Shown here piece by piece: positions 1-64,000 of a stretch of DNA of 64,000 nucleotides. The notes below the pieces were generated by a model, which was not told the origin of the DNA, made no database searches, and worked only from the letters and a program-made list of their open reading frames with translations. The position numbers were made by a program, and so were the translations under genes. How positions within the stretch are numbered: the stretch's first letter is position 1; each line of letters opens with the position of its first letter. Source of the stretch: Escherichia phage vB_Eco_QOTSP; sequence record OY720014; one strand, written 5' to 3'.

Positions 1-879
1 GGCATTTATAAATTGATTAATGAATCTGCCGCCCAGGCATATGAATACGCAAGCACTGAAGTAACTCCAAAAGGATTAACTCAGGCTGAGTCTGATGTAA
101 TTGAAGATTATTGTGCAGATTCATATGTTGAAATGAACTCGTTCCTTTTAGGTAAACCTGATTCTACCCGTGAAGAATATATGGAACGAGCTATTAAACA
201 CATCGAGACGTTGGATTCTGCATTTGCTAAAGGTTCAGTTCTTCCTCCAGGAACTACTCTTTATCGTGGGCAAGAAGTTACCTTTAAAACTTTGCGTCAT
301 AACATTGAAAATAAAATGTTCTATTTCAAGAACTTCGTATCCACATCGCTTAAACCAAATATCTTCGGTGAGCATGGTAAAAACTATATGGCTCTAGATG
401 ATTCCGGCGCAGTATTTTCTGGTGAAGGAGAAGGTTCCGTTGATGCAGAAGATTTGATGCATATGGGTAGTCATTCTACATATGCTAATGAAGATGCTGA
501 AACTAGCGTGGGTATGGTAATTAAAGGAGCTGAGCGAATAAAAGTTATCGTTCCAGGTCATTTATCAGGATTTCCATCAGAAGCTGAAGTTATTCTACCA
601 CGTGGAATTTTACTGAAGATTAATAAAGTGAGCACGTACATGATGAAAGAAACTGCTTATAATAAGTATCTAATCGAAGGCACAATCGTTCCTCCTTCTG
701 AGCAATTAGAAGAATCAGTATATGATGGCGATCATTTGATGGAAACTGGTGAAGTTCGCCCAATGGCTGGATTTAATCAATTCCTTGTAGAAGAATCAAA
801 AGAAGAGGAAAACGAAGTTTCTCAAATCTTGGCTTCTTTGGTTAACATCAACGGAATGTCTAAAAAGTTCAAAATGTAG
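1..879 (+). CDS. alt: Alt ADP-ribosyltransferase, C-terminal part (gene starts upstream of window)
   Basis: Open frame from window edge; R-S-E ART motifs visible (LYRGQ, FVSTSL, SEAEVIL); position next to gene 54 as in T4. Confidence 0.8.
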   Translation, partial: GIYKLINESAAQAYEYASTEVTPKGLTQAESDVIEDYCADSYVEMNSFLLGKPDSTREEYMERAIKHIETLDSAFAKGSVLPPGTTLYRGQEVTFKTLRHNIENKMFYFKNFVSTSLKPNIFGEHGKNYMALDDSGAVFSGEGEGSVDAEDLMHMGSHSTYANEDAETSVGMVIKGAERIKVIVPGHLSGFPSEAEVILPRGILLKINKVSTYMMKETAYNKYLIEGTIVPPSEQLEESVYDGDHLMETGEVRPMAGFNQFLVEESKEEENEVSQILASLVNINGMSKKFKM

Positions 880-939
880 TTTACAAGTCCCTCGTGTTGT
901 GTTATAGTAGTCTTACTGACATAACATGAGGAACACAAA

Positions 940-1230
940 ATGAAATCTTCTTTGCGCTTTTTAGGTCAAGAACTTGTAGTTGAAGGCGTTATTCCTGCTG
1001 ATAATGCTTTTAATGAAGCAGTTTACGATGAATTTATCAAAATTTTTGGAACAGATAAAAAGTTCGGAATTTTTCCTTCTGAAAATTTTTCAAAGCCAGA
1101 ACAGACTGAAAGTATTTTCCAAGGTGTAGTAACAGGTAAATTTGAGTCAGAAGCTCCGGTAAAAATTGAGGTTTATATTGAAGACAGTTTAGTTGCTTCA
1201 GTTGCTGCTTTTATTTCATTCCGTAAATAA
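940..1230 (+). CDS. hypothetical protein (96 aa), alt-adjacent small ORF
   Basis: ORF with GAGG RBS; followed by bidirectional hairpin terminator. Confidence 0.6.
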   Translation: MKSSLRFLGQELVVEGVIPADNAFNEAVYDEFIKIFGTDKKFGIFPSENFSKPEQTESIFQGVVTGKFESEAPVKIEVYIEDSLVASVAAFISFRK

Positions 1231-1236
1231 AAATAT

Positions 1237-1254
1237 GGGGACCGAAAGGTCCCC
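1237..1254. terminator. bidirectional hairpin GGGGACC-GAAA-GGTCCCC between convergent ORF 940 and gene 54
   Basis: Perfect 7-bp stem, GAAA loop, between convergent stops. Confidence 0.6.
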
Positions 1255-1258
1255 ATTG

Positions 1259-2224
1259 TTATATTGCTCCTAATATTTTACTTTGCGAATTGACAATTCC
1301 TGTCATAGTATTAATGTTTGAAATGCTTCCTGCAGTTCCCCCTAATCTACTGAGTCGTGAAAGCGAATTAGATAGTCCAGTAACACCTCCACTATTTCCG
1401 AGAACGCTTTGAATACCATTTATAGCAGTAGATTCAAGCCATTCAAGCGCAGCTTGCCTATCAACTGCTCCAGCCTGCATCACTCTATACGCAAAAGTAA
1501 CGTCAAATGTAGTTATTTGGTTATCTCCATCATATGATAACTCAGGAGCGCTCACTGACACTGGAATGCATCCAGTGAACATCACCGCAGTATGAGGCAA
1601 TCCATTACGAGAATGAAGATTAACCTGAATATCTGCCTCGACATCCTGTGGCAAAGCGCGTAATCCAGTTACTGGGTCTTGAACGGAGTTAACCCAGTCT
1701 TGCATTGCACGATAGTTACAAGCTTCTGAATCCATTCTAAATGAAATAACCAAAGGGTCTAATTCTCTCCCAGTTATACGAATATTAGGAGAATTATAGT
1801 TCCAGTCAGTTTCATAGGATAATCTATTCTCTGGCATTTTTACAGAGTATATCATCAATCCAGATGAGTTATATGCCATGTTAAAGAAGTCAATTAAATA
1901 TGTACCAACTGTAAATGAGCCTAATAAACTTTGAACTGTACGTTGACTCATGGCACCAATAAGATATTTACTAACCCCTGATTTTCTTATCAGTTTTTGT
2001 GTGCCAGCAGTAATTAGCGTGGTAATTCCCTGATTAATATCACCTTGAGTCAATCCTAACCAATCTGAATTTAGGCCCAAGTTATTATAAGAAAAGTTGC
2101 TAATTGAACTTATCAACGAAGAGCTTTTAGTTGATGGAGTTGTCGCAAAAACGCAGCTAAACATATTATTACGTTGGAAATCTGCGTTTATTGCTTGATT
2201 ATTAAATTCCTCTAAAGAATACAT
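1259..2224 (-). CDS. 54: baseplate-tail tube junction protein gp54
   Basis: 321 aa; T4 synteny 48-54-alt; length matches T4 gp54. Confidence 0.85.
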   Translation of the reverse strand: MYSLEEFNNQAINADFQRNNMFSCVFATTPSTKSSSLISSISNFSYNNLGLNSDWLGLTQGDINQGITTLITAGTQKLIRKSGVSKYLIGAMSQRTVQSLLGSFTVGTYLIDFFNMAYNSSGLMIYSVKMPENRLSYETDWNYNSPNIRITGRELDPLVISFRMDSEACNYRAMQDWVNSVQDPVTGLRALPQDVEADIQVNLHSRNGLPHTAVMFTGCIPVSVSAPELSYDGDNQITTFDVTFAYRVMQAGAVDRQAALEWLESTAINGIQSVLGNSGGVTGLSNSLSRLSRLGGTAGSISNINTMTGIVNSQSKILGAI

Positions 2225-3318
2225 TAAAAAGTCCCCGCATATAAAGAAGCACGGTTTAACGTGATAATTTCTCTCATAGTAATCTCAAGAGTAAATGTAC
2301 TAGGGAGGTTTGGAGCAATAGCTAATCCGTTAAAGTTACCATTAGGTGTTTTATCAAATCTGATGCTTTGTATTTGGCATGGGCCAAATATTTCCGTTTT
2401 TCCATCAAACTTAGATGTTGCACCAAAGTTTTTCACCATCCAAATTGTCGGGTTTGAAACTACTAGAACGTTAGTTAAACTCGATGTCATTTTCTCAAAT
2501 AGTGTTTTATTTTTAGCTGCGTCTTCCGGAGATAAAGGTTCAATTAACGTAGAACGATACCAATCATCTAAATACCCCTTTATTTCAGCAGCATATTGAG
2601 ATTTACCAGTTTCACCATAAGAAAAATAGTTAAAATATTGATAGATATTAATAATAGCCATTAAATCTTCTGTTGAACGTGGAGTCAAATCCCAAGTAAA
2701 CACTTTAGTTCTATTTTCAGCACCACCATACATACTTCGAGCCGTAGTGTATATTTGTTCATTATTATCAGCCATTATACCTTGTGTTATACTTTCCAGT
2801 GCTCCAAATACTGCAGTTGAAGCAATATTACTTAGCACACCAGTAGCAGTACCTCCGCCTCTGCTGATAAGACTTTCTTGAACATCATTAAATCTATGTG
2901 ATGATGTATCAACATCGGATTTAGATCTTGGTAAAAGAATATTTGCAACAGGGGCTTTACTTATTGTTCCTGAATTATTATCTGATATTAATCCATTTGA
3001 CAGTTTTGATACTGTATTACTGATAGTGTTTCTGGCTGTACGTAAAATACTCGAAGATGAAGAAGAGTAGTTAGATCTCATCGATCTAAGACTTCCAGAA
3101 TCCCTAGATGACATATTGTATGCAGTAAATAATAATCCATTCTTATATAGATCTGTTACCTGGAAGTCCCCTGTAGTGTCATTACCACTAGCACGCCCAG
3201 TTGGAAACTGGGCTGTGTATGTTTTAGTTCCTACTTCTGATTTAGTACTCTGTCCGGCTGAAATTTTCTCACCGGACTTTTTAATTAAATCAGCAGTTAT
3301 TTCTTTAACAATTGCCAT
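2224..3318 (-). CDS. 48: baseplate-tail tube junction protein gp48
   Basis: 364 aa, same length and position as T4 gp48. Confidence 0.85.
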   Translation of the reverse strand: MAIVKEITADLIKKSGEKISAGQSTKSEVGTKTYTAQFPTGRASGNDTTGDFQVTDLYKNGLLFTAYNMSSRDSGSLRSMRSNYSSSSSSILRTARNTISNTVSKLSNGLISDNNSGTISKAPVANILLPRSKSDVDTSSHRFNDVQESLISRGGGTATGVLSNIASTAVFGALESITQGIMADNNEQIYTTARSMYGGAENRTKVFTWDLTPRSTEDLMAIINIYQYFNYFSYGETGKSQYAAEIKGYLDDWYRSTLIEPLSPEDAAKNKTLFEKMTSSLTNVLVVSNPTIWMVKNFGATSKFDGKTEIFGPCQIQSIRFDKTPNGNFNGLAIAPNLPSTFTLEITMREIITLNRASLYAGTF

Positions 3319-3326
3319 ATTATTCC

Positions 3327-5099
3327 TTAATTAACCCCAGTCGCATCAAATACACCAGGAGCAGTTGTGCTTGTGACAGGTGTCATATTATGAACGACAG
3401 TATTTTTCTTAATAACATTATTAGTATTGTTGATTGAAGGAGATGCTTGTTGAACAGGAGCTTGCTGTGCTTTGTTCTTTTCTATTACCTGGACTTGTTT
3501 TGCTTCTGGCGATTTAGCAGAAGTTTCAGGTTTGGCATTAGGCTGATTTTTCTTGAGCTCTTGATAAGTAGCATCAATTTTAGAAAATCTAGCAGCAAGT
3601 TCTTTTTTAACTGCCGGTGAATTATTTAAATCCGGGTCATCCATCCGTTTTTTAAGGTCTTCATAGGCAGATTCAACAGATTTAACCGTTGAGTCTTTAC
3701 TCATATCAGCTGAATCAGCATATTTTTCAAAGCGAATCATTGCGGCACGGGCTTCATTAGCCTTCATTAAAGCATTTTTTCTTTCTTCAGGTGAAAGTTG
3801 CTTTAATTTTTCTTCTTCTGCTGCACGTTCTTCGTCGGTAGTTAGTGCTTCTTTATTATCAACCCCACGAATCCAATTAGATGCACGAGTTTTCCAATTA
3901 GCAATTTTATCTAATCCTTTTGCTATCGGACCAAGGTCTCCGTTCATTCGTTTATCTTGATAATTTGCAACTTTTTCCTGGTCTTCTTTATTGAGAGATG
4001 CTCCAGTAGAATTTTGGAAATTTTCTAATGCTCTTCCTTCTACTTCATCAGCAGTGTCTTTCATGCCAGGAATGACTCGAAGAATTGCAGCAGATAATTT
4101 AGCCATACCTAATTGAATAAGTTCTCCTAAATTATAAAGAACCTTTCCAAGCCCTTCAACAATAGCTACTGTCAATCCACCCCAATCTCCCGCTTCCCAG
4201 AACTTTTTAATTTCATCAATAGAACTAAAGATGCTCTGTAATAAAGGACCCCAAGTTCCGGTTTCGCTAGAGAATTTAGTAAAGTCAGTATTAAATAAAT
4301 CCCAGGCTTTTGAAAATTTATCTGACCAGTATTTAAAATGAACCATCAACAGGTCTATTCCAACAACAACAGCCAATATCATTGCAGTCATTTTAGCAGC
4401 TTCAATAGCAGCACTGACGGTGTACTTAAATAGCATGCTTGATATTTTATCAGTAATTGAAATGGATTTTTTAAATCCAAAATCAACAGTCTTCGTTAAT
4501 TTATCTAAAGCTTGAGATAATTTTAAGTTAAATGCTTCTTTTTTCTGTTTTTCTTCTGGCGATTCTTGTTTGGGTTCAACTGGCTGAGGGGTAGGGAAAA
4601 AATCAGCGTCAGGATCATTATTAACTGCTTCAGGGGCCGGTAATAAAGGACCCACAGATTCAGCAGTATCATCCTCAACGACTTTAACAGGAATAGCGCT
4701 TTCAACTGTGGCTAAACTAGTTCCAGTCTGTTGAATTCCAGCTGTCTGGATTTTTTGCTCTAGTAAACTTGTTAATTTATCTAATTTGCTCCCGAGTGAT
4801 TCACCGATTTCTTTATTAATATTGTTGCCAATTTCGACAGTTTCAGCAATTAACTCAGAACCGGCAGTAGTATCACTCACTGCTCTTTCTACGTTGTCAA
4901 TTGCTCCAATTATTTCATTCGATTTTTCTTCGACAGTTTGAGCAATTAACTCAGAAGCAGCTTGAGCATCATCCAATTTCGTAGATATATCGTTAAGTCC
5001 AGATAAAGTGTTGGAAGCGGATTTAGCCGCTTCCTGTGTTGGTTTATTATCTGAAATAACTTTTCTACGCATCGTTTGCATTTCTTGTGGCTTTTTCAT
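3327..5099 (-). CDS. 29: tail tape measure protein gp29
   Basis: 590 aa, position between 28 and 48; low-complexity extended protein. Confidence 0.85.
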   Translation of the reverse strand: MKKPQEMQTMRRKVISDNKPTQEAAKSASNTLSGLNDISTKLDDAQAASELIAQTVEEKSNEIIGAIDNVERAVSDTTAGSELIAETVEIGNNINKEIGESLGSKLDKLTSLLEQKIQTAGIQQTGTSLATVESAIPVKVVEDDTAESVGPLLPAPEAVNNDPDADFFPTPQPVEPKQESPEEKQKKEAFNLKLSQALDKLTKTVDFGFKKSISITDKISSMLFKYTVSAAIEAAKMTAMILAVVVGIDLLMVHFKYWSDKFSKAWDLFNTDFTKFSSETGTWGPLLQSIFSSIDEIKKFWEAGDWGGLTVAIVEGLGKVLYNLGELIQLGMAKLSAAILRVIPGMKDTADEVEGRALENFQNSTGASLNKEDQEKVANYQDKRMNGDLGPIAKGLDKIANWKTRASNWIRGVDNKEALTTDEERAAEEEKLKQLSPEERKNALMKANEARAAMIRFEKYADSADMSKDSTVKSVESAYEDLKKRMDDPDLNNSPAVKKELAARFSKIDATYQELKKNQPNAKPETSAKSPEAKQVQVIEKNKAQQAPVQQASPSINNTNNVIKKNTVVHNMTPVTSTTAPGVFDATGVN

Positions 5100-5629
5100 T
5101 CAAATAATCCAATAATATTACCAATTCCAGTTATTGGACCATTAGGGCCAGGAATTGCTAAAGTTGTAAAAATATCATTTGCCCATTTTAAAACGAATGC
5201 TGGCATCTCAAGAAAATTAATTTCTTTAACTTCATCATTGACCTTAAGCAAGCATTTGGATAACATATCGCTCACCGTTAAAAATTGTTCAAATTTTCCA
5301 GGAGGTCTAAAATAAAATGTATTTCCTTGGTATTGAAATTCTAATCTTTGGCATACATAAACATCATTAATGTCATAAGTATAACCATCTATTTCTTTAC
5401 GAGATTTAATCTTTCCATTAAATTCCAATAAATGAATGGAAACGAAATCAACTTCTGCTGGTGATAAATTCGGGCAAATAGAATCAATAAGAAGTTTTAA
5501 ATTTTCATCAGGACCTTTAACATCTTTTAAAATGTTATAATGTTTAAGACCCATTTTAGGAATAGAAACTTCTTTATTGCTTATTGGAAGAACTACTTTC
5601 TTCAGTGGTAGTATCAGATTTAAATTCAT
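5096..5629 (-). CDS. 28: baseplate hub distal subunit gp28
   Basis: 177 aa ORF overlapping 3' end of gene 27 as in T4; start not verified. Confidence 0.75.
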
Positions 5630-6749
5630 TTTTAACCTTAACTGGGTCTATTGTTTCCAGTTTCGTTGCATTAGTGAACATATATAGATGAGTTACTGAA
5701 TTATTATTGGATAATTCATGGATGACTTCATCAACGTAAAATTCTGTTTTAAATTGGTTTTTACTATCATTAAAAATAATTTTAACTCCAGGAGTCAAGT
5801 TAAAATTACCGACAGTAGAACATTTAGCGTAACCATCATACTGCGCCATAGTCTGAAGACGAATAGCTTCTTCATAGCCATTCCTATAAGTCATTTCAGA
5901 ATAAGCACCTGACCTTGACACTACAATAGAGTTTTCACCCTTTCCTGTAGTAATCATTGGCAATGAAGAATCCAAAAACGAATGCGCATAGATAGTAGCG
6001 TTTTTCATTGGGTCACGTTTGTGAGGATTCGATTTAGTCAACCAAACGAAATCATATGCTAATGGATATTTCAATTCTTGGACGAATTGACCTATTAAAG
6101 ATGGCTCACCGACAATCATTGGATATGGTTCTTGATTTATCATCATATCATAGTCCATCATGTTAACTCCCATGATGTCTTGCCACACAAATACAAATTT
6201 GTCACTTCCTACCGCTAGAGCAACTTCTCTTACATATGACAAATAGTTTTCAAATGTGCTAGTCCATGGAATATCAGGAACATAAGCATTTATAGCATTT
6301 ATTGCTGGAGTTAATAATGTGCGATCTTGATAAATGACACCAAGCATTTCTTTTATAGATTCACCTGCATCAGGGAAAAATGGTCTACCAAATTTAAGAT
6401 TTTCTATAGAATGAATAGTTCCCAATTCAATAGCAATGATGTTATCACCTTTTGAATCTACTGACACAGAAAAATGCTTGCATCCATAAATTCGTGTTTT
6501 AACATTATTAATATCGTTTGCATTAGCTACAGAAATCTGAATTATTTCATTTCCATCCATTTTTGTGTGGATATTTTTAGAATCATAAAACTGCAGCATT
6601 CCTTCATTTCGTCCATAAAGAGAATCCCGCATAGTTAATGTGGTAATAGTAGCAGCTAATTCAACAAATCTATTATTACTCCAAGCGTCGTAGCTATCAA
6701 ATAATTTAACGCTGAGATTTGGATATCCGGGGCGTTGCAACATACTCAT
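5574..6749 (-). CDS. 27: baseplate hub subunit gp27
   Basis: 391 aa, T4 synteny and length. Confidence 0.85.
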
Positions 6750-7498
6750 TATTGTTTATCCTTCTCAATCAGTTTTAATACGAATCCGCGCTCGGCAGGA
6801 ATCATTTTCATTATTGAATTTAAGCTATAATTACTTTTTACGAGTGCGTGATTAATTTGATAAAAAGTAAATATTTCATCTGGGTTAACTAATAGCTTAA
6901 ACACATCTACTATATCAGTGTATTTTTTAATGTACTTATTACAGCATGACATATGTAGAGTTAAATTAATAGGATTCATTGCATCGAGAATTTTTTCTAA
7001 TGTTTCTATCTCGATGGCATCAACAAGTTCTATTTGGCTTGATTCACTAATTTCCTTCCAATCATACCATATTTCATCTACTTGAACAGAATGAATATTT
7101 TCAGTAATCATCTTTGCTTTATTTTCATAAAACTCAGAAGGAAACTTTAATTTAATTTTAACATTAGCTACATCAAAAACAGGTTCCTTTAATTCTTTTT
7201 GATATATTTCAAATGGAACTGTCTTTTCTTTTTTACATTTTGGACATACAAATGTGACGGGTACTTTAGTTTTACCTATTGAACCTACAAATACCTGCAA
7301 AAATATAAATGGTTGCCAAGTCTTCGGATAGTCTCCAAAATAATCATCAATTAAATCAGTAATTATTTCTTTTTGTTCTTGTGGTGACCGATGTTCTATA
7401 TCGTTTCGAACTAACAAAAAATCTCGATAATCTTCTACCGTAAATGGTTTAAAACGATGAACACCATCTGGTAATTTACAACGAATAATGTTTGCCAT
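6749..7498 (-). CDS. 51: baseplate hub assembly catalyst gp51
   Basis: 249 aa, divergent from gene 26, CxxC pairs. Confidence 0.85.
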
Positions 7499-7515
7499 AG
7501 ATGCTCCTTTTATTC

Positions 7516-7527
7516 TATTTATAAATA
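7516..7527. promoter_or_regulatory. overlapping divergent T4-type late promoters (TATAAATA on both strands) for genes 51 and 26
   Basis: Sequence TATTTATAAATA contains TATAAATA in both orientations, 20-25 bp from each start codon. Confidence 0.7.
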
Positions 7528-7548
7528 TGATAAATAAAGGAGCTAAAT

Positions 7549-8175
7549 ATGTATGAATATAAATTTGATGTGAGAGTTGGTTCTAAAATAATCAATTGTC
7601 GCGCATTCACGCTTAAAGAATATCTAGAACTTATTACTGCCAAAAATAATGGTTCCGTAGAAGTAATTGTTAAAAAGCTAATCAAAGACTGCACAAATGC
7701 AAAAGATTTAAACCGCCAAGAATCAGAACTATTGTTGATTCATTTATGGGCACATTCTCTTGGTGAAGTTAATCATGAAAATTCCTGGAAGTGCACCTGT
7801 GGAACTGAAATACCAACCCATATAAATCTATTACATACACAAATAGATGCACCAGAAGACCTCTGGTATACACTGGGTGACATTAAAATTAAATTCCATT
7901 ACCCTAAAATTTTTGATGATAAAAATATAGCCCACATGATAGTATCATGTATAGAAACGATTCATGCTAACGGGGAAAGCATTCCAGTTGAAGACTTAAA
8001 TGAAAAAGAATTGGAAGATTTATATTCTATCATCACAGAGTCAGATATTGTAGCTATAAAAGATATGCTTTTAAAGCCTACTGTTTATTTGGCTGTTCCA
8101 ATTAAGTGTCCAGAGTGTGGAAAAACTCACGCTCATGTAATAAGAGGACTCAAAGAATTCTTTGAGCTATTGTAA
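7549..8175 (+). CDS. 26: baseplate hub subunit gp26
   Basis: 208 aa, T4 synteny. Confidence 0.85.
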
Positions 8176-8573
8176 TGGCAAATATTAATAAGCTTTATTC
8201 TGATATTGACCCAGAGATGAAAATGGATTGGAACAAAGACGTTTCAAGATCACTTGGATTAAGGTCAATTAAAAATAGTCTTTTAGGAATTATTACAACA
8301 AGAAAAGGTTCAAGACCGTTTGACCCTGAATTTGGATGCGATTTATCTGACCAACTTTTTGAGAATATGACTCCTCTTACTGCTGACACGGTTGAGCGTA
8401 ATATCGAAAGCGCAGTAAGAAACTATGAGCCACGTATTGATAAATTAGCAGTTAATGTAATACCGGTTTATGATGATTATACTTTGATAGTAGAAATACG
8501 CTTTTCAGTCATCGATAACCCTGATGATATTGAGCAGATAAAACTACAACTGGCTTCCAGTAATAGAGTATAA
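8175..8573 (+). CDS. 25: baseplate wedge / sheath initiator gp25
   Basis: 132 aa, start overlaps gp26 stop; T4 gp25 length. Confidence 0.85.
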   Translation: MANINKLYSDIDPEMKMDWNKDVSRSLGLRSIKNSLLGIITTRKGSRPFDPEFGCDLSDQLFENMTPLTADTVERNIESAVRNYEPRIDKLAVNVIPVYDDYTLIVEIRFSVIDNPDDIEQIKLQLASSNRV

Positions 8574-8639
8574 TGCTTCACGTATAAACGTGGTATAATG
8601 AATCTAAGTCCATCCAATAACAATTGAATAGAGAACAAT

Positions 8640-9053
8640 ATGAGATTAGAAGATCTTCAAGAAGAATTGAAGAAAGATGTGTTTATAGATTCGACTAAAT
8701 TACAGTATGAAGCAGCTAATAATGTGATGTTATATAGTAAATGGCTTAATAAGCATTCAAGTATTAAAAAGGAAATGCTTAGAATCGATGCACAGAAAAA
8801 AGTTGCTCTTAAAGCTAAATTAGACTACTACTCGGGACGAGGAGATGGTGATGAATTTAGTATGGATCGTTACGAGAAATCAGAAATGAAGACAGTTCTA
8901 TCAGCTGATAAGGATGTTTTAAAGGTTGATACCTCGTTACAGTATTGGGGGATTTTATTAGATTTCTGTAGCGGAGCTCTTGATGCTATCAAATCACGCG
9001 GATTTGCTATTAAGCATATTCAAGACATGCGAGCATTTGAGGCTGGAAAATAA
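8640..9053 (+). CDS. uvsY: UvsY recombination mediator
   Basis: 137 aa, sequence recognisable as T4 UvsY. Confidence 0.9.
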   Translation: MRLEDLQEELKKDVFIDSTKLQYEAANNVMLYSKWLNKHSSIKKEMLRIDAQKKVALKAKLDYYSGRGDGDEFSMDRYEKSEMKTVLSADKDVLKVDTSLQYWGILLDFCSGALDAIKSRGFAIKHIQDMRAFEAGK

Positions 9054-9277
9054 TGAGATATAGCATTGATGATGCTTTTAATTATGAAGAAGAATTCGAA
9101 ACGGAAATTCAATTCTTAATGAAAAAGTATAATCTTAAGCGTCAGGATATTCGTATCCTGGCCGACCACCCGTGTGGTGAAGATGTCCTTTATATTAAAG
9201 GAAAATTTGCCGGATATCTTGATGAATATTTTTATTCTAAAGATATGGGCATTGATATGCATATGAGAGTTGTATAA
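9053..9277 (+). CDS. hypothetical protein (uvsY.-1 position)
   Basis: 74 aa ORF translationally coupled to uvsY. Confidence 0.6.
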   Translation: MRYSIDDAFNYEEEFETEIQFLMKKYNLKRQDIRILADHPCGEDVLYIKGKFAGYLDEYFYSKDMGIDMHMRVV

Positions 9278-9306
9278 ATAGATATATAATTCAGAGGAGA
9301 CAATCA

Positions 9307-9474
9307 TGTCAGATAAGATTTGTGTTGTCTGTAAAACTCCAATCGATTCTGCATTGGTTGTTGAAACAGACAAAGGTCCTGTACATCCTGGGCCTTGCTA
9401 TAATTACATTAAAGAACTACCAGTTTCAGAAAGTTCGGAAGAACAATTAAATGAAACACAACTTTTGCTATAGT
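9307..9474 (+). CDS. hypothetical small protein (uvsY.-2 position), 55 aa
   Basis: ATG with GAGGAG RBS; not in ORF track because under 60 aa; followed by terminator. Confidence 0.5.
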
Positions 9475-9496
9475 GTGACCTTTAGTCTATAGTTTT

Positions 9497-9526
9497 GGCC
9501 CTTCCTTTTTGGTTGGGCCTTTTTTA
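9497..9526. terminator. hairpin GGCCC...GGGCC followed by T6, between convergent uvsY operon and uvsW.1
   Basis: Stem-loop plus T-run seen directly. Confidence 0.6.
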
Positions 9527-9528
9527 AT

Positions 9529-9771
9529 TTAAAAGCTTTCTTCTACTTCATCGTCTGAATCTTCTAATTCAGCTCTTTTTCCTGCCAAAGCATCTCTGAC
9601 TGAGATGTCATCAGTATCTTTTAATTCAGTTTCTTTAACTCTTTTCTTATAATAAGCTTCAAGTTCTTCTAAACCTTCTAATGTTTGACAAGAGGCAATT
9701 TTACCCATAAATTCATCAATAGAAGCTTCATAAAGAAATTGTTTAAATTCTAGTAACATCTTTTTCTCCAA
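9529..9771 (-). CDS. uvsW.1: UvsW.1 small acidic protein
   Basis: 80 aa ORF immediately downstream of uvsW. Confidence 0.7.
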   Translation of the reverse strand: MEKKMLLEFKQFLYEASIDEFMGKIASCQTLEGLEELEAYYKKRVKETELKDTDDISVRDALAGKRAELEDSDDEVEESF

Positions 9772-9784
9772 AGGGCCGAAGCCC

Positions 9785-11296
9785 TTATAAATTAACTGTT
9801 TTCATTACGTAATTAAATTTTTCATCTGCGTAGCGCTGAATACGATCAATGCCGTGTTTTAAAAGATAGTTCAAATGAACATATTTCTTTTTCGTATTAG
9901 CAGATTTTGGCTTAACGCCACAATCATCTATGAGGTCCCAGACGGTTGCTATTGTCTTAGAACCATGCTTACGTAATACACGACCGATTGTTTGTAATAC
10001 AATGATTTTTGATTTAACACCGTGCGCTAAAACAACGTGATGCAGATTTTTAACTGAAATACCAGTAGAAAATACACCATAACTAGCTACTATAATTATT
10101 CCTTTACCATTTTCAGCTAAGGTTTTCATTATATTGCGGGTTTCGGTATCAACTTCCCCTGATACGTAATAAACTTTATCGTATTCATTTTTAATTAAAT
10201 CGAAAATAGCTTTACCATGTGATACATGTTTAAACATGACAAAAGCGTTTTCATCTTTTTGCGCAAGCTTAATAGCTAATTTAGCGATCCATTTATTTCT
10301 TTTACTAAGCCCCGTAATAATTTTTATTTCTTCTTGATAAGTTTTTCCCTTTAATTTAGTAGTGAACTCATCGGGATAGCGAAGAAAAATACTATTAATT
10401 TTTAGCTCAGTTACTTGTCCATCTTCCATTAATTTAGAAGTCGTTACTGGTTTAAATATTTCACCAAACATTCCAACATACTGCATGATATTGGCTTTGC
10501 CATCACGTAATGAACCAGATAGACCAAATTTGAACATGCAGTTATTTAAACCTGATATGATAGATGAAATACTTTTTCCTGTAGCAAGATGGCATTCATC
10601 ATTCATCATCATTCCAAACTGTGAGAACCATTCTTTCGGTTGTTTTACTACAGTTTGCCATGTACCAACAACGACTGGTGCATCATTTTTATATTTATCA
10701 TCTTTTGATGCTCCGCCACCAATTTTCTTTATCATTGCATGACTGAATAGACGATAGTCGACGAAGTCATCAGCCATCTGAGTTGTCAGAGCAGTTGTTG
10801 GAACAATGATAAGAATTTTACCTTCATAATTTTCCAAATAATATCGCGCAAGCAAAGCTTGAATTAAAGATTTACCTGCAGATGTTGGAAGATTAAGAAT
10901 TCTACGACGATTAACTAATCCTTCGAACACTGCATCTTTTTGATACCAGTGTGGTTCAATTCTTTTATTTCCTGAATAGATTTCTAATTTAGAAAGCCAT
11001 TCATCAAAATCTTTTCTTGATAATTCTTCTTTTTCGTTAATTTGTGGGTCAATCCAGGCTTTATAGCCAAAGTTATCACAGAACTTTTTAATTTGCCCGA
11101 CTAAGCCGAATGGAAGAAGGCGATTATAATCTAAAAGACGGATTCGTCCATCCCAGTGGCCATATTTGTATTTCGGATTAAAACGATACCCATCAGCTTC
11201 AAAGCTAAAGAAATCACGGAGTTCATGAAATGTACTTTCTTCACAATCAATTCTCACGTGACTAAAATCATAAAAATGTACTTTAATGTCAGTCAT
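9785..11296 (-). CDS. uvsW: UvsW DNA/RNA helicase
   Basis: 503 aa; Walker A (TSAGKS) and DECH box. Confidence 0.9.
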   Translation of the reverse strand: MTDIKVHFYDFSHVRIDCEESTFHELRDFFSFEADGYRFNPKYKYGHWDGRIRLLDYNRLLPFGLVGQIKKFCDNFGYKAWIDPQINEKEELSRKDFDEWLSKLEIYSGNKRIEPHWYQKDAVFEGLVNRRRILNLPTSAGKSLIQALLARYYLENYEGKILIIVPTTALTTQMADDFVDYRLFSHAMIKKIGGGASKDDKYKNDAPVVVGTWQTVVKQPKEWFSQFGMMMNDECHLATGKSISSIISGLNNCMFKFGLSGSLRDGKANIMQYVGMFGEIFKPVTTSKLMEDGQVTELKINSIFLRYPDEFTTKLKGKTYQEEIKIITGLSKRNKWIAKLAIKLAQKDENAFVMFKHVSHGKAIFDLIKNEYDKVYYVSGEVDTETRNIMKTLAENGKGIIIVASYGVFSTGISVKNLHHVVLAHGVKSKIIVLQTIGRVLRKHGSKTIATVWDLIDDCGVKPKSANTKKKYVHLNYLLKHGIDRIQRYADEKFNYVMKTVNL

Positions 11297-11346
11297 GTCT
11301 AAATACCATGTAATAAATATATCTATATTTATACTGAGGAAATATT

Positions 11347-12027
11347 ATGATAGATAAAGATTATATTGCAGAGCTGAAGGCTCTTGATGATAACAAAGAA
11401 GCTAAAGCTAAATTAGCTGAATATGCTGAACAGTTTGGTATAAAGGTCAAAAAGAATAAATCTTTTGATAATATCGTTGTTGATATTGAAGAAGCTCTCC
11501 AGAAGCTCGCTAGTGAACCTATGCCAGAGACTGATGGGTTATCTATTAAAGACTTAATTGATGCTGCTGATGCTGCAGAGGGATTAAAATATGACGATGA
11601 AGAAGTCAATCCAGAAGCAGCACTTTTGATTGATTCTCCAGTTAAATCTGACATTAAAATTGAAGTAGTAGAAACGGATAAAATTCCTGAAAATACCGAT
11701 GTTTTGATTGAAGATACTCCTTTTGTTGAAGAAAAATTCGAACAGGCTGTAGCTGAGATTATTGAATCTGAAAAGCCGTCTGTATTTACTCTTCCGGAAA
11801 ACTTTAGCCCGAATCTTCAGTTGATTGGAAAAAATCCAGGATTCTGTACTGTTCCTTGGTGGATTTATCAATGGATCGCTGAAACTCCGGATTGGAAATC
11901 TCACCCAACTAGTTTTGAGCATGCTTCTGCACACCAAACATTATTTAGCTTAATTTATTACATTAACCGTGACGGATCAGTTTTAATTCGTGAAACACGC
12001 AATTCTTCTTTCGTAACATTAAAATAA
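11347..12027 (+). CDS. inh: Inh, inhibitor of prohead protease (by position and size)
   Basis: 226 aa ORF immediately upstream of hoc. Confidence 0.65.
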   Translation: MIDKDYIAELKALDDNKEAKAKLAEYAEQFGIKVKKNKSFDNIVVDIEEALQKLASEPMPETDGLSIKDLIDAADAAEGLKYDDEEVNPEAALLIDSPVKSDIKIEVVETDKIPENTDVLIEDTPFVEEKFEQAVAEIIESEKPSVFTLPENFSPNLQLIGKNPGFCTVPWWIYQWIAETPDWKSHPTSFEHASAHQTLFSLIYYINRDGSVLIRETRNSSFVTLK

Positions 12028-12036
12028 GGATAACTT

Positions 12037-13455
12037 ATGGCTTTTACAGTTGATATAACTCCTAAAACACCTACTGGAGTTATAGATCAGACTCAGCAGT
12101 TTACTGCTACGCCCAGTGGTCAAACTGGAGATGGACCTATTACATATGCTTGGACTGTTGATGATGTTCCACAAGATGGGGCTGAAGCAACTTTTAGTTA
12201 TGTACTAAAAGGTCCTGCCGGTCAAAAGACTATTAAGGTAGTTGCAACAAATCCAGTTCCTGATACTGAAGCTGAAACAGCAGAAGCTACTACAACTATC
12301 ACAGTTCAAAATAAGACACAGACGACTACCTTAGCCGTAACTCCTGCTAGTCCTGCGGCTGGAGTGATTGGAACAGCTGTTGAATTTACCGCTGCTTTGG
12401 CTTCGCAGCCATTAGGCGCATCTGCTACGTATCAATGGTACGTTGACGGTTCTCCTGTGAGCGAAGCGACTAGCGCTACATTCAATTACACTCCTGACAC
12501 AAGCGGAGTTAAAACAATTAAGTGTGTGGCTCAAGTAACCGCGACAGATTATGACGCAAAAGAAGTTACTTCTAATGAAGTGTCACTGACTGTTAATAAA
12601 AAGACACAGACAACTACTTTGGCAGTAACTCCCGATAGTCCTGCGGCTGGAGTGATTGGAACCCCAGTTCAATTTACTGCTGCCTTAGCTTCTCAACCTG
12701 ATGGAGCATCTGCTACGTATCAGTGGTATGTAGATGATTCACAAGTTGGTGGAGAAACTAACTCTACATTTAGCTATACTCCAACTACAAGTGGAGTAAA
12801 AAGAATTAAATGCGTAGCCCAAGTAACTGCTGAAAATTACAATGAAAAGGAAGTTACTTCGAATGAAGTATCATTAACAGTTAATAAGAAGACAATGAAT
12901 CCACAGGTTACATTGACTCCTCCTTCTATTAACGTTCAACAAGATGCTTCGGCTACATTTACTGCTAATGTCACTGATGCTCCAGAAGAAGCGCAAATTG
13001 CGTATTCATGGAAGAAAGATTCTTCTCCTGTAGAAGGGTCAACTAATGTATATACCGTTGATACCTCATCTATTGGAAGTCAAACTATTGAAGTTACTGC
13101 AACTGTTACTGCTGCTGATTATGATAGCAAAACTATTACGGCGGAAGGTCAAGTTCAGGTAACTGATAAAGTTGCTCCAGAGCCAGAAGGTGAATTACCT
13201 TATGTTCATCCTCTTCCACATCGTACTTCAGCTTACATCTGGTGTGGTTGGTGGGTTATGGATGAAATCCAAAAAATGACCGAAGAAGGTAAAGATTGGA
13301 AAACTGACGATCCAGATAGTAAGTACTACTTGCATCGTTACACTCTCCAGAAGATGATGAAAGACTATCCAGAAGTTGATGTTCAAGAATCACGTAATGG
13401 ATACATCATTCATAAAACTGCTTTAGAAACTGGTATCATCTATACCTATCCATAA
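12037..13455 (+). CDS. hoc: Hoc, highly immunogenic outer capsid protein with an extra Ig-like domain
   Basis: 472 aa; recognisable Hoc N- and C-termini; internal 288-bp tandem repeat. Confidence 0.9.
   Translation: MAFTVDITPKTPTGVIDQTQQFTATPSGQTGDGPITYAWTVDDVPQDGAEATFSYVLKGPAGQKTIKVVATNPVPDTEAETAEATTTITVQNKTQTTTLAVTPASPAAGVIGTAVEFTAALASQPLGASATYQWYVDGSPVSEATSATFNYTPDTSGVKTIKCVAQVTATDYDAKEVTSNEVSLTVNKKTQTTTLAVTPDSPAAGVIGTPVQFTAALASQPDGASATYQWYVDDSQVGGETNSTFSYTPTTSGVKRIKCVAQVTAENYNEKEVTSNEVSLTVNKKTMNPQVTLTPPSINVQQDASATFTANVTDAPEEAQIAYSWKKDSSPVEGSTNVYTVDTSSIGSQTIEVTATVTAADYDSKTITAEGQVQVTDKVAPEPEGELPYVHPLPHRTSAYIWCGWWVMDEIQKMTEEGKDWKTDDPDSKYYLHRYTLQKMMKDYPEVDVQESRNGYIIHKTALETGIIYTYP
12313..12888 (+). 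repeat. in-frame tandem duplication (2 x 288 bp, about 80% identical) encoding two Ig-like Hoc domains
   Basis: Units begin AAGACACAGAC at 12313 and 12601, each ending in the Lys codons preceding the next unit. Confidence 0.85.
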
Positions 13456-13461
13456 TCATAA

Positions 13462-13482
13462 GGGGCTTCGGCCCCTTTCTTC
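13462..13482 (+). terminator. intrinsic terminator after hoc (GGGGC-TTCG-GCCCC + T-rich)
   Basis: Hairpin and T-run seen. Confidence 0.6.
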
Positions 13483-13544
13483 ATTTTGAAAGCACACAAA
13501 ACACAATCAGAAAATGATGTATATAATGGCACCAACTCGATAAC

Positions 13545-13760
13545 ATGAGATTGATTATGAGAACTGAGGTTGTGGTGTTTACTCTTCATGAGTCTGGAAA
13601 GTCATTCATTGAAATTGCTCGTGAATTAAACTTACAGGCAAAAGAAGTGGCTGTATTATGGGCTCGAGCTATGACTGCTAAGAATAAATTTGAAACTCGA
13701 GAAAAAGTTGTCTATAGAAAAAGACATATCAATAAAAAGGTGAAAAATGGAACAGTATGA
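13545..13760 (+). CDS. hypothetical protein (71 aa)
   Basis: ORF between hoc and rnlB; start uncertain. Confidence 0.45.
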   Translation: MRLIMRTEVVVFTLHESGKSFIEIARELNLQAKEVAVLWARAMTAKNKFETREKVVYRKRHINKKVKNGTV

Positions 13761-14025
13761 TCTTTATGAAAATGAATCTTTTGCTAATCAATTACGTGAA
13801 AAAGCATTAAAAAGTAAACAGTTTAAGCTAGAGTGTTTTATTAAAGATTTTTCAGAACTTGCTAATAAAGCAGCTGAACAAGGTAAAACATATTTTAGTT
13901 ATTATTGTACTGCTCGCGATAAATTGATTACTGAGGAAATTGGTGATTGGCTGAGAAAAGAAGGATTTAATTTTAAAGTCAATAGTGATCAGCGTGATGG
14001 TGATTGGTTAGAAATTACATTTTGA
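13747..14025 (+). CDS. hypothetical protein (92 aa)
   Basis: ORF between hoc and rnlB. Confidence 0.55.
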   Translation: MEQYDLYENESFANQLREKALKSKQFKLECFIKDFSELANKAAEQGKTYFSYYCTARDKLITEEIGDWLRKEGFNFKVNSDQRDGDWLEITF

Positions 14026-14034
14026 GGATTAATT

Positions 14035-15039
14035 ATGTTTAAAAAGTATAGCAGTCTTGAAAATCATTACAACTCTAAATTTATTGAAAAACTTTATAGC
14101 TTAGGATTGACTGGAGGCGAATGGGTAGCTCGTGAAAAGATTCACGGCACAAATTTCTCATTGATTATTGAGCGTGATAAAGTAACTTGCGCTAAACGTA
14201 CTGGACCGATTCTTCCTGCTGAAGATTTCTTCGGTTATGAAATTATTTTAAAGAATTACGAAGATTCTATTAAAGCTGTCCAAGAAATTATGGAAACTTC
14301 AGCTGTTGTGACTTATCAAGTTTTTGGCGAATTCGCTGGACCTGGCATTCAGAAGAATGTTGATTATGGCGATAAAGATTTTTATGTATTTGACATTATT
14401 GTCACTACCGAAAGTGGTGATGTAACTTATGTTGATGATTACATGATGGAATCGTTTTGTAATTCATTTGGGTTTAAAATCGCTCCACTTTTAGGCCGCG
14501 GTAAATTTGAAGAGCTTATTAAATTGCCAAATGATTTAGATTCTGTCGTCCAAGATTATAATTTTACAGTAGACCATGCTGGATTAGTTGACGCTAACAA
14601 ATGTGTTTGGAAAGCTGAAGCCAAAGGCGAAGTATTTACCGCTGAAGGATATGTATTGAAACCTTGTTATCCTTCTTGGCTGCCTAATCGCAATCGTGTA
14701 GCCATCAAATGCAAGAATTCTAAATTTAGTGAAAAGAAAAAGTCTGATAAGCCTATTAAAGCTAAAGTTGAACTGTCAGAAGCTGATAACAAATTGGTGG
14801 GGATTTTAGCTTGTTACGTTACACTAAACCGAGTAAATAACGTTATTTCTAAAATTGGCGAAATTGGTCCAAAAGATTTTGGAAAGGTGATGGGACTAAC
14901 TGTTCAAGATATTTTGGAAGAAACTTCTCGTGAAGGTATTACTCTAACTCAAGCGGATAATCCTTCTTTGATTAAAAAGGAATTAGTTAAAATGGTACAA
15001 GATGTACTTCGTCCGGCTTGGATTGAATTGGTAAGTTAA
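14035..15039 (+). CDS. rnlB: RNA ligase 2 (RnlB)
   Basis: 334 aa; nucleotidyltransferase motif [10 protein letters not shown]. Confidence 0.9.
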
Positions 15040-15046
15040 ATAAAAA

Positions 15047-15070
15047 GGGACCGAAAGGTCCCTTTGTTTT
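15047..15070. terminator. bidirectional hairpin GGGACC-GAAA-GGTCCC + T-run between rnlB and gene 24
   Basis: Seen directly. Confidence 0.65.
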
Positions 15071-16352
15071 ATTCATCAATGATAATTTTTGGTAGCTTAA
15101 CACCTAATAAAACAGACAAATCTGAACGACCCGCCATTTTATCCATGTCTCCACCATCAATTACTCTTGCTTCTTTTTCATCTTTTGCTACGGTGTAAGG
15201 ATTTGCAGATAAAGCATATCTAACTAATAAACCGATAGACGGTTGCAAGCTTTCTGGATCAACAACAACTTTAAATGCACCTACATGTTCAGGGTCATCT
15301 AAGTCGAGACCTTCTGTATACGGAGCATAGAAAATTGATCCAACAATTTCTTTTTCACCGATATTTTCTACTACGCCAACGATTACATAATCTAATGGGC
15401 TGTTAGTATCGCAATAAAGTGGTAAACCATTAGCTAAAAACCCATAGGCATTTTGTGAAAGATATTTATCATCTTCTGGTTTATGTTTTAACCAACCTGA
15501 TGCAGCAAGAATCGCGGCGGCACGAGCAGAAGCAACACAGAACGTTGCTGTATAAGTTGATTCTTTTTGGATATGCGAAACCATTTCACATACCATTCGG
15601 TATAATGAACGACCAGCTTCAGGTGCAGATGCATAACTCAAATCAATGAATCCAGTATCAGTAATTCCTGTAACTTTATAACGTTTTGATACTGTAATCA
15701 AAGACTGCAGAATATCTTTATTGATTTCATCTGCCATTTCAGTTGCAAGCAAATCTTCCAAGAAATTAGGAGCATCGAATCCATTTGCTTCTAAATCTTG
15801 TGCTAATTCAACTGTGATACCAGTTTTAAGTTTGCGAGATTTAACTGCGGTTTGCCATTTATTAATCTGGAATCTAGCATCCGCAATTTCACTATCAGAG
15901 CTTTCAAATTTGCTTGTTGATGCTGCGTCAGAAAATAGACGAACCTTTAAAAGAACAATTGCAATCTGAAGAGCTAATTCTAAATCGCTTTCTTCAATAT
16001 CAGCAAATGGTGTATCTTCTAATACTTTATAAACGATATTATTATATTTGAATAAATCGCCTTTATTGAGAGTTAATTTAGACTCTTCTGTTAATTCTGT
16101 GATTTGTTCTCGGTCTACATATCCGGCTTCGCCAGCGTAAGTAGCACCAGTTTTAAATGTAAATTCATTGTCTGGGTTAAGGTATTTGATACCATAAAAA
16201 GCAGCAACAGGTTGATTAGTTCTTTGCGTTGCTACAATGTCAGAATATATTAATTTAGTGGTAGCGCGAGTCAAAGCAACGAGATTTGGGCGACCGATTG
16301 AGTTGCTATTCGTTGTGGTTGATTCGCGCAGAAGTTCGTTGATTTTAGCCAT
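15069..16352 (-). CDS. 24: head vertex protein gp24
   Basis: 427 aa, paralogous to gp23, T4 position. Confidence 0.9.
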   Translation of the reverse strand: MAKINELLRESTTTNSNSIGRPNLVALTRATTKLIYSDIVATQRTNQPVAAFYGIKYLNPDNEFTFKTGATYAGEAGYVDREQITELTEESKLTLNKGDLFKYNNIVYKVLEDTPFADIEESDLELALQIAIVLLKVRLFSDAASTSKFESSDSEIADARFQINKWQTAVKSRKLKTGITVELAQDLEANGFDAPNFLEDLLATEMADEINKDILQSLITVSKRYKVTGITDTGFIDLSYASAPEAGRSLYRMVCEMVSHIQKESTYTATFCVASARAAAILAASGWLKHKPEDDKYLSQNAYGFLANGLPLYCDTNSPLDYVIVGVVENIGEKEIVGSIFYAPYTEGLDLDDPEHVGAFKVVVDPESLQPSIGLLVRYALSANPYTVAKDEKEARVIDGGDMDKMAGRSDLSVLLGVKLPKIIIDE

Positions 16353-16404
16353 TGCGCTTTCCTTTTGGTTTATATGATTTATTTATACCATAAAAACAAC
16401 TAAA

Positions 16405-16420
16405 GGGACCCGAAGGTCCC
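16405..16420. terminator. hairpin GGGACC-CGAA-GGTCCC between genes 23 and 24
   Basis: Seen directly; same hairpin family as 1237 and 15047. Confidence 0.5.
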
Positions 16421-16435
16421 TTAAATCGTCAAAGA

Positions 16436-18001
16436 TTAGATACCTTTAACATATACACGGCGGAAGTAAGCGTTTTTACCAAGGCTATTCAGAATAGAAG
16501 GCATACCGCTCTGGATGCGAGAAGCCGGAGCCTGAGCAGCGGATTCTGCAAATGGGTTGATACCGATACCGTAACGAGTTTTGAATCCCATTACCGGTTG
16601 GAAGTTCTTCGGATCGGAACCACGCAGCGGAGTCAGAGCTACATATGGAGCGTAGTAAATACCAGCATCCATTTCGTTCGGACCTTTATAACCTACAGTG
16701 AAATAATCCTGTTTAGCATACTGGTCGATATATACACGGTATTTACCACCCAGAACACCAGCAAATACTGACTTGGTAGTATCAGTGTTAAAGCCGGTAG
16801 CCAGACCCTGTGCAGCATAAGAAATGCCAGTATCAACTGAAGCCAGAACGTTAACTACGTTACGGGAAGCGATAATGAAGTTACCTTCACCACGACCGGT
16901 CTGACGAGCAATTTCAACTGCTTCTTTGTCAATCTGGAACAACAGAGCTTTAAAGGATTCACCCGCCCAGCGAGCACCACGAATATCAATCGGATCCTGG
17001 AAGTCAAATACACCAGCTTTAGAACCCGGAGTCAGGGTCATACCAGATTTACCAACCTGAGCTGAGTAGTTAATCCAATCAACAACTTCGCGGTTGATTT
17101 CCAGCATGATTTCGGTAGCCAGAATACCAGACAGTTCAGCATCAGCATCCATACCGTGAACAGCGCGGAGGTCTTGTGCTAATTCGATAGAGTAAGCAGC
17201 TTTCAGCTGGCGAGATTTAGCTTCGATAACTTGTTTATCGATACGGAAGCCCATTTCATTCCATGGGTTATCGGTAGAACCGTTGAAACCTTCCTGAAGT
17301 TCAGCGATAGAAGTAGCCATACCTTCTGCGATTTCTACCAGTACACCAGCTTCCATTTGTTTCTTAATTTCAGCATCTAATTTAGCTGCATCATCTGCAG
17401 TAGAACTAATTGTTACTTGAGCAGAAGCTTGCAGATACACAGTACCAGTGTCCTGGAAGAAGTGAGTATAGATATCACCTACTGTAGTTTGCGTGCTAGC
17501 AGCCAGAGCTGGGAATTTCTTAGCAGCACCCTGACCAGAGAACATTGCATCTGGACCATACATTGGGTGGAATGCTTCTTTAGCGCCGGAAGCGATTGGG
17601 TCTTTACCATATACTGCGCGCAGTGCGAATACCTGGCCAGTCGGGCTGTTCATCGGCTGAACACCACAAATATCGAAAGCAATCAGGTTAGGAATAGCAC
17701 GACGTACCATACCCATAACAGCTGGGCCAATCTGAGTTACTGCGCCAGAAGTCTGACCTGCAGCGATGTTGGTAGCATTGTAACCGTGGTCACCACCGAT
17801 TTCAGCTTCTGTTAAGAAAGAACCAAATGCCTGAGCAATTTTTTCGTCTTTGTATTCTGGAGCTGTCTGGAAATCTTTTTCCTGGTTTTCAAAGATTTTA
17901 GCGATAATCGCTTGTTTGCTATTAGCAATTTCCGGTAAACCTTCACCTTCCAGTAATGGCTTCCATTTGTTCAAAAGTTCAGCTTTAGTTTTGATAGTCA
18001 T
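16436..18001 (-). CDS. 23: major capsid protein gp23
   Basis: 521 aa, N-terminus MTIKTKAELLNKWKPLLEG... recognisable as T4 gp23; high GC and host-like codon usage. Confidence 0.95.
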   Translation of the reverse strand: MTIKTKAELLNKWKPLLEGEGLPEIANSKQAIIAKIFENQEKDFQTAPEYKDEKIAQAFGSFLTEAEIGGDHGYNATNIAAGQTSGAVTQIGPAVMGMVRRAIPNLIAFDICGVQPMNSPTGQVFALRAVYGKDPIASGAKEAFHPMYGPDAMFSGQGAAKKFPALAASTQTTVGDIYTHFFQDTGTVYLQASAQVTISSTADDAAKLDAEIKKQMEAGVLVEIAEGMATSIAELQEGFNGSTDNPWNEMGFRIDKQVIEAKSRQLKAAYSIELAQDLRAVHGMDADAELSGILATEIMLEINREVVDWINYSAQVGKSGMTLTPGSKAGVFDFQDPIDIRGARWAGESFKALLFQIDKEAVEIARQTGRGEGNFIIASRNVVNVLASVDTGISYAAQGLATGFNTDTTKSVFAGVLGGKYRVYIDQYAKQDYFTVGYKGPNEMDAGIYYAPYVALTPLRGSDPKNFQPVMGFKTRYGIGINPFAESAAQAPASRIQSGMPSILNSLGKNAYFRRVYVKGI

Positions 18002-18019
18002 TTGTGTTAACCTTTAAAA

Positions 18020-18829
18020 TTAGAAACGAGATGCGACTTTCGCATATACACTTACAATATCTTCTGCACCTTGTGCAGCTTTATCTTCTACAGCTTCAGT
18101 GACGAAATTCAGTCCGGCTGCTTCAGTATCAGGAGTATTTATACTCTCAGTAATAGTGCTTTCATCTTTATTAGATTTCTTCACCATTTCTACGATTGCA
18201 CTCAATTTACTTGAGAATGCATCTGAATAATCCATACCTTCGACCAGAGCAGAGACTTTTTCTTTTTGAGACTCAGTCAGATCTTTAGTACTTTCGCTCA
18301 ATGCCACTTCACGCTGCACATAATTGATATATGCGTCACGCTTATTGAGTTCTTCGAACAGACGAGCTGATTCTTCTTTATGTTCTTGCAGCTCTTCTTC
18401 CATTTCAGCTACAACATCAACTGATTCTTCTGGAACAACAACGTTGTGTTCAACAAAGAGCTCTTTTAATCCACCAAGCATGGATTCAAACAGTTCGGCT
18501 TTGATGCCTTTATCAACTGCTAATTTATTTTCAGCGAGCCATTCTTTCGCAAGATGGTCAATGAATTTAGAAGCTTGCTCAGCGATTTTCTTCTCAGCTT
18601 TTTCTTCGGCTTCTTCTTTATTTTTTTCTACTTCTTCTTCTGCTTTTTCAGCAATTTTAGCGATATGAGATTCAGCTAATTTAACGGCGTGCTGCTTGAC
18701 GGTAGCTTCGAATACAGTGCCGAAAGTTTCTTTTGCTTCCGGAGAAATATTAACTGATTCGAAAATACTATCAAGAGCAACGGAAGCATCAATTTTTTGC
18801 GCTTCAGCAATCAGTTGTTCTTTAAGCAT
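18020..18829 (-). CDS. 22: prohead scaffold protein gp22
   Basis: 269 aa, acidic coiled-coil. Confidence 0.9.
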   Translation of the reverse strand: MLKEQLIAEAQKIDASVALDSIFESVNISPEAKETFGTVFEATVKQHAVKLAESHIAKIAEKAEEEVEKNKEEAEEKAEKKIAEQASKFIDHLAKEWLAENKLAVDKGIKAELFESMLGGLKELFVEHNVVVPEESVDVVAEMEEELQEHKEESARLFEELNKRDAYINYVQREVALSESTKDLTESQKEKVSALVEGMDYSDAFSSKLSAIVEMVKKSNKDESTITESINTPDTEAAGLNFVTEAVEDKAAQGAEDIVSVYAKVASRF

Positions 18830-18855
18830 TTTGTAGTCCTGTTGTTTAGATAATA

Positions 18856-18863
18856 ATATTTAT
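18856..18863 (-). promoter_or_regulatory. late promoter TATAAATA upstream of gene 22
   Basis: Exact TATAAATA on minus strand about 27 bp from start codon. Confidence 0.6.
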
Positions 18864-19498
18864 AACGCTTTTTTCATGGCCTCTGCGAGAGCCATATAGG
18901 CGTCATCGGCACTTGTATCGGCTTCCGCCGTCTGTGATTCGGTAATTTCCTTAGGAGTTACCCATGCATCTGGAGCACTTGGACCCCATACTGCATCAAC
19001 ACCTACAGTTAATTTGAATCCTTCGTTTACGATACGATAACCTTTATTTGTGTCAGTCAATGAACCTAATCCACGAGAAGAAACTCCTGGAATCCATCCG
19101 GCACGAATATTAGCTGCTAATTTATCTCCAGGACCATGGTCACCTTCAATAACACGAGCTCGTCCGTATACGTCATTTCCTTTCCACCACATATCTTCTA
19201 TAATGATAGCGGCTTGCATCGGGTCAACATTAGCGCGTGGAGGATGATTTAATTCTCCGAGAGCTTGTTTAGTTAAAACTTGCTCATTGATATAGTCTTT
19301 TACCGCTTTTTCTAATATGCGTTTTGGATAAAGACGTTTATTTCTATTGACGACTTCCGCTTGCATGAATATTCCTTCGATGTATAAACCAGGTTTTAAA
19401 CCTAGGTCTTTTCCATCATGAGATTCAAGCATTGGCACGCCATCAATAATTTCGCCAGGTTGACCCCAAGTTTCAATTAGTAATTGGGGTTCATTCAT
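18860..19498 (-). CDS. 21: prohead core protease gp21
   Basis: 212 aa, recognisable T4 gp21. Confidence 0.9.
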   Translation of the reverse strand: MNEPQLLIETWGQPGEIIDGVPMLESHDGKDLGLKPGLYIEGIFMQAEVVNRNKRLYPKRILEKAVKDYINEQVLTKQALGELNHPPRANVDPMQAAIIIEDMWWKGNDVYGRARVIEGDHGPGDKLAANIRAGWIPGVSSRGLGSLTDTNKGYRIVNEGFKLTVGVDAVWGPSAPDAWVTPKEITESQTAEADTSADDAYMALAEAMKKAL

Positions 19499-19923
19499 TA
19501 GCTTAATCCTAATGCTTTACGGCGTTTAAGAGCTTTTTTACGCTTACGCTGAGCACGAGATTGACCTGCTGGGTTGGCAATCTTCGTTTTGGTAGCTTTG
19601 CGAGCAATTTGTCTACGTTTTGCTTTAGACAGCCCGGTGGTTTGAAATGCATTACGTTCACGCGTCTTGCGGTCTTTAGTACGTGTAATTTCACCACGAG
19701 CAGAAACATGTTTAACGATGAATTCATTTAGCGGCATATCTTCATTAATAGAAGCTAATGCAATCGCTAAATCAGTTTCATCATCAAGCATATTCTCGAC
19801 AATTGTATTTATATCGTCTTTATTTAAAGCAGAAGACAATTCGTCAAAGCGACCCTGTGCTTCAGGAATAAGTGCTTCGACATTCTCGAGAACTAATTCA
19901 TGAGTTTCAGGGATCAGAAGCAT
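19498..19923 (-). CDS. 68: prohead core protein gp68
   Basis: 141 aa, position. Confidence 0.8.
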
Positions 19924-20179
19924 TATTCATCATCCTCGTCTTCGTCATCTTCGTCAGAGTCTTTGTCTTTTTTGTCGTCTTTATCATCGCTATCTTCATC
20001 ATCCTCGTCTTCGTCATCATCCTCGTCATCAGGTTCTTCACCTTCGATTAAGAAATTACGAGCGATAGCGATTTTTTCTTCTTTAATTAAATCAATCGTT
20101 CTTGCAGCCATGGCTTCAGCAAAGAATTTACGAGCGGCTACGAGGTCGTTTGATTTAATAGCTTCAATTAAACCTTCCA

Positions 20180-20180
<1 letters not shown>
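19923..20180 (-). CDS. 67: prohead core protein gp67 with poly-acidic tail
   Basis: 85 aa; Asp/Glu-rich low-complexity C-terminus. Confidence 0.8.
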
Positions 20181-21805
<1,625 letters not shown>

Positions 21806-21837
21806 TTAAGCAGGATGGGGATTTCTCCCCATTCATT

Positions 21838-22329
21838 TTATTCCCAATAATCGAGAGCAAGAGTTACTTCAAAGGTTTGGATTTCATTGTTTGAATCCCA
21901 ATCTAATTGAAGTTCACCCACGTTAGTAGGCCATAGACCTTTAATTTCAATTTCTTTTGTTACTGTTTTAGCGTCACGAGCATATTGACGAACGATAGCG
22001 CTCTTTTTATACTCTGCAGGTTTTCCACCAGTAATTTCGTTTCCTTGCCCCGCAGCAATGCTTTGCCAATCAACGAACTTCTGGCGAGCATCATGTGCCT
22101 CATCGTTCATTACTGTAACAGTCCAGTCATCGAATGTACGATCGCCTGCTACGTTAATTTTACGGTTCATAAATCCGACTGGAATTTTTTCTACAATACC
22201 AGCTGGTAGAGCAGTAGCTTTACATTGGAACGTAAAATTTTGTCCAAGATAAGAAATTTCTACTTGGAATAAGTTAGGTCGAGCAAAATCACCAGATTCA
22301 AACGCTCGTGTTACATCATCTACAAACAT
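21838..22329 (-). CDS. 19: tail tube protein gp19
   Basis: 163 aa. Confidence 0.9.
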   Translation of the reverse strand: MFVDDVTRAFESGDFARPNLFQVEISYLGQNFTFQCKATALPAGIVEKIPVGFMNRKINVAGDRTFDDWTVTVMNDEAHDARQKFVDWQSIAAGQGNEITGGKPAEYKKSAIVRQYARDAKTVTKEIEIKGLWPTNVGELQLDWDSNNEIQTFEVTLALDYWE

Positions 22330-22343
22330 ATTAGCCTCTGTAG

Positions 22344-22351
22344 TATTTATA
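22344..22351 (-). promoter_or_regulatory. late promoter TATAAATA upstream of gene 19 (second copy at 22403..22410)
   Basis: Exact motif on minus strand; hairpin GGCCTG-CCGAAA-CAGGCC at 22413..22430. Confidence 0.6.
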
Positions 22352-22445
22352 TCCCTATGTTTAACCTAGGGCATATAGAATTAAAGAATTAAGGATATAG
22401 TGTATTTATATGGCCTGCCGAAACAGGCCTTTAGAATGCACCGTA

Positions 22446-24425
22446 TTAACCTGCAAGACCAGTTAACTCATCGAAATCTGCACCAGTAGCAGTTGCGACG
22501 AAATTCAAAGTAATATAATTTATACTGCGCGCCGGTTGGATGTAGAATGTTGCAACAAACTCATTTCTATCAATTACTGACGGAGTGTTATTTGTTGTAT
22601 CGCAAACTACACGATATTCATAAATTCCACCGAGAGCTTTAATTCCCTGTAAGTACTGGGCAGTTTCTGTGCGGAATGATGAACGAGTAAACGCATTGTT
22701 TAATTCGAACAAACGATATTTTGAACTACGTCCGATATTCGTTTTCAACATATTAAACAGACGACGAACGTTAATACGATCAAACGGAGAAGGAACAGAA
22801 GTAGCTGTTTTATCACCATACAATACGTAACCATCACCACCTGTACCAGTTACTGGGTTAATAGCTTCTTGGTATAAACGGTCGCGCTGAGCCTGGCGAG
22901 TTTCAATAGCAAGTTTAATAACGTTAAGAATCTGGCCACGATTATAACCAGCTGGAGACATCCAAGTCTGAGAAACGTTATCGGTTCTCGCGCATAAACC
23001 AGCAATATCAGCTGCTAATGGAACCCAACGATTCACATCATTATATTTGTCATACTGATATTTGTAGTTACCATCGATTGCTGCATAGGTTGAACTGATA
23101 TTAAAGTTATTATCAGTGTATGAACCTGCCGCAGTTCTCCAGTTAACTAAATTATCTACTGCACGAGTTACAGGAATTCCAACTACAGTTTCACGCGGAG
23201 GAGAGCACAATACTAAGCAATCTTGACGAGCATCCCCGATTGAAACAACATGTTTTTGGACAGTAGATGCTGTTTCTAAAGATTCACCGGCACAAGAACC
23301 CGCAATAAACAGCTGAACGTCAACAGATTCACGGTCAGCAAAGAAGTCCCAAGCTTCCATCAAATCTCCTGCTGTTACTTCAGCATTTGATGATAATCCA
23401 CCAGACAGAGTTAAAATTCCAGAGAAGCCTTCTGGCCAGTTTTGCGCAGTTGCAAAAATATATTCTGAACCACCTTTTGCGAAAAAGTCATCGATATAGA
23501 TGTTACTATCGTAAATATCTTTTTCACCACGCTTAGTTGAAAGAACAACGCTTTGAACAATAGCATCATTACGACGAACTATAATAGCATACTGTGAATC
23601 AGTTTGTGGTCCATATCCAAACACTGCTTTAGCAGTAGATGCACGAGTACCACCACCTGGATAAATTGGGAGTAATGCAGAAGCTCCTTTTGCGTAGTCA
23701 GCTTTAGATACGATTTCAATTTCAATTTTATCGCCTAATTCGCCTGGATAAAGAGCTACTACTCCTGGAATTCCGTATTTTTTGAGATTTGCTTGAAAGT
23801 CAACCGCTGTCATAGCAGCTTCAGCATTTTCAATTTCAGCTAATAAAATACCAGAATCAGTAATAATTTTTCCAAGAGTTATTACTGCAGCTAAACCAGA
23901 GGAAGACGAAGAAATTTCCGCAGTCCAGTTAGAACCTAATTCCGGATATTCACCGACTTCTTTCGCTTTAGCGATAATTTTTGCAGTAGGAATATTAATT
24001 TTCTTAATTTTTCCATCTGCGTCTACTTCAGTAATTTTACCTTCAGTTTCAATATCATCTGAAACATATTTGACCGTGATTTTATCTCCAACTGCATAGT
24101 TACTACCTGGGGTAGAAATTGTGTATTCAATATTACCAGCAATCGGAGATGAGTTTTTAGCGGTATCTCTATCGACAGCACGAACAACTCGTAAGTCATT
24201 TCCGTACTGTAAGAAATTCATCGCAGACATAAAATAGTCAGCAGTTTCAGCGGTTGGTTGACCAAAAGTATTAACTAAATCTACTTCATTTGTAACCTGT
24301 TTAATCTGAAAAGCAGGACCCCACTGGAATTTACCGGCCAAAGCTGCTGTACCAGTAGAGTTATTAACCACGGTGCTTTGAACCGTGGTTTCTTTGAGCT
24401 CAATGCCCGGAGATAATAAAGTCAT
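22446..24425 (-). CDS. 18: tail sheath protein gp18
   Basis: 659 aa. Confidence 0.95.
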   Translation of the reverse strand: MTLLSPGIELKETTVQSTVVNNSTGTAALAGKFQWGPAFQIKQVTNEVDLVNTFGQPTAETADYFMSAMNFLQYGNDLRVVRAVDRDTAKNSSPIAGNIEYTISTPGSNYAVGDKITVKYVSDDIETEGKITEVDADGKIKKINIPTAKIIAKAKEVGEYPELGSNWTAEISSSSSGLAAVITLGKIITDSGILLAEIENAEAAMTAVDFQANLKKYGIPGVVALYPGELGDKIEIEIVSKADYAKGASALLPIYPGGGTRASTAKAVFGYGPQTDSQYAIIVRRNDAIVQSVVLSTKRGEKDIYDSNIYIDDFFAKGGSEYIFATAQNWPEGFSGILTLSGGLSSNAEVTAGDLMEAWDFFADRESVDVQLFIAGSCAGESLETASTVQKHVVSIGDARQDCLVLCSPPRETVVGIPVTRAVDNLVNWRTAAGSYTDNNFNISSTYAAIDGNYKYQYDKYNDVNRWVPLAADIAGLCARTDNVSQTWMSPAGYNRGQILNVIKLAIETRQAQRDRLYQEAINPVTGTGGDGYVLYGDKTATSVPSPFDRINVRRLFNMLKTNIGRSSKYRLFELNNAFTRSSFRTETAQYLQGIKALGGIYEYRVVCDTTNNTPSVIDRNEFVATFYIQPARSINYITLNFVATATGADFDELTGLAG

Positions 24426-24453
24426 TTTTAATCCTCTTTAATATGCTTTAATA

Positions 24454-27594
<3,141 letters not shown>

Positions 27595-27635
27595 GATTTC
27601 TCCTAATCTGGGCTTTAATTAGTTTATAATATTTA

Positions 27636-29337
<1,702 letters not shown>

Positions 29338-29349
29338 TTAAAATCCTTT

Positions 29350-29365
29350 GGGGCCTTGCGGCCCC
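29350..29365. terminator. hairpin GGGGCC-TTGC-GGCCCC between wac and gene 13
   Basis: Perfect 6-bp GC stem. Confidence 0.5.
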
Positions 29366-29368
29366 ATG

Positions 29369-30832
29369 TTATGCTGGTGATAAAAAGGTAGAAAGCAATA
29401 CCCATTCGCCGTCTTTACGAACGTAAGCTTGGCCATCTTTTGGAGCTTCAGGAATATAACCGGCTTCTTGGAGAGCTTGAACATCGCCTTGTAAAGAAGA
29501 TATATTGCCTTTAGCTGTATTCACTTCTTGTGTAACTGATGCAATGTTGGTTTCGTTAGCTTTTATTGAATTGGTTAATCCGCGCTCTTCAACAGTTGAA
29601 CCGTTTGGATTAGTTCCATTTACTAAAGTATTTAACGCTACAACTTGCCCTTTAATTCCTGTGCTATTATTACCAATCTCTACTTGTAGGTTTTGAACAT
29701 CATTATTCAAGCCTGAAACAGAAGTTTCAATTGTAGAAACTCGGTTTAAAAGAGACCCAGGAGGAGAAGGTTGTCCACCGCTAGAATCAGTTCCAACAAT
29801 TTGGTTTAACCACGAAACATTCGCTCTTAAACCAGATGAAGTGTTTTCACCGACGATTCCATTTAGAGATTCGATTGAAGTTGTATTATCTTTGATTTGA
29901 CCTTTAATACTCGAAGGAATATCATCTGATCCAATAGAAGTTTCAATAACGGTTAAACGCTGTTTAATACCTCCACTTTGATTTAGCTCTAAATTAATAG
30001 ATGCAATATTATCAGTGTTTGTATTAACACTCGTGATAATCGAATTATTTCCTGGATATCCTATTGAGGTCTTAATAGCACTAATGTCAGATTCAACTGT
30101 TGTCTGTTTAGTGTCAATTTCATTTAAACGACTGTAAACGTTCTGTGAAAATGACGGTGGTTTTGGTCCAAGCTCTTCGCGAAGATTACCAACTTCAATA
30201 GTCAAAGAACCTACATCAGATTCAATAAATTTTGTTTCTAATTCGCTTAAACGTATTCCCTGTGAAGTAATGACATCAGTATTATTAATAATGCGATGCT
30301 TCATTCCACTACTAGGATTTCCTACAACAGGAAGACCATTAATATCTTGACCTGTGTATTGTCCAAGTTCACGCTTTATCCACAGTAAATCATTTCTGAT
30401 CGTTCTGTATACAGAGTTGGCCTCGGAGTTAAATGGACCAATATCAGCAAGAATGCTGTCAACTGTACTATTAGTCCCATTTAATATTTCTGTATGTTCA
30501 CTGGTTAGCGTTTTAAGGTCAGAAATATCATTTTTATTGATACTTATTTGGGCCAAAGCTTCAATATCACCAGATACATCTAAGATGCCCTGAATTGTTT
30601 TAATATCACTATTTGCGGTTTCTAAAGATGTTTTAAGTATTCCAATGTTTTTATCGAGAACTTCAACATTTCTTAGTACAGAAACTGTAGGTCTATTCAT
30701 TGAACCTTCACTTCCATACTGTGTGTCAGCTCCTAATATTTCTTCGCCGTTTTTAATCCAGGAAATGCGGCTCTGGCCCTCTGCAGGAGGGCCGTCAACG
30801 AATGGTAAGTCATTCAGTACAATATCTGTCAT
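29369..30832 (-). CDS. wac: fibritin (whisker, Wac)
   Basis: 487 aa; C-terminal foldon [27 protein letters not shown]. Confidence 0.95.
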
Positions 30833-32412
30833 TCTTTTACCTTAATTATGTAGTTTAAAGAAATGTTCCATGGACGTGTTTCATTTCCAATTAATTCAGG
30901 ACGATTTAATGTATATTTGGAATTTCGTTGTGATGCCGGGTCAATTTCATATCCGTCATTGGTGAAGTATGAACGGTTATCCCAGTCAAGTCCTTTACGT
31001 GTACCAACAAAATTTGATCTACGGGTATTACCGAATGCTCCAGAATCATCATGCTCACCAAATCCGCCAGCATGTTTATGATAAGACATTTGTTGTTTCT
31101 GTACTTCACCAACATATCCACCAGTACAACCTACACCTAATCTAGGCTTACCAAACTGGTCATTACCATTAACATTTGGATTTGTTAAGTGAGAGCCGCG
31201 ACCAGAGCCGCGAACAAAAAGACCGCGCATATCAGGTAATCCAGGATTTGATGAACTTCCGCCGTATCTTGTTCCAATTCTAGAAGCATATAATGGACAA
31301 TCTGATGCTGAAACAGTTCCGCCATGACAAAAACGCCAAGCATCACTAGGAAGACTATCAGCGGCCCACATCATAATAGCTCCGACAGGAATAGTTCTAT
31401 CAATTTCATTTTGTGTTACGACACGCTTACCTTGAATATAACCACCGGTCATGTTAACTGTTCCGGTAATATTTGCTCCACCTGAAGCTATCGTGAGCGT
31501 ATTATTAATGCGAAGTGTTCCATTAATCGTTTGACCACCTCTTTGGTGGATAACATCAGCATTCCAAGCTAGTGCTGATGAAGCATCACCTCCACTCTGT
31601 GAGCCGGCAGTTGTAGTTAATTTAACTACGCCTCTCATTGACGTTGTAGAACCACGACCATTAAGAGTTGCACCAGTAACAGCAACAGAAGCATTATTCG
31701 AGTTAACTTCTGATTGTGTTCCTAATTTAATTACGCCTTTATATTCTTCAGTAGCAGATGAATTCATAAACGTATAAGGAGAAATTGCATAGCCTTCTCT
31801 TAAAGTTCCCTGACGAACCTGCGCTACTGTTGCTAATTGAACAACACCTTGGTCCGATTCAGTAGCTGTGGTTTCAGAAGGAGCAATTTGCGCAATTAAT
31901 TTAATAGCTAACTGCTGTGTTTTTAATGGAGTCATTGCAGTAGTATCATCTGCACCAGCTAATGCTTGCGGTAGAGATGAAATTTTAATAACACCATTCG
32001 AGGATTCAGTTGAAACTCGTGTTTCAAACGCATTATTAAGAGCAACAGTAAATTTAGCTGGAGTTATAGAAGATTCATTATTAACTCCGGCAATGGCTTC
32101 ATCATTGGTTGAATATCTTGTTAATCCGTAAACAGTTTCAGTTGCGTTTGGATATGATAATCTTGTTGCCAACGTTGCTGGTGTAACTGCTTTGGTATTA
32201 TTAGTTCCATCTATAACTTCCTGTTCAGTGGCAAGAAATAAAATTCCCTTTGTTGTTGACGATGCATCAGGAACTCCATTTACGCCAGCAGGAGAAATGG
32301 CTGCTATAGCAGCCTGAACATCAGTAATCTCTGGTGGAAAATTCGTATCGGTAGGATCAAATTTTACATAACGAGATTCATTAGAAACGTGTTGATATGT
32401 ATTATTACTCAT
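30829..32412 (-). CDS. 12: short tail fibre gp12
   Basis: 527 aa. Confidence 0.9.
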
Positions 32413-33068
32413 GCTGTTCTCTCAAAATGATAAAGTACTGTAGGAGTCTGCTGATTATCTAAAGTTACAGTTTGTGCGCCTAATAAATTCCATGTACCAT
32501 AGCCAGGTTTAGACTCAGAAATAATTTCCTGCGAAATAGTTATTCCATATGTAGAATATGTGCTTAATACATGTTTTTGATTGTCTAAATAAGTAACTTC
32601 TAATTTACTACCATCTGTTGGATGGTCTTTATATGAATTGATAGCAGTAAATGACGCAATAGCTTCTTGTAGTGCAACACGAACTTTGGCAACAAACTCG
32701 ATAGCTGTCATTCCGGTTGTTGCTGAAACTGGAAGACCAAATACTAATACAGTAACAGGAGAACCAGGAGGAAGCGAATCATCTGTCACAGTTCCTGAAA
32801 ATGCCCAATAATCAGTTTGAGAAACGCCCTCAGGAGAAACACCAGTTTTATTAGTAATAATTGTACCAATGTCTTTTATAGAAAAATTATGAACATCATT
32901 AATAGCTGATTCTACGTTTGGTTCATAAAATCCTTTCGCTAATTGAGAAATTGTCACTGACCCAACTGATTGACGATTCATTACATCTATATTACCAGCT
33001 TTAGGTCTAAAACCAAGAAAATCGGCTAAGCGGGAAATAACTCCCGCTTTATTATTAAGTAAACTCAT
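32409..33068 (-). CDS. 11: baseplate wedge / tail pin gp11
   Basis: 219 aa from ATG overlapping gp10 stop (ORF track extends 6 codons upstream). Confidence 0.8.
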
Positions 33069-34876
33069 TATGCAATCCTTATCCAACGATAAACTGTAAT
33101 ATATGGTTGAATGTTAGTTATTGATGTTGGCGGAGTGTGAGTAGAGTTAGTAGATGCTTTAGCTTCACGGTATTTAGTGTAAATTGGACCGGATTCATCT
33201 GGATCGTATTGACACCCACCAACAATGACTGATCCATTTTCATCAACTATTAGAACTTCTTCATCTGTTTCAGTTGCAGGAAGATTAGCATTTTCCAATG
33301 TAACAGAAGTAGAACCACCTGTTCCACCTGCAGTATGCGAAGGATTTCCACCCGAATCTAAATCGTTGTTATTTAGAGCAAAGTTAGGGTCCGAAATATC
33401 TTCATTCCATCCAACTAAAACTTTTCCTTGCCCAAATAATTTCCATGAGCCGAATCCCATATATGTAACAGGGTTATTTGGATTAACAGCGTTTTCATAT
33501 ATAGTTCCAATAGGATAAATCGTATCAAAGATATTTGAAACAGCATTAAATTCGCGTTGGTAAGATTGAACTGCTTCTACATTTGGCCAACCAATTTTAT
33601 CGAAGTCTGTTAAATTTACATCGCCAGAAATATCTACTCCCGGTCCTTGTGATACATAGAGATTATCAGTTTCATCAATAATCTCATCTTTTGTTAATAA
33701 TGTACCCAAATCATTATTAAACCAGGTGATATTGATAATGTCACCATGCTCAAATACTCTATCGAAATGTAAAATTTCCGGTATGCCGTTTTCATCAGTT
33801 TCAACTGAATAATCGGTATGAGATTGTTCCCAAGTTCCACCTAAAACAGAGCATTCTACTTCATCGTCTGAATCGGCACCAACACAATGAAATAATGGCA
33901 TTCCAACTGTGCCAGCTAATTCCTGCAAAATTCCATTAAAACGAACCTCAAGAGAGTTAGGATTAATAGGTTCTCCTGGAATTAATCCAAAAGCAGAAAA
34001 TGGAATTGATTTCATTGTTGATAAATCAGTAACGTAAATGCTTCCTTCTAAAGAAGTTTTTGACGTTAATTTTGAATCTAACAATCTAATTTGACGTCTT
34101 GTATATGAACTTCTCCACTGCGATACACCATCCATAAATGTTTCAATTTGAACAGTGTCACCAATATTACAAGGCTGTCTTAATCGAATATTAAATCCAT
34201 CAAGAGGAACTAGTTCTCCTTCATTTTCGCCCGGAGAGCCAAAATCACTGTTTTCGCTAAACACATCGCCATAATACAATTCGTTACCACGATGTTTTAC
34301 TCTGATGTTATTTACATTATAACTGGTTCCACGGAAAACATCTAAAAAGTCTGTTTGTCCTTGGACTTCGACTAAAAATTCTTTACGAGCTACATTACTA
34401 ATGTCTGAACTGGTAATTTTGTCAATTTGTTTATTTTTGACATATTCCCAACGTCCTGGGGCACAATACACTAGTTCTAAATCGCTGAATTGAACATTAA
34501 TTTCAACTGGTACTGCAGACCCTTTAATCGTATCTCCGGAAGCAGCTACTAGTGTAACTGGGTTGACGTTCCATGTAGCAAATACGTCTCTAGCTCTAAT
34601 TACCTTGTTGTAATCATTAACTGTGCCCTTTGGAAGATTTATAGTCACTCTTCCAGAAGATGTATTAATAGCGTATGATTTTCCCCATTCTGCTGTTAAT
34701 GTTTGTCCTGATGAAGCATTATAAGTTTTCCAGGCACCGGCTGAATATGGAACATCACCATCACCGAGTTCATAATAAAGCTCATCAAAGTTTTCATTTA
34801 TTTTTATACCACCTTTACGCAGGTAGTCACCGGTACCATCATCTACAACATTACCGATATTAATATTTTGTTTCAT
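33068..34876 (-). CDS. 10: baseplate wedge subunit gp10
   Basis: 602 aa. Confidence 0.9.
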
Positions 34877-35742
34877 TATTGAGCCACCCCGATTTTCTGC
34901 GTAGCGATAACTTTAACTGCTGCTCTCATACCGACAGTTGAAGAACTTATAGTCGCCGTTACGTAATTTTCTTTAATACTAAATGCAATATTAGCGATTT
35001 CGTCTTCTTCGGTTTCATTCCCAACTCGCATGACAGCATATTCAGAAGAAATTACCTCTGAATTGACAGTATCCACAAGAATATTTATTTCTGCTGTTTT
35101 AATTTTTCTTCCATCTACTGATTGGCATGTAACTAGTAATTTAGCCATATTGTATTCAGTGCGATGAAATAGTGGAATATCAACTGATCCAGATGTAGAA
35201 ATATTCCATGTACCTTCAGCTGGTGATTCCTTTTGTCCAAACATACTTTCAATAGAATAATTCCAAACCGACGTAGAATTATCAGATGAAATACAGCGTA
35301 AAGTAACTTTACTATATGGGCTAGTTACTACTAAATTACCTGAAACACCTTTAATTGAATCAATAGCTTGAATTGTCAAAGGATTAGTAACTGATATTGA
35401 TCCGTTAGAATTAATGAATTCAACACAATCGCCGAGTTCGCCTCTTTCAATGATAACTTTAACACCTACAGTAGAGGTATCAATATCATGCCTAGTGCCA
35501 ACTTTTACTGGAGTTGCATACTCTGCAATAGAGTGTTTTTGATAATATCCAGTAGCATGGATAATTTGACCATCTGCTCCGGTGCCATTTGCTACTGCCA
35601 TTTTACGTTGATCGCCAAACGCATTATAAATTGCGTTAAAATCACTATTAATTTTATTACCACCGTCGAATAAGATATCACCAGTAGAAGCGTTACCAAT
35701 TTCGCCGGTATCAATCAATTTCTTTGGTTCTTGAATGAACAT
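34876..35742 (-). CDS. 9: baseplate wedge / long tail fibre socket gp9
   Basis: 288 aa. Confidence 0.9.
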   Translation of the reverse strand: MFIQEPKKLIDTGEIGNASTGDILFDGGNKINSDFNAIYNAFGDQRKMAVANGTGADGQIIHATGYYQKHSIAEYATPVKVGTRHDIDTSTVGVKVIIERGELGDCVEFINSNGSISVTNPLTIQAIDSIKGVSGNLVVTSPYSKVTLRCISSDNSTSVWNYSIESMFGQKESPAEGTWNISTSGSVDIPLFHRTEYNMAKLLVTCQSVDGRKIKTAEINILVDTVNSEVISSEYAVMRVGNETEEDEIANIAFSIKENYVTATISSSTVGMRAAVKVIATQKIGVAQ

Positions 35743-35766
35743 AGCGGTTTCCTTATGAGTTTATAG

Positions 35767-35774
35767 TATTTATA
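35767..35774 (-). promoter_or_regulatory. late promoter TATAAATA upstream of gene 9
   Basis: Exact motif; adjacent hairpin GGGAGCCC-ATGGGCTCCC at 35783..35800. Confidence 0.6.
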
Positions 35775-35805
35775 AAGAAAAAGGGAGCCCATGGGCTCCC
35801 TTAAT

Positions 35806-36810
35806 TTAAAATGTAAACAGAATATTGATTTCTTCTGTCTGATCCATTGCCATAATAATAGGTGGCCTATTTTCCATATAAATCATTTCGCCCGAATGCC
35901 TCATTAAATCTTCCGGATCATAATAATCCTTTTCAGCTTTAACGTTTGGGTCATTTGGATGAGCTTTAGCTTCAAGAGGATTCGTGATTATTGATATTTG
36001 TCTAAATCCTTTATTTCCCGGCAATGCAGCCTCAGGAAAATAAACTGAATCTAAATATGCTTTAAAACGGATAGTATTTGCCTTAACACGGTAAATTAAT
36101 CCAAAATCATCTTGTTGCCAAGTGAGATTATCTTCATACCCCCATCTAGTCGGGTCTTCTTTTAATTCCTCAGGCCAAGGAACCACGATATATTCATTCG
36201 TACATCTATTTATAGATACATCAGGCGGAATCTCAAAAAGATATTCCCAAACATATCCGTCCCCAGGTTCAATTGTTCCTTCAGCATCTCCTCGACCTTC
36301 AGGAGGAGTCATTGACCTAGCAGAAGGAGTCCATTTTCCACCTAACTTAAGGCATTCATCCTTATCAGTTAAAGATGCGATTGAACACATTCCGGTATCA
36401 GGAACATCTAAACAACGATATACTAACCAGCCTGCGCCTGATTCAGTAGCGTTGTAAGGAGCTGAGTTACACACTACAATATCGTTAATTCTAAATGTGT
36501 ATGGATCCGGATATCTAGTATCTCCCCAATCTCGACGAGGAATAACTGCATCAAGCATAGATGGAAGAACCTTTACGGTTCCCATCATATGAGTCCACAT
36601 GTCAGTTACACCTAATACAGAATCGGTAGGATAAGGTGGAGCAAAGCCCACCTCATTTTCATTTGATGACCACGGTTCTGATCTTCCAAATGTGATAAAG
36701 ATAGTGTTTTTATCCGGACCACTTCCAATTGAATTATAAAAATTCAACATTTTTTCTGTTCTAAATTTTGAAGTAACTATCGCACGATAGATAACACTTG
36801 AATCATTCAT
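35806..36810 (-). CDS. 8: baseplate wedge subunit gp8
   Basis: 334 aa. Confidence 0.9.
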   Translation of the reverse strand: MNDSSVIYRAIVTSKFRTEKMLNFYNSIGSGPDKNTIFITFGRSEPWSSNENEVGFAPPYPTDSVLGVTDMWTHMMGTVKVLPSMLDAVIPRRDWGDTRYPDPYTFRINDIVVCNSAPYNATESGAGWLVYRCLDVPDTGMCSIASLTDKDECLKLGGKWTPSARSMTPPEGRGDAEGTIEPGDGYVWEYLFEIPPDVSINRCTNEYIVVPWPEELKEDPTRWGYEDNLTWQQDDFGLIYRVKANTIRFKAYLDSVYFPEAALPGNKGFRQISIITNPLEAKAHPNDPNVKAEKDYYDPEDLMRHSGEMIYMENRPPIIMAMDQTEEINILFTF

Positions 36811-39800
36811 CTATTTTAACCTGTGTTGGATTTTCAGGGTCTCTTGGATTTCCTATATTATCTTTTAGACGTTTATTAACTAAATCTCTAAATTGCGCAA
36901 ATGTTGTTCCAGATGCATCAAATAAAGGACTCATTAATTTACGTCGTTCAGACGGCAATTGACCTTGAAATATTGAATTATTATTTTCAGCATTATAGTC
37001 ATCAGGAAGAGGATATTCTACACCAGCCATTGGGCCAGGCTCATAAATTGCTTCGCCTGTTACCGAATCATGCTCAATTTCACCAGTTGGAGTCAATTTA
37101 GCTACTCTATCAGCATATTCAGTAGGCAATCCAGAATCCCATTTATAGTTTTTGTATTTATTAATTATAGTCTCTGTGTGTTTAAGAGTTAAACCAACAT
37201 TAATAAACATTGTTAAAAGGGTAATTGCTATAAATCCAAATCCTACTGGATGAACAAAACGAATAACGTCAGATTTCCAACGAGAAGAAGGTAAATTGGA
37301 TTTAATTTTCATTACATAATATGATCGACTTCTATTAATATAGTCTATATTATTTTGAAGCAAATCCTTTCCTTTAACCCCACGAATAATTTCGCCTTCA
37401 AAACTAGGGAGTCTTTCTGCTTTAACTTCTTGACCAGCAATTAATCGTCCCAAAAGATTATGAATAGTCACGGTCCATTGCAATTTACCATTAGAATAGC
37501 TTCTTTCTATATAAGTAACATTACATCTTCCTGTTGCCGTATAAATCGTTTGTCCTACTAAATCTTCAGTCAAAGAATCAGATTGAACGATTATGTCATA
37601 TTCAGTACCAGCCCCAGATTCAATTTCAATTTCAACTTCTTCATTATAAAGAACTTTAAAAAGAAACTTGTATGATGCTTCAATTCCTTTAGTAGAATAA
37701 AAATCATAGCTACGTGATTCAAAGAATCTCGCAACAGCATCGCGTTTGTCAGCATTTAAATAAATGTTTCTTTTATATATCTCTGACCACAAATATTCCC
37801 ATGCATGCTCTTCTCGTGGATATTGGTTACGAATTAAATTTCGTAAATTGTTATACTGAGTTCCATATCCATCAGAAAGATATTGAATATATGCTTCGCA
37901 AAATGCTTCAAAATTCGAATCCTGTAACAAATAAGAATCAGGCATCATTGTGCCAATTAATGGTCTTAAATCAGGGTCAGCTAATCCACGCTCTTCTTCT
38001 GGTGACCAAGGAGTATCATGCTCTTGGTTTTGTAAAAATGCTTTTAAAAATACTTCAGTTGGCTTCCAAATAATTTCTACTGTATCTCTCACGCGATAGT
38101 TAAAATCATAGTAAGAAATTATTTCACCAGAGGCTTTATAGAAAAGCATCCCAGATGCATATTTTTTAAATCCAGTGAATTTAACATTTGGCATTACTAT
38201 AGTACAATCGCCATCATCCCAGTATTCATGAACTAATCTATCTGGTGATGTTTCCGGAATATTTTCTATAACTTTAGTGTATTTTAAATCAGCATAAACT
38301 ACTACAACCCTATCGGAGTTGTTTATCCAACAGCGTGTGTTAGATTTTTTAGACCAGTTAAAGAACGGTTCTGCGTAGTATTTCATTGGTTGAGGAGTAA
38401 AAGTCTCCCAATCAGATTTTTCATCCGCTATAAATGCCATCATATGATAATGCTTATCAGCTAGCCATTCACGAGGAAATTCATATTTGACAGCACCAAT
38501 TAACTGATATTTTGCTGCAGTTTCAGGGTCATTAACAACATTATCACTTAAAAATTTAAAATTACTCGAAGACAGAGAAACTAATTTACCGTCAGTTGAC
38601 ATATTCGCATATCCTGGTTGAATACGTCTTCTTTCTTCTTCGGTATTACCGAAAACTCTTTTCCATGTCTTTTCGTCATGATTTAAAACATATATTCCTT
38701 TATCAGCGGAATCAATTATTTTTGATGTTCTAGGATTAGCATTTAATGTTTCAACTTCACCAATAATAAGCGCAAAAACTTTATCACCGATAGAATCCAT
38801 TTTATAACATACTGCTTTAGGATTTCCGGTTATAGTCATGGTATCAGGTTCAAAAAGTCTTTCCGAATATGTTGGAGATAATGGGTCAGAATCTATAGGT
38901 GCATTACTCGTTTTTATGTATCTAACTTTGTCTCTGGCGACAACGTAAATGTAATCATCGGTGCAAGTAATAGCTTCTGCAATGCGGTATACATTCGCTG
39001 GCAAAGTCGCGTAAGTGGCAAAAATTTCTACATCAAATCCTAGATGTAATTGGTCGCCAAGTTTAGCAAATGTTATATCCTGAGAACTAAATCTGACATC
39101 ATCGGCTGACCATCTAACATCAGTAGATTTGCGGCCATAGAAAATCTTGTCGTATCCTAGAACGTATGTTGTGTTCGCAGATTGGTAATATACTGTCTTA
39201 GATAAAGGATATCCTACACGGTCATTGAAGAGCTTTACAGCTTTCCAGGTTTGTCCTTTATCATTGGATACTTTAACTACAGGTTGATAGCGCTCAAAAA
39301 GATATAGAATTCCTTCTGATTCCATCAAATAAACTCGGTTAATATCCTTACATACTTGCTGAATAGAACCTTGTATTTCATGATACTCATTTTCACCAAT
39401 AATAAAATTACTTATTGATGAAACATCAACATACGATGGGCTGAATTGAAATGATTCATTCATCAATGCAGCCATTATAGTGTCATTATTAAAATTAACA
39501 TAATCAGAATTATTAAGAGTAAATTTTTCCTGAATGAATTTATTGGCTAATTGCATTTCAATCATGTTTTGAAATGTATAAGCATTTGTAGCAAAAGTTT
39601 CAAACTCTTCGGTATAAATCCAATCAGACTGCTCAAAATCTTGCGCAGCTGTAGCTACTCTGATAATGTATGATGTCAATGGATCAGCATCATCAAAAAA
39701 GAAGCTGTTATTTGCAGTATATCCTAAGTTAATCCATCTGTATTGATTACTCGGGAGATTTTCCCCCGAGTTTGTTTTTGTCTCAGCGATTTCTACAAAA

Positions 39801-39901
39801 TAGTAGAAATTAGCACCAACGTCATCCCAGCGTACTTGCACCTGATTTGCGGATAACTTGGAAATTCTGAGACTAGTGACTGAAGGTGCTTTTACTGTCA
39901 T
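36803..39901 (-). CDS. 7: baseplate wedge subunit gp7
   Basis: 1032 aa. Confidence 0.9.
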   Translation of the reverse strand: MTVKAPSVTSLRISKLSANQVQVRWDDVGANFYYFVEIAETKTNSGENLPSNQYRWINLGYTANNSFFFDDADPLTSYIIRVATAAQDFEQSDWIYTEEFETFATNAYTFQNMIEMQLANKFIQEKFTLNNSDYVNFNNDTIMAALMNESFQFSPSYVDVSSISNFIIGENEYHEIQGSIQQVCKDINRVYLMESEGILYLFERYQPVVKVSNDKGQTWKAVKLFNDRVGYPLSKTVYYQSANTTYVLGYDKIFYGRKSTDVRWSADDVRFSSQDITFAKLGDQLHLGFDVEIFATYATLPANVYRIAEAITCTDDYIYVVARDKVRYIKTSNAPIDSDPLSPTYSERLFEPDTMTITGNPKAVCYKMDSIGDKVFALIIGEVETLNANPRTSKIIDSADKGIYVLNHDEKTWKRVFGNTEEERRRIQPGYANMSTDGKLVSLSSSNFKFLSDNVVNDPETAAKYQLIGAVKYEFPREWLADKHYHMMAFIADEKSDWETFTPQPMKYYAEPFFNWSKKSNTRCWINNSDRVVVVYADLKYTKVIENIPETSPDRLVHEYWDDGDCTIVMPNVKFTGFKKYASGMLFYKASGEIISYYDFNYRVRDTVEIIWKPTEVFLKAFLQNQEHDTPWSPEEERGLADPDLRPLIGTMMPDSYLLQDSNFEAFCEAYIQYLSDGYGTQYNNLRNLIRNQYPREEHAWEYLWSEIYKRNIYLNADKRDAVARFFESRSYDFYSTKGIEASYKFLFKVLYNEEVEIEIESGAGTEYDIIVQSDSLTEDLVGQTIYTATGRCNVTYIERSYSNGKLQWTVTIHNLLGRLIAGQEVKAERLPSFEGEIIRGVKGKDLLQNNIDYINRSRSYYVMKIKSNLPSSRWKSDVIRFVHPVGFGFIAITLLTMFINVGLTLKHTETIINKYKNYKWDSGLPTEYADRVAKLTPTGEIEHDSVTGEAIYEPGPMAGVEYPLPDDYNAENNNSIFQGQLPSERRKLMSPLFDASGTTFAQFRDLVNKRLKDNIGNPRDPENPTQVKIDE

Positions 39902-41880
39902 TGTGATATAGGCTCCAAATCGATAGTTAAGTATTGTGGACGTAAGTCATTTTCAAATACAATCAGTGAACCATCGCGAGTAAAGATAACATCATCAGTT
40001 GGGTCAGAATATAATTCAATAGTCTGAACTTCAAATTTTTCAGATGTTAAATTAATTTTAGCGATATTCCAATAAATCATGTCAGCTGGATAATTTATTT
40101 CACCGATAACATAGTATTTGTCGCGTCCATCAGAATTTGCTAATTTGTTAAAATCGTTGCCTGTATACGGCTGAATGTTTTCATTTTCTGTAACATCGCC
40201 AGAAGCAAATGGACCAATAATAACTTTACCGATTCCTTTAGAATCTCGGTCTGTTGATACTATACGAACGTCATATAATACATCTTCTTCTAAACCAGTA
40301 TCAGGATTTACAACCTTTCGTCCAGAATTAAATGAAAACGTATTAGATTCCATAGAACGATCTTTTATTTGATTATTGTATTTAATACCTGCTTCAGGTG
40401 TTTTATAGAAGTTTTGTACTTCACGAACCATTTGAATAGTCGCTGATGAACCAATGACAGAATGATCTGCATCATCTACATATGTCAACATCTTAGACTT
40501 GGCAAAAGACGAGTTAAAAATTTCTACATCTTCGGTATAATAACGATCAATTTTATCAATTATTTGACCTTCGAGCCACTGTTCGGATTCTTGCAGCTTA
40601 TTTAAAGCATATGTGACTTTTAAATTAGTCTTAATAAAAAGATAATTAGGAGAAATAATTGATGGCGTAATAGGAGCTAAATTATAGTCTTTGAGATAAT
40701 TTTTAATATCTTCACGTTGCACAGTAGTTAAATACAATCCTGATTTAGGTTTAGCAGCAATAAATGCATACCCAGGTTTAGTAGAATCAGTGAAAGTCTG
40801 AACAGCTTGAATAATAGAACCAAATCTCTCTGAAACGAATGTATCGTAGTCAGTCGCAGTTACGCAGCGTTGCTGGGTTTCGCGTTTAATAGTACCCAAT
40901 TCGCGAATACGCTCAATATCTTCTGGATCACCGCCGCCATCTGCTCCGACAAAATCTGGGTCGTCGTTTGGATTTTCATTAATATTGATGACAGTTATAT
41001 TTGTTAATGTATCTGCATATGAAAATCCGACTGCTCCGTTCGCGTCAGCGCCATTAGTACTGATGTACTCAATAACAATCGTAGAGTTCTGAGTAGGTTT
41101 AAGACCTCCGATATAATTAGCGGTCAAAGCTCCTTCAGAAGCATTAACAGAAATTTCACCTTCACCAAAATAGAATTCAGTGTTTCCATCAATAGTTTCA
41201 CGCATATAGTAAATCGTTGATGTTGAACCAGCATGAACCATTGACTTTCTCGTCCAGTTAATCCATTCCGCTCCATCAACATATAATTTAACCTGGTTTC
41301 TATCAATATTTTTATCATAAATGATAATAGGTGTTAATTTATCATAAATGATTTCAGTTCTTACTATACGTCCCTGGGCCAATTTTAAACGTGGAAAATA
41401 TTGGTTATTTTTATCACGAATAGCAATAACATCTTCGGTAGATACAAAGTTATAAGGATTAACAGAAGTATCCTTTGCATATGCTAAAAAGCGAGTACCG
41501 CGAGGAATAGTAATGTAATTTCTATTCAATGCATCTGTGCATGTTAACATAATTTCGGTCTGCGCAGCGGATTTTGAAGTAGGTAAATATCCGTTATCTT
41601 GCGCAGCTTGAACAACTGAACTTCGTAAGTTAGCAGTACGCATAAAGCTTTCATACACAGCAGCATTACCAAACTGCTGAATGTATAATGTATTATAAGC
41701 TAAAAGGTCACACAGAACGTTTAATCTTGAGCCTTCAAAATCATAATCCAAAAATTCATTTTGGCCATTAAGCCATTCAATGAGGTTTTGTTTTATTTCA
41801 GCAAATGTACCCCCGACGAATATCTCGGGAATAGCATTTGCTGTTCTTGTTAATTGATAATTTACAGGGGTATTTGCCAT
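39898..41880 (-). CDS. 6: baseplate wedge subunit gp6
   Basis: 660 aa. Confidence 0.9.
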   Translation of the reverse strand: MANTPVNYQLTRTANAIPEIFVGGTFAEIKQNLIEWLNGQNEFLDYDFEGSRLNVLCDLLAYNTLYIQQFGNAAVYESFMRTANLRSSVVQAAQDNGYLPTSKSAAQTEIMLTCTDALNRNYITIPRGTRFLAYAKDTSVNPYNFVSTEDVIAIRDKNNQYFPRLKLAQGRIVRTEIIYDKLTPIIIYDKNIDRNQVKLYVDGAEWINWTRKSMVHAGSTSTIYYMRETIDGNTEFYFGEGEISVNASEGALTANYIGGLKPTQNSTIVIEYISTNGADANGAVGFSYADTLTNITVININENPNDDPDFVGADGGGDPEDIERIRELGTIKRETQQRCVTATDYDTFVSERFGSIIQAVQTFTDSTKPGYAFIAAKPKSGLYLTTVQREDIKNYLKDYNLAPITPSIISPNYLFIKTNLKVTYALNKLQESEQWLEGQIIDKIDRYYTEDVEIFNSSFAKSKMLTYVDDADHSVIGSSATIQMVREVQNFYKTPEAGIKYNNQIKDRSMESNTFSFNSGRKVVNPDTGLEEDVLYDVRIVSTDRDSKGIGKVIIGPFASGDVTENENIQPYTGNDFNKLANSDGRDKYYVIGEINYPADMIYWNIAKINLTSEKFEVQTIELYSDPTDDVIFTRDGSLIVFENDLRPQYLTIDLEPISQ

Positions 41881-41888
41881 TTTAAATC

Positions 41889-42182
41889 CTATTTAATGAA
41901 TACTTTAGATGATGCCTGAGCCACAGTATCACCGCATGATATTGGATCAGCCATTTGAACAGCTTTCTTTCCAGTGACATATACCTTAGAAGTTCTGGGT
42001 TGTGTCACTCCGCCATGTGTTTCATATGGCTTTTTAATTTCTGTATGTTCTGTAATTGGATCACCTGCTACGAGAACAGCAATTCCTCCAGTGAATACTT
42101 TACTTTGTGTAGCATTCACAACTGTTGGAGGCCACGCTTCATGGCCAGCAGTAACACACTTATCATAACTTAATCCTGACAT
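41889..42182 (-). CDS. 5.4: PAAR-like spike tip protein gp5.4
   Basis: 97 aa Gly-rich, between 5.1 and 6. Confidence 0.8.
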
Positions 42183-42740
42183 TTATGGCCTCTCATACAC
42201 GTAGCTTCTCAGTTTATTAGCCCAACGACTCCAATTTCCAACTATAGTTTTAGTATAATTTTTAACGAGAGTTTTTCTTACTAGAGCAGGAGGATCTGTC
42301 GGTTCAGTAGTATCAGAAGATGACCTAGAATTACTACCAGAACCTCCAGATTCACTTTGTTCTTGGTAGTCATATATTAATGTTACTTCGTAAGTGAATG
42401 TCTTCTGGAGATTTTGAGGAGCTTTCCACAAATACAACTGAGTATCAGAATCAGTAGGAAGTTCTTCCCATGAAGCAGCAGTTTTAAATTCATCGCCTAA
42501 ACGATATTTCAACGCGTCATTTCCGAAACCAAATACAGATTCATATGTTCCATATAAGCGATTTTCTTCTACTAAAACCCCAGGAGTTTCTTCGTAACTA
42601 GTTATATTTATAGATACTAACGTTTCACCTGTTTCTAATTGAGCGGTAAAGGTGACGTCGATAGAAGAACCTTCCATGGATTCTCCTAAATCAGCGCTCA
42701 TTGGAAGTATATTAGCCAATGTCAATCCTCGATCCATCAA
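42183..42740 (-). CDS. 5.1: hypothetical protein gp5.1
   Basis: 185 aa ORF between genes 5 and 5.4. Confidence 0.65.
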
Positions 42741-44439
42741 TTGTGTATTGACCAGATGAAATAGAACTCATAGATGCCATTTTTTCTGTCCAATCACCAC
42801 CAACGTCCCAATCAACTGTCCCAGCAACTTTCCAAGAAAGATTTCCATTTACTGTATTAGTCTGATTTCCTTCAACTAAAGTGGTAGCATCTCCTTTAAC
42901 TGTAATGTCAGCATTACCTTCAACTACAATAGTAACATTACCTTTAACTAGGATAGTTCCATTACCTTCAACCGTCTTAGTTTCATCGCCTCTAACAAAT
43001 ATCGTATTGCTTCCATCTATTTGGTGAAGACGATTATCCATGTTGTAATAAATTTCTGATCCACCGACGTTAGTCTTTTTATCACCGGCTACCAAAAAAT
43101 TACCATCAGCATTGGTTATATCATACAAATTATCAACAGTTTTTCTTGTTCTTCTTCCTGACGGTGATACTTCTTCATAAGTTCCAGTTGGATGAACTAA
43201 TCTGTATCGTTCTTGCCCAGGGGTATCATCAAATTCCTGAATATGTCCACTTTCAGTTTCCATTGTATGCACATAAGGATATTCGCCTTTATATGAAGAA
43301 ACTGGTTCTTTGAATAAAATTCTCGAGTCATTTGGAATAGGAGGGTCAGCAGGGTCAGAAGATTTAGCTACAGTCGCAGCCATTGCCGATAAAGACCTAG
43401 CTGGAGTTTTCACTTCAACACCATATGATTCCAAATTCCCCGTAAGAATAATCATGGTAACACGGGATGCACGGCCTTTTGTTTGTTGATACCACAATGA
43501 ATCACGACCGGCTTTATATGCTTTTTCCCAATCTCCTGCTAACATAGCAGTTAACATTGTGTTAAATTTAGCTACACCGCCAACACCCATCTGAAATGCC
43601 ATATTTTCTAATGCCATTTGACGAGAACGGTTGACAGCTTGCCAGACTGGTCCTACTTTAGAATGCGATTTAATGTCACGTTGCATATCAGCCAAATCAC
43701 GCTCAAATAAAGTCGTCGCTTCTTCCATTGTAATAGAACCTGGATTTCCTGTAATTTCACGACCAACTTGTTTTGATAAAACTTTATTAATTTGAGCCAT
43801 ATCACGAACTGGCTGCTTCATGATAAGATGACCAATACCAATTGTCGGATATCCTTCAGTATCCCAATAAACTTTTAGTCTTAATCCTTCATCACGGCGA
43901 AGCATTTCAGCCATTGACATGTTTGGATTATCATCAGTTGGAATCTCTGATAGTGGTCTATCATCGGGATTTATTGCGGTGTCTAAGTTACTATCTTGAA
44001 TAACATTAGAAGAGGAATCATATCCTACTTCTCCGCCTTGGTTTAGTACGTTAGTATCATTTCCTAAACGTCTAGGATATTGCCCAGTTGGGTCAGAAAA
44101 TCCTTCAAGTCTATTCGGTTTTTCGCGAACTATTCCACCATACGTGCCAAGGACAATTCCGTTAGTTTTCCATTTGTCTAAAAAATGACCATAAACTCTA
44201 GTTCCTTCTACCGGTCCAGTAACAGAACCTCCAATTCCTGACATTGCTGCAGAAGTTATAGGTTGAATAACTGACATCCATGGTAATTTTTCAGTTGGAA
44301 TACCCATTACATCACCTTGTGCTCTTTGTGGTGGATGCAGACCAACCACACGAACACGAACACGACCTAATTTTAATGGGTCCATTCTATCTTCAACAAC
44401 ACCAACAAACCAGTTGAGGTTATTACTTATCATTTCCAT
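42712..44439 (-). CDS. 5: baseplate hub / cell-puncturing protein gp5 with lysozyme domain
   Basis: 575 aa; lysozyme segment LRLKVYWDTEGYPTIGIGHLI paralogous to gene e. Confidence 0.95.
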   Translation of the reverse strand: MEMISNNLNWFVGVVEDRMDPLKLGRVRVRVVGLHPPQRAQGDVMGIPTEKLPWMSVIQPITSAAMSGIGGSVTGPVEGTRVYGHFLDKWKTNGIVLGTYGGIVREKPNRLEGFSDPTGQYPRRLGNDTNVLNQGGEVGYDSSSNVIQDSNLDTAINPDDRPLSEIPTDDNPNMSMAEMLRRDEGLRLKVYWDTEGYPTIGIGHLIMKQPVRDMAQINKVLSKQVGREITGNPGSITMEEATTLFERDLADMQRDIKSHSKVGPVWQAVNRSRQMALENMAFQMGVGGVAKFNTMLTAMLAGDWEKAYKAGRDSLWYQQTKGRASRVTMIILTGNLESYGVEVKTPARSLSAMAATVAKSSDPADPPIPNDSRILFKEPVSSYKGEYPYVHTMETESGHIQEFDDTPGQERYRLVHPTGTYEEVSPSGRRTRKTVDNLYDITNADGNFLVAGDKKTNVGGSEIYYNMDNRLHQIDGSNTIFVRGDETKTVEGNGTILVKGNVTIVVEGNADITVKGDATTLVEGNQTNTVNGNLSWKVAGTVDWDVGGDWTEKMASMSSISSGQYTIDGSRIDIG

Positions 44440-45013
44440 AAGATTTCTCCATTATACGTATAAGGTCGTTCATAAATGAATTAATGTCTGATTTTGCTAT
44501 TATTTTTATTTGACGAAGTTTTTCATTTTCAAGAACAGCAGCTTCATACGTATCGACCGCAGCAAGTGCTCCTTCATATTGAGGATATTTTCTAGCTTTA
44601 TCACCTTTGTCATACCAAACATATGGATTATCATCGTATGATATTAAATTATAAAATTTTTCACCGTTCTCATTTACATGATATACTATTTGGTCTCCAC
44701 CTACGTTTTTGTATTTTTGTATAGATGCTTGATAAGCAGCTTCTTGCGAAGTAATCCATCCATAATACGGGTCATAATTATCATTACACATCAATAAAAC
44801 CCAATACAACTGTGGATTTCCATATATAGTATTTGCTAATTCTTCCGGGCGTGGTGAACCTTTAATATAATAAGTACGTAAGCGGTATCCCGCAAGAGCA
44901 CGTTTGAAATAGTCTTTATAGTTTCTAAAAATATCTGTCATAGGAATAGTCGGCGCGTTTTTATTCACCGTTTTGGCCGCATATTCAATCGGATCAAAAA
45001 ATGTAAAGAGCAT
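44423..45013 (-). CDS. 53: baseplate wedge subunit gp53
   Basis: 196 aa. Confidence 0.85.
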   Translation of the reverse strand: MLFTFFDPIEYAAKTVNKNAPTIPMTDIFRNYKDYFKRALAGYRLRTYYIKGSPRPEELANTIYGNPQLYWVLLMCNDNYDPYYGWITSQEAAYQASIQKYKNVGGDQIVYHVNENGEKFYNLISYDDNPYVWYDKGDKARKYPQYEGALAAVDTYEAAVLENEKLRQIKIIAKSDINSFMNDLIRIMEKSYGNDK

Positions 45014-45026
45014 GGGCCCTCCTGTT

Positions 45027-45050
45027 TATAAATATATTATCTATTTATAA
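45027..45050. promoter_or_regulatory. divergent late promoters (TATAAATA at 45027..45034 plus strand for gene 4; 45043..45050 minus strand for gene 53)
   Basis: Exact motifs seen in 47-bp intergenic region. Confidence 0.6.
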
Positions 45051-45060
45051 GGAGAATCCA

Positions 45061-45513
45061 ATGGCATATTCTGGAAAATGGGTTCCTAAAAATATATCAA
45101 AATATAGAGGTGACCCTAAAAAAATTACGTATAGATCAAATTGGGAAAAATTCTTTTTTGAATGGTTAGATAAAAATCCAGAAATTATTGCATGGGGTAG
45201 TGAAACAGCAGTAATTCCTTATTTTTGTAATGCAGAAGGGAAAAAACGTAGATACTTCATGGATATTTGGATGAAAGATTCTTCTGGACAAGAATTTTTT
45301 ATTGAAATAAAACCTAAAAAAGAAACACAACCACCAGTTAAACCAGCACATCTAACAACTGCAGCGAAGAAAAGATTTATGAATGAAATTTATACATATT
45401 CCGTTAATACCGACAAATGGAAAGCAGCGCAAGCTTTAGCTGAAAAGCGTGGAATAAAATTTAGAATTCTAACAGAAGATGGATTACGAGCTCTTGGCTT
45501 TAAGGGGGCATAA
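45061..45513 (+). CDS. 4: head completion protein gp4
   Basis: 150 aa. Confidence 0.85.
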
Positions 45514-46337
45514 TGGCTATTTTTCAAATAATTAATGAAAGCACTCCCCAAGTTCCAAAGGTTAAGCAATCATTAAACGAAAAGAAATGGATTCAGATAG
45601 GTCTTGAATATAAAAAGGCCAAAGCAAAAGGAATGACAGGAAAGCAATTTGCTGAAGAAAGAGGAATCAAATACTCTACGTTTACTTCAGCAATGTCAAA
45701 ATATGCTTCAGGAATTAAAACGGCTGAAAAGATTCAAAAGCTTGAATCAAAACCAATGAATAAACTCAATAAGCAAGAAAGACAACTGCTTATGATAAAT
45801 TCATTCAGACAAACATTGCGTGATAAAATTCGTAATGAAGGTGCAGCAATTAATAATAAAACCAGAAAGTGGTTTGCTGAAACTATTAAGCAAGTAAAAG
45901 GACATAAAGTTGTTCGCCCGCAGCCGGGACGAATATATGCTTTTGCTTATGATGCTAAACACAAGGAAACTCTTCCTTACTGGGATAAATTTCCTTTGAT
46001 AATTTACCTTGGTTTAGGTAAGCATAACTTAATGTACGGATTAAACTTGCACTATATTCCACCTAAAGCTCGTCAGCAATTCCTAGAAGAGCTTTTAAAG
46101 CAATATGCAAATACACCTACTATTACTAATAAAACGAAATTAAAAATTGATTGGAGTCAAGTGAAAGGATTTAGGGGTGCAGACCAAATGATTAAGGCAT
46201 ATATACCTGGTAATATTATGGGTAGCCTTGTTGAAATCGCCCCGAAAGACTGGGCGAACGTTGTGTTGATGCCACTTCAGCAGTTCGTTTCAAAAGGAAA
46301 ACGTTTCTCTGCAAACAAAGTCTGGTCAAATATTTAA
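45513..46337 (+). CDS. 2: DNA end protector protein gp2
   Basis: 274 aa. Confidence 0.85.
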
Positions 46338-46443
46338 TTCTATTATCTTCCATTCTTTTCTGTTGTTTGTTCTAAATGGAATTGAATGGAAGGGACTTAG
46401 ACCCATTATACCACCAACAGTTATAAAGCATTATGAGGAATAT

Positions 46444-46974
46444 ATGTCGCAAGCTCTGCAACAAATTTTTAACCAAGCAAATACAACTAACTTTGTAGTA
46501 TCAATACCACATAGTAATACTACATCTGCTTTTACTTTAAATGCTCAGTCAGTTCCTATTCCAGGAATTAGAATACCTGTTACTGATACCGTGACTGGGC
46601 CGTTTGGACTGGGCCGAGCACAACGTCCAGGTGTTACATTCGAGTATGATCCACTCATTGTGAGATTTATAGTTGATGAAGAACTTAAATCATGGATAGG
46701 AATGTATGAATGGATGCTAGGAACTAGCAACTATCTTACAGGTGAAAATACTGCTCAAAAAACAGGTCCTGAGTACATTACGCTTTACATCTTAGATAAT
46801 AGCAAAACTGAAATCGTGATGTCAATAAATTTTTATAAGCCTTGGGTTTCTGACCTATCTGAAGTAGAATTTAGCTACACAGAAGATTCAGACCCGGCTT
46901 TAGTATGTACTGCAACGATTCCTTACACATATTTTCAAGTAGAAAAAGATGGAAAAATTATAGCAGAAGTTTAA
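46444..46974 (+). CDS. 3: tail tube terminator / tail completion protein gp3
   Basis: 176 aa from internal ATG with GAGGAA RBS (ORF track start 46363 is upstream of likely start). Confidence 0.8.
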   Translation: MSQALQQIFNQANTTNFVVSIPHSNTTSAFTLNAQSVPIPGIRIPVTDTVTGPFGLGRAQRPGVTFEYDPLIVRFIVDEELKSWIGMYEWMLGTSNYLTGENTAQKTGPEYITLYILDNSKTEIVMSINFYKPWVSDLSEVEFSYTEDSDPALVCTATIPYTYFQVEKDGKIIAEV

Positions 46975-47023
46975 TGCTTCAGTTTTGTGTGTTATAATCT
47001 TAATTAAATTTGAGGAGAAACAC

Positions 47024-47748
47024 ATGAAACTAATCTTTTTAAGCGGTGTAAAGCGTAGTGGAAAAGATACTACTGCTGATTTTATCATGAGCAATTATTC
47101 TGCAGTTAAATACCAACTTGCTGGTCCTATTAAGGATGCATTGGCTTATGCATGGGGCGTATTTGCAGAAAACACTGACTATCCTTGCTTAACTCGTAAA
47201 GAGTTTGAAGGAATTGACTATGATCGTGAGACTAATTTAAATCTGACTAAATCAGAAGTAATCACGATTATGGAACAAGCATTTTGCTATCTTAACGGTA
47301 AAAGCCCAATTAAGGGTGTGTTTGTTTTTGATGACGAAGGACAAGAATCAGTTAATTCTGTAGCATTTAACAAGATTATTGACGTTATAAATAATATTGA
47401 AGATCAATGGTCAGTCCGTCGTCTGATGCAAGCCCTAGGTACGGATTTGATTGTTAATAACTTCGACCGCATGTACTGGGTAAAATTATTTGCTTTAGAT
47501 TATCTTGATAAATTTAACTCAGGTTATGATTATTATATCGTTCCTGATACTCGTCAAGATCATGAAATGGATGCGGCTAGGGCGATGGGTGCTACAGTAA
47601 TTCATGTAGTTCGTCCTGGTCAAAAATCCAATGATACACATATTACAGAAGCTGGATTGCCAATTCGTGATGGCGATTTAGTAATTACAAACGATGGTTC
47701 TCTTGAAGAACTTTTTTCTAAAATTAAAAATACACTAAAGGTACTATA

Positions 47749-47749
<1 letters not shown>
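47024..47749 (+). CDS. 1: dNMP kinase gp1
   Basis: 241 aa from ATG with GAGG RBS; P-loop GVKRSGKDT. Confidence 0.85.
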
Positions 47750-48446
<697 letters not shown>

Positions 48447-48458
48447 TTTCACAAAGTT

Positions 48459-48488
48459 GTTTACATACTGATGAGGTAGTGATACTAT
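48459..48488 (+). promoter_or_regulatory. T4-type early promoter with stem-loop (PeSL-like cassette), copy 1
   Basis: GTTTACA -35, TACTAT -10 inside 9-bp inverted repeat GATGAGGTA/TACCTCATC. Confidence 0.6.
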
Positions 48489-48519
48489 TACCTCATCAAA
48501 ATTAATTAGGAAAATAAAA

Positions 48520-48777
48520 ATGAAAACTTTCAAAGAGTTTGCTACAGAAACTATTATCACTGAATCTTCTCATGGTATGGAAGTAAAGCTTGGAATGGCT
48601 TTAGCTGAAGCTGAGCGTCTTTTTTCTCGTATTAAAGAACTTGCTGCTGCAGTCGATCCTTCATCTTTTAAAGGAGACCAAACTAAAGTTAAAGCACTTT
48701 TAGCATTATGCTCTGATGCAGGAGAAATCGCTAAGAACGGTTCTAAGATGAAGAAACGATTAGAAGATTTAAAATAA
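48520..48777 (+). CDS. small protein with capsid-targeting-like N-terminus (MKTFKEFATE)
   Basis: 85 aa ORF with RBS, downstream of early promoter cassette. Confidence 0.6.
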   Translation: MKTFKEFATETIITESSHGMEVKLGMALAEAERLFSRIKELAAAVDPSSFKGDQTKVKALLALCSDAGEIAKNGSKMKKRLEDLK

Positions 48778-48789
48778 TTTCACAAAGTT

Positions 48790-48819
48790 GTTTACACGGG
48801 GTTTTAGTAGTGATACTAT
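48790..48819 (+). promoter_or_regulatory. early promoter/stem-loop cassette, copy 2
   Basis: Same 30-bp upstream block (GATTTAAAATAATTTCACAAAGTTGTTTACA) as copy 1. Confidence 0.6.
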
Positions 48820-48855
48820 TACCCTATCAAAACAAATGTGAAATTGGAGAATAAA

Positions 48856-49089
48856 ATGAAAACGTATCAAGAATTTATTGCTGAAGCTGCTGATGTAAAA
48901 GTTGAGTTTATTTACATTGGCAAGAAAGATAAAATGGGCGAAATGCCTCATGGAGTTCTTCGTGATGCATTAGATAATTTCGGTCAACTCGCCGCAGAAG
49001 ATTACGGTGATAAAATTGTTGTTACTGGTCCGGCTGCAGTTATTGAAAAATGGGCAGCAGAAAATAAATCAATTTTTCGTAAAAAATGA
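48856..49089 (+). CDS. ipI: internal protein I-like head protein (CTS MKTYQEFIAE)
   Basis: 77 aa from ATG with GGAG RBS; canonical T4 capsid targeting sequence; ipI locus position. Confidence 0.65.
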   Translation: MKTYQEFIAEAADVKVEFIYIGKKDKMGEMPHGVLRDALDNFGQLAAEDYGDKIVVTGPAAVIEKWAAENKSIFRKK

Positions 49090-49119
49090 GTTTACTTTTA
49101 GATAGGGTAGTGATACTAT
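49090..49119 (+). promoter_or_regulatory. early promoter/stem-loop cassette, copy 3
   Basis: GTTTAC ... GATAGGGTA-GTGATACTAT-TACCCTATC. Confidence 0.6.
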
Positions 49120-49147
49120 TACCCTATCAACTACTGAGGAGAATAAA

Positions 49148-49333
49148 ATGAAACGTTGTGAATTAATTCGAAATGTTGCTATTGCAATTTCTGCTTCCGC
49201 TTTTAGTTTTTCAATGTTTGTTGGATTTATATGCGGATTATTAACTACAGCAGAAAATGTGTTTTCACTTGTAGTAGCATTTTTAATTGGTTTAATTGCT
49301 ATCGTTATGGATAAAATTTCTAAAGGTGAATAA
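49148..49333 (+). CDS. small hydrophobic protein (61 aa, predicted membrane)
   Basis: GAGGAG RBS; two hydrophobic segments. Confidence 0.55.
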   Translation: MKRCELIRNVAIAISASAFSFSMFVGFICGLLTTAENVFSLVVAFLIGLIAIVMDKISKGE

Positions 49334-49744
49334 ATGAGTATTAACGAATATTATGTTTATGCCGGGGATTATGCAAATCCTTCTCATTTTGAAGGTAATT
49401 TAATACCTGATAAAGTTTTTAATACTCCTTTTGAAGCGTGGAGTTGGATTGAAAGTAAAAATGGATTTTCTTACCGTTATGTTGAAGTAACTGATTGGAG
49501 AGGAACTAAATATCCTAAAGACCATTATTACGTAAATCCATCTAAGGTAAATTTTCTTTTATTCGCAGGTGATAATTATTATCCTTGTGGTGGATATGAT
49601 GATTTAATTGCGTATGCTGAAACAGAAGATAAACTGCGTGATATCATTAAAGAAAATGAAAATAAACCGGATTATGGTTCCAATCGCTTTGACTGGTGGC
49701 AAATCGTAAATGCCCATACTCATGCTATCGTTGATAGAGGCTGA
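49334..49744 (+). CDS. hypothetical protein (136 aa)
   Basis: ORF coupled to previous. Confidence 0.6.
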   Translation: MSINEYYVYAGDYANPSHFEGNLIPDKVFNTPFEAWSWIESKNGFSYRYVEVTDWRGTKYPKDHYYVNPSKVNFLLFAGDNYYPCGGYDDLIAYAETEDKLRDIIKENENKPDYGSNRFDWWQIVNAHTHAIVDRG

Positions 49745-49767
49745 CAATGATTCTTTATGCTAAAGTA
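49742..49767 (+). repeat. 26-bp direct repeat copy A (TGACAATGATTCTTTATGCTAAAGTA), includes remnant start MILYAKV
   Basis: 24/26 identical to 50197..50222. Confidence 0.8.
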
Positions 49768-49818
49768 CTACCTTATAGGAATGATATTGCTTAAATTAAT
49801 ATTGAGGTAGCTGAGACT

Positions 49819-50199
49819 ATGAAATTAATTAAATCGGGTGGAACCAGATGGGTACTACTAACACGTAAGTATGCTATTAAGTTCCCTATCCCCAAGACAT
49901 GGAAACACTTCGTGCAGGGTATGCTCAGCAATCTTACAGAAGGTCAGTGGAAGGGGTATGATAACAAGCACCTATGCCCAATAGCATACTCAAACAGATT
50001 TGGTCTCATGGTTGTGATGCACAAAGCAGAGCCAGTTGAGGATAAGGAGCTTTTTAAATCTGATTTGCAAAAGCTCTATAATGATGTTGATGGTGATGAA
50101 TGCAGAACGCTTGACCGTGATTTCTTTGAGTATGATGCCTTTCCAAAGAACTTTGGCTACTACAAAGGTAGATTGGTCAAGATAGACTACGGAGTGTGA
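49819..50199 (+). CDS. hypothetical protein (126 aa) inside repeat-flanked insertion
   Basis: ORF with RBS; Gly-rich loop and AIK motif near N-terminus, KIDYG at C-terminus. Confidence 0.55.
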   Translation: MKLIKSGGTRWVLLTRKYAIKFPIPKTWKHFVQGMLSNLTEGQWKGYDNKHLCPIAYSNRFGLMVVMHKAEPVEDKELFKSDLQKLYNDVDGDECRTLDRDFFEYDAFPKNFGYYKGRLVKIDYGV

Positions 50200-50222
50200 T
50201 AATGATTCTTTATGCAAAAGTA
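50197..50222 (+). repeat. 26-bp direct repeat copy B (TGATAATGATTCTTTATGCAAAAGTA)
   Basis: Matches copy A; includes ATG of next gene. Confidence 0.8.
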
Positions 50223-50492
50223 TCATCCATTGAAAATGGATATAAATATGATCAAGAAGCAGCTAAAGCCTTGATTGATGATTATGGCATTTTAACATGT
50301 TTTGAAGTTGAAAAGGTTTACATTGACCGTTCATCTTCTCAGGTTAAATTAGTAAAAGAAGACCGTAAATTTAATACAGTAAATTTTGATTTCTTTATTG
50401 AAACAGAAAAAGGTCCTCTTGAATATGATATTTTCAAGAATCCTTTGGGTCTTGAATGTATTCAGAAAACGTATATTAATGCAGCGTGGTGA
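50202..50492 (+). CDS. hypothetical protein (96 aa, MILYAKVSS...)
   Basis: ORF starting in repeat copy B. Confidence 0.55.
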   Translation: MILYAKVSSIENGYKYDQEAAKALIDDYGILTCFEVEKVYIDRSSSQVKLVKEDRKFNTVNFDFFIETEKGPLEYDIFKNPLGLECIQKTYINAAW

Positions 50493-50494
50493 AA

Positions 50495-51089
50495 ATGAAT
50501 ATTTGTTTAGGTACTACAATTCCGCAGGGTTACGTAATTGATGTCACTACCTGGGAAAATGATGGTGACAACTATAAAACTAAAACACTGTTTGGCGTAG
50601 AAGAGCATGAAATCTTACAATTCCAATATCTTTTAAAGAAGTTTAAAAGCAGACATTCTAGTACTAAAGCTGAACGTTATTGTGGTAATGGCTTGTTCAG
50701 CGAGCAATCGCTTTTTATTTATGAATACTTGGTTGAAGGACTGTTCTCAGAACAACTTTATCCAGAATTCATTAAAAAGGTAGCAATCGCTTTTTATTTA
50801 TGAATACTTGGTTGAAGGACTGTTCTCAGAACAACTTTATCCAGAATTCATTAAAAAGGTCTTTGACATAGAAGTTGACCTTGGTAATAAATCCGAAGAA
50901 GACGAAGAACGTGTATTTGACTTATTCTTTGTGAATGGTAATAAAGTGCTTGAAGGACTTATTAATATTTTAGGCAGTGCTTCTGAGTATTATGATTATG
51001 ATTTTTTGCGTGTAGTTGAGAGTGTTAAATACTCTTATATAGAAAAAGAAATTGTTTTGCCGACCGTTAAAATGTTTAATTTGCTTTAA
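50495..51089 (+). pseudogene. hypothetical gene split by a 79-bp perfect tandem duplication (fragments 50495..50803 and 50808..51089)
   Basis: Peptide LVEGLFSEQLYPEFIKKV encoded twice; duplication length not a multiple of 3. Confidence 0.7.
50703..50860 (+). repeat. perfect tandem duplication 2 x 79 bp
   Basis: 50703..50781 identical to 50782..50860. Confidence 0.9.
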
Positions 51090-51175
51090 GAATTATTTGT
51101 TATTATTAACTCATACCGCACTGATTAATACCCTCTATCATCAAGGGTTCTTGTTTGAGAGCCTTTGTTAATAAT

Positions 51176-51248
51176 TGGGAATTAGCCAAGTTGGTAAGGC
51201 ACTGGATTTTGATTCCAGGATGCAAAGGTTCGAGTCCTTTATTCCCAG
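51176..51248 (+). tRNA. tRNA-Gln (UUG)
   Basis: Cloverleaf: acceptor TGGGAAT/ATTCCCA, anticodon loop TTTTGAT, T-arm AAAGG-TTCGAGT-CCTTT. Confidence 0.85.
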
Positions 51249-51249
51249 C

Positions 51250-51336
51250 GCGAGAATGGTCAAATTGGTAAAGGCACAGCACTTAAAATGCTGCGGAATG
51301 ATTTCCTTGTGGGTTCGAGTCCCACTTCTCGCACCA
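51250..51336 (+). tRNA. tRNA-Leu (UAA), long variable arm, encoded CCA
   Basis: Acceptor GCGAGAA/TTCTCGC, anticodon loop CTTAAAA, T-arm GTGGG-TTCGAGT-CCCAC. Confidence 0.85.
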
Positions 51337-51341
51337 AATTT

Positions 51342-51415
<74 letters not shown>

Positions 51416-51461
51416 ATTTATGACTCGTCGTGAGACGCTCAGTTCTTTATTAGGGACTGAT

Positions 51462-52070
51462 ATGCATTTTTATCTTTATAAAATAACAAATAAAATTAAT
51501 AATAAAATTTATATTGGTGTGCATTCTACCGAAAATTTAGATGATGGATATATGGGTTCTGGTAAATTATTAAAAAGAGCCCAAGATAAATATGGTATAG
51601 AAAATTTTTCTAAAGAAATATTAGAGTATTTTGACGATAAAGAATCTATGCTTGAAGCCGAGAAAAATATTGTCACAGAAGAGTTTTTAAATAGACCAGA
51701 TGTGTATAATTTAAAACTTGGAGGTGAAGGTGGATGGGATCATATAAATAATTATCCTATGACAGATCAGCAACGCGAATTAATTTCATTGGGTGTTAAA
51801 AAGGCGCATTCTAACGGAAAATTAAAAGGATGGTCTTCAAATGGATTAATGAAGAATGGCTTTGCTGGTAAAACTCATTCTCAAGAAGCTAAACGTAAAA
51901 TAGCAAAAGCAAACGAAGCAAAAGTTTCTGCGGATGAAAGAAAAAGAAGAATAGAAATTTCTAAATTATATGATTTTTCTAAACGTGGCGAATTGTCTAA
52001 ATATGCTAAGCATATTGGCGTAAGTCATACTCAAGCAAAAAGAATTCTAAATCAAATTAACAATATATAA
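51462..52070 (+). CDS. segB: GIY-YIG homing endonuclease (SegB-like) inside the tRNA cluster
   Basis: GIY-YIG motif YLYKITNKINNKIYIGVHS; start taken at ATG 51462 (ORF track start 51420 overlaps tRNA-Gly). Confidence 0.8.
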   Translation: MHFYLYKITNKINNKIYIGVHSTENLDDGYMGSGKLLKRAQDKYGIENFSKEILEYFDDKESMLEAEKNIVTEEFLNRPDVYNLKLGGEGGWDHINNYPMTDQQRELISLGVKKAHSNGKLKGWSSNGLMKNGFAGKTHSQEAKRKIAKANEAKVSADERKRRIEISKLYDFSKRGELSKYAKHIGVSHTQAKRILNQINNI

Positions 52071-52076
52071 ATATTT

Positions 52077-52166
52077 GGAGGCGTGGCAGAGTGGTTTAAT
52101 GCACCGGTCTTGAAAACCGGCAGTCGCTCCGGCGACTCATAGGTTCAAATCCTATCGCCTCCGCCA
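52077..52166 (+). tRNA. tRNA-Ser (UGA), long variable arm
   Basis: Acceptor GGAGGCG/CGCCTCC, anticodon loop CTTGAAA, CCA encoded. Confidence 0.85.
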
Positions 52167-52172
52167 GTTTTT

Positions 52173-52248
52173 GCTGATTTAGCTCAGTAGGTAGAGCACC
52201 TCACTTGTAATGAGGACGTCGGCGGTTCGATTCCGTCAATCAGCACCA
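52173..52248 (+). tRNA. tRNA-Thr (UGU)
   Basis: Acceptor GCTGATT/AATCAGC, anticodon loop CTTGTAA, T-arm GGCGG-TTCGATT-CCGTC. Confidence 0.85.
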
Positions 52249-52249
52249 A

Positions 52250-52324
52250 GGCCCTGTAGCTGGAAGGTTCAAGCAAGCGACTCATAATCGCCAGATGGTG
52301 GTTCAATTCCACCCAGGGCCACCA
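52250..52324 (+). tRNA. tRNA-Ile (CAU anticodon; Met-like by sequence)
   Basis: Acceptor GGCCCTG/CAGGGCC, anticodon loop CTCATAA. Confidence 0.8.
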
Positions 52325-52333
52325 AATTAATTT

Positions 52334-52420
52334 GGGGAGTTATCCCGTAGAGGTAGCGGTGTGGACTGTAAATTCATTGTCATTGCGACTCGGGTGGTTC
52401 GACTCCACCACTCCCCACCA
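52334..52420 (+). tRNA. tRNA-Tyr (GUA), long variable arm
   Basis: Acceptor GGGGAGT/ACTCCCC, anticodon loop CTGTAAA, T-arm GGTGG-TTCGACT-CCACC. Confidence 0.75.
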
Positions 52421-52424
52421 ATTT

Positions 52425-52499
52425 GGATGTGTAGCTCAATGGCAGAGCGATCGCCTGTTAAGCGATTGGTTATAGGTTCGAATCCTATCACGTCCGCCA
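52425..52499 (+). tRNA. tRNA-Asn (GUU)
   Basis: Acceptor GGATGTG/CACGTCC, anticodon stem ATCGC/GCGAT, loop CTGTTAA. Confidence 0.8.
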
Positions 52500-52503
52500 A
52501 ATT

Positions 52504-52519
52504 TGTGACAACTGTCACA
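52504..52519. promoter_or_regulatory. perfect TGTGA-N6-TCACA palindrome (CRP-consensus-like) in tRNA cluster spacer
   Basis: TGTGACAACTGTCACA seen directly; function unknown. Confidence 0.3.
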
Positions 52520-52613
52520 TTAATATCTACTTGACGCGATTATAGGGGTTGAACTGATCACTCTTCTCTTAATTTCGTGTGAAGACATCTTGATTGTTGG
52601 AGTAGGTATTAAT

Positions 52614-52689
52614 GTGGCCGTAGTTCAGTTGGTAGAACTCGAGATTGTGATTCTCGTAGTCATGGGTTCGACTCCCATCGGTCACCCCA
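52614..52689 (+). tRNA. tRNA-His (GUG), no encoded G-1
   Basis: Acceptor GTGGCCG/CGGTCAC, anticodon stem CGAGA/TCTCG, loop TTGTGAT. Confidence 0.8.
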
Positions 52690-52693
52690 ATTA

Positions 52694-52769
52694 CGGGGCA
52701 TAGCTCAGAAGGAAGAGCAAGGACCTTCTAAGTCCTAGGTCGTAGGTTCGATCCCTACTGCCTCGACCA
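52694..52769 (+). tRNA. tRNA-Arg (UCU)
   Basis: Acceptor CGGGGCA/TGCCTCG, anticodon stem AGGAC/GTCCT, loop CTTCTAA. Confidence 0.85.
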
Positions 52770-52787
52770 ATTATAAGTGAGGAAAAT

Positions 52788-53138
52788 ATGAAAGGTAATG
52801 TTTATTTAGTAGTTCATGATTTAACATTTTACTTCAATGAATATGAAAAACATATCTCATTTCGTGAAATTAATTTACTTTATCAACATGCGGATTATAT
52901 TTATATTCAAAACGAATTTGGTCATTGGCAATTTCTCAAAAATCGTTCATTTGGCTTAGATGGTTACGAATACTTTGAACGTAAAGACCTTTTAGATAAA
53001 ATTCCGTTATCTACGCAATATCAAAATCACAAATCTTTATATAAATGCCGTCCAATTCGAAATGTTGAATCCGCGTATGAAGCAATTGATTTATGGCGTG
53101 AACGCCGTAAACAGATTGATGCTTTAAAAGAATATTAA
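52788..53138 (+). CDS. hypothetical protein (116 aa)
   Basis: ORF with GAGGAA RBS directly after tRNA-Arg. Confidence 0.6.
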   Translation: MKGNVYLVVHDLTFYFNEYEKHISFREINLLYQHADYIYIQNEFGHWQFLKNRSFGLDGYEYFERKDLLDKIPLSTQYQNHKSLYKCRPIRNVESAYEAIDLWRERRKQIDALKEY

Positions 53139-53447
53139 GAAACCGGGTCGCTACCGGTAAGTCGTCGGACTGATGTTCCCTGAGTAAGGAATTGCGTTAA
53201 TAATCTTTGCGTTTATTGATGCCCTCTTACATCACAGCAGAAACGGCGCACCGAATTATCGATTCGAGGAAATATCTTTGCCGTAAGCCGAGTAGCGTTT
53301 TTGACGGAACGTTCGGATATGGTCGAGATATGGCCTTTTAAAAATATTGAGTAGCGTCAACTGCTTAATAACCGGGTTCGAATCCCGGCGTTTCGTACAA
53401 ACACTTGCCTTAGCAGGTGGAACCCCGACAAGGTTGCCGCAAGGCTT
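53139..53447 (+). ncRNA. putative small stable RNA(s) / tRNA-like element (ORF-free structured region)
   Basis: About 310 bp with no ORF of 60 aa or more in any frame, several local hairpins, tRNA-like T-arm CCGGG-TTCGAAT-CCCGG at 53372..53388, followed by terminator. Confidence 0.35.
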
Positions 53448-53475
53448 AGCCCCGACCGAAAGGTTGGGGCTTTTT
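53448..53475 (+). terminator. rho-independent terminator AGCCCCGACC-GAAA-GGTTGGGGCT + T5
   Basis: Seen directly; near-identical copy at 54007..54035. Confidence 0.8.
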
Positions 53476-53477
53476 GG

Positions 53478-53485
53478 TATAAATA
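53478..53485 (+). promoter_or_regulatory. late promoter TATAAATA upstream of ORF 53526
   Basis: Exact motif about 40 bp upstream of ATG. Confidence 0.55.
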
Positions 53486-53525
53486 TAGTAGTATATTAAA
53501 TCCACGAATTAAAACAGGAAATAAG

Positions 53526-53999
53526 ATGAAATCATATACTCAATTTTTAAATGAAGCGGTGTTAAATGAAGCATCTAGCACCGAAATTCAAGCTGTCGCA
53601 AAAGCAGCCATTGCAGCGGGTAAATATTCCTATAAAGATGCTTCTGATGAATCGCGATTCCAGTTCGCACGCGACATGAAAGCGGAAGGATTTACGGGAA
53701 ATGCAGTTAGTATGGCCTGGAAAAGTTTAGTTGCTACTGGAGCTGCTTTTGCAAAGGCTTCAGGTAAACCTGCTCCTAAGGCTGACCCTAAAGCAGCACA
53801 AGAAAAAAATATTGCTAAAGGAATTATCTCTAGGTATGAAGCAATTCTTAAAGAACTTTTGATAATTAAGACCGAAGGCCAGAAACTTGCGCGAGCTCAT
53901 AGTTTCAAAGATAATCCACATGCTCATGACCTAGAGTATGTTGAAGACATCCAAAAAATTATTAAAGATCGCATTTGGTCTGCTAAACAAATCAAATAA
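53526..53999 (+). CDS. hypothetical 157-aa protein with CTS-like N-terminus (MKSYTQFLNEA); candidate head internal protein
   Basis: ORF with RBS, late promoter, Ala/Lys-rich. Confidence 0.6.
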   Translation: MKSYTQFLNEAVLNEASSTEIQAVAKAAIAAGKYSYKDASDESRFQFARDMKAEGFTGNAVSMAWKSLVATGAAFAKASGKPAPKADPKAAQEKNIAKGIISRYEAILKELLIIKTEGQKLARAHSFKDNPHAHDLEYVEDIQKIIKDRIWSAKQIK

Positions 54000-54006
54000 C
54001 ATTCTT

Positions 54007-54035
54007 AGCCCCGACCAAAAGGTTGGGGCTTTTTG
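54007..54035 (+). terminator. rho-independent terminator (second copy of GCCCCGACC...GGTTGGGGC + T5)
   Basis: Seen directly. Confidence 0.8.
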
Positions 54036-54167
54036 GTATCTAGGCCTTTCCGGGCCTCTCTAGACATCATTTAGTTTCTACCCTTTATAATATATTATCC
54101 TATCTTTTAATTGCCCCTCCCTGCCCTAGAATTCCCCAAAACTTTTTAAAAATTTTTTCACAAAACA

Positions 54168-54198
54168 GTTTACATCCTTACCCTTCCATGGTACTATA
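54168..54198 (+). promoter_or_regulatory. T4-type early promoter (GTTTACA ... TACTAT)
   Basis: Motifs seen upstream of ORF 54241. Confidence 0.5.
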
Positions 54199-54240
54199 CA
54201 ACTATCAACTACTGATACAGAAAACAACTTGGAGAATGAA

Positions 54241-54504
54241 ATGGATAATTACGGCGAACTGTTCAACTTCTTTATGAAATGTGTTTCAGAAGATTTTGGT
54301 CGTACAGTGAATGATATTAAAGTTATCGGTCCTGATCATCCGATGTTTGAAACTTACGCAGTAATGGGTAATGAAGATGGTCAGTGGTATACTGTAAAGG
54401 TTGTGATTAACATGTTCACTGCTGAAGGTTATGTTAAACTGTCTTCTAAAGTTTACCATGATAACGATGAAATCGCAGAAGAATATTTCAATAATATGAA
54501 ATAA
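54241..54504 (+). CDS. hypothetical protein (87 aa)
   Basis: ATG with GGAGAA RBS (ORF track start 54229 is TTG). Confidence 0.6.
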   Translation: MDNYGELFNFFMKCVSEDFGRTVNDIKVIGPDHPMFETYAVMGNEDGQWYTVKVVINMFTAEGYVKLSSKVYHDNDEIAEEYFNNMK

Positions 54505-54545
54505 GTTTACACGGGCTCATGATTGAGATATTATGAGCCTATAAC
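54505..54545 (+). promoter_or_regulatory. early promoter with stem-loop (GGCTCAT...ATGAGCC)
   Basis: GTTTAC then 7-bp inverted repeat enclosing a -10-like TATTAT. Confidence 0.5.
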
Positions 54546-54560
54546 TTTGAGGAGAACATT

Positions 54561-54893
54561 ATGAAACGTAACTTTAGTAAAGCTTTTTGTAATAGAAATT
54601 ATTATCCTGAAGAGCTTTTTGAATCTAAGGACTTTAAAGAGTTTAACGAACGTTCTCAAAACATGCCTGTACAATGGGTGTTAGATTATGCCAAACGTAT
54701 CTTTGAAGGTGTACGTTGGTTCAGTCCTGATGATGAAGCCCCATATTTTCAAAGGGCATGGTCTATAGTCAATCAAGCTTATATTGATGCTTTAGAAAAT
54801 ATTAATATTATGGATGATGATGCTTTGTTAATCATCGATGAGTCTATTAATAGTAGTATCGATAAATTTATTGATGAATTGGACGAAGAATAA
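54561..54893 (+). CDS. hypothetical protein (110 aa)
   Basis: ORF with GAGGAG RBS. Confidence 0.6.
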   Translation: MKRNFSKAFCNRNYYPEELFESKDFKEFNERSQNMPVQWVLDYAKRIFEGVRWFSPDDEAPYFQRAWSIVNQAYIDALENINIMDDDALLIIDESINSSIDKFIDELDEE

Positions 54894-54930
54894 GTTTACA
54901 AACTCTTGGGAGTAGAGTATAATACTCCCA
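54894..54930 (+). promoter_or_regulatory. early promoter with stem-loop (GGGAGTA-GAGTATAA-TACTCCC; TATAAT in loop)
   Basis: GTTTACA -35, TATAAT -10 seen. Confidence 0.6.
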
Positions 54931-54968
54931 CGGATTATAAAAACCCTTAATTAACTAAAGGAAATGCT

Positions 54969-55562
54969 ATGAACATGCTGAAGAAAATTGTTGAGTTTAT
55001 TCGCACTAAACTTGGTTCTGCTATGGCTAAAAATCTATCTGTTGAAGAACAGTATACTGCTGCAGCAGCAAAACTACTTGATAAGATTAAAGATCTAAAA
55101 ACTGCTTCTGTTAAATCTATTAATGAAGAAAAACGTATTCGTGAACTTATTGTCGAAAAGAATCGACAGGCCGAATCAAAAGAGCGTGAAATTCGCAAGC
55201 TTCTTTCTGAAGGTCAAGATGTAACAATGCATGCTAAACTTGGTTTACTATATCGTCGAACAGCTGAGCAGTTGACTACTAAAGCTGATGGTTATGCTGA
55301 AATGCGAATTGAAATCGCCAAGAAAGTAGTTGAGTTAGATGATGCTCGCCAAGAACTTGCAGTTAAATTGGAATATATCCGTGAAACTCGCGCCGCGAAT
55401 GCCCTCGGAATTAGTACTGCTGATGATGTAGTTGAAATTGCAGCACTGACTAAGGTTGATATTGAAGATACTCTTGCTCGAGTTGAAACCTTTAATGGCA
55501 ATATTTCTGGGGTTGAAACTACCTCTGCCGATGTTCAGGAATACATTAATTCTCTGAAATAA
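54969..55562 (+). CDS. hypothetical alpha-helical coiled-coil protein (197 aa)
   Basis: ORF with RBS; followed by hairpin GGGGC-TTCG-GCCCC at 55569..55582. Confidence 0.6.
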
Positions 55563-55603
55563 TGATAAGGGGCTTCGGCCCCTATTACTTGGAGTAAGTA
55601 GGA

Positions 55604-56212
55604 ATGAAAATGCAAAGTGATTTCAATTCAATGTTTGAAGAGTTCCAAAGACAGGTTGATGTTCCAGACCAATTATTAAATGCTCTTAAACGTATGGCAG
55701 AAGGACGTAATTATTATTGGGGTTCTTCATATGAAACTGATGAAAGTCTTTCTAGAGGATTTTCTAGAGGTAAAAAGTCTTTAATACGTCCTGGAATACT
55801 TATTAACAGTATTGAATCAATTCATTTATTAACATGCGATTTTGACGTTGAATTTACTGATTTTGTTTCTCCTGAATGGACGGTCTGTTATTTAAACGAC
55901 GATTATGATTATCTTGGCGTTTATAGTTTAAGTGATGCATGGTTTAAACGTAATTTACAAAAGTCAAATTTATTTTATATTGATACTACGGTAAAATTTC
56001 AGGGAAAGAAATATTTCTTTACTCTTATAGTTGACTCTGAAACGAAACATGAAAATAAACGTATTCTTAGTAAAAAGAATATCTTAACTATTGTTGATGA
56101 TCTTTTTGATAAATTTGTGGAAAATCCCAATTTTGAAAGCGATTTATTACTAGAAAAATTTGTTAAGGAATGTAGAGAATATGTCAAAGCCATCACTATA
56201 CCTTCCAAGTAA
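55604..56212 (+). CDS. hypothetical protein (202 aa), C-terminal FVKECREY motif
   Basis: ORF; first member of the junction-motif family. Confidence 0.6.
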   Translation: MKMQSDFNSMFEEFQRQVDVPDQLLNALKRMAEGRNYYWGSSYETDESLSRGFSRGKKSLIRPGILINSIESIHLLTCDFDVEFTDFVSPEWTVCYLNDDYDYLGVYSLSDAWFKRNLQKSNLFYIDTTVKFQGKKYFFTLIVDSETKHENKRILSKKNILTIVDDLFDKFVENPNFESDLLLEKFVKECREYVKAITIPSK

Positions 56213-56573
56213 ACCGTTGAAGTATGAATTAAAGCGTCAGATAATTTCTACTGATGTGTTAATAGGTCCTGTGGTAGCCGTATCATTTGTGATTCTGCTG
56301 ATTGCTGGAATAGTTATAGACGTTATGACTGATATTGAATCTGGTGCAATATTTGGAGCAACACTAATTCTTCCATTGGTAGTTCCGCTTTTATTAGTAC
56401 CTATAAATTGGATAGGATATTGGTATCAAGGAAGACACTATCGTAAACGTGTACGTGATTGGAAAGCTCAGTGTAAAAAGATTAAAAAGGAACATCAGCT
56501 TAAACTTGCTGCGCATGAATTTGATGAAATTATGAAATTTGTTAAGGAATCACGATGCAAAAGCCAAAACTAA
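56181..56573 (+). CDS. small membrane protein (about 130 aa), C-terminal FVKESRCK motif
   Basis: Two predicted TM segments; start taken at ATG 56181 (ORF track start 56160 is upstream). Confidence 0.55.
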   Translation: MSKPSLYLPSKPLKYELKRQIISTDVLIGPVVAVSFVILLIAGIVIDVMTDIESGAIFGATLILPLVVPLLLVPINWIGYWYQGRHYRKRVRDWKAQCKKIKKEHQLKLAAHEFDEIMKFVKESRCKSQN

Positions 56574-56917
56574 ATAAAGTCAAATATTCTCTTCCTGAGT
56601 CATTTTTAATTTTTGCTGTAGCGTTGGCTGCAGCTCTTGCGGGTAGTCTTTTTGGATTGTTAATTGACTGTCTTATTTTAAACATTGACGGCACAGTAAA
56701 TATAATAGAAGTTTGGAGTGAACTTCACTATACTAAAATTATTTCATTATTTTCATTCTTTGGTACAATGTTATATTTTCATTATGATAATTTTAAAATA
56801 AATTGGCAAAGAAAAAAGGATTACAAAATACAATTAAAGGAATATAATAGCTACATGTCTTATATTGAAAAAGAATCAATGGAAGAGTTTGTGAGTGATT
56901 GTAGGAAAATTAAATGA
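56555..56917 (+). CDS. small membrane protein (120 aa), C-terminal FVSDCRKIK motif
   Basis: TM segments; RBS AAGGAA. Confidence 0.6.
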   Translation: MQKPKLNKVKYSLPESFLIFAVALAAALAGSLFGLLIDCLILNIDGTVNIIEVWSELHYTKIISLFSFFGTMLYFHYDNFKINWQRKKDYKIQLKEYNSYMSYIEKESMEEFVSDCRKIK

Positions 56918-57398
56918 TTTTAAAAACTCGCTGGTATGATTTAGATGATGGGGATGATGGCATTTCAGTTGATAGAGTTGACTGGAATGGTTGTTCCGAA
57001 GATATGAAAAATTTGTTGATTAGGGAGTTTAGAATGGGATATCAAGCAGCTAAGCCATCTATTATAACAGATGATAAATTCGTGTGTATTCATAATGGTC
57101 GTGCTAAGTTAACAAATGCTGATTGGTTTACAAATAAGATTATGATTCTGTGGTATATCATTAGTCTTCCTGTGTCATCATTTGTATTTTGCTTCTTTGG
57201 TGAAAGTCCAATAGGCAGAACAGGAGATTGGATTCTTTTAATTATGCTTGTTAATATTTTGACAGCAGCAATATTATCTGGGATATGGTACACGTTCATT
57301 GAAATGCCATGGCGGCTACGCAGACAACAAAAGATTTTTGATGAAAAGAAATACGCTCAAAATTTAAATAACTTTATCACTGAATGCAGGAAATTAAA

Positions 57399-57402
<4 letters not shown>
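56914..57402 (+). CDS. small membrane protein (162 aa), C-terminal FITECRKLK motif
   Basis: TM segments; ATGA overlap with previous gene. Confidence 0.6.
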
Positions 57403-58371
<969 letters not shown>

Positions 58372-58375
58372 AGTT

Positions 58376-58409
58376 GTTTACTTTCTCCTAGAATTGTGAT
58401 AGTATATTC
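58376..58409 (+). promoter_or_regulatory. early promoter with stem-loop (TGTGA...TCACA) upstream of denV
   Basis: GTTTAC and A/T-rich -10 seen. Confidence 0.5.
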
Positions 58410-58430
58410 ACAGTTACTTGGAGGGATAAA

Positions 58431-58847
58431 ATGACTCGTATTAATTTGACTTTAGTATCTGAACTTGCTGATCAACATTTAATCGCAGAATACCGTGAAT
58501 TGCCGCGTGTTTTTGGTATAGTTCGTAAGCATGTGGCAAACGGTAAGCGCGTTAAAGATTTTAAAATATCTTCCGAGTTTATTTTAGGTTCTGGTCATGT
58601 TACGTTCTTTTACGATAAGTTAGAATTTTTGCGAAAGCGTCAATCGGACATTATAACGGAATGCTTAAAACGCGGGTTCAGTATAAAAGATACTGAAGTT
58701 CCTGACATCAGCGATATTCCAGTAGAATGGAAAAATGATTATAATCCATGCAAATCAGCTATTAAATTGAGTCAACAACGACTTGATGAAAAAATTTTAA
58801 TGAAACCACATTGGTATAAGTATTACGGTAAAAATATTTACATTTAA
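58431..58847 (+). CDS. denV: endonuclease V (pyrimidine dimer DNA glycosylase)
   Basis: 138 aa, [17 protein letters not shown]... recognisable as T4 DenV. Confidence 0.95.
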
Positions 58848-58856
58848 AGGAAACAT

Positions 58857-59330
58857 ATGAAAACATATCAAGAATTTATCGCTGAAGCAGCTATTAATTC
58901 TCAAATTATTGCTGAATCTTTTACTGATCTTTTGAAATTTAAAAAAGGTCAAAAAATCACTGCTGTATTGGATGATGGTACAGAAGTTGAGATGGATGTA
59001 CAGGGATATAATTATGCAGTAGATGGAAAACTGTATAATAAATCTCATGCTAAATTTGATTCATTTGACGACTTTGTTAATACAGTTGAAGATGAAAAAA
59101 CTCGTAGATCCATTGCAACTGGTGATGCTAAGGTTCTTATGGCACATGGTCATGAACGCATTCGCGCTAAACAGAATAAAATGGGTGAAGATAATTTCGC
59201 ATTAGTTGGTTATCAATCTGGTAAACAAACTTATGGCTATCAACGTACTGCTACCATGTATAATAAAAATGGTAAAATTGCCTTTGTGAATAGTAAAGGT
59301 TCTATTCAGTACGTTAAATCGTTCAAATAA
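58857..59330 (+). CDS. internal protein-like head protein (CTS MKTYQEFIAEAA), 157 aa
   Basis: Canonical capsid targeting sequence; position near e as for T4 ipII/ipIII. Confidence 0.65.
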   Translation: MKTYQEFIAEAAINSQIIAESFTDLLKFKKGQKITAVLDDGTEVEMDVQGYNYAVDGKLYNKSHAKFDSFDDFVNTVEDEKTRRSIATGDAKVLMAHGHERIRAKQNKMGEDNFALVGYQSGKQTYGYQRTATMYNKNGKIAFVNSKGSIQYVKSFK

Positions 59331-59471
59331 TATGGGAACAACCTGGACCTCATGATTCTATGAGGGATTCCCGCCAACCTGTAATAAGGTCGAGCCTGAG
59401 TGCGGTAATGGGTAAATACAGAAATGGACAATTCATGCGCCACGGAATGGCCCAAATTTAGAGAGAATAAA

Positions 59472-60011
59472 ATGAGAACATTTTTAACTGGTCCTTATCT
59501 ATCCCTGATGAATGCTTTTACACACCATTCTGACGCTAGAGTAGAAGAAATTTGTAAAAACGAATATATCCCGCCATTTGAAGAATTACTTAAACAGTAC
59601 TGCACACTTCGTATAGATGGTGGACGTCAATCCGGTAAATCAATTGCTGTGACTAACTTTGCTGCTAATTGGTTGTATGATGGCGGAACAGTTATTGTTC
59701 TTTCTAATACTTCAGCTTACGCTAAAATTTCTGCAAATAACATTAAAAAGGAATTTTCGCGTTATTCTAATGATGATATACGTTTTCGTTTATTTACTGA
59801 TTCTGTGCGCAGTTTTATTGGTAATAAAGGAAGCAAGTTCAGAGGTTTATCGCTTTCGCGAATTTTGTATATAATTGATGAGCCTGTCAAATCTCCTGAT
59901 ATGGATAAGATTTATAGCGTCCATATTGACACTGTACACTACTGCTGTAATAGTAAATGTTGCATTGGTGGTATTACTCGTCCACAGTTTTTCGTAATCG
60001 GAATGCAATAA
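59472..60011 (+). CDS. small P-loop NTPase-like protein with C-terminal Cys cluster
   Basis: Walker A GGRQSGKS, Walker B-like ILYIIDEP, HYCCNSKCC; start at ATG 59472 (ORF track start 59424). Confidence 0.55.
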   Translation: MRTFLTGPYLSLMNAFTHHSDARVEEICKNEYIPPFEELLKQYCTLRIDGGRQSGKSIAVTNFAANWLYDGGTVIVLSNTSAYAKISANNIKKEFSRYSNDDIRFRLFTDSVRSFIGNKGSKFRGLSLSRILYIIDEPVKSPDMDKIYSVHIDTVHYCCNSKCCIGGITRPQFFVIGMQ

Positions 60012-60337
60012 TGACAGACACACAGCTTTTCGAATATCTCTATTTTTCGCCAAAAACTATTAAAAATAAATTGGTAAATCATTTTGAAATTTTGGCAAAT
60101 AACAACATTTTAAGCGAATTTTATCCCAAGCAATACAAATTACAAAAAGGCGTATTCAAAGGATGCAGAGTTTTGTGCACTGCTCCTAACGCGCAGTTAA
60201 TGAATAAAATTCCATATTTTACCATGGAATTTATTGATGGACCTTTTAAAGGACTAATCACCCAAAGTTTAATGGCATATGATTCTGAGCCATTTTTAAT
60301 TAAAGAACAATCTTGGATAAATTTATTTTCTAATTGA
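60011..60337 (+). CDS. hypothetical protein (108 aa)
   Basis: ORF from ATG overlapping previous stop. Confidence 0.55.
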
Positions 60338-60344
60338 GGTTTAT

Positions 60345-60707
60345 ATGAAAGCATATCAAATTCTTGAAGGCACACATAAAGGTACTATTTATTTTGAAGA
60401 TGGTATTCAAGCACGAATTATTGTCTCTAAAACCTTTAAAGAGGACTCTTTTGTAGACCCGGAAATTTTCTACGGTTTGCATGCCCGTGAAATTGAAATT
60501 GAAACACAACCTACAGTTAAAATTGAAGGTGGTCAACACCTGAACGTTAACGTTCTGCGTCGCGAAACTCTGGAAGATGCAGTTAAGCATCCGGAAAAAT
60601 ATCCGCAGCTGACCATCCGTGTATCCGGTTATGCAGTTCGCTTTAACTCTCTGACTCCGGAACAGCAGCGCGACGTTATCGCTCGTACCTTTACTGAGAG
60701 TTTGTAA
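60345..60707 (+). CDS. autonomous glycyl radical cofactor (GrcA/YfiD-like; T4 Y06I-type)
   Basis: C-terminal 60 aa matches E. coli GrcA as recalled, including RVSGYAVRF glycyl radical motif; host-like GC in 3' half. Confidence 0.85.
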
Positions 60708-60928
60708 TGGCAAAGATAATTATTGAAGGTTCTAAAGATGTGCTAAATGCTTTCGCCGAGTGGTTTAGTAATTCAGGCGAACAGCAATTTAACGAAGCCT
60801 GGAATATGGGTGATATTGATGGAATTTATCCTACGACAGAAATTTCTGTTCAAGGATATGGCATTCATGAACCTATTCGTTTAGTTGAATATGATTTATG
60901 TACTGGTGAGGAAGTCAAATATGATTGA
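60707..60928 (+). CDS. hypothetical protein (73 aa)
   Basis: ORF. Confidence 0.55.
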   Translation: MAKIIIEGSKDVLNAFAEWFSNSGEQQFNEAWNMGDIDGIYPTTEISVQGYGIHEPIRLVEYDLCTGEEVKYD

Positions 60929-61187
60929 AGATATTAAAGGTTATAAGCCACATACCGACGAAAAAATCGGTAAAGTAAATGCTATTAAAGACGCTGAAGT
61001 TCGTTTAGGACTTATCTTTGATGCTTTATACGATGAATTTTGGGAAGCATTTGATAGCTGTGAAGATGATGAACTCGCGAAGAATTATGCCGAAAGCCTC
61101 GATCAGTTAACTATTGCTAAAACGAAACTCAAAGAAGCCAGTATGTGGGCTTGTCGTGCAGTGTTCCAACCAGAGGAAAAATACTAA
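60921..61187 (+). CDS. hypothetical protein (88 aa); vs.4-position ORF, candidate Acb2-like
   Basis: ATG with GAGGAAG RBS; assignment by synteny only. Confidence 0.45.
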
Positions 61188-61465
61188 TGGCTCAATTAAG
61201 TGCAGGGTTTGGTTATGAGTATTATACTGCACCTCGTCGTGTATCTGCCGCTCCTAAGAAAATTCAAAGTCTTGATGACTTCCAGGAAGTAGTCCGTAAA
61301 GCTTTCCAGGACTATGCACGTTATCTTAAAGAAGATTCACAGGACTGTCTCGAAGAAGATGAAATTGCTTACTATGAGCAGCGTCTTGAACAGCTTAAAA
61401 ACTTACATGAGGTTCGTGCAGAAGTTTCAAAGTCTATGAATAAATTGATTAGATTTAAAGAATAA
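61187..61465 (+). CDS. hypothetical protein (92 aa)
   Basis: ATG with GAGGAAA RBS. Confidence 0.55.
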
Positions 61466-61467
61466 CT

Positions 61468-61497
61468 GTTTACTTTTCCTCTTGACTGTGGTATAAT
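61468..61497 (+). promoter_or_regulatory. early promoter upstream of regB (GTTTAC / TTGACT ... TATAAT)
   Basis: Motifs seen. Confidence 0.6.
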
Positions 61498-61524
61498 TTT
61501 TCTATCAGTTAAGAGGAGAACAAC

Positions 61525-61986
61525 ATGACTATCAATACAGAAGTTTTTATCCGTCGAAATAAGCTTCGTCGTCACTTTGAGTCGGAGTTTCGTCAAATTA
61601 ACAATGAGATTCGTGAGGCATCAAAAGCAGCAGGAGTCTCATCGTTTCATCTAAAATATTCTCAACATCTTCTTGATCGTGCAATTCAACGGGAGATTGA
61701 TGAGACATATGTTTTTGAATTATTCCATAAAATAAAAGACCATGTTTTAGAAGTTAATGAATTCCTGAGTATGCCTCCGCGTCCTGACATTGATGAGGAT
61801 TTTATTGATGGGGTTGAATATCGTCCTGGACGTTTAGAAATCACAGATGGAAATCTTTGGCTTGGATTTACAGTTTGTAAGCCTAATGAGAAGTTCAAAA
61901 ACCCGTCACTTCAATGCAGGATGGCAATTATCAACAGTCGTCGTTTACCAGGAAAGGCTTCTAAAGCAGTAATTAAAACTCAATGA
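61525..61986 (+). CDS. regB: RegB site-specific endoribonuclease
   Basis: 153 aa, recognisable as T4 RegB. Confidence 0.95.
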   Translation: MTINTEVFIRRNKLRRHFESEFRQINNEIREASKAAGVSSFHLKYSQHLLDRAIQREIDETYVFELFHKIKDHVLEVNEFLSMPPRPDIDEDFIDGVEYRPGRLEITDGNLWLGFTVCKPNEKFKNPSLQCRMAIINSRRLPGKASKAVIKTQ

Positions 61987-61993
61987 GGTAAGC

Positions 61994-62539
61994 ATGAGAA
62001 AAGCACTACTCGCTGGTCTATTGGCCATTTCAATGATGGCACATAGCTCCGAGCATACTTTCAGTAATGTCCAACTCGATAACATGCGTTACGCGTATCA
62101 ATTCGGGGAACAATTTTCTAAGGATGGAAAATATAAAACACACAAAAATATCCACAAGAGCGGATTAGGTCATATAATGGCTGCTATTTTATGGCAAGAA
62201 AGCTCTGGCGGAGTTAATTTAAAATCTAAACCAAAGCATCACGCCTACGGAATGTTCCAAAATTATTTGCCTACTATGCGAGCAAGAGTTAAGGAACTTG
62301 GTTATAATATGACCGATGCTGAAATAAAAAGAATGTTGAATAAACGGTCCAATTCAGCTTCCTGGGCGTACATTGAACTTTCTTATTGGTTAAATATACA
62401 TAAGGGCGATATAAGAAAAGCAATATCCTCTTATAATTCGGGATGGAATGTTAAAGCAGGTTCTAAATATGCTTCTGAAGTCCTAGAAAAGGCTAATTAC
62501 CTTAAAAATAATAAACTTTTGGAAATAGTAAATGACTAA
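61994..62539 (+). CDS. secreted lytic transglycosylase-like protein (vs.1 position)
   Basis: Signal peptide; SLT-like ILWQESSGG motif. Confidence 0.65.
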   Translation: MRKALLAGLLAISMMAHSSEHTFSNVQLDNMRYAYQFGEQFSKDGKYKTHKNIHKSGLGHIMAAILWQESSGGVNLKSKPKHHAYGMFQNYLPTMRARVKELGYNMTDAEIKRMLNKRSNSASWAYIELSYWLNIHKGDIRKAISSYNSGWNVKAGSKYASEVLEKANYLKNNKLLEIVND

Positions 62540-62873
62540 AATTTTGGTTTTATGTATAGGATTAATTTCATTTTCTGCGTTAGCAGATACATCATATACT
62601 GAAATTAGAGAGTATGTAAACCGTACTGCAGCGGATTATTGCGGGAAAAATAAAGCATGCCAAGCTGAATTTGCGCAGAAATTAATATATGCATATAAAG
62701 ACGGAGAAAGAGATAAATCAAGCAGATACAAAAATGATACATTGTTAAAACGATATGCTAAAAAGTGGAATACCTTAGAATGTTCAGTTGCGGAGGAGAA
62801 AGATAAAGCCGCTTGTCATTCAATGGTTGACCGTTTGGTAGATTCTTATAATCGAGGATTGAGTACTAGATGA
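62532..62873 (+). CDS. hypothetical secreted Cys-containing protein (vs position)
   Basis: 113 aa with signal peptide; name by synteny uncertain. Confidence 0.5.
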   Translation: MTKILVLCIGLISFSALADTSYTEIREYVNRTAADYCGKNKACQAEFAQKLIYAYKDGERDKSSRYKNDTLLKRYAKKWNTLECSVAEEKDKAACHSMVDRLVDSYNRGLSTR

Positions 62874-63349
62874 TTGTAAAATATATCAAGGGCGATATTG
62901 TCGCCCTATTTCTTCAAGGTAATATTATTGCGCACGGGTGCAATTGTTTTCATACTATGGGTTCAGGTGTAGCTGGTCAATTAGCAAGAGCCTATCCCAA
63001 AATTTTAGAAATAGATAAAACCACTACTGAGTACGGTTCTCGTGATAAATTAGGCGATATGTCTATTGTTTTTAAACATAAACCTAATGGTTTTGGTATA
63101 TGCTATAACCTGTATACGCAATACGAACCAGGTCCTAATCTTGATTATGGTGCTTTAGTAAACTGCATGATAGAATTAAATCTACAGGCAGAAACCCTTT
63201 TGTTTAAACCAGTAATTTACATTCCACGCATAGGTTGTGGTATTGCTGGCGGCGATTGGGATAAGGTTTCTAAATTAATCGACATGTTTACTCCTGATAT
63301 TGATTTAATAGTGGTGGATTATGAAAGTACATTACCCACATCCGTTTGA
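62870..63349 (+). CDS. macro domain protein (ADP-ribose binding / hydrolase-like)
   Basis: Motifs KGDIVAL...IAHGCNC...MGSGVAGQL and IPRIGCGIAGGDWDKV resemble macro domain signatures. Confidence 0.65.
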   Translation: MIVKYIKGDIVALFLQGNIIAHGCNCFHTMGSGVAGQLARAYPKILEIDKTTTEYGSRDKLGDMSIVFKHKPNGFGICYNLYTQYEPGPNLDYGALVNCMIELNLQAETLLFKPVIYIPRIGCGIAGGDWDKVSKLIDMFTPDIDLIVVDYESTLPTSV

Positions 63350-63533
63350 TCCTAAAAACAAAGTGGAAATTATTCGTCAATGGGAACGCATTTGCCGTAC
63401 TAAATGTCCAATTAATAGTCCACATGATGTAGATAAAGACTACATTGGAACATTCGTTGAATATACCTTTATTGATAAGAAAGGTCGTAAACAACATGTA
63501 GAAGAATATTGCTTAAAGGTTACATGGTTATGA
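63321..63533 (+). CDS. hypothetical protein (70 aa)
   Basis: ORF overlapping previous gene 3' end; start uncertain. Confidence 0.45.
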   Translation: MKVHYPHPFDPKNKVEIIRQWERICRTKCPINSPHDVDKDYIGTFVEYTFIDKKGRKQHVEEYCLKVTWL

Positions 63534-63736
63534 GCCAAACTAGTATTCTTAAAAATGCCCACTGTGAAAAGTGTAAGTGGCCGGTTGTTTTTGCTTTATG
63601 CAACGATGAAATGGCTTGTGATTTCGATTATTGGTGCTATTGTTCTAATAAAGGATGCATCAATCATAAAGGTGAAGGATTTTATTCAGGATTTTATCCT
63701 TATCCTGATTTCGTTAAAGAAGGTAAACCAAAATGA
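63524..63736 (+). CDS. hypothetical Cys-rich protein (about 70 aa)
   Basis: C-x2-C pairs; start at ATG 63524 or 63530. Confidence 0.5.
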   Translation: MVMSQTSILKNAHCEKCKWPVVFALCNDEMACDFDYWCYCSNKGCINHKGEGFYSGFYPYPDFVKEGKPK

Positions 63737-63906
63737 ATAGTTTTGAGTTACAATACGAAGTGTTACGTGAGCTTGATAATTTAATTGAACTCGCTGTTAA
63801 TAAAGGTTTTGCCATTGGAATCGGTCAAAAAGATACTGGTCATTTAACTATGGAAATATTTAAGCAAAAGCGAATTATTTTAAAACTCCTGGAAATTAAT
63901 ATATGA
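63733..63906 (+). CDS. hypothetical protein (57 aa)
   Basis: ATG with AGGTAA RBS. Confidence 0.45.
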   Translation: MNSFELQYEVLRELDNLIELAVNKGFAIGIGQKDTGHLTMEIFKQKRIILKLLEINI

Positions 63907-64000
63907 GTCTGAGTAAAGAACAAAAAGATAAATTGTTTGAGCTTATCCATGAACTTCTAGATGAGCATATAGAAGCAAACACCTTTTATGATGAATACGG
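63903..64000 (+). CDS. hypothetical protein, 5' part (continues beyond window)
   Basis: ATG overlapping previous stop; open to window end. Confidence 0.4.
   Translation, partial: MSLSKEQKDKLFELIHELLDEHIEANTFYDEY

Follow-up and report, generated by a model that had tools for sequence, protein, structure and literature searches.

That T-even phages differ in whether they have free-standing homing endonuclease genes has been a textbook matter since the 1990s. In the T4 reference (NC_000866), segE is annotated at 112057..112674 between inh and uvsW; segD, annotated at 106561..107232, separates genes 23 and 24 and runs antisense to both. A sequence-only reading of the genome studied here had named these two locations, and the annotation agrees with it, the reference carrying both genes at these positions. 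A review whose table gives uvsW as the target of SegE also describes T2 as the phage classically excluded when it is crossed with T4 (PMC2988022). For RB30, SegE cleavage and roughly 100% homing have been shown, and RB52 is also a documented substrate, according to PMC2330249, citing Kadyrov 1997. PMC9523250, citing Sokolov 2018, reports that homing is not initiated by SegD.

Here we analyzed a window of 64,000 nucleotides (64 kb) from Escherichia phage vB_Eco_QOTSP, in which the two corresponding intergenic regions are short. Both spacers lack the endonuclease genes, with exact breakpoints relative to T4, and have the sequences of T2/RB30-type alleles. We read them, with a probability of about 0.88, as endonuclease-free alleles of known insertion sites of free-standing GIY-YIG homing genes, with an uncut SegE target at one site and, at the other, no expected conversion by SegD, which is reported not to home.

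The genome and its two short spacers

The window belongs to a Tequatrovirus genome and runs in reverse orientation relative to T4. It aligns with T4 over 860..63534 at ~92-98% identity by segment, with several indels. In this alignment segC, segD, and segE are all absent; hoc is longer than in T4, and the tRNA set is unlike that of T4. The best database records reach ~98% identity to the window, and none is identical. Gene positions were taken from the ORF listing and direct sequence reading, and Pfam identified UvsW_N and helicase domains, Gp23 for genes 23 and 24 alike, and RNA ligase 2.

The uvsW helicase gene (9785..11296, minus strand, 503 aa, ATG at 11296..11294; Pfam UvsW_N, ResIII, and Helicase_C) and inh (hoc.1; 11347..12027, plus strand, 226 aa in the ORF listing, collinear with T4 inh) are separated by 50 bp (11297..11346), a length that had been correctly given before and that the ORF listing and direct reading reproduce exactly. 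The BLASTN breakpoints and the reading of the junction place 19 bp (11291..11309) where T4 has a 635-bp segE cassette (T4 112045..112679). This segE-free spacer is identical to those of T2 (AP018813.1) and RB30 (Y13611.1), at 50/50 positions each. It holds a T4-late-promoter-like motif, TATAAATA, at 11326..11333 on the minus strand, facing uvsW and 30 nt upstream of its ATG, and a second motif, AATAAATA, at 11312..11319 on the plus strand, which matches the late-promoter consensus at 7/8 positions, faces inh, and is conserved in T4. Both were identified by eye, a sigma-70 promoter scan being uninformative (15 sites found vs 18 expected). The promoter function of such motifs is read from the T4 late-promoter consensus, and the region is probably a compact regulatory spacer with divergent late-promoter-like motifs. 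The split between uvsW and uvsW.1 was considered as a pseudogenizing mutation and ruled out: separate genes are the usual state, UvsW.1 forms a Pfam family of its own, and the fused 587-aa ORF of the T4 RefSeq reflects a one-base difference inside a GC hairpin.

At the other site, gene 24 (capsid vertex protein; 15069..16352, minus strand, 427 aa, Pfam Gp23 family, T4 synteny) and gene 23 (major capsid protein; 16436..18001, minus strand, 521 aa, Pfam Gp23) are separated by 83 bp (16353..16435), again exactly as first measured. Between the BLASTN breakpoints, 60 bp (16365..16424) stand in place of a 789-bp T4 segD cassette (T4 106522..107310), and the breakpoints are the same in PYPS2T. This segD-free, T2-type spacer matches T2 at 83/83 positions and is also 100% identical in phiD1, Sf24, and other phages. 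A terminator scan found a hairpin that resembles an intrinsic terminator at the end of gene 23 (16403..16422, minus strand), with the sequence AAGGGACC-TTCG-GGTCCCTT and a T-rich tail behind it, and TATAAATA, found by eye, recurs as a late-promoter-like motif at 16380..16387 on the minus strand, 28 nt ahead of the ATG of gene 24. This spacer, too, appears to be a compact regulatory one, combining the terminator hairpin of gene 23 with a putative late promoter for gene 24. The SegD recognition site is reportedly 16 bp long, as attributed to Sokolov's 2018 work, and reportedly does not differ between phages with and without segD; the window and T4 would be expected to have it in identical form.

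The absence of both genes, claimed from the length of the spacers, is borne out by the alignment breakpoints and by TBLASTN searches of the whole window with T4 SegD and SegE, which returned no orthologue or fragment, spacers included. When relocated or degraded seg genes were sought with T4 SegB, SegC, SegD, SegE, and MobD and with the PYPS2T uvsW-site endonuclease, the one GIY-YIG locus matched in the window was a SegB-like ORF at 51420..52070. It is hardly conceivable that the seg genes are missing through misassembly or a collapsed region. Contiguous empty junctions occur in 447 records for inh-uvsW and in 601 for 23-24, among them T2 and the Sanger-sequenced RB30 record of 1997; since independent genomes by the hundred show these junctions unbroken, there is no assembly artefact.

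Empty segD and segE sites are therefore real, ordinary, and already known. They are the majority state: segE is missing from about 70% of Tequatrovirus records and segD from about 90%, percentages that are rough because the record counts take in duplicate and laboratory T4 records. In themselves the empty sites matter little, the window having the T2/RB30 alleles base for base. The absence of the seg genes had also been offered as consistent with the genome not being T4. The window is indeed not T4, as its segmental identity and indels show, but the argument was overstated as evidence of identity, because most Tequatrovirus records are without segD/segE.

The uvsW 5′ block and its association with segE

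The flank of the inh-uvsW site on the uvsW side holds a distinct haplotype. The mismatch profile delimits a uvsW 5′ block of the RB30/T2 haplotype (11100..11296, minus strand), presumed to contain the SegE recognition/cleavage region. Compared with the segE-carrying genomes T4, slur02, and PYPS2T, the window has 35 mismatches within 11100..11290, the first ~190 nt of uvsW, whereas the sequence on either side of this block never exceeds 5 mismatches per 100 bp and usually stays at or below 3, and the inh side of the spacer shows no extra mismatches. The block is identical to RB30 at 139/140 positions (uvsW nt ~7-146), compared with 75.7% identity to T4, and uvsW nt 1-200 match T2 at 199/200. 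Most of the differences from the segE-carrying genomes are silent: 28 uvsW codons differ, 25 of them within codons 2-46, and 23 of the 28 differences are synonymous.

Across the collection, SegE at ≥95% identity was found in 159 of about 500 records and the T4-type uvsW block at ≥95% in 158; 159 records (606-447) have an interrupted inh-uvsW junction, and the window-type block at ≥95% is present in 335. The sampled record lists gave no counter-example to the pairing of segE with the T4-type block, the linkage being drawn from matching record counts and sampled lists, not from complete overlap of the record sets. Some ~17-24 alleles are intermediate (90-95% identity); one of them, that of UFV10, is mosaic and segE-less with a partial T4-type block, so the linkage is not absolute. 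The pattern supports the view that the diverged uvsW block tracks segE across the collection, the footprint that would be expected of homing with co-conversion. If so, the tight linkage of segE to a recoded uvsW block of ~140-190 nt over ~500 genomes would be a clean population-scale illustration of co-conversion, and no such footprint is seen at the segD site.

The window-type start of uvsW is also found outside the genus. The outgroup Mosigvirus JS09 is without segE, and its block is 83.6% identical to the window type vs 70.7% for T4. Over nt 1-42 of uvsW (ATGACTGACATTAAAGTACATTTTTATGATTTTAGTCACGTG), the window and this Mosigvirus are identical, and identity falls to ~68% over the following ~150 nt. 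One could speculate that the 42-nt identity stems from a constraint additional to protein coding (for instance, an RNA element or one acting in translation initiation) or from recent exchange between genera, that SegE exploits this stretch as its target, and that the segE-linked allele escaped cleavage by wholesale synonymous recoding; we offer this reading tentatively and regard it as doubtful. If true, immune, susceptible, and mosaic versions of the target would coexist in the population as a natural allelic series.

Origin of the empty sites and predicted homing

A lineage that once had segD and/or segE like T4 and later lost them by precise deletion could also have produced empty sites. 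Close relatives do vary in segE, as slur02, 97.8% identical to the window over 10 kb, has it, which points to recent gain or loss events; the ~621-bp size difference seen in the closest relatives, the slur phages, was at one point considered a gene 23 insertion, and this was ruled out, as it is segE at the inh-uvsW site. Loss or recombination could also yield mosaic alleles such as that of UFV10. However, neither ORF has left a remnant in the window, and the spacers are those of T2 base for base. In addition, a plain deletion of segE would leave a T4-type block, whereas the uvsW 5′ block is purely of the RB30/T2 type, an allele shared with the segE-less outgroup genus Mosigvirus. Because of this block and its presence in the outgroup, we set secondary deletion aside as the main origin of the empty sites and consider it improbable; the empty state is probably ancestral.

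The suggestion that the genome is a potential recipient of Seg-mediated homing stands for SegE and falls for SegD. At the inh-uvsW site, segE is absent, the target is RB30-like in both spacer and uvsW block, and the homology to donor flanks is sufficient for double-strand-break repair. The window genome is thus likely to be susceptible to SegE, judging from its sequence. It would carry an uncut SegE target allele at the uvsW site, and on co-infection with a segE-carrying phage (T4, slur02, or PYPS2T), SegE would be expected to cut near the 5′ end of uvsW. Repair of the break from the donor would copy segE in, and by co-conversion the donor's recoded uvsW 5′ end, ~140-190 nt, would enter along with it. 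With a documented SegE-susceptible allele, markers near uvsW are predicted to be excluded locally when the phage is crossed with T4-type phages.

If both sites were live homing targets, co-infection with T4 would bring both segD and segE into the genome. In favor of this, PYPS2T has a SegD orthologue (98%) at identical breakpoints, and JK45 has a SegD-like gene of 58% identity at the same 23-24 site; over evolutionary time, the 23-24 site has thus taken in invaders repeatedly. Nevertheless, the flanks of the segD site show 0-5 mismatches per 100 bp, with no donor-linked haplotype block, and SegD at ≥95% identity was found in only 54 of about 500 records, many of which are T4 itself. A live SegD target is thus unlikely. 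segD is absent from this site and non-reciprocal transfer into the empty allele is not indicated, because SegD is reported not to home and the flanks hold no donor-linked haplotype. In our preferred reading, that of endonuclease-free alleles with a target for SegE alone, segD would simply be missing here, and for the same reported lack of homing no preferential conversion would be expected.

Comparison with T4, T2, and RB30

Compared with the T4 segE cassette, the window has the same flanking genes, upstream late-promoter motif, and insertion point, but T4's 618-bp GIY-YIG ORF is missing, and the motif TATAAATA lies upstream of segE in T4. The uvsW 5′ block of the window is 24% divergent from that of T4, most of the changes being synonymous, and the window's uvsW is longer by one codon (MTD... 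in the window vs MD... in T4). At the T4 segD cassette, the same genes, 23 and 24, flank the window's spacer, and an analogous terminator-like hairpin for gene 23 and a putative gene 24 late promoter are present in T4 and the window alike. T4's antisense 672-bp ORF is missing from the window, and no linked haplotype is found in the flanks.

T2 is closer at both sites, its two spacers (AP018813.1) being equal to the window's in length as well as sequence. Outside these spacers, the window and T2 are different mosaics; for example, hoc is intact in the window (472 aa) and annotated in fragments in T2. An annotation of the genome as free of segC, segD, and segE and as the carrier of a documented SegE-susceptible allele can be given with confidence. 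The hoc.1(inh)-uvsW region of RB30, an experimentally defined SegE recipient, is like that of the window and without segE: the whole 1790-bp RB30 record is 97.6% identical to the window with no gaps, and its 43 substitutions are scattered, none of them falling in the spacer.

Absence of segD and segE in a Tequatrovirus setting

The sequence-only reading had placed segD between genes 23 and 24 of T4 and segE between inh and uvsW, and the annotation of the T4 reference (NC_000866) bears out both, with segD at 106561..107232, antisense to both of its neighbors, and segE at 112057..112674. The ORF list and the sequence of the window give exactly the spacers claimed: 50 bp between uvsW and inh (11297..11346) and 83 bp between genes 23 and 24 (16353..16435). 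At the segE breakpoint, 19 bp (11291..11309) stand where T4 has 635 bp (112045..112679), and at the segD breakpoint, 60 bp (16365..16424) stand where T4 has 789 bp (106522..107310). No copy of either gene, moved or decayed, was found in the whole window by TBLASTN with T4 SegD and SegE, and their absence is confirmed. The sole GIY-YIG locus matched was a SegB-like ORF (51420..52070, plus strand; 216 aa) flanked by tRNA-Gly and tRNA-Ser. It shares 83% identity with T4 SegB across the N-terminal 117 aa, the remainder being unrelated, and may be a domain-swapped endonuclease.

In the phage collection, megablast with window 9000..19000 found Tequatrovirus (T4-like) genomes in their hundreds, at identities of 95-98%, and no identical one; 40000..64000 likewise matches Tequatrovirus without an identical record. 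By BLASTN, T4 123112..60712 is collinear with window 860..63534 in reverse orientation. Window 1..860, 48543..49110, and 58420..59330 did not match the corresponding T4 regions (the alt.-2/alt.-3, ipI, and denV-ipII-ipIII areas, respectively); all are internal-protein loci that are commonly hypervariable. Around the two sites, the ORF list and sequence, with gene identities backed by Pfam, give uvsW (9785..11296, minus), inh (11347..12027), hoc (12037..13455), 24.3 (13545..13760), 24.2 (13747..14025), and rnlB (14035..15039), all five on the plus strand, then genes 24 (15069..16352) and 23 (16436..18001) on the minus strand.

Several other differences from T4 were observed. Hoc has 472 aa versus 376 aa in T4, and the double alignment of T4 110748..111053 to the window indicates an additional Ig/PKD-like domain of ~96 aa; the long form is also found in slur02, and the short form in PYPS2T, AV122, and KAW1E185. 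At the segC site (window 42181..42186), T4 80218..80774, a stretch taking in almost the whole of segC and the greater part of gene 5.3, is missing, and therefore gene 5.1 almost directly adjoins 5.4. The tRNA cluster (51176..52769, plus strand) holds 10 genes (Gln, Leu, Gly, Ser, Thr, Met, Tyr, Asn, His, and Arg), whereas that of T4 holds 8 and is unlike it in order and content. Finally, a GGGC-TTCG-GCCC hairpin lies between uvsW (503 aa) and uvsW.1, which form two distinct ORFs (window 9529..9785, minus strand; L001 14185..14200). The T4 RefSeq differs by one base in this hairpin and is annotated with a fused 587-aa UvsW, a discrepancy that probably goes back to an old sequencing compression in that record. 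Between these two genes, Yersinia phage PYPS2T carries a third homing endonuclease gene (L005 10513..11205; 230 aa), with no counterpart in T4 or, by TBLASTN, in the whole window.

Absence of segD and segE is the majority state. SegE is found at >=95% identity in 159 and SegD in 54 of roughly 500 Tequatrovirus records, counts that take in many T4 laboratory records. Of the records matching each junction, other genera included, 447 of 606 have the empty inh-uvsW junction uninterrupted, and 601 of 871 the empty 23-24 junction. Absence is for this reason weak evidence for the suggestion that the phage is not T4 itself. By BLASTN, the window is about 92-98% identical to T4 by segment, with a handful of indels. 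Slur02 is 97.8% identical to the window over 10 kb, yet has segE; since such close relatives differ, turnover at the inh-uvsW locus is recent.

A divergent uvsW 5' end linked to segE

Against each of three segE-containing genomes, T4, slur02, and PYPS2T, the window has 35-36 mismatches in 11100..11290, covering the first ~190 nt of uvsW, and nowhere else do they cluster; the remainder has no more than 3 per 100 bp toward uvsW and no more than 5 toward inh. Homing of segE with co-conversion would be expected to leave such a trace. Identity to T4 is 75.7% in a 140-nt uvsW block, as against 98.1% over the following 154 nt. Among the first 100 codons 28 differ (23 synonymously), all but three of them within codons 2-46, and the window begins MTD where T4 has MD, one codon more.

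Across the collection, the uvsW block tracks segE, as judged from agreeing counts and sampled lists rather than from full record-set overlap. The T4-type block is present at >=95% identity in 158 records, SegE at >=95% in 159, and an interrupted junction in 159 (606-447), while the window-type block is present at >=95% in 335; the sampled lists held no counter-example. The segE-free allele looks ancestral, because JS09, a Mosigvirus without segE, has a window-type uvsW start (42 nt identical), its block being 83.6% identical to the window versus 70.7% for T4. The segE cassette seems to have come in along with a uvsW 5' end that was foreign or recoded. Escherichia phage UFV10 (L008), also without segE, has a mosaic 5' end, window-type for the first ~85 nt and T4-type for the next ~55 nt (uvsW nt ~85-140), which shows that recombination takes place within the block; some 17-24 records have identities in the same intermediate range.

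Spacer anatomy and the segD site

The 50-bp spacer contains TATAAATA on the minus strand (11333..11326), 30 nt upstream of the uvsW ATG, and AATAAATA on the plus strand (11312..11319), ahead of inh. Read against the T4 consensus, both motifs resemble late promoters, which would make the spacer a short region of divergent late promoters. An identical TATAAATA lies upstream of segE in T4, in keeping with a review that places the promoter used by segE in non-coding sequence ahead of the ORF (PMC2988022).

The 83-bp spacer has a terminator-like hairpin 3' of gene 23 (16422..16403, terminator scan) and TATAAATA at 16387..16380, 28 nt upstream of the gene 24 ATG; segD itself is described as antisense, without its own promoter, and between terminators (PMC2988022). 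In the coding flanks in genes 23 and 24, the window and segD-containing genomes are nearly identical, differing at 0-5 positions per 100 bp, and no donor-linked block is seen. For SegD, the proposal that the window is a potential recipient of homing is unsupported. Even so, the site has been invaded on more than one occasion. In PYPS2T, a SegD 98% identical to that of T4 lies there with identical breakpoints (L005 2865..3515; a 4-aa deletion, SIKK, lies in the N-terminal GIY-YIG region), and Shigella phage JK45 (L009 1531..2460) has a SegD-like gene of 58% identity plus an extra 88-aa ORF, in the same antisense orientation.

Endonuclease-free alleles shared with T2 and RB30

The absence of segD and segE is an ordinary, already described polymorphism, in which the window matches T2/RB30-type alleles base for base. 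Both T2 spacers (AP018813.1) equal those of the window in length and are identical (50/50 and 83/83), as are 199 of the first 200 nt of uvsW; the RB30 record of 1997 (Y13611.1) is identical at 50/50 positions of the uvsW-inh spacer and at 139/140 of the uvsW 5' block. In the review PMC2988022, uvsW is given as the target of SegE. As reported in PMC2330249, the SegE cleavage site was mapped in the segE-less phages RB30 and RB52, and when T4 and RB30 infected cells together, homing of segE by SegE was almost 100% efficient, with co-conversion of the flanks. Given these homing data and the identity to RB30 and T2, the window is, by sequence, a carrier of the documented SegE recipient allele. For SegE, then, the proposed role as a potential recipient stands, and we infer from this identity that the phage would be susceptible to SegE as RB30 is.

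Follow-up and report, generated by a model that had tools for sequence, protein, structure and literature searches.

Tandem D2 domains in the Hoc protein of a T4-like Escherichia phage as probable old paralogues in a recombining, copy-number-variable cassette

The highly immunogenic outer capsid protein, Hoc, is a standard example of phage-mucus adherence and is in wide use for display; almost all studies of it have relied on the 376-aa form found in phage T4. The hoc gene of Escherichia phage vB_Eco_QOTSP (sequence record OY720014, of which a stretch of 64,000 nt, here called the window, was analyzed) encodes 472 aa, and the initial annotation attributed the difference to an extra Ig-like domain, gained through an in-frame tandem duplication of 288 bp and plausibly adaptive in the host environment. 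This raises the question of whether the extra domain is special to the present phage and what the two copies of the domain represent. The account that we consider very likely to hold is that the copies are old paralogues, that they belong to a recombining cassette of variable copy number, and that the two-unit allele is one of its common states. T4 Hoc itself is a 376-residue fibre of three Ig-like domains and a capsid-binding domain (Fokine et al. 2023, PMC10385173). According to the same study, 650 Hoc homologues keep strings of one to ten Ig-like domains, with “great variability” even between close relatives of T4 (PMC10385173). The Hoc of Serratia phage Muldoon has 10 Ig domains and that of RB49, known from a crystal structure, has three (both as described in PMC10385173), and the 283-aa Hoc of PNJ-9 is without domain 3 (D3; PMC11853027), which the window protein keeps. 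All three resemble the window Hoc in carrying a variable Ig string on a conserved capsid-binding domain, but the domains gained or lost differ. Variable Hoc domain number is already published, and two-unit alleles have been deposited and annotated many times; our literature search found no paper specifically on the tandem units of the second domain (D2) or on their history as paralogues or as a cassette. What is added here is that the duplication appears to be old, that D2 behaves as a cassette of one to four units, and that the D2 of T4 is a mosaic of both paralogue types.

The hoc gene of the window (12037..13455, plus strand, stop codon included) was identified from the list of open reading frames, a phmmer search and its match to the Hoc of phage PinkRuby. 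Its reading frame is intact and forms a single ORF. When compared with PDB sequences by phmmer, the product finds T4 Hoc (chain 5vf3_Z, 376 aa) as its best match, with E=8e-223 and in two pieces, such that aa 1-113 align with T4 Hoc 1-113, and aa 189-472 align with T4 Hoc 93-376. Because the T4 match is split around the extra unit, the two proteins differ in length by exactly one unit of 96 aa. The initial annotation had given the lengths of 472 and 376 aa and had equated their difference with one repeat unit, and on both points it was correct: the ORF list gives the former length, and both 5vf3_Z and the 1131-nt CDS of the T4 genome record give the latter. T4 Hoc is thus not itself a 472-aa protein with the same repeat.

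The position of the gene is that expected for hoc. The inh gene, encoding the prohead protease inhibitor (11347..12027, plus strand; assigned from its ORF and the T4-like gene order), is its conserved upstream neighbour, and the order inh-hoc-24.2-rnlB is found in the window as it is in T4. In the T4 genome record, hoc lies between inh and 24.3/24.2/rnlB, and comparison with the T4 annotation and 16 other phage records places the window gene likewise, downstream of inh and upstream of 24.3/24.2/rnlB. Over its first 24 kb, the window matches Tequatrovirus genomes, that of phage PhiZZ30 among them, at 98% identity, and the source of the window is a Tequatrovirus, a T4-like phage. A consensus scan revealed a terminator-like, GC-rich hairpin (AAGGGGC-TTCG-GCCCCTT, 13460..13477, plus strand) followed by a T-rich tail, beginning 5 nt past the hoc stop codon. 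Phage G10400 has a terminator annotated at the same relative position, and the hairpin is probably the hoc terminator. No exact match to the T4 late-promoter motif TATAAATA is present on the plus strand upstream of inh and hoc; the only copy near these genes (11326-11333) is on the minus strand, just upstream of uvsW and facing it, and the whole window holds 25 copies of the motif where 9.3 are expected. In the T4 record, the GIY-YIG homing endonuclease gene segE sits between inh and uvsW. The window has a mere 50-nt spacer (11297-11346) between uvsW (9785-11296, minus strand) and inh (11347-12027, plus strand), and segE is therefore missing at this site.

The internal repeat of hoc is unambiguous. 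Tandem Repeats Finder reports a period of 288 nt, with 2.1 copies across 12301-12894, 77% matches and a score of 713, and a second repeat finder returns the pair 12301-12588 and 12589-12876 at 76%. Set in the register 12313-12600 and 12601-12888, both units translate as KTQTTTLAVTP...SNEVSLTVNK and are identical at 221 of 288 nt (76.7%) and 78 of 96 aa (81%). The nucleotide identity of about 80% that had been put forward was right in pointing to high similarity, but the figure was slightly high. When the window is compared with itself at a shift of 288 nt, identity is 0.767 at the repeat against a background of 0.287 +/- 0.042, and it rises no higher than 0.375 at any other place in the 64 kb; the tandem repeat thus lies far above chance, some 11 sd over the background. 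The copies are arranged head-to-tail and, at 288 nt or 96 codons each, in frame. Their borders coincide with the structural domain borders, as aa 93-188 and aa 189-284 are each predicted to form one beta-sandwich. Repeat finders, Pfam, AlphaFold2 (AF2) and the T4 alignment thereby agree with the initial reading of an extra Ig-like domain built from in-frame 288-bp tandem units.

The domains of the protein, all encoded on the plus strand, can be assigned as follows. Ig-like domain 1 (D1; aa 1-92, 12037..12312) aligns with T4 Hoc aa 1-92 and is predicted to be all-beta, with an AF2 pLDDT of ~85-93. D2 unit 1 (aa 93-188, 12313..12600), delineated by repeat finding and PKD/Ig matches in Pfam and modelled with pLDDT >90, has no full-length counterpart in T4, its dS to the T4 unit being 0.76. 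D2 unit 2 (aa 189-284, 12601..12888) aligns with T4 aa 93-188 and is mostly orthologous to T4 Hoc domain 2 (92.4% nt identity, dS 0.17). Units 1 and 2 are referred to as the A-type and B-type paralogues, respectively. Ig-like domain 3 (aa 285-376, 12889..13164) is the equivalent of T4 Hoc domain 3, with Pfam Ig_3/I-set matches at aa 289-373, and its D342 corresponds to T4 D246. The capsid-binding domain at the C-terminus (aa 377-472, equal to T4 aa 281-376; 13165..13452) was placed by the T4 alignment, with limits as in PMC10385173. It differs from that of T4 at two positions (aa 377 and 397), as befits a Hoc protein, and its motif GELPYVHPLPHR...WCGWWVMDE is invariant in alignment A1.

Independent lines of evidence support this architecture. 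Within the N-terminal 375 residues, PF00801 PKD scores 38.6 bits with a cut-off of 23.5, its best stretch being aa 195-267 within D2 unit 2; BiPBP_C and PKD_3 likewise pass, and Ig_3, Ig_2, I-set and PKD_4 have significant E-values with scores slightly under their cut-offs. An AF2 model built from an 18-sequence alignment (mean pLDDT 83.5) predicts four consecutive all-beta beta-sandwich domains, with 10-residue block means of 81-96 over aa 1-380; the C-terminal domain of the model is of low confidence, as the alignment is shallow, and was excluded from use. The two repeat units have essentially equal predicted strand patterns, with two positions differing. Foldseek against the PDB returns four-Ig-domain proteins as top matches (the Dscam1 N-terminal part, Sidekick-2 Ig1-4 and ICAM-5 D1-D4; E ~1e-13). 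The whole-model TM-scores of these matches are low (0.15-0.26), because inter-domain angles differ, and the informative measures are the E-values and the number of domains in the matches. Since Pfam, the AF2 model and the Foldseek matches agree on a linear N-terminal string of Ig-like domains, the window protein is a Hoc with four Ig-like domains and a capsid-binding domain. It shares the D2 fold and sequence family with T4 Hoc (376 aa; PDB 5vf3, 8t1x; PMC10385173), but it has two D2 units where T4 has one.

Whether two D2 units are a peculiarity of this phage can be answered from its relatives. A megablast search with hoc against 50,697 phage records gave matches in 684. The best is the annotated Hoc of PinkRuby, with 97.8% nt identity over the full 1419 nt, and dozens more full-length 1419-nt matches are labelled Hoc, “PKD domain protein” or “capsid whiskers protein”. 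For copy number, rows were drawn at even spacing down the BLAST ranking of GenBank phage records, and 53 of them are full-length close relatives. Units were counted by hit span; a query spanning the junction between units was dropped, because the search joins non-overlapping pieces within 500 nt and single-unit genes would receive full coverage too. Sixteen of the 53 relatives have two units (spans of 1418-1419 nt), 34 have one (1117-1137 nt; T4 and T2 are among them), two have three or four, and the remaining one, PNJ-9, is without D3. The higher numbers were checked directly: the hoc of A6-6 (locus L024, 640-2346; 1707 nt, 568 aa) has three D2 units, and that of slur14 (locus L023, 346-2340; 1995 nt, 664 aa) has four. 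Among the best 120 protein clusters, Hoc is 376 aa long in 78, 472 aa in 29 and 567-570 aa in nine. The phages with a 472-aa Hoc (PinkRuby, Shigella phage A2, slur02/04/11/13, teqhal, AdolfPortmann, PhiZZ30, AlbertHofmann and others) share the orthologous two-unit architecture with the window at 89-98% nt identity over 1419 nt and differ from it by point differences only; the window allele is identical to no deposited record, PinkRuby being the closest. A6-6, UGKSEcP1/2 (568/570 aa) and slur14 have one or two D2 units more than the window but share its cassette, in which the first unit is A-type and later units are B-type or mosaic. The two-unit hoc is a common, ordinary allele, present in ~30% of the sampled close relatives, and with others carrying three or four units, the idea that the extra domain is special to the present phage does not hold.

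The same gene family is found, in one-unit and two-unit forms, in AlbertHofmann, LF82-4 and SHSML-52-1, which are classified as Mosigvirus. Because Mosigvirus phages carry the several forms, the hoc polymorphism spans the genus boundary, and it either crossed between Tequatrovirus and Mosigvirus by exchange or predates their split. The hoc genes at four Mosigvirus loci (L027, L032, L033 and L038) are ~87-90% nt identical to that of the window and include two-unit, one-unit and D3-less forms.

Other Hoc variants were met alongside. In a sister T4-like group, Hoc lengths are 282, 367-377 and 471-472 aa. Two IMG/VR contigs of this other lineage (L005 and L006) encode Hoc proteins of 472 and 471 aa in which D3, not D2, is tandemly duplicated; shifted by 94-95 residues, the D3 copies are 53% and 81% identical in aa, and they represent an independent duplication. 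A third contig of the lineage (L011) encodes a 282-aa Hoc without D2. As the sister group duplicates D3 and loses D2, gain and loss of whole Ig domains are recurrent in hoc. In a record of Escherichia phage T2 (MH751506.1; L037, 301-1417), the hoc region is unannotated and has deletions of 11, 1 and 2 nt relative to T4; it looks like a pseudogene, as these break the frame. The two-unit protein P0027 (468 aa) and the one-unit protein P0115 (372 aa) share the same in-frame deletion of 4 aa in D3 (EVTATVTAADYDS to EVTATDYDS), which could have arisen by slippage between short repeats, either recurrently or with spread by recombination. Protein P0047 (567 aa) has five Ig domains, of which units 2 and 3 are strongly diverged from the Tequatrovirus D2; its D3 is different and its D1 and C-terminal domain are T4-like. 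It looks chimeric, the partner being a more distant hoc lineage. Several Hoc clusters (P0015, P0008, P0021 and others) bear bacterial names (E. coli, Shigella sonnei) and the label “PKD domain-containing protein”, with one called “endonuclease”; they seem to be phage sequences contained in bacterial assemblies, the last one apparently mis-annotated.

The age of the duplication was approached through the divergence of its copies. Differences between units 1 and 2 fall at codon positions 1, 2 and 3 in the numbers 10, 12 and 45, and the Nei-Gojobori method gives a dN of 0.11 and a dS of 1.35 (dN/dS ~0.08), indicating strong purifying selection on each unit. Orthologous units of different phages have a dS of 0.03-0.63. 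Sixteen hoc genes supplied 28 D2 units for a unit tree: those of the window and T4, six further two-unit genes, six further one-unit genes, and those of A6-6 and slur14. Their DNA was taken from GenBank phage records, as IMG/VR gave only four close Tequatrovirus-type loci. For the 28 units, the nearest neighbours of each are units at the same position in other phages and never its own sister copy. The neighbour-joining tree has two clades (bootstrap 179/200), one holding every first unit together with the single units of SH-1, Sf22 and SsoM_113, and the other holding every later unit together with the single units of T4, SHBML-50-1, LF82-4 and SHSML-52-1. Units share 86% identity with members of their own clade and 79% with those of the other, and this A/B tree captures an average signal only, as it rests on 288 nt with heavy recombination. 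Because units group by position across phages and not by phage, the two units of the window appear to be old paralogues that predate the divergence of the phages compared.

The recombination that blurs the tree can be seen within single units. At the 67 sites at which the two window units differ, the single T4 unit, scored by the unit that it matches, reads 111111, then 45 consecutive “2”, then 1111111-2-111 and 222.2. The number of runs is 6, compared with an expectation of 25.3 +/- 3.0 (p<0.0002, 67 sites), so that the T4 D2 is a mosaic composed of blocks of the window's two unit types; most other units are likewise significantly blocky. When the proteins are scored by thirds, nearly every first unit of a multi-unit gene is “AAA” and most last units are “BBB”, and the 83 single-unit protein clusters include every A/B combination (BAA 21, ABB 13, AAA 10, etc.). 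The middle units of A6-6 and slur14 are A/B mosaics, and unit 3 of slur14 has the T4 single-unit pattern at 9 diagnostic sites. Copy number is scattered over the D1 tree and over the tree of D3 and the C-terminus, and those two trees are incongruent. No clean pair of parent and offspring related by a single crossover was found among SsoM_113/sb1, SH-1/window and SHBML-50-1/A6-6 plus slur14, all of which are multi-block mosaics. These mosaics bear on the premise that T4 represents the base to which the window has added a domain. The window does have one unit more, but as the single unit of T4 is itself a mosaic of both types, T4 need not be the base. Instead of being ancestral, its 376-aa Hoc may have arisen through the collapse of an array.

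Taken together, these data describe the D2 block as a cassette that varies in copy number (1, 2, 3 or 4) among phages of Tequatrovirus and Mosigvirus. As the units are 75-85% identical, they would undergo recurrent homologous recombination, and unequal recombination and conversion among units, within and between co-infecting phages, would expand, contract and shuffle the array. The two-unit allele of the window would then be one common state of the polymorphism, and the 376-aa Hoc of T4, with its single mosaic unit, would be another. Both D2 units would be retained as folded domains through purifying selection and would have diverged chiefly in their loops. The 18 aa differences between the units fall at 14 of 45 non-strand positions and at 4 of 51 strand positions (Fisher p=0.004, predicted strands), and with 14 of the 18 outside strands, the second unit can be read as a conserved core presenting different loop surfaces. 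A fuller version of this reading, in which D2 is a 1-4-unit array, T4 a collapsed mosaic of it, and copy number and loop types tune the reach of the fibre and its avidity for mucosal glycans, is a real possibility that falls somewhat short of probable.

It is also conceivable, if on balance doubtful, that Hoc is indifferent to how many Ig domains it carries and that their copy number is a neutral length polymorphism drifting by recombination, with no effect on function. Consistent with this notion, 1-4 units occur among very similar phages without a visible link to host or flank phylogeny, other lineages have gained a D3 copy or lost D2 or D3, and hoc is non-essential in the laboratory (PMC10385173). 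The strong purifying selection on each unit indicates that the domains matter, though not necessarily their number, and the concentration of unit differences in loops also speaks against pure drift. Copy number as such may nevertheless be near neutral.

A further alternative concerns the origin of the paralogues. Instead of a duplication in situ followed by divergence, long-diverged single-copy A and B alleles could have been joined by misaligned or illegitimate recombination during co-infection. We regard this as rather unlikely. Single-copy genes that are mostly A (SH-1, Sf22, SsoM_113) and mostly B (T4, LF82-4, SHSML-52-1) both exist, and recombination in hoc is pervasive. Yet such an origin would need D2 alleles separated by a dS of ~1 or more, flanked by D1 and D3 plus C-terminus at a dS of only 0.06-0.38. 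The A-then-B order, seen in 9 of 9 multi-copy genes at the DNA level and in nearly all 39 multi-copy proteins, fits a single founding event, yet it discriminates neither model from the other.

The proposal that the duplication is recent, confined to the lineage of this phage and favored by selection as an adaptation to the host environment, fares much worse and is very improbable. In its favor, the excess over T4 is exactly one unit, and Hoc Ig domains have been implicated in mucin binding (PMC9271167, PMC11853027). But the copies are 23% diverged and near-saturated at synonymous sites, and the orthologous two-unit gene is shared by numerous phages that were isolated independently and belong to two genera. 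A recent, lineage-specific event should leave sister copies most alike; instead, identity reaches 99% between orthologous units but only 74-84% between the copies of a single gene, and units cluster by position. An assembly artefact or a pseudogene can be dismissed, as the frame is intact, copies at 77% identity are too different, and the structure occurs in many independent genomes.

If, as we favor, the two-unit allele is one state of an old recombining cassette, the remaining question is what a second D2 would do on the capsid. The four-domain fibre of T4 Hoc is ~180 Å long, and that of the window would thus be longer by one Ig domain (~4-5 nm). From its capsid-binding domain, which is near-identical to that of T4, the 472-aa Hoc would be expected to sit at the centres of gp23* hexamers, one monomer each and ~155 per head; T4 Hoc is present at about 155 per capsid (PMC10385173). 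The longer fibre would also carry a second NEVSLT segment. Copy 1 (aa 180-185, 12574..12591, plus strand) matches the positions of S183, L184 and T185 of PNJ-9 Hoc (PMC11853027), in whose sequence residues 180-185 were confirmed to be NEVSLT, and copy 2 (aa 276-281, 12862..12879, plus strand) was located by sequence comparison. Of 168 D2 units examined, 167 carry it unchanged.

The published evidence on mucin binding points in more than one direction. For PNJ-9 Hoc, a natural variant without D3, D2 residues S183, L184 and T185 and MUC2 fucose were needed for binding (Fu et al. 2025, PMC11853027), and the D246N change in D3 of T4 Hoc alters affinity for fucosylated glycans (Chin et al. 2022, PMC9271167). 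In phiPNJ-6 Hoc, the isolated D1 binds MUC2, and D2 and D3 do not (Wu et al., PMC11150434), so that a second D2 need not add binding. Moreover, the SLT residues lie within the last predicted beta-strand of D2, and loss of folding, instead of loss of a binding site, may therefore be what the PNJ-9 mutations caused. Literature support for Hoc domain number as a host-environment adaptation is, therefore, mixed.

An extra D2 surface with diverged loops, along with a second NEVSLT segment, could change how far the fibre reaches or how avidly it binds fucosylated mucin glycans or bacterial surfaces, and the sequence of the second unit would agree with a gain in valency or a shift in specificity toward either. 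With about one third of close relatives carrying two or more D2 units, the natural variants of Hoc with one to four units offer ready material for examining the dependence of mucin binding on the length of the fibre and its domain valency.

What the first reader, a model, noticed from the sequence alone, without database searches (positions are those of the whole stretch)
48520..49089. Two small CTS-bearing ORFs at the ipI-type locus under repeated early-promoter cassettes
ORF 48520 (MKTFKEFATE...) and ORF 48856 (MKTYQEFIAEAA...) both start with capsid-targeting-like sequences, and each is preceded by a near-identical promoter cassette. The ipI locus is known to be hypervariable among T-even phages, with different internal proteins thought to match different host restriction systems. 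The first ORF's weaker CTS (ATE rather than I/L-x-E) may not be cleaved.
Basis: partly seen in the sequence, partly recalled or inferred. Interest (0 to 1): 0.5.

Follow-up and report, generated by a model that had tools for sequence, protein, structure and literature searches.

The report
Known T-even internal proteins Ip5 and Ip6
The two small genes are the already named internal head proteins Ip5 and Ip6 of T4-like phages, arranged exactly as in phage T6, so the finding is real but ordinary; only their cellular targets remain unknown.

Summary
ORFs 48520-48777 (85 aa) and 48856-49089 (77 aa) start with T4-type capsid-targeting sequences. They sit between 57B (Acb1) and trna.4, the slot that holds ipI in T4. 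Each is preceded by a copy of a promoter-plus-hairpin cassette, and a third copy precedes trna.4.

Neither gene is new. ORF1 is Ip5 (annotated in T2, RB14, RB70, PP01). ORF2 is Ip6 (annotated in T6, VR7, VR25). T6 has the identical order 57B-Ip5-Ip6-trna.4, and about 160 sequenced phages carry the whole block.

Ip5 has a canonical I-T-E at residues 13-15. E15 is invariant in the family and aligns with the cleavage residue E19 of T4 IPI. E10 is lysine in T2.

Comparison with T4, T2 and RB14 puts the module boundaries in the shared N-terminal coding sequence and in the conserved cassette core. This fits the published model of IP shuffling.

The mature proteins have no sequence or informative fold relatives. 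Ip5 is predicted as a helical hairpin and Ip6 as a small ferredoxin-like fold. The most likely role is injected inhibitors of host first-response nucleases. No target is known.

The parts
47991..48446 (+). 57B homologue (Acb1 anti-CBASS phosphodiesterase). It is the conserved left border of the IP locus, and its last codons (..DDLK*) belong to the 95-nt repeat.
   Evidence: Pfam Acb1, E = 2.6e-60. 98% nt identity to T4 through this gene. Repeat D1.
48459..48499 (+). Cassette 1: early-type promoter (-35 TTTACA 48460-48465, 17-nt spacer, TG-extended -10 TACTAT 48483-48488) embedded in a 13-bp hairpin (48469-48498).
   Evidence: dG -17.4, z -3.6. Identical to the T4 57B-ipI cassette.
48520..48777 (+). 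ip5 gene (Ip5, 85 aa). Propeptide/CTS is residues 1-15 (48520-48564), with predicted gp21 cleavage after I13-T14-E15. Predicted mature Ip5* is 70 aa (48565-48774), pI 9.2.
   Evidence: phrog_3499 'internal head protein', E = 7.8e-50. 96-100% identical to annotated ip5 of T2, RB14, PP01 and RB70. E15 invariant. AF2 helical hairpin, pLDDT 74. pI.
48790..48830 (+). Cassette 2: promoter (-35 48791-48796, -10 48814-48819) with a weaker inner hairpin (48798-48825). In this phage there is also an outer stem, 48778-48843.
   Evidence: dG -22.9, z -4.2.
48856..49089 (+). ip6 gene (Ip6, 77 aa). Predicted cleavage is after I8-A9-E10. Predicted mature Ip6* is 67 aa (48886-49086), pI 6.8.
   Evidence: phrog_8111 'internal virion protein', E = 6.4e-52. 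96-100% identical to T6 Ip6 and ECML-134; annotated ip6 in VR7, VR25 and JK1. AF2 beta-alpha-beta-beta-alpha-beta fold, pLDDT 85.
49090..49130 (+). Cassette 3: promoter (-35 TTTACT 49091-49096, -10 TACTAT 49114-49119) in a 12-bp hairpin (49101-49128). It drives trna.4.
   Evidence: dG -16.4. The stem differs from cassette 1 by GA/TC to AG/CT compensatory changes.
49148..49333 (+). trna.4 homologue (61-aa predicted membrane protein). It is the conserved right border of the IP locus.
   Evidence: phrog_1692. 98% nt identity to T4 from 49110 onward. T4, T2 and T6 annotation.
18860..19498 (-). gp21 prohead serine protease, the enzyme expected to remove the two propeptides.
   Evidence: Pfam Peptidase_S77, E = 1.5e-111.
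18020..18829 (-). gp22 scaffolding core protein, the structure to which CTS-bearing proteins are targeted.
   Evidence: Pfam T4_CASP, E = 1.7e-89. PMC9026906 for the role.
58857..59330 (+). Third CTS-bearing internal protein of this genome (157 aa, MKTYQEFIAE|AAINS..), at the second IP locus just after e and denV.
   Evidence: motif scan. phrog_3155 'internal virion protein', E = 1.5e-101. Pfam DUF7412.

Best explanation
The segment is the ipI-type internal-protein locus of a Tequatrovirus in its 'T6 configuration': 57B(Acb1) - [cassette] - ip5 - [cassette] - ip6 - [cassette] - trna.4. Each gene encodes a small protein with an N-terminal propeptide (MKTFKEF...ITE in Ip5, MKTYQEFIAE in Ip6). 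The propeptide targets the protein to the gp22 scaffolding core of the prohead. The gp21 protease then removes it, after E15 in Ip5 and after E10 in Ip6. The mature 70- and 67-residue proteins stay in the DNA-filled head and are injected with the DNA. The most likely function is to neutralise a specific host 'first-response' nuclease, as T4 Ip1, Ip2 and Ip3 each do for one GmrSD variant. The repeated cassettes combine a T4 early-type promoter with a hairpin. They give each module its own transcription start. They also provide short homologies, as do the shared CTS codons, at which whole IP modules are swapped between phages. Shown here: the identity of the genes, the motifs, the cassette structure, the recombination breakpoints, and the presence of gp21 and gp22. 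Inferred: packaging, cleavage, injection and anti-defence function. My estimates: about 0.85 for packaging and cleavage; about 0.5 for an anti-restriction role of at least one of the two.
For: Identity: PHROG internal-protein families at E = 1e-50 and 1e-52. tblastn finds annotated ip5 in T2, RB14 and PP01 and annotated ip6 in VR7, VR25, JK1 and T6 at 75-100% identity. UniRef names include 'Ip5, RB70' and 'Ip6'. The same slot holds ipI in T4. CTS: F4/F7 in Ip5 and Y4/F7 in Ip6 match the targeting positions mapped in IPIII, and I8/E10 match the processing positions (PMC9026906). Ip5 E15 is invariant and aligns with IPI E19. gp21, gp22 and gp67 are encoded in the same window. Cassettes. Breakpoints: against T4, homology stops at 48543 (codon 8 of ip5) and resumes at 49110 (the -10/loop core of cassette 3). 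Against T2 it stops at 48892 and resumes at 49090. Against RB14 it stops at 48877 and resumes at 49107. Chimeric cassettes (left arm of one type, right arm of another) occur in T2 and RB14. Published model: IP-associated promoter/stem-loop elements and more than 30 IP variants (PMC2839356, citing Repoila 1994 and Comeau 2007). Function by analogy: Ip1, Ip2 and Ip3 each block one GmrSD subtype (PMC12373910). The adjacent gene is the anti-CBASS Acb1.
Against: No direct evidence in the held literature that Ip5 or Ip6 is in virions or is cleaved; the primary paper (Repoila 1994) could not be read. Function: T6 carries Ip5 and Ip6, T2 carries Ip5, and both phages are restricted by GmrSD-ECOR21 and GmrSD-ECOR17. 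ip4-10 tested against 15 GmrSD groups gave no reproducible inhibition (PMC12373910, section 10 and Suppl. Fig. 9). That their 'ip5' and 'ip6' are these proteins rests on the name only, because the sequences are not in the held supplements. Ip5 has two further (L/I)-x-E motifs, at E30 and E40, inside predicted helices. These could be cleaved and would give a different mature product. The hairpins lack a U-tract, so they are not canonical terminators (0 found). They are lost in chimeric cassettes, so the hairpin is not indispensable.
Confidence: 0.8

Rival explanations
1. Ip5* and Ip6* are packaged and injected, but they inhibit defences other than GmrSD-type type IV restriction. Candidates are other nucleases or sensors that act at the moment of DNA entry, or in the case of Ip5* a protein-protein target bound by its helical hairpin.
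For: T6 and T2 carry these genes yet remain sensitive to three characterised GmrSD systems, and ip4-10 showed no reproducible activity on 15 GmrSD groups (PMC12373910). The mature parts are unrelated in sequence to IPI and to each other. Their predicted folds also differ from each other. The neighbour Acb1 shows that the locus is not restricted to anti-restriction functions.
Against: All three IPs with known targets hit GmrSD-family enzymes. GmrSD diversity is very large, and only 8 systems in that screen were active against T-evens, so an untested GmrSD subtype remains the simplest expectation.
Confidence: 0.3
2. They are mainly structural or physical head components: small proteins that accompany, neutralise or organise the packaged DNA, or assist core assembly. 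They would have no specific host target.
For: Ip5* is basic (pI 9.2), like the classical T4 IPs, which are described as basic, present at about 300 copies each and DNA-associated (PMC9026906). IPIII loss affects head morphogenesis (PMC9026906).
Against: Ip6* is neutral (pI 6.8). Gene content at this slot varies freely (ipI alone; ip5+ip7; ip5+ipI; ip5+ip6), which is not expected of a structural requirement. T4 IP genes are non-essential, and all three now have specific targets (PMC12373910).
Confidence: 0.12
3. One or both proteins are not packaged. They would act as ordinary early cytoplasmic proteins, with the N-terminal similarity being a by-product of recombination at the 5' ends.
For: They are under early-type promoters. 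No late promoter motif lies directly upstream; the nearest TATAAATA is at 47386, inside gene 1. The shared 5' codons are also recombination sites.
Against: The CTS is conserved at the protein level at exactly the positions that matter (aromatic at 4, F7, (I/L)-x-E), even in 53%- and 75%-identical homologues whose DNA has diverged. T4 ipI has the same promoter cassette and is a proven virion protein (PMC3012670). Read-through from the late-type motif at 47386 is possible because the hairpins are not canonical terminators.
Confidence: 0.05

Closest known systems
Ip5 and Ip6 of phage T6 (MH550421), and Ip5 of T2, RB14 and RB70
   Same: Same genes, 96-98% protein identity. Same order 57B-Ip5-Ip6-trna.4-trna.3 and the same three cassettes (96.9% nt identity over 47900-49767).
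   Different: Only microvariation. The ip6 leader of this phage (and of ADUt) has a GGAG ribosome-binding site and an extra outer stem that T6 and HP3 lack. Downstream of trna.3 this phage carries extra ORFs.
T4 IPI (Ip1), inhibitor of GmrSD-CT596
   Same: Same genomic slot. Identical upstream cassette and leader. Identical first seven residues, MKTFKEF. Propeptide ending in I-T-E. Similar size and pI of the mature protein.
T4 IPII and IPIII (Ip2, Ip3), inhibitors of GmrSD-ECOR21 and GmrSD-ECOR17
   Same: Ip6 carries the 10-residue propeptide MKTYQEFIAE. Same class of small injected proteins.
   Different: Different locus (e/denV region). Unrelated mature sequences. T6, which carries Ip6, is restricted by both target enzymes (PMC12373910).
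PeSL (promoter-early stem-loop) cassettes of RB49 and phi1
   Same: A composite promoter + hairpin element flanks small accessory genes and serves as the crossover site for modular shuffling (PMC2839356, PMC4122927). Here the breakpoints fall in the cassette core.
   Different: Arbiol et al. state that the T-even IP elements are analogues, not homologues. They use T4 early-type promoters and AT-richer stems without polyG/polyC. Here the -10 element lies inside the hairpin loop or stem, and no U-tract follows.

Membership tests
T-even internal head proteins (IP class) | N-terminal capsid-targeting sequence MKT(Y/F)(K/Q)EF, with an aromatic residue at 4 and F at 7 | tested here: met
   Ip5 MKTFKEF and Ip6 MKTYQEF. 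Positions 4 and 7 are the targeting determinants (PMC9026906).
T-even internal head proteins (IP class) | gp21 cleavage motif (L/I)-x-E closing a 10-19 residue propeptide | tested here: met
   Ip6 has I8-A9-E10. Ip5 has I13-T14-E15, invariant and aligned to IPI E19. Motif definition from PMC9026906.
T-even internal head proteins (IP class) | Encoded at one of the two IP loci (57B-trna.4, or the e/denV region) | tested here: met
   Between 57B/Acb1 and trna.4.
T-even internal head proteins (IP class) | Genome encodes the gp21 protease and the gp22 scaffolding core | tested here: met
   Peptidase_S77 and T4_CASP hits at 18860-19498(-) and 18020-18829(-).
T-even internal head proteins (IP class) | Physical presence of the processed protein in virions, and injection into the host | not testable with these tools
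   Needs virion proteomics or injection assays. No such data for Ip5 or Ip6 in the held literature.
Ip5 orthologue group | Full-length sequence similarity to the named Ip5 proteins | tested here: met
   96-100% over 85 aa to T2, RB14, PP01 and RB70 Ip5. phrog_3499 hit covers the full length.
Ip6 orthologue group | Full-length sequence similarity to the named Ip6 proteins | tested here: met
   96% to T6 Ip6 and 75% to VR7/VR25 ip6. The BFVD top hit is VR7 Ip6, TM 0.95.
IPI (Ip1) family / GmrSD inhibitors | Sequence or fold similarity of the mature part to IPI* | tested here: not met
IPI (Ip1) family / GmrSD inhibitors | Inhibition of a GmrSD-type enzyme | not testable with these tools
   Published screens were negative or irreproducible for ip4-10, and T6 is sensitive to three GmrSD systems (PMC12373910).
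PeSL-type mobile regulatory cassettes | Repeated promoter + stem-loop element flanking accessory ORFs, with crossovers inside the element | tested here: met
   They work like PeSLs, but PMC2839356 classes the T-even IP elements as analogues, not homologues.
PeSL-type mobile regulatory cassettes | Stem-loop acts as a transcription terminator | tested here: inconclusive
   Stable hairpins but no U-tract, and 0 terminator-like sites in the scan. Covariation amounts to a single GA/TC to AG/CT exchange.

The most novel reading that the evidence does not exclude
Ip5* (a basic helical hairpin) and/or Ip6* (a small ferredoxin-like domain) are injected inhibitors of a host defence that is not among the GmrSD subtypes tested so far. 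It could even be a non-GmrSD first-response system. Together with the adjacent Acb1, this would make the 57B-trna.4 segment a mixed anti-defence island whose modules are exchanged through the promoter-hairpin cassettes.
Probability: 0.35. Interest if true: 0.5.

Novelty: already known. Interest (0 to 1): 0.15.

Why it matters
As a discovery it matters little. The genes, their names, the hypervariable locus and the cassette-mediated shuffling have been in the literature since 1994, and the block is present in at least 160 sequenced phages.

There are three residual points of value.

1. The predicted processing site of Ip5 is now pinned to E15 by family conservation. That gives an exact mass and N-terminus to look for in virions.

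2. Ip5 and Ip6 are among the IPs still without a target. They are common in therapeutic-type Tequatroviruses, so finding their targets would explain part of the host-range differences between T4-, T2- and T6-like phages.

3. The breakpoint map is a clean worked example of module exchange at 10-30 nt homologies.

Tried and rejected
- **Chance ORFs:** rejected. The motif occurs only three times in six frames, each time at an ATG at an IP locus.
- **Homology of the mature parts to IPI or to each other:** none.
- **PDB sequence search:** nothing significant.
- **Exhaustive phmmer of mature Ip6 against 1.84 billion representatives:** only two true relatives. A third hit, to a 491-aa repeat protein (P0018), looks spurious.
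- **Word-indexed homologue searches:** gave only shallow families.
- **Rfam:** no family in 47700-49900.
- **Generic sigma-70 scan:** not enriched overall (11 found against 9.2 expected). The case for the promoters therefore rests on the repeated T4-type cassette, not on that scan.
- **Intrinsic terminators:** none.
- **Covariation test of the hairpin:** suggestive only. Two adjacent pairs change together, which is effectively one event.
- **Literature:**
  - Repoila 1994, Bair 2007, Rifat 2008 and Miller 2003 are not held.
  - Searches on 'Ip5/Ip6' return inositol-phosphate papers.
  - The sequences of ip4-10 used by Silas et al. are not in the held supplements.
- **Source phage:** the window is not identical to any record. 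The best matches are about 98% (AndreasVesalius, vB_Eco_Some, RB18).

Full report
**Setting.** The window is a T4-like (Tequatrovirus) genome read opposite to the T4 map. The gene order is:
- gp2 (45513-46337), gp3, and dNMP kinase
- 57A (47749-47991)
- 57B/Acb1 (47991-48446)
- the two ORFs of the finding
- homologues of trna.4 (49148-49333) and trna.3 (49334-49744)
- further small ORFs, then a tRNA cluster from 51176

No database record is identical. The best matches are about 98% identical over 18 kb (AndreasVesalius, vB_Eco_Some, RB18).

**Observation.** Both ORFs are present as described.
- ORF1 (48520-48777) encodes 85 aa beginning MKTFKEFATETIITESSHG.
- ORF2 encodes 77 aa beginning MKTYQEFIAEAADV, read from ATG 48856. 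A GGAG lies 7 nt upstream.
- The mechanical ORF caller, and some database entries, start ORF2 at an upstream GTG or ATG. That would bury the targeting sequence and is probably wrong.

A six-frame scan of the 64 kb for MK[TS][YF][KQ]EF gives three hits only. All are at ATG starts: these two ORFs and a 157-aa ORF at 58857, just after e and denV, which is the second IP locus.

Three copies of one cassette lie at 48459-48499, 48790-48830 and 49090-49130.
- The first two copies extend to 95 nt. They include the last codons of the upstream genes (..DDLK* of 57B and ..EDLK* of ORF1) and the block ATTTCACAAAGTT.
- The exact core GTGATACTATTACC occurs three times in the window, only here.
- Each copy reads (G)TTTAC, a 17-nt spacer, then TGnTACTAT.
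- Each folds into a hairpin of -17.4, -22.9 or -16.4 kcal/mol. These are well below the values for shuffled sequences. The -10 element sits in the loop and upper stem.

**Identity.**
- ORF1 matches phrog_3499 ('internal head protein') at E = 7.8e-50. ORF2 matches phrog_8111 ('internal virion protein') at E = 6.4e-52.
- tblastn finds ORF1 at 96-100% identity in about 250 phages. It is annotated ip5 in T2, RB14, PP01 and ime09. UniRef also lists 'Ip5, phage RB70'.
- ORF2 is found in 245 records and is annotated ip6 in VR7, VR25, JK1, fHoEco02 and T6.
It aligns at 96.9% across 47900-49767.
- About 160 records carry the whole 941-nt block.

The two ORFs are therefore the known genes ip5 and ip6.

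**The Ip5 cleavage site.** T4 IPI reads MKTFKEFTSTTTPVSTITE|ATLT. Its mature form has 76 residues (PMC3012670), which places cleavage after I17-T18-E19.

Ip5 has I13-T14-E15.
- In the alignment of Ip5 homologues, I13, T14 and E15 are invariant among close relatives. E10 is K in T2, and the segment is deleted in another variant.
- A 53%-identical homologue in VR25 has L-N-E at the same position.
- E15 is one of only 11 invariant columns when T4 IPI is included, and it aligns with IPI E19.

The gp21 motif is (L/I)-x-E, IP propeptides are 10-19 residues long, and positions 4 and 7 direct targeting (PMC9026906). Ip5 therefore has a canonical propeptide of 15 residues, and the 'weak ATE' reading is wrong.

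Ip6 has I8-A9-E10 in the propeptide MKTYQEFIAE. I recall this as the exact IPII/IPIII propeptide, but I did not compare it with the T4 sequences here.

The predicted mature products are Ip5* (70 aa, 7.5 kDa, pI 9.2) and Ip6* (67 aa, 7.4 kDa, pI 6.8).

One caveat: Ip5 has further (L/I)-x-E motifs at E30 and E40, inside predicted helices.

The protease gp21, the scaffold gp22 and gp67 are all encoded in the same window.

**Modular structure and breakpoints.** The slot between 57B and trna.4 holds different genes in different phages:

| Phage | Content of the slot |
|---|---|
| T4 | ipI |
| T2 | ip5 + ip7 |
| RB14 | ip5 + ipI |
| T6 and this phage | ip5 + ip6 |
| VR25 | a hypothetical gene + ip9 + another IP + ip6 |

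A diverged ip5 sits at the other IP locus, between e and denV, in VR25. One search shows a similar ~50%-identical Ip5 match overlapping the lysozyme gene annotation in many other records.

Pairwise BLASTN places the edges of homology as follows:

| Compared with | Homology stops at | Homology resumes at |
|---|---|---|
| T4 | 48543 (codon 8 of ip5) | 49110 (-10 core of cassette 3) |
| T2 | 48892 | 49090 |
| RB14 | 48877 | 49107 |

Twenty cassettes from seven genomes fall into three left-arm types and two right-arm types.
- Matched combinations give perfect 12-13 bp stems: GATGAGGTA/TACCTCATC after 57B, and GATAGGGTA/TACCCTATC before trna.4.
- T2 cassette 2 and RB14 cassette 2 are chimeras, with the left arm of one type and the right arm of another. 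Their arms lack that complementarity on inspection.

The two stem variants differ by a compensatory GA/TC to AG/CT exchange. Because that is effectively one event, the covariation support is only suggestive.

This is the picture published for the T-even IP loci. Arbiol et al. describe 'PeSL-like' promoter/stem-loop elements that may drive plasticity at the two IP loci and confine IP shuffling to them. They also cite more than 30 IP variants (PMC2839356, citing Repoila 1994 and Comeau 2007).

**What the proteins look like.**
- The mature parts show no similarity to IPI or to each other.
- There is no PDB sequence relative.
- Mature Ip6 has only two true relatives among 1.84 billion cluster representatives.
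- AlphaFold models give Ip5 as two long helices (17-44 and 54-84; pLDDT 74).
- They give Ip6 as a beta-alpha-beta-beta-alpha-beta domain (pLDDT 85).
- BFVD returns Ip6 itself and nothing for Ip5.
- No Rfam family lies in the region.

**Mechanism.**

*Shown:* the gene identity, the CTS and cleavage motifs, the presence of the targeting and processing machinery, the promoter-hairpin cassettes, and the recombination junctions.

*Inferred from the T4 paradigm (PMC9026906, PMC3012670):*
- The propeptide directs the proteins to the scaffolding core.
- gp21 removes the propeptide.
- The mature proteins stay in the head and are injected with the DNA.

Supply for prohead assembly may come from continued transcription, or from read-through from the late-type motif TATAAATA at 47386. 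Read-through is plausible because the hairpins are not canonical terminators. This step is also an inference.

**Function.** The best guess is inhibition of a host nuclease that acts on incoming glucosyl-hmC DNA. Ip1, Ip2 and Ip3 each block one GmrSD subtype, and the authors propose the same for the other IPs (PMC12373910).

Two results argue against any of the tested enzymes being the target (PMC12373910):
- T2 and T6 are restricted by GmrSD-ECOR21 and GmrSD-ECOR17.
- ip4-10 gave no reproducible inhibition of 15 GmrSD groups.

That their ip5 and ip6 are these proteins rests on the names only. The target may therefore be an untested GmrSD subtype or a different defence.

**Verdict.** The feature is already known and common, so interest is low.

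Noticed in passing
window 58857-59330 (+): A third CTS-bearing internal protein (157 aa, MKTYQEFIAE|AAINS; phrog_3155, Pfam DUF7412) lies at the second IP locus, directly after denV (58431-58847). It has only a 9-nt gap upstream and no promoter-hairpin cassette of its own. A second I-A-E lies at residues 18-20.
   Followed up: partly
window 47991-48446 (+): The gene immediately upstream of ip5 is 57B, now known as the anti-CBASS nuclease Acb1 (Pfam E = 2.6e-60). The IP modules therefore sit next to a proven anti-defence gene. Many database records still call it 'RNA ligase'.
   Followed up: partly
window 50486-50803 and 50808-51089 (+): Two adjacent ORFs (105 and 93 aa) match the N- and C-terminal halves of one PHROG family (phrog_2290, 165 aa). 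Both contain the peptide VEGLFSEQLYPEFIKKV. It looks like a gene split by a short tandem duplication or frameshift.
   Followed up: no
window 51176-52769 (+): The tRNA cluster has 10 genes (Gln, Leu, Gly | Ser, Thr, Met(CAT), Tyr, Asn, His, Arg). A GIY-YIG homing-endonuclease gene (51420-52070, segB-like) sits between tRNA-Gly and tRNA-Ser, where the relative ADUt has tRNA-Pro. No tRNA-Pro was found in this window.
   Followed up: no
window 49819-50199 (+): An extra 126-aa ORF (phrog_4301, function unknown) lies between the trna.3 homologue and the ORF at 50196-50492 (phrog_2023). T4, T6 and ADUt have no ORF annotated between trna.3 and trna.2. This is another variable spot just right of the IP locus.
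   Followed up: no
window 48838-48855; database proteins P0006 and P0009; HP3 gp110: Several database entries start Ip6 at an upstream GTG or ATG (MKLENK-/MEIK-MKTYQEF). That would place the capsid-targeting sequence internally. The start at ATG 48856, with GGAG 7 nt upstream, is the plausible one.
   Followed up: partly
records OQ446694.1 (phage Killian) and MT782071.1 (JN02), under the Ip5 match: Ip5 homologues are annotated there as 'MazF family toxin-antitoxin system protein' and 'sulfurtransferase'. These are probable annotation errors.
   Followed up: no
window 48846-48849 and 49138-49141 (+): The ribosome-binding sites of ip6 and trna.4 are GGAG within the repeat GGAGAATAAAATGAAA. From my own knowledge, GGAG in early-gene Shine-Dalgarno sequences is the target of the T4 RegB endoribonuclease. 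ip5 uses AGGAAA instead. T6 and HP3 have a different ip6 leader without GGAG.
   Followed up: no
window 47386-47393 (+): A perfect T4 late-promoter motif, TATAAATA, lies inside the dNMP kinase gene, upstream of 57A-57B-ip5-ip6. It is a possible source of late read-through transcription for the internal proteins.
   Followed up: no
window 48604-48609 and 48634-48639 (Ip5 residues L28-A29-E30 and I38-K39-E40): Two additional (L/I)-x-E motifs lie within the predicted first helix of mature Ip5. If they are accessible to gp21, the mature protein would be shorter than predicted.
   Followed up: no

Follow-up and report, generated by a model that had tools for sequence, protein, structure and literature searches.

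Insertion of a foreign kinase-like gene, probably through short homologies, at the tRNA.3/tRNA.2 junction of a T4-like phage

In the variable early region of Escherichia phage vB_Eco_QOTSP (sequence record OY720014), a 26-nt stretch containing a gene start is found on both sides of a small ORF, raising the question of whether this arrangement marks an insertion and, if so, where the inserted DNA came from and how it was joined. We analyzed a 64,000-nt stretch of this genome (hereafter, the window), in which the left repeat copy (49742..49767, TGACAATGATTCTTTATGCTAAAGTA) and the right copy (50197..50222, TGATAATGATTCTTTATGCAAAAGTA), both on the + strand, are identical at 24 of 26 positions and differ at repeat positions 4 and 20. 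A repeat search extends the pair to 31 nt with 27 matches (49737-49767 versus 50192-50222). When up to three mismatches are allowed, the 26-mer occurs at just these two sites in the whole window, and none of 100 dinucleotide-preserving shuffles contained any match to it; the repeat pair is real and not due to chance. The TGA of the left copy terminates a 136-aa ORF (49334-49744) and that of the right copy a 126-aa ORF, ORF126 (49819-50199), and the ATG within each copy (49747 and 50202) starts the peptide MILYAKV. After the first copy this frame reads MILYAKVLPYRNDIA and stops, giving 15 codons, and after the second it continues for 96 aa, to position 50492. The initial annotation had described the 24-of-26 repeats, each lying over an upstream stop and a MILYAKV start, together with the short remnant and the longer downstream ORF, and both the sequence and its translation agree with this description in every part.

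The 136-aa ORF is tRNA.3 (T4 Y07C family; 49334..49744, + strand), as annotated in RB32, RB18, and T4; it matches PHROG 1411, and the identical gene in related contigs matches PF26894 (Phage_T4_Y07C). It lies upstream of the insertion, and the left repeat copy begins with the three bases of its TGA stop. The 96-aa ORF is an intact tRNA.2 (T4 Y07B family; 50202..50492, + strand), with a full-length match to PHROG 2023, the same annotation in RB32, RB18, and T4, and PF27001 carried by the gene on related contigs. Both repeat copies thus have the same makeup, the left consisting of the tRNA.3 stop, 2 nt, and the ATG with tRNA.2 codons 1–7 (extended start at 49737), and the right of the ORF126 stop TGA, 2 nt, and the same tRNA.2 codons, such that 21 of the 26 nt are tRNA.2 coding sequence. 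The left copy duplicates the start of tRNA.2 in truncated form. The 15-codon stub ORF that begins in it (49747..49794, + strand) fuses the duplicated 5′ end of tRNA.2 to eight codons of an imported leader, and it is missing in phages with an empty site, where the same ATG starts the full tRNA.2. Between the copies lie 429 bp of imported DNA (49768..50196, + strand), comprising a 51-nt leader (49768-49818) followed by the coding part of ORF126 (49819..50199, + strand), and the duplication preserved the start of the intact tRNA.2.

The repeat pattern used as a query recovered only four IMG/VR loci, all of them empty, and the population survey was hence carried out in the GenBank phage collection, with a 321-nt probe spanning the uninterrupted tRNA.3/tRNA.2 junction. 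At a threshold of ≥80% coverage, the probe matches 487 phage records. The cassette is present in 9 T-even records (7 phages), at 99.1–100% identity, as well as in many metagenomic contigs, and about 478 related T-even records, T4 and T6 among them, lack it, a count which assumes that two-piece matches are expected from the 9 insert-bearing records only. In a 60-row sample of the probe alignments, both insert-bearing records included there match in two pieces, and the other well-covered rows, among them T4, T6, and RB6, match in one piece. Likewise, tRNA.3 and tRNA.2 adjoin in T4, T6, RB32, RB18, teqskov, and others. The exact ORF126 protein is indexed in 80 blocks of the collection, and in the 12 contexts examined the gene always lies between Y07C (tRNA.3) and Y07B (tRNA.2). 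KIT06 was considered as a case of a second insert at the same junction and rejected, its extra DNA being located upstream of tRNA.4. These results support the view that the segment was inserted into the variable early region of a T4-like phage of the genus Tequatrovirus and is present in some genomes and absent from others. The initial annotation had proposed an insertion near the start of the MILYAKV gene, which should leave a single junction in relatives, and had held that both repeats in all relatives would speak for a conserved element instead; most of the 487 records show the single junction, and only 9 of them carry the insert.

Based on its homology to genes of unrelated phage families, the insert is foreign. 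ORF126 together with its 51-nt leader aligns to the N4-like phage phi G17 at 74.4% identity over 446 nt, with no indels in the leader, in a single blastn alignment that covers window positions 49762-50207. Further matches to the insert were found in the rV5-like phage A7_1 (78%), in T1-like-sized (about 48 kb) and short metagenomic contigs (80–86%), and in the Drexlerviridae phage GaoY1-9D and the Schitoviridae phage Moonfish (66–73%). Overall, the 429 bp share 66–78% identity with sequences from Schitoviridae, Vequintavirinae, and Drexlerviridae phages, and ORF126 alone is 78–86% identical to genes of rV5-like and T1-like phages. Base composition lends weak support to a foreign origin: the GC content of the insert is 40%, versus 30–33% in its neighbors, and it lies within the genome-wide spread, 12.5% of the 429-nt windows across the 64 kb being equally GC-rich or more. 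Degenerate patterns built from the consensus of the window and phi G17 retrieved no closer leader donor from IMG/VR or JGI metagenome contigs.

On each side, the homology to phi G17 breaks off within the repeat copy, in AAAGTA on the left and in TGAnnATGATT on the right. At the left alignment end (49762), AAAGTA faces AAAGCA in phi G17, a microhomology of 5 of 6 nt, and a match of such size has about a 1% chance at random; at the right end (50207), TGATAATGATT faces TGACTATGATT, and the gene end common to phi G17, A7_1, and one contig (L023) is TGACTATGA(T/A)T. Since the true donor is absent from every collection searched and phi G17 is only 74% identical, these microhomology lengths are estimates. 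In the carrier PaulHMueller, the two repeat copies agree at 26/26 positions and have the allele found at the empty sites of teqskov and teqhad, as predicted by simple target duplication. Together, these features suggest two short-homology joints, staggered in the recipient, that duplicated the junction; recombination at a short homology, or with duplication of the junction, was what the initial annotation had envisaged, and it fits both junctions.

We therefore favor a model, to which we assign a probability of about 0.8, in which some 440 bp from an unrelated coliphage were joined into the tRNA.3/tRNA.2 junction through short homologies, bringing in a kinase-like cargo, and were later spread or lost by recombination at or beside the repeats. 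The donor piece would have consisted of the short leader and the 126-codon gene, and the original event of two illegitimate joints, which could have arisen by template switching in the course of T4 recombination-dependent replication. The left joint would lie in AAAGTA, which corresponds to codons 6–7 of tRNA.2, and the right joint in the stop-2 nt-start motif TGAnnATGATT, common to the 3′ end of the donor gene and the tRNA.3/tRNA.2 junction. Within the recipient sequence, the right joint would have been situated 20–26 nt upstream of the left joint, so that the stretch between them is now present twice. The outcome is a 15-codon tRNA.2 stub upstream and a complete tRNA.2 downstream, with a close-coupled start directly behind the ORF126 stop. 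As tRNA.2 is complete and its close-coupled start is retained, no part of the operon was lost, which probably accounts for the survival of this particular recombinant. A second whole-gene indel is found at the same junction in T2-type phages, which join the end of tRNA.4 directly to the start of tRNA.2 through near-identical AAAGGT-TAA-TA-ATGA motifs; the operon junctions here share a Shine-Dalgarno/stop/2-nt/ATG layout.

The two variable repeat positions, 4 and 20, and the flanking sequences bear on what happened after this event. At these positions, the window reads C..T in its left copy and T..A in its right copy, the latter being the empty-site allele of T6 and PST. Three occupied configurations (left/right copy) were found, T..T/T..T, C..T/T..A, and T..G/T..A, and the alleles seen at empty sites are T..T, T..A, T..G, and C..A. 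Among carriers, the cassette differs at 0–7 of 429 nt (≤1.6%) and the adjoining 265 nt of tRNA.2 at up to 27 nt (up to 10%), and each carrier has an empty-site partner with a near-identical right flank: PaulHMueller is identical to teqskov (0 mismatches), ESh17 pairs with LF82-9 (3 mismatches), and the window with teqhad (3 mismatches). Of 554 matching records, a single one, LF82-9, is a full-length 100% match to the C..A allele. A C..A empty site and a T..T circle are related to the C..T/T..A occupied state by one crossover between positions 4 and 20, and the relationship of LF82-9 to the carriers could reflect integration or precise excision, both directions being possible. In two contigs (L035 and L037), the right flank is unlike that of empty-site genomes with the same left allele, which does not fit a single simple integration. 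Read together, alleles and flanks indicate that later spread or loss probably took place within the repeats or next to them. The cassette would have been moved among T-even genomes, or removed from them, by homologous recombination in the repeats or directly adjoining them, one possible route being a 455-bp circle with a single repeat. The repeat alleles and flanking SNPs fit both circle integration and flank exchange, and the same allele patterns could result from flank exchange of the ordinary kind or from gene conversion that stops where the heterology begins.

The locus lies in a variable region with the order gene 1, 57A, 57B/Acb1, internal-protein genes, tRNA.4, tRNA.3, tRNA.2, and tRNA genes. 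This region already holds anti-defense genes, namely Acb1 (57B) and, in T4 and several relatives, ipI, and a GIY-YIG homing endonuclease gene is found nearby (51420-52070). Three copies resembling the PeSL motif (PMC2839356), at 48459, 48790, and 49090, flank the internal-protein genes. The last of these, the third copy of the D3 repeat family (GTTTAC...GGTAGTGATACTATTACC...ATCAA), is a PeSL-type early promoter with a stem-loop (49090..49130, + strand) located upstream of tRNA.4, and it probably drives a transcript that now includes ORF126. A sigma-70-type consensus scan reported no promoter-like or terminator-like sites between 49552 and 49932, the leader having none, and no terminator-like site after ORF126, where the tRNA.2 ATG follows 2 nt past the stop; the scan yielded no more such sites than in shuffles. 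ORF126 is probably expressed by read-through and coupling within the tRNA.4-tRNA.2 operon. We do not claim the stub as a leader peptide, a hairpin between the stub codons and the ORF126 Shine-Dalgarno sequence being no stabler than in shuffles (z +0.8).

Other origins of this structure were weighed against the insertion model. If the cassette were ancestral to T-even phages and most genomes had lost it by deletion between the 26-nt repeats, the empty sites would be derived. From rII deletion studies, it is established that direct repeats this long are readily deleted in T4, and LF82-9 could be a product of precise excision, with its C..A allele unique among 554 records and its flanks close to those of the carrier ESh17. 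We nevertheless consider this scenario improbable, given that carriers make up just 9 of about 487 records, that the cassette diverges by ≤1.6% as against up to 10% in flanking alleles, that empty-site alleles such as the T..G of T4, RB18, and RB32 were never found in right copies, and that the close DNA relatives of the insert reside in other phage families. Moreover, a truncated tRNA.2 duplicate fused to a foreign leader would have needed a prior insertion to create the structure in any case. A still less probable origin is PeSL-mediated exchange of an ORFan cassette, with the promoter/stem-loop elements as recombining homologies. The locus is hyperplastic, the three PeSL-like copies at 48459, 48790, and 49090 surround the internal-protein genes, and PeSL mini-circles are documented (PMC2839356), but the ORF126 repeats have neither promoter hexamers nor a stem-loop, there is no PeSL between tRNA.3 and tRNA.2, and what is repeated is a gene start.

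Flanking direct repeats and a presence/absence polymorphism could also be the signature of a self-mobile segment, be it a homing-endonuclease cassette or a transposon that duplicated its target site, and homing endonuclease genes are common nearby, as exemplified by the GIY-YIG gene. This seems very unlikely to us, as the sole ORF is kinase-like in its fold, with no nuclease or transposase similarity, the search for terminal inverted repeats found none pairing the two ends, 26 nt is much longer than usual target-site duplications, and the cassette occupies one site only in all contexts examined. The smallest probability falls to the idea that the repeat marks no insertion and instead serves, as a conserved element recurring at gene starts, in regulation or translational coupling. 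Although both copies lie at stop/start junctions with the layout shared by the operon, the 26-mer occurs just twice in 64 kb, most of it is tRNA.2 coding sequence, and relatives have a single copy exactly where the two would collapse, such that the empty sites refute a mere coupling element.

As for the cargo of the insertion, ORF126 is predicted, from a structure model and sequence motifs, to be a minimal nucleotide-binding phosphotransferase with a protein-kinase-like fold. The predicted fold displays a bilobal kinase core with an N-lobe β-sheet and helix C, a catalytic loop, and a metal-binding loop. Across 39 sequences, four residues (K21, E41, D106, and N111) are invariant and a fifth, D123, reaches at least 90% conservation, all in canonical order and spacing; by motif and secondary-structure order, they were tentatively placed as the β3 Lys, the helix-C Glu, the catalytic-loop Asp and Asn, and the DFG Asp. 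The small protein ends in DYG-V, two residues past the DFG-equivalent motif “DYG,” and the activation segment and C-lobe helices (F to I) are absent. The family comprises 1029 clusters at 50% identity of ∼120-aa proteins, from at least four phage families plus jumbo phages, and nearly all of the best 150 of 1029 representatives, at 107–140 aa, end at the same profile position. ORF126 has no significant match in Pfam, NCBIfam, or PADLOC, Pfam, with its kinase-type models (Pkinase, APH, RIO, Kdo, and similar), gave no hit for 10 distant relatives either, the family profile found nothing among PDB sequences, and nuclease similarity was found in none of Pfam, PHROG-function, and NCBIfam. We rejected an identity as a T7 gp0.7-type kinase, since hhalign against the gp0.7 kinase domain gave a nonsignificant probability of 0.5% (E 0.12) and the DPV motif of T7K is not in ORF126, which has DYG. 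The predicted protein probably has an accessory role in host takeover or anti-defense. A bolder combined reading, which we regard as doubtful, would make the duplicated junction a recombinase-independent attachment homology, through which a 455-bp circle of one repeat, leader, and ORF126 excises and re-integrates in the tRNA.3/tRNA.2 junction of further T-even phages, and the cargo an active kinase devoid of a C-lobe, the smallest kinase-fold enzyme known, serving host takeover or anti-defense in many unrelated phages. If true, the concept of PeSL mini-circles would come to cover translational-coupling junctions as well.

The ORF126 insertion is an ordinary kind of phage genome change, traceable here in unusual detail. 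As a natural case that is cleanly resolved, it shows how a T-even phage, a destroyer of unmodified foreign DNA, still captures a gene of unrelated phages, and the new gene is in register with nothing broken because the joints fell at short motifs shared by the stop/start boundaries of packed phage genes. Beyond the initial annotation, the analysis adds the donor origin and evidence for cassette exchange among T-even backgrounds at or next to the repeats. Given that cultured carriers exist, such as the BASEL phage Bas45 PaulHMueller and PhiZZ30, along with nearly isogenic empty-site phages (teqskov, LF82-9, and T6), cassette gain, loss, and transfer are directly measurable. The cargo also flags a large unannotated family of ∼120-aa proteins with a predicted kinase fold across phages.

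Several known systems resemble parts of this locus. The small protein-kinase-like (PKL) enzymes compared were OspG/NleH effectors, Bud32, RIO kinases, archaeal ArkI, aminoglycoside phosphotransferases, and phage kinases such as T7 gp0.7 (PMC13645617). Unlike these enzymes, ORF126 is devoid of an activation segment and C-lobe helices, and no sequence profile links it to any of them. The segment also differs from transposable elements, having neither a transposase gene nor terminal inverted repeats, and from free-standing homing endonuclease genes, as ORF126 encodes no GIY-YIG, HNH, or LAGLIDADG nuclease and is kinase-like in its predicted fold. The morons of lambdoid and other tailed phages, reportedly described by Hendrix and colleagues, are, like ORF126, extra genes of deviating base composition and accessory function between genes that adjoin in relatives; the classical ones are said to have their own promoter and terminator, whereas the sigma-70-type consensus scan detected neither around ORF126. 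Recombination at a few to a few tens of bases, as in the tRNA.3-less T2-type junction, is also the hallmark of T4 short-homology deletions and duplications, including the rII deletions reportedly studied by Singer and Westlye in 1988; those took place within one genome, whereas the ORF126 event would have joined DNA of a different virus family.

The closest parallels come from the T-even phages themselves. The ip gene cassettes of the same locus, flanked by 43-bp direct repeats according to the annotation of the RB32 record and reportedly described with direct repeats by Repoila et al. in 1994, share with ORF126 the neighborhood, a presence/absence and replacement polymorphism among T-even phages, and direct repeats at the edges. 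The ip repeats are intergenic promoter/leader sequences common to resident genes, whereas the ORF126 repeat would have been created by the insertion event itself, with a cargo from outside the family. In PeSL and ORFan cassettes and the PeSL mini-circles of T4-type phages (Arbiol et al. 2010, PMC2839356; Comeau et al. 2014, PMC4122927), the repeated element is a promoter/stem-loop, unlike the stop/start junction with seven codons of the downstream gene repeated here, and the ORF126 cassette brings no promoter of its own and is not enclosed by a PeSL on each side. What the two systems share is a single accessory gene, gained or lost in a hyperplastic T4-like region and variable between close relatives, with short direct repeats at its ends through which a circle could be released and re-inserted with no dedicated recombinase.

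The insertion lies in a Tequatrovirus block that, from the ORF list and megablast, corresponds to T4 gene 1/57A/57B/internal-protein/tRNA.4/tRNA.3/tRNA.2/tRNA genes, with 845 matching records among 50,697 phage records, mostly T-even phages of Escherichia and Shigella. The products tRNA.4 (61 aa), tRNA.3 (136 aa; 49334-49744) and tRNA.2 (96 aa; 50202-50492) are named in annotated relatives and correspond in the wider collection to PF26870 (Phage_T4_Y07D), PF26894 (Phage_T4_Y07C) and PF27001 (Phage_T4_Y07B), respectively. The initial annotation had described two 26-mers, at 49742-49767 and 50197-50222, matching at 24 of 26 positions; the sequence confirms them, and a repeat search extended the pair to 31 nt (27/31 identical). 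No further copy was found in the 64 kb with up to 3 mismatches, and 100 shuffles gave none. As had been noted, each copy overlaps an upstream stop, the TGA of tRNA.3 opening the first and that of a 126-aa ORF (ORF126, 49819-50199) the second, and each contains an ATG that opens MILYAKV. Translation shows that the frame of the first copy is indeed a remnant, terminating after 15 codons (49747-49794), and that the frame of the second continues into full tRNA.2, 96 aa.

To assess the proposal that ORF126 was inserted near the 5′ end of tRNA.2, we analyzed the same junction in related phages. A 1451-nt query (49100-50550) was completely covered in only 9 records, and in those ranked next it aligned as two pieces over ~993 nt, 455-458 nt shorter. 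The 429-nt insert (49768-50196) was present at 99.1-100% identity in the same 9 records, which represent seven carrier phages (PaulHMueller, ESh17, vB_Eco_EL, PhiZZ30, G10400, G4507, and ECP52). Using a 321-nt probe across the uninterrupted tRNA.3/tRNA.2 junction of teqskov, we found 487 records at ≥80% coverage; in a 60-row sample over the ranking, the probe was split in two pieces only in two known carriers. The empty site that the annotation had suggested looking for is thus seen in relatives, the probe being contiguous in T4, T6, and RB6. An example, GGCTGATAATGATTCTTTATGCTAAAGTAtcatcc, holds one copy, where the two copies would collapse to one. Since the relatives do not all carry both repeats, the junction being found in 487 records and the insert in 9, the insertion reading stands. 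In addition, 80 blocks of the metagenome/SRA collection contain the exact ORF126 protein in their index, and Y07C and Y07B flank it in 12 of the 12 places displayed, with no second insertion site among them. The finding is real and was correctly interpreted, and the present work supplements it with the empty site, the lineage of the donor, the two joints, and the subsequent population history.

Outside T-even phages, the insert DNA matches four groups: the Gamaleyavirus (N4-like) phi G17 (74.5%), the Schitoviridae phage Moonfish (73%), the Vequintavirinae phages A7_1 and A5-4 (78%), and the Drexlerviridae phage GaoY1-9D (66%). The phi G17 match begins 5 nt into the insert and hence includes the 51-nt leader preceding ORF126, which among these outside matches is common to phi G17 only. 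Up to and including the ATG, a hand count on the alignment gives 44 of 60 nt identical to phi G17 with no indels, the same level of identity as in the coding part. The nearest ORF126 coding sequences are metagenomic, at 85.6% on an 821-nt contig and at 84.7% and 80.4% on ~48-kb, T1-like-sized contigs, and the upstream context differs in these ~48-kb contigs; our searches of IMG/VR and JGI metagenome contigs for the leader found no donor closer than phi G17. The GC content of the insert is 40.1%, compared with 33.3% for tRNA.3 and 29.9% for tRNA.2; as 12.5% of equal-size windows across the 64 kb are equally GC-rich, base composition supports a foreign origin weakly.

A single blastn alignment to phi G17 spans 49762-50207 and thereby enters both repeats. 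Its left end falls in AAAGTA, the final six bases of the left repeat, where phi G17 reads AAAGCA, and its right end in the eleven bases that open the right repeat, TGATAATGATT, where phi G17 reads TGACTATGATT and both A7_1 and the contig L023 read TGACTATGAAT. This comparison suggests that the stop/start junction of the donor with its downstream neighbour resembles the T-even tRNA.3/tRNA.2 junction (9/11 nt). A further short match occurs where the donor leader joins tRNA.2 codons 6-7. The two joints are staggered on the recipient, the right one falling 20-26 nt upstream of the left one, and joining there necessarily duplicates the intervening stretch. Either a pair of template switches or a pair of separate short-homology joints, involving different copies of the genome, could have produced this structure; such copies are abundant while T4 replicates by recombination. 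Such a two-joint origin of the duplication would fit the junctions as read against phi G17, which is related to the real donor at just 74% identity. In PaulHMueller, the repeat copies are identical (26/26) and both equal the teqskov/teqhad empty-site allele, as would be expected of a freshly made duplication of this kind.

Carriers differ from one another at 0-7 of the 429 insert positions and at up to 27 of the 265 nt of tRNA.2 that follow the right repeat. Every carrier's right flank is near-identical to that of some empty-site phage, with 0 differences for PaulHMueller vs teqskov, 3 for ESh17 vs LF82-9, 3 for the window vs teqhad, and 6-7 for EL and PhiZZ30 vs T6/PST; carriers also vary in the ip genes upstream and in the RB32ORF135c-like gene downstream. 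Denoting repeat alleles by the bases at positions 4 and 20, left copy/right copy, PaulHMueller is T..T/T..T, the window and most other carriers are C..T/T..A, and two metagenome-assembled genomes are T..G/T..A. A sharp haplotype change at the cassette edge is displayed by these two, L035 and L037 (locus positions ~1040-1430), metagenome-assembled T-even genomes from ENA. Their 127-aa tRNA.3 allele is strongly divergent: it can hardly be aligned with that of the window over its first ~240 nt, and the divergence runs up to position 20 of the left copy, directly next to an insert that matches the window's exactly. It is thus well supported that recombination after insertion took place at the repeats or beside them.

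Among empty sites we saw the alleles T..T, T..A (T6, PST), T..G (T4, RB18, RB32), and C..A. The last was seen once among 554 matching records, in LF82-9, whose sequence agrees at 100% with the 52-nt empty site predicted. A single crossover between repeat positions 4 and 20 would turn a C..A empty site and a T..T circle into the occupied state C..T/T..A, or the reverse, and LF82-9 shares its flank haplotypes with the carrier ESh17. From the alleles, these patterns are what repeat-mediated integration or excision would leave, and for ORFans flanked by PeSL such circles have been demonstrated (PMC2839356). Identical allele patterns can however come from ordinary exchange of flanks or from conversion tracts ending at the heterology edge, and the right flank of L035 is unlike that of empty genomes with its left allele; we therefore keep the circle as a hypothetical route for the cassette.

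The stop/start motif is also the breakpoint of a second whole-gene indel at this junction. T2 (1328-1818 of its locus), SF2-1, and Pu-Krd-SF5 are entirely without tRNA.3, the tRNA.4 end ...TCTAAAGGTTAATAATGATTCTTTATGC passing directly into tRNA.2, and the tRNA.4/tRNA.3 junction AAAGGTGAATAAATGA is near-identical to the tRNA.3/tRNA.2 junction of KIT06-type alleles, AAAGGTTAATAATGA. Together with the insert, this T2-type junction indicates whole-gene gain or loss at Shine-Dalgarno/stop/start motifs at least twice in the operon. The ORF126 stop is followed by 2 nt and the tRNA.2 ATG, the spacing of the original junction, so that tRNA.2 would keep its coupled start. Scanning the leader and the sequence behind ORF126 gave neither promoter-like nor terminator-like sites; the nearest upstream promoter element is a PeSL-type copy (early promoter plus stem-loop) at 49090-49130, before tRNA.4, from whose early transcript ORF126 is probably read. 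A hairpin of stub codons 8-10 with the ORF126 Shine-Dalgarno is predicted, yet no better than in shuffled sequence.

Several other features mark the surrounding region. PeSL-type elements (GTTTAC, a stem-loop around GGTAGTGATACTATTACC, ATCAA) occur in three copies, at 48459-48499, 48790-48830, and 49090-49130, preceding two internal-protein-like genes and tRNA.4; copies are contained in a 95-nt repeat pair (48431-48525 and 48762-48856), and the repeats correspond to the "43 bp direct repeat" noted for ip genes in the RB32 record. A GIY-YIG (SegB/SegE-like) homing endonuclease gene (51420-52070) lies between tRNA-Gly and tRNA-Ser. At this position T4, RB32, and PaulHMueller carry tRNA-Pro, a gene missing from the window. 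Within the RB32ORF135c homologue, 171 aa in relatives, 79 nt are perfectly duplicated in tandem (50703-50781 and 50782-50860); as this length is not divisible by 3, the gene is broken into two ORFs of 105 aa and 93 aa. None of 27 loci examined has the duplication junction, and in the top phage records among the matches listed its probe aligned as two overlapping pieces on one 79-80-nt copy; the duplication is probably either a private mutation of recent origin or an artefact of the assembly.

Of the whole finding, the cargo family is the most novel part. ORF126 matches only PHROG 4301 (function unknown), has 45 close homologues, and retrieved 1029 cluster representatives at E ≤ 1e-3 and 438 at E ≤ 1e-10 (clusters at 50% identity); nearly all of the best 150 of the 1029 have lengths of 107-140 aa and a C-terminus at the same motif. 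Conservation is complete or nearly so at G7, T9, R10, K21, E41, C53-P54, D106, N111, and D123-Y-G. The AF2 model is confident (pLDDT 91.7, pTM 0.81); its best 50 Foldseek PDB matches are all protein kinases or kinase-fold phosphotransferases, and the best BFVD match is a "protein kinase domain-containing protein" of Ralstonia phage RP12. A tblastn search places homologues in 101 phage records, among them jumbo phages and other straboviruses, with 3 annotated as Ser/Thr kinases, and no profile-level link of ORF126 to a curated kinase family or to T7 gp0.7 was found. In our reading, ORF126 is a predicted protein-kinase-like nucleotide-binding module with putative catalytic residues retained, lacking everything past the DFG-equivalent motif; it may be active by itself, require a partner or a dimer, or serve as a binder. 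It represents a large unannotated family of ~120-aa proteins (P0001-P0194), their protein-kinase-like fold truncated right after this motif, found in Straboviridae, Schitoviridae, Vequintavirinae, Drexlerviridae, and jumbo phages.

In related contigs, the product of 57B (47991-48446 in the window) carries PF23474 (Acb1, anti-CBASS) and T4-type ipI carries PF11634, and thus the insertion sits in an early block already holding counter-defence genes; in the window, Ip5-like and Ip6-like genes replace ipI. Phage kinases are known to disarm host defences (PMC13645617). As the insertion adjoins Acb1 and, in T4 and several relatives, ipI, ORF126 may plausibly have an accessory counter-defence role. 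As an event, the insertion is of the ordinary type for the hyperplastic regions of T4-like phages.

Follow-up and report, generated by a model that had tools for sequence, protein, structure and literature searches.

A perfect 79-bp tandem duplication that splits an accessory gene in the record of Escherichia phage vB_Eco_QOTSP: probably an assembly overlap, possibly a young null allele

Duplications and deletions in T4 mutagenesis usually arise between short direct repeats. The spontaneous frameshifts of this type, as seen in the rII and lysozyme mutant spectra, form between such repeats by Streisinger-type misalignment. T4-type genes are also found interrupted in other ways. In the gene 60 bypass of T4 and in programmed frameshifts, a coding gap or a change of frame interrupts an otherwise intact gene. 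Homing-endonuclease genes split T4-like genes into two adjacent ORFs, as in gene 39/60 and the split nrd genes. A further source of repeats lies in the assembly of the genomes. T4-type genomes are circularly permuted, and short-read de Bruijn assemblers therefore return a 'circular' contig. Permuted genomes yield assemblies that are only seemingly circular (PMC8785237). The ends of a contig, self-circular ones included, share maxK bases in metaSPAdes and MEGAHIT and maxK-1 bases in IDBA_UD (10.1101/2023.05.30.542503). On phage contigs, such end overlaps are a documented artefact that needs to be removed before reorienting (10.64898/2026.07.08.737226).

In this study, we describe a 79-bp tandem duplication in sequence record OY720014 and compare it with these systems. 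The window, which is the whole 64-kb stretch of DNA that was analysed, belongs to Tequatrovirus (T4-like) and is 97-98% identical to phages such as AndreasVesalius and slur07 over 22 kb. The duplication and its surroundings consist of the following features.

50202..50492, + strand: trna.2 ortholog, with 93% amino acid identity to T4 trna.2, directly upstream of the disrupted gene
50495..50803, + strand: N-terminal fragment of the disrupted gene, residues 1-96 of a 171-aa protein and six out-of-frame residues (AIAFYL), then TGA (50801-50803)
50699..50722, + strand: terminator-like hairpin AGCGA-GCAA-TCGCT followed by a T-run (TTTTTATTTAT), inside the gene
50703..50781, + strand: copy 1 of the 79-bp unit, from the second base of codon E70 to the second base of codon V96
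50765..50798, + strand: junction made by the duplication, GAATTCATTAAAAAGGT followed directly by AGCAATCGCTTTTTATT, with a single occurrence in the window
50782..50860, + strand: copy 2 of the 79-bp unit, 100% identical to copy 1
50808..51089, + strand: C-terminal fragment of the disrupted gene, residues 79-171 (93 aa), with a TTG start
51176..51249, + strand: tRNA-Gln, the first of a cluster of 10 tRNAs, 86 nt downstream of the disrupted gene

The stretches at 50703-50781 and 50782-50860 do not differ at any base (TRF: a period of 79 with 2.0 copies, 100% matches and a score of 316). This is what the sequence-only reading of the window had claimed, and all of its coordinates are right. TRF and end extension give copies that are adjacent, identical and exactly two in number. 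The copies meet at 50781/50782, where the sequence reads AAAAAGGT on the left and AGCAATCG on the right. Since the repeat extends by 0 bp beyond its endpoints on the left and by 0 bp on the right, the endpoints of the duplication are unambiguous. A chance origin of the repeat is excluded (order of 1e-42 for one offset). No other exact repeat in the 64-kb window is longer than 31 bp.

The duplication appears as a frameshift, since 79 is not divisible by three. The N-terminal fragment starts with ATG at 50495 (GTG at 50486 is an alternative), comprises 102 aa and ends at 50803. The C-terminal fragment restarts at 50808, 5 nt past this stop, and TTG is its sole available start. No Shine-Dalgarno sequence is found at a usable distance before TTG 50808. 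The frameshift and both fragments are thus as first described. LVEGLFSEQLYPEFIKKV is present in each fragment, and 18 residues are common to both, which bears out the sharing of sequence that had been claimed. Deletion of one copy gives a single ORF of 171 codons, in agreement with the earlier figure of about 170 aa. This restored gene is identical at 516 of 516 nt to slur07 CUL02375.1 and likewise at 516 of 516 nt to the Logan contig L016. In the predicted structure of the restored protein, strands 12-35 and 147-156 form a beta-sheet (medium confidence, pLDDT 70), and either fragment would lack part of one domain according to this model.

The locus shares several properties with the Streisinger-type mutations of T4, namely a head-to-tail duplication in a gene, a shifted frame and an expected ready reversion. 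In contrast to those mutations, it has no short direct repeats at its endpoints, and 79 bp is far longer than classical slippage. The endpoint contexts are CAGCG/AGCAA on the left and AAGGT/CTTTG on the right, which share 0 bp and hence no microhomology. The ancestral sequence contains no direct repeats spaced by 79 nt besides the duplication itself, and no length variation occurs at the site in 106 phage records or 17 other loci. A slippage-prone site, one of three explanations proposed from the sequence, is not supported by these results, and slippage as the mechanism is rejected for the lack of microhomology. The other two, an assembly artefact and a very recent duplication, both stand, with the evidence leaning to the artefact. 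The left endpoint falls in the stem of the hairpin at 50699-50722. A scan for terminator-like hairpins found two sites in the region versus 0.6 expected, and the significance of the hairpin at the endpoint is doubtful. No way was found in which this hairpin could template a 79-nt duplication. A literature search on the mechanisms of tandem duplication in T4 returned nothing relevant. Since the endpoints lack microhomology, a real duplication would need homology-independent joining. It could have formed by illegitimate recombination of this kind, for example by topoisomerase-mediated or break-and-ligation-mediated joining of sister molecules.

The locus also resembles the T4-like genes that are split by homing-endonuclease genes. 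Two adjacent ORFs derive from one gene, and a GIY-YIG endonuclease gene (51420-52070) lies approximately 560 bp away. Unlike in those split genes, nothing is inserted between the two fragments, and no recombination breakpoint coincides with the duplication. Repair associated with the homing endonuclease, that is, with the segB-like gene 560 bp away, was considered as a source of the duplication and is ruled out by the lack of a conversion-tract boundary at the junction, given that the restored gene is 100% identical to its relatives on both sides.

The sequence-only reading had proposed a comparison with related phage genomes, and this comparison shows a single copy throughout. A query of 80 nt with the junction at its centre finds matches in 106 phage records, none of which contains the junction. 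It matches 53 of them as two pieces over one 79-80 nt stretch, which corresponds to a single copy, and in the remaining 53 records only one half of the query is matched. Seventeen further loci carrying the gene were recovered via neighbouring proteins. The junction is present in 0 of the 17, and each has a single copy; when aligned to the window, all of them show a break at 50781/50782, and the two aligned parts overlap by 79 nt in the relative. The 20 loci recovered via neighbouring genes are all mosaic relatives, with none from the same strain. No record of this phage itself turned up in the phage, plasmid or E. coli collections, and neither ORF fragment is listed in the gene index. At the level of the whole gene, 572 of 573 phage records hold it in full length. 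The junction had 0 exact matches in scans of IMG/VR, JGI metagenomes and GTDB genomes, and these negatives carry no weight since the single-copy boundary itself is present in only 0, 1 and 0 contigs, respectively.

The disrupted gene belongs to PHROG 2290, a family of unknown function, with a significant full-length profile match (E=2e-68). No Pfam family matched the gene, and no recognisable fold was found in the PHROG 2290 family. The 573 phage records that contain the PHROG 2290 gene include Klebsiella and Aeromonas phages and the jumbo phage K64-1, and the invariant motif of the family is TTWENDGDNYKTK. PHROG 2290 is widespread in T4-like phages, yet uncharacterised. The disrupted gene was also considered as T4 trna.2; this is ruled out, the true ortholog being the upstream ORF at 50202-50492.

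The disrupted gene is an accessory ORF that sits between trna.2 and tRNA-Gln. T4 lacks it, and the gap between trna.2 and tRNA-Gln there is 97 bp. The gene is also absent from five loci, which are half of the 10 found through the segB-like gene. A metagenome contig (ENA ERZ27286912 k141_205737, locus L006, 2156-2670) carries the gene with an independent frameshift by a 1-bp deletion, giving 119 + 52 aa. Two other loci (L015 and L017, 3677-4177) carry the same gene with a 15-bp in-frame deletion. These 1-bp and 15-bp indels are elsewhere in the gene, away from the duplication site. From its absence in T4 and five loci and from the independent frameshift, the gene is judged to be dispensable, and a real null mutation could therefore survive at this position.

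Accordingly, a genuine, very recent spontaneous tandem duplication, which would leave the phage with a null allele of an accessory gene that it can do without, has to be weighed, and we regard it as a possible but not the likelier origin. Such a duplication may have become fixed through drift or through a bottleneck at plaque purification. A real event is supported by the dispensability of the gene, to which the 15-bp deletions add. A disruptive mutation must land where it is tolerated, as here, whereas an artefact may land anywhere. The remainder of the window is cleanly assembled, without sign of poor assembly. A survey of the closest relative, covering the 46 CDS annotated in it that correspond to approximately 26.8-64 kb of the window, found this gene to be the only CDS split by a frameshift, and generally poor assembly is ruled out by this count of one in 46. 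The position in a dispensable gene and the clean assembly also count against an artefact. Zero divergence between the copies and the uniqueness of the duplication suit a very young allele of a gene that is otherwise intact. In fact, identical copies, together with a gene intact in 572 of the 573 records, imply that the allele is young, if it is real. It would also be unstable, as recombination between the 79-bp copies would restore the wild type. Against a real duplication, the endpoints lack microhomology and the ancestral sequence lacks 79-nt-spaced direct repeats, the length of 79 coincides with an assembler overlap length, and no second case exists among the 106 records and 17 loci.

The duplication could also be real with the gene still functional, either via recoding (a +1 shift or a gene-60-like bypass) or as a split protein. 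We consider this extremely improbable. Both frames are open in an 18-nt window (50783-50800), where a +1 shift would produce a fusion of 197 aa in which 26 residues are repeated internally. The TTT_T at 50792 would let tRNA-Phe re-pair in the +1 frame. Termination-reinitiation is conceivable as well, since the TTG of the second fragment follows the stop of the first at a distance of 5 nt. However, the arrangement is conserved nowhere, and the ORF is uninterrupted in 572 of the 573 records. The T-run is followed by no stimulatory element, rare codon or stop, and the next codon is the common TAT. For a bypass, the TTA ahead of TGA would be the take-off codon, and no productive landing site exists for it. 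In addition, the TTG lacks a Shine-Dalgarno sequence, and each fragment is predicted to miss part of one domain. The resemblance to the gene 60 bypass of T4 is that an otherwise intact T4-type gene is interrupted by a coding gap or frame change. In contrast to gene 60, this locus has no conservation, no matched take-off and landing codons and no stimulatory structure, and the interruption is a mere copy of the adjacent coding sequence. Recoding and bypass are therefore rejected, a bare TTT_T being all that is present.

A selected, reversible OFF switch of the conserved PHROG 2290 gene, favoured for example because a host defence senses the gene product, is also very unlikely. If it existed, recombination between the copies would turn the gene ON and create phase-variation-like heterogeneity in a lytic phage population.

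Instead, the duplication is probably an untrimmed assembler overlap that was internalised by rotation or contig joining, and it is then likely to be absent from the phage DNA. In a circular contig, the first and last k bases (k-1 in some assemblers) would be identical. When such a contig is rotated to a conventional start, or when graph-adjacent contigs are joined, the overlap may be left untrimmed. This would create an internal perfect head-to-tail duplication of exactly k at an arbitrary position. The break would have happened to land in a small accessory gene, causing the apparent frameshift. The assembler, its k and the rotation or joining step are parts of this explanation that we infer.

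The de Bruijn end overlap of circular contigs, a false 'direct terminal repeat', matches the locus in its perfect two copies, its lack of endpoint homology, its arbitrary position and a type of genome whose assembly is always circular. Two perfect copies with 0-bp endpoint homology are expected for an arbitrary cut of a cycle. The length would fit maxK in MEGAHIT (79) or maxK-1 in IDBA_UD (80), and no relative has the duplication. The k-list of MEGAHIT is 21,29,39,59,79,99,119,141, and the series of IDBA_UD proceeds in steps of 20 (10.1101/2023.05.30.542503). Thus, 79 is a member of the default k-list of MEGAHIT and is also the maxk of 80 in IDBA_UD minus 1, where assembler and k would be those presumed for this record. 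The identity of the restored gene with that of relatives, the presence of the junction in no relative and the intact gene in 572 of the 573 records favour an artefact. The locus differs from the known overlaps in one respect. They are normally at the ends of a record, whereas this one is internal, and an extra rotation or concatenation step would be needed. In most related records, the locus is at approximately 68-74 kb on the minus strand, as in T4, which indicates that rotation after assembly is routine in the genus. A point against the artefact is that the most widely used settings end on another k than 79 (55/77/127 in SPAdes, and 141 in MEGAHIT with 150-nt reads).

The relevance of the duplication is chiefly one of data quality. 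If it is an artefact, the record is 79 bases too long and shows a pseudogene that does not exist, and both errors call for correction before the record is annotated or used in comparisons. For genome scans, a perfect two-copy tandem repeat with the length of an assembler k in a circularly permuted phage should raise the suspicion of an assembly join. If the duplication is real, it amounts to no more than a young null allele in a gene that is dispensable and has no known function, and it shows once more that this accessory gene can be lost. Current views would be unchanged, and neither an artefact nor a young null allele would be surprising.

The region around the disrupted gene has other features of the T4-like phages. 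The tRNA cluster at 51176-52769 contains ten genes, for Gln, Leu, Gly, Ser, Thr, Met/CAT, Tyr, Asn, His and Arg. T4 has eight, and its tRNA-Pro is missing from the cluster here. The annotation of AndreasVesalius gives the tRNA with the CAT anticodon as tRNA-Ile. Between tRNA-Gly and tRNA-Ser, an ORF resembling GIY-YIG/NUMOD3 homing endonucleases is located at 51420-52070 (+ strand). Over its N-terminal 99 residues, it shares 83% identity with T4 SegB, and the remainder differs. Several close relatives lack this ORF, with alignments that jump from 51420 to 52076, and it therefore looks like a mobile insertion. Upstream of the disrupted gene, a 126-aa ORF (49819-50199, + strand) is located between the trna.3 and trna.2 orthologs. 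Many relatives have this ORF, and it has neither a T4 counterpart nor a Pfam family.

Repeats of other kinds are present elsewhere in the window. A cassette of approximately 60 nt is found at 48437-48500 and again at 48768-48830, with 31 nt exact (TTTAAAATAATTTCACAAAGTTGTTTACA...GTGATACTATTACC). The two cassettes resemble an early promoter and flank an ORF of 85 aa that is similar to internal proteins (48520-48777). The number of these early-promoter-like cassettes varies among relatives, which is reminiscent of the gene shuffling mediated by regulatory cassettes in T4-type phages. A 472-aa ORF at 12037-13455 (+ strand) has PKD/Ig-like domains and contains a 288-nt repeat at 12301-12894, with 2.1 copies at 77% identity. 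The ORF probably encodes a Hoc-like protein that decorates the capsid and has Ig domains in tandem. A 24-nt repeat of 4.5 copies (42865-42972) lies in the C-terminal part of the ortholog of the baseplate hub/tail lysozyme gp5 (42715-44439, - strand), and presumably corresponds to the octapeptide repeats of the gp5 beta-helix needle, with which it is consistent.

Follow-up and report, generated by a model that had tools for sequence, protein, structure and literature searches.

Bacteriophage T4 produces two small stable RNAs, rnaC and rnaD, which have been known and annotated since the 1970s. T4 phages that lack the tRNA region still grow in the laboratory, and literature of 2010 calls the function of the species 1 and 2 RNAs unknown. 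In the T4 reference record (NC_000866) the two are entered as misc_RNA genes directly 3' of tRNA-Arg, rnaD being described as 'small, stable RNA; species 2 RNA' (71053-71171, 119 nt) and rnaC as 'species 1 RNA' (70908-71046, 139 nt). The T4 tRNA cluster is transcribed along its whole length as far as a stop beyond the species I RNA gene, and eight tRNAs as well as species I and II derive from this transcript (PMC2330249). RNAC has been confirmed by Northern blot, RNAC and RNAD have been grouped as late-accumulating RNAs (PMC9697503), and their function was called unknown both in 2022 (PMC9697503) and in 2025 (PMC12685909). The literature that we searched, whose coverage leaves out the work of the 1970s-80s, yielded no function for rnaC or rnaD and no earlier description of the rnaC fold, of the complementarity between its loops or of the cassette mosaic in rnaD.

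Here we analysed a window of 64,000 nucleotides from Escherichia phage vB_Eco_QOTSP (sequence record OY720014), in which a first-pass annotation made from the letters had marked positions 53139-53475 as a candidate small stable RNA or degenerate tRNA. The rnaD/rnaC locus that we find there is a rediscovery of RNAs already known from T4. What the comparison with relatives adds is a covariation-backed fold of rnaC, composed of a tRNA-like acceptor and T-arm module and two further arms with complementary, co-varying loops, together with the independence of rnaC and rnaD, the cassette-like behaviour of a hairpin in rnaD and the placement in that hairpin of a host-adaptation SNP that restores a base pair.

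Identity of the locus and gene order

The identity and the gene structure of the rnaD/rnaC region are nearly certain. T4 rnaC aligned by BLAST over 139 of 139 nt with 53259-53397 (98.6% identity, E = 6e-67) and nt 4-119 of T4 rnaD aligned with 53138-53252 (116 of 119 nt, 99.1% identity), while the T4 sequence that runs from rnaD as far as the terminator (nt 92-435 of the T4 region) aligns as a whole with 53138-53480 at 98%. The covariance model that we built from rnaC homologues (R1, see below) finds a single copy of rnaC in the window, with a score of 159 bits (E = 1.4e-33). These identities confirm the earlier suggestion of a small stable RNA, counterpart of T4 species 1 and 2, with the correction that the region holds two RNAs, rnaD and rnaC, rather than one. 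The 421 bases around the locus match Escherichia phage slur04 at 100%, and the same query matches 806 phage records, nearly all of them from T4-like phages of enterobacteria; several GenBank records label the matching sequence rnaC or rnaD.

Ten tRNA genes were located by ARAGORN on the plus strand between 51176 and 52769 (Gln, Leu, Gly, Ser, Thr, Met, Tyr, Asn, His and Arg), and the rnaD/rnaC locus adjoins this cluster on its downstream side. The gene order is that of T4 (tRNA-Arg, rnaD, rnaC, terminator) and the strand is that of the tRNAs; rnaC resembles its T4 counterpart in having rnaD upstream and the trailer and terminator downstream. Judging from these alignments, the region 53138-53478 is very probably the distal end of the phage tRNA operon, and in all likelihood it encodes orthologues of T4 rnaD and rnaC, then a 3' trailer and then the operon terminator:

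53138..53252, plus strand: rnaD (T4 species 2 RNA) orthologue, about 115-118 nt, by its 99.1% identity to T4 rnaD
53253..53258, plus strand: spacer of 6 nt between rnaD and rnaC, GAAUUA, at the gap between the two RNAs annotated in T4
53259..53397, plus strand: rnaC (T4 species 1 RNA) orthologue, 139 nt, by its 98.6% identity, model R1 and MFE fold
53398..53446, plus strand: 3' trailer from rnaC to the terminator, 49 nt, with two short predicted hairpins, kept in T4
53448..53478, plus strand: predicted intrinsic terminator of the tRNA/rnaD/rnaC transcription unit, with its stem at 53448-53471

In relatives where rnaC sits between tRNA genes the 3' trailer is absent. As had been noticed from the letters, 53139-53475 overlaps no ORF of at least 60 aa in any frame (the longest have 50, 44, 34 and 24 aa) and it is richer in G+C than its surroundings (0.42-0.45 over 53050-53500, vs 0.29-0.36 in the upstream ORF and 0.35 beyond 53800). 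The strong intrinsic terminator reported at its end, with a duplicate at 54007, is likewise present in both places (53448-53471 and 54007-54030). It has a 10-bp stem with seven G-C pairs, a GAAA loop and a T-run, and the two copies lie within a 36-nt direct repeat (53445-53480 and 54004-54039) that is 97% identical. Between them stands an ORF of 157 aa (53526-53999; phrog_2280), whereas T4 has a single terminator and no ORF corresponding to this one.

A second difference from T4 lies at the other end of the locus. In T4, rnaD begins one nucleotide past tRNA-Arg; in this phage a 116-aa ORF (52788-53138, 351 bp; phrog_3355) is interposed between the two, as is likewise the case in T2, BW-1 and the Mosigvirus KMB38. 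The stop codon of this ORF overlaps or replaces the first three nucleotides of rnaD, whose conserved part begins at AAGAAACC, the three preceding nucleotides being unlike those of T4. A Pfam search with the two flanking ORFs gave no match, and their PHROGs matches are to function-unknown families only.

A tRNA-like fold for rnaC

To examine the structure of rnaC we collected 22 homologues, all different, that represent about ten Tevenvirinae genera, aligned them (alignment A2), built from them the covariance model R1 and realigned them (alignment A4). The helices that are in register on A4, namely the acceptor stem, P4, the loop-loop pairs, P5 and the T arm (33 pairs), were scored on that alignment. 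The 3' strand of P3, the P2 helix and the CCU of the D-like stem fall out of register between two sequence types in the MAFFT and CM alignments, and they were scored by an anchored script instead of by pair counts. Positions in rnaC follow the T4 numbering, the window coordinate being 53258 plus the position. The elements of the fold are as follows:

53260..53266, plus strand: 5' strand of the acceptor stem, CGAUUCG, pairing with CGUUUCG at 53389-53395 (T4 numbering 2-8/131-137); from covariation and the MFE fold
53267..53269, plus strand: D-like stem of 3 bp, AGG/CCU, pairing with 53334-53336 (9-11/76-78); closes the long arm and is present in the MFE fold
53272..53331, plus strand: long arm, an irregular predicted hairpin of about 23 bp with the loop UUGACG (43-48), made of P2a (14-20/67-73), P2b (22-27/60-65), P3 (30-34/54-58) and P4 (38-42/49-53)
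53301..53306, plus strand: P4 loop, UUGACG, complement of the P5 loop at 53355-53360
53345..53370, plus strand: P5 arm, a 10-bp stem with the loop CGUCAA at 53355-53360 (87-96/103-112, loop 97-102); from covariation
53372..53388, plus strand: T arm, CCGGG/UUCGAAU/CCCGG (114-118/126-130), paired in 100% of cells
53396..53399, plus strand: 3' tail, UACA, in the place of the discriminator and CCA

Covariation and folding energy give good support to a reading of rnaC as a 139-nt tRNA mimic, in which an acceptor stem and a T arm would be joined to a D-like stem bearing a long arm and to a 10-bp arm. The acceptor stem consists of the pairs C-G, G-C, A-U, U·U, U·U, C-G and G-C, that is, five Watson-Crick pairs and a tandem U·U mismatch. 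Its first and third pairs co-vary, the third being A-U in the T4-type copies and G-C in 16 others; two U·U mismatches are present in 21 of the 22 sequences, and in the copy of phage PM2 both have become U-A, so that AGGUUCG/CGAAUCU makes a perfect 7-bp stem. The D-like stem is invariant except in PM2, where UGG/CCA represents one compensatory event. All five pairs of P4 co-vary and 100% of the cells are paired among the 22 homologues, while P2a changes from AUAUCUU/GAGAUAU to UCGUCUU/GAGAUGA in Karamvirus and to UGCCU/AGGCA in PG7. In P5, double changes affect eight of the ten pairs (93.6% of cells paired). The T arm, which had been recognised from the letters at exactly 53372-53388, also co-varies in relatives (CCUGG/CCAGG, CCAGG/CCUGG), its middle pair being G-C, U-A, A-U or U·G according to the genus, and the copies of Marfavirus and PM2 encode UCCA as the 3' tail. 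Two substitutions separate rnaC of T4 from that of this phage; A105 of T4 is G here, turning a U-A pair of P5 into U·G.

Controls point in the same direction. Over the scored helices 92.1% of cells are paired, compared with 32-44% when the 3' partners are slid by 1-3 columns, and 17 of the 33 pairs have changed on both sides, compared with 1-3 after sliding. On four of the five measures none of 500 shuffles came up to what was observed, and on the number of further pair types five of 500 did. The MFE of rnaC is -50.2 kcal/mol (z = -4.55), a value equalled by none of 200 shuffles; the MFE fold of the window copy taken alone has the same architecture as the covariation fold, and so have 17-18 of the 22 homologues when folded singly. 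Covariation across T4-like genomes, the check that the first-pass annotation had named, upholds the rnaC fold.

The same T arm can be combined with another acceptor strand. Its possible partner had been sought in CGGAACG at 53305, and on that reading the 3' 94-95 nt (53304-53397) would be a degenerate or unusual class II tRNA, closed by CGGAACG/CGUUUCG, with the upstream 45 nt as a leader, a long variable arm and a Lys-like anticodon within CUUUUAA. The strands do pair at 7 of 7 positions in this phage (53305-53311 with CGUUUCG); ARAGORN or annotators name the stretch tRNA-Lys(ttt) in G4507, tRNA-Met in PG7 and tRNA-Phe(gaa) in Pet-CM3-4, annotations that derive from this same CGGAACG acceptor reading; and the best tRNA-related Rfam match in the region is one to tRNA-Sec, weak at 16.6 bits vs 47 required (E = 2). 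However, although 78.6% of the cells of the internal stem are paired in the 22 homologues, 491 of 500 shuffles do equally well, and the stem is essentially devoid of compensatory change. The bases of CGGAACG belong to the co-varying P4 helix and its loop, the best structure that contains the internal stem reaches -22.2 kcal/mol vs the MFE of -50.2, the supposed anticodon is a different one in each genus and lies without a stem in a junction that varies in sequence and length by genus, and the T4 RNA is annotated with 139 nt and not 95 nt. Programs that search for tRNAs reject this reading in the window as well: ARAGORN places no gene within 53139-53475, and Rfam at the gathering threshold finds nine tRNAs in the whole window, none of them in 53139-53475. 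This agrees with the earlier failure to fold a canonical cloverleaf, and the scan of the locus with Rfam and ARAGORN returned no match at threshold. Lowering the Rfam cut-off to E up to 10 on 53000-53600 gave sub-threshold noise and no family for rnaC or rnaD. Because the internal acceptor lacks covariation, shares its bases with P4 and costs 28 kcal/mol, we reject it and consider a class II tRNA at this place very improbable; covariation and energy place the partner of CGUUUCG at the 5' end of rnaC, 53260-53266.

Complementarity between the loops of the two arms

In the 139-nt fold of rnaC, the loop of P4 (UUGACG, 53301-53306) and the loop of P5 (CGUCAA, 53355-53360) are exact reverse complements. 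Both loops are unchanged in 17 of the 22 sequences. The Marfavirus clade shows a joint change, to UUGGCG and CGCCAA, in which an A-U pair gives way to G-C, and PM2 retains four of the loop-loop pairs; over the 22 sequences 99.2% of the cells of the six pairs are paired. The calculated energies of the loop-loop duplex are -5.5 and -7.6 kcal/mol. A single compensatory event in one clade, added to the invariance of the loops elsewhere, points to a 6-bp kissing interaction between P4 and P5, a candidate contact that could form within one molecule, if the long arm bends far enough to bring its loop to that of P5, or between two.

Structure and variation of rnaD

We compared 22 distinct copies of rnaD. 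They share an invariant 5' part, roughly 50 nt long, and a 3' part of some 22 nt. Between these, a middle of about 50 nt occurs in three unrelated sequence versions, each of which is predicted to form a long hairpin. Two features of the RNA are needed for what follows:

53142..53158, plus strand: rnaD hairpin 1, ACCGG/GUCGCUA loop/CCGGU, in all 22 distinct copies
53180..53232, plus strand: hypervariable apical hairpin of rnaD, in three unrelated versions, each a predicted long hairpin

Hairpin 1 is the ACCGG-gtcgcta-CCGGT hairpin that had been picked out by eye, and it gains support from the relatives: its closing A-U becomes G-C in Mosigvirus-type copies (G-C or G·U among the copies of Mosigvirus and Gaprivervirus). 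Two other hairpins proposed in the same way fare less well. The letters of AGTC-gtcg-GACT are present, but they do not vary among the copies, and in the MFE and consensus folds their partners lie at the 3' end of rnaD instead; TTCC-ctgagtaa-GGAA does exist in the T4-type hypervariable segment, but only there, and it is not conserved. Compensatory changes are found within the T4-type version of the apical hairpin, and a helix NGUU/AGCN co-varies between U-A and A-U (GAU...GCAG vs GAA...GCUG). A predicted pairing joins the invariant GUCGUCG to CGGCG-AC at the 3' end. The comparison shows rnaD as a predicted 5' hairpin followed by a long hairpin with a hypervariable tip, the putative closing stem of rnaD being invariant. 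The fold of the window copy has z = -1.64 (10 of 200 shuffles) and is not clearly better than those of the shuffles. Both T4 and this phage carry the T4-type version of the hypervariable hairpin, and the base that follows ...CACC is G in this phage and A in T4. The versions cut across genera: a Dhakavirus shares the T2 type, and the Mosigvirus type recurs in Gaprivervirus and Dhakavirus.

One further observation bears on the apical hairpin. A single convergent SNP in rnaD was reported in all BW-1 lines adapted to the host ECOR34, at record position 164264 (PMC12685909). Read in the RNA sense, this SNP is A to G at nt 74 of rnaD and it changes CACAGU-UUU-ACUAUG to ...ACUGUG, converting a C·A mismatch into the C-G pair present in T2 and G4507. 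On this structural reading, the SNP suggests that the apical hairpin as modelled here may matter for host-specific fitness.

The pattern of variation also bears on whether the region codes for protein, or is a decayed gene. Many GenBank records place CDSs for hypothetical proteins over the matching sequence, and short ORFs of 24-50 aa are present. On the other side, there is no ORF of at least 60 aa, substitutions track RNA pairing and not codon positions, the middle of rnaD is swapped wholesale for unrelated hairpin sequences and the T4 product RNAC has been seen by Northern blot (PMC9697503). We find a coding origin of the region scarcely credible.

Distribution of rnaC and rnaD among phages

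The two genes, spread through about ten Tevenvirinae genera, are independent of each other. Copies of rnaD are found without rnaC in Dhakavirus, and rnaC is found without rnaD in genomes of Karamvirus, Kanagawavirus, Gelderlandvirus, Mosugukvirus, Marfavirus and Moonvirus. In Karamvirus and Gelderlandvirus the unannotated gap between tRNA-Trp and tRNA-Gly is taken up exactly by rnaC, which in Marfavirus and Moonvirus has no annotated tRNA neighbours. The two genes also differ in their conservation, rnaD being much more variable: about 680 of 745 records (Tequatrovirus) have an rnaC with an identity of 97% or more, and among the 735 phage records with a match to rnaD, 480 match at 80-90% and 63 at 60-80%. 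Most GenBank records of T4 relatives leave rnaC and rnaD unannotated or label them as hypothetical proteins, tRNA-Lys or tRNA-Met.

Searches in IMG/VR, in JGI metagenomes and in 185,579 bacterial and archaeal genomes yielded no member outside the T4-like phage group. The pattern scanned in IMG/VR was GGTTCGAGGA...AACCNGGTTC, and nine of its 18 hits were discarded as chance matches in coding DNA. The JGI metagenome scan added two more Marfavirus-like copies only, and the pattern scan of the 185,579 prokaryotic genomes gave five hits, which is about the number expected by chance, none of them confirmed by the covariance model. When the copy of PM2, the most divergent one, served as BLAST query, no new lineages came up.

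The independent occurrence of the two genes is relevant to a view in which the structures act only in cis, as processing signals, 3' stabiliser or terminator module, the RNA fragments being functionless by-products. That the locus comes last in the operon, just ahead of the terminator, would fit this view, as would the dispensability of the T4 tRNA region in the laboratory and the 50 years during which rnaC and rnaD have gone without an assigned function. Against it, copies of rnaC are also found inside tRNA arrays, where no terminator follows, and in Marfavirus and Moonvirus away from annotated tRNAs; Dhakavirus has only rnaD and Karamvirus only rnaC; the invariant complementary loops and the canonical T loop exceed what a spacer needs; and the adaptive SNP of BW-1 falls in rnaD. 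We judge a purely cis role to be quite unlikely.

Biogenesis and possible functions

Enzymes that act on tRNAs offer a route by which rnaC could be made. RNase P, the CCA-adding enzyme, TrmA and TruB should cleave an acceptor/T-arm module at the base of the stem, mature its 3' end and modify it. In such a scheme rnaC and rnaD would be cut from the tRNA-cluster transcript, RNase P would give rnaC its 5' end by cutting at the foot of the acceptor stem, the U-ACA or U-CCA tail would be completed by exonucleases together with the CCA-adding enzyme, and its T loop would be a substrate of TrmA and TruB. Cleavage by RNase P at the stem base would agree with the annotated 5' end of T4 rnaC. By analogy with tRNAs, we soundly infer that rnaC would be produced by the tRNA-processing machinery, bearing in mind that its stem has U·U mismatches and that the tail in this phage is UACA and not NCCA.

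Beyond their biogenesis, the high conservation of rnaC noted above and the SNP of BW-1 in rnaD argue for a function under selection. We may picture mature rnaC as a tRNA mimic locked by its kissing loops that would bind or titrate a tRNA-recognising factor without taking part in decoding, the target being perhaps a host tRNA-targeting defence or a processing enzyme, while rnaD, through its variable hairpin, would adjust fitness to the host. That rnaC is a non-decoding mimic titrating a tRNA-recognising host factor, and that the rnaD hairpin adapts to the host, is a conjecture that we put forward tentatively and with low confidence. Stated in full, the proposal would be that rnaC is a conserved non-decoding tRNA mimic, kissing-loop-locked or dimerising, which acts in trans as a decoy or inhibitor of a host tRNA-recognising factor (an anticodon nuclease or another tRNA-targeting defence), and that the rnaD hairpin is a host-range determinant under diversifying selection, exchanged as a cassette between genera; in this form we hold it to be doubtful. 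The fold of rnaC with its candidate loop-loop contact makes a 50-year-old question of function easier to test, and the results on both RNAs justify an Rfam family, which would correct a widespread mis-annotation.

Comparison with other tRNA-like RNAs

The use of a tRNA-shaped module outside decoding is familiar from YrlA, a bacterial Y RNA-like RNA, and from viral tRNA-like structures, to which the likeness of rnaC is one of concept only. In YrlA the ends of the RNA form the Ro-binding stem and not an acceptor stem, a topology unlike that of rnaC. A Y-RNA-like reading of rnaC was dropped, as no Rfam sequence or model match to it was obtained at E up to 10.

The tRNA-like domain of tmRNA is closer in design, since there, as in rnaC, the two ends of the RNA form the acceptor stem and the T arm with a non-tRNA insert between them. 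rnaC differs from tmRNA in having no tag reading frame, no pseudoknot series and no G3·U70, and in being about one third of its size. The candidate was set aside: the tmRNA search of ARAGORN returned none, and Rfam gave only a 13-nt match to the permuted tmRNA (10.1 bits vs 47 required). tmRNA is itself a substrate of RNase P, and the non-tRNA substrates of this enzyme include tmRNA, 4.5S RNA and phage RNAs (PMC11143913).

The closest comparison is with tRNA (RF00005), especially with class II tRNAs that have a long variable arm. At 53372-53388 rnaC has a 5-bp stem with a 7-nt UUCRANY loop directly 5' of the 3' strand of the acceptor, that is, a canonical T arm with the loop UUCGAAU and an equivalent of G53-C61. 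A place in tRNA arrays and co-transcription with them are further likenesses. The terminal stem, whose 3' strand adjoins the T arm as in a tRNA, resembles a 7-bp acceptor in part, with five Watson-Crick pairs and two U·U in this phage and seven of seven pairs in PM2, and so does the tail, which is U followed by ACA here and by CCA in Marfavirus and PM2. It departs from them in its length of 139 nt, in the tandem U·U of its acceptor stem, in having no anticodon arm and in carrying, where a tRNA has its D arm, a 3-bp stem that bears an arm of 60 nt.

Sequence variation and annotation of rnaC and rnaD in relatives

The middle segment of rnaD, the orthologue of T4 species 2 RNA, forms its apical part (53180-53232) and was found in three unrelated sequence versions among the relatives' loci compared (L004, L006-L009 and L043-L056). 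Because these versions cross genera, being common to Tequatrovirus, Mosigvirus, Gaprivervirus and Dhakavirus, the sequence comparison suggests either cassette-like exchange or diversifying selection of the apical segment. A convergent host-adaptation SNP has been described in phage BW-1 at record position 164264 (PMC12685909). This SNP corresponds to position 576 of the BW-1 locus (L005) and falls on rnaD nt 74. By this change the apical hairpin regains a C-G pair, a state also present in T2 and G4507.

In the Klebsiella phage VPA32 copy (L039 423-574) of rnaC, the orthologue of T4 species 1 RNA, the complementarity between hairpins P4 and P5, whose loops are proposed to kiss, is not confined to the loops but runs over about 15 contiguous bp, pairing AAAGUAGUUGACGCU with AGCGUCAACUACUUU. 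The single-sequence MFE structure of this copy is the extended duplex rather than two hairpins, and VPA32 rnaC may, as modelled, adopt a kissing-to-duplex alternative conformation.

No Rfam family exists for rnaC or for rnaD, and both lack annotation in most GenBank records of relatives. In the annotated cases 'hypothetical protein' CDSs are often placed over them, and the 3' part of rnaC is elsewhere labelled tRNA-Lys(ttt) or tRNA-Met (for example, L015 346-439 and L012 546-640); these CDS and tRNA labels look like systematic mis-annotation.

Organization of the tRNA region and comparison with T4

Features of the tRNA region and its flanks
52500-52613: 114-nt gap between tRNA-Asn and tRNA-His, containing a palindrome, GTGACAACTGTCAC, and the motif TTGACG
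52788-53138: ORF of 116 aa, phrog_3355, without Pfam match, inserted between tRNA-Arg and rnaD
53445-53480 and 54004-54039: two copies of a 36-nt repeat containing the terminator, flanking the ORF below
53526-53999: ORF of 157 aa, phrog_2280 (function unknown), between the repeat copies

The 114-nt gap may hold a promoter, or else a site for transcript processing, where one tRNA sub-cluster gives way to the next. The 660-nt gap from tRNA-Gly to tRNA-Ser has as its counterpart in the related phage NR1 a segD-like endonuclease gene. The TAA stop of the phrog_3355 ORF (53136-53138) overlaps rnaD at its first bases. T2, BW-1 and Mosigvirus KMB38 have this ORF too, and the Karamvirus tRNA region likewise carries a phrog_3355 gene.

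Ten tRNA genes (Gln, Leu, Gly, Ser, Thr, Met, Tyr, Asn, His and Arg; 51176-52769) are present here as against eight in T4, Pro and Ile being the ones missing from vB_Eco_QOTSP. The phrog_3355 ORF separates tRNA-Arg from rnaD, whereas only 1 nt does so in T4. The region of the phrog_2280 ORF (53481-54039) looks like the product of ORF gain or loss via recombination at the terminator sequence: T4 has one terminator and no counterpart of this ORF, whereas vB_Eco_QOTSP has the ORF and two terminator copies.
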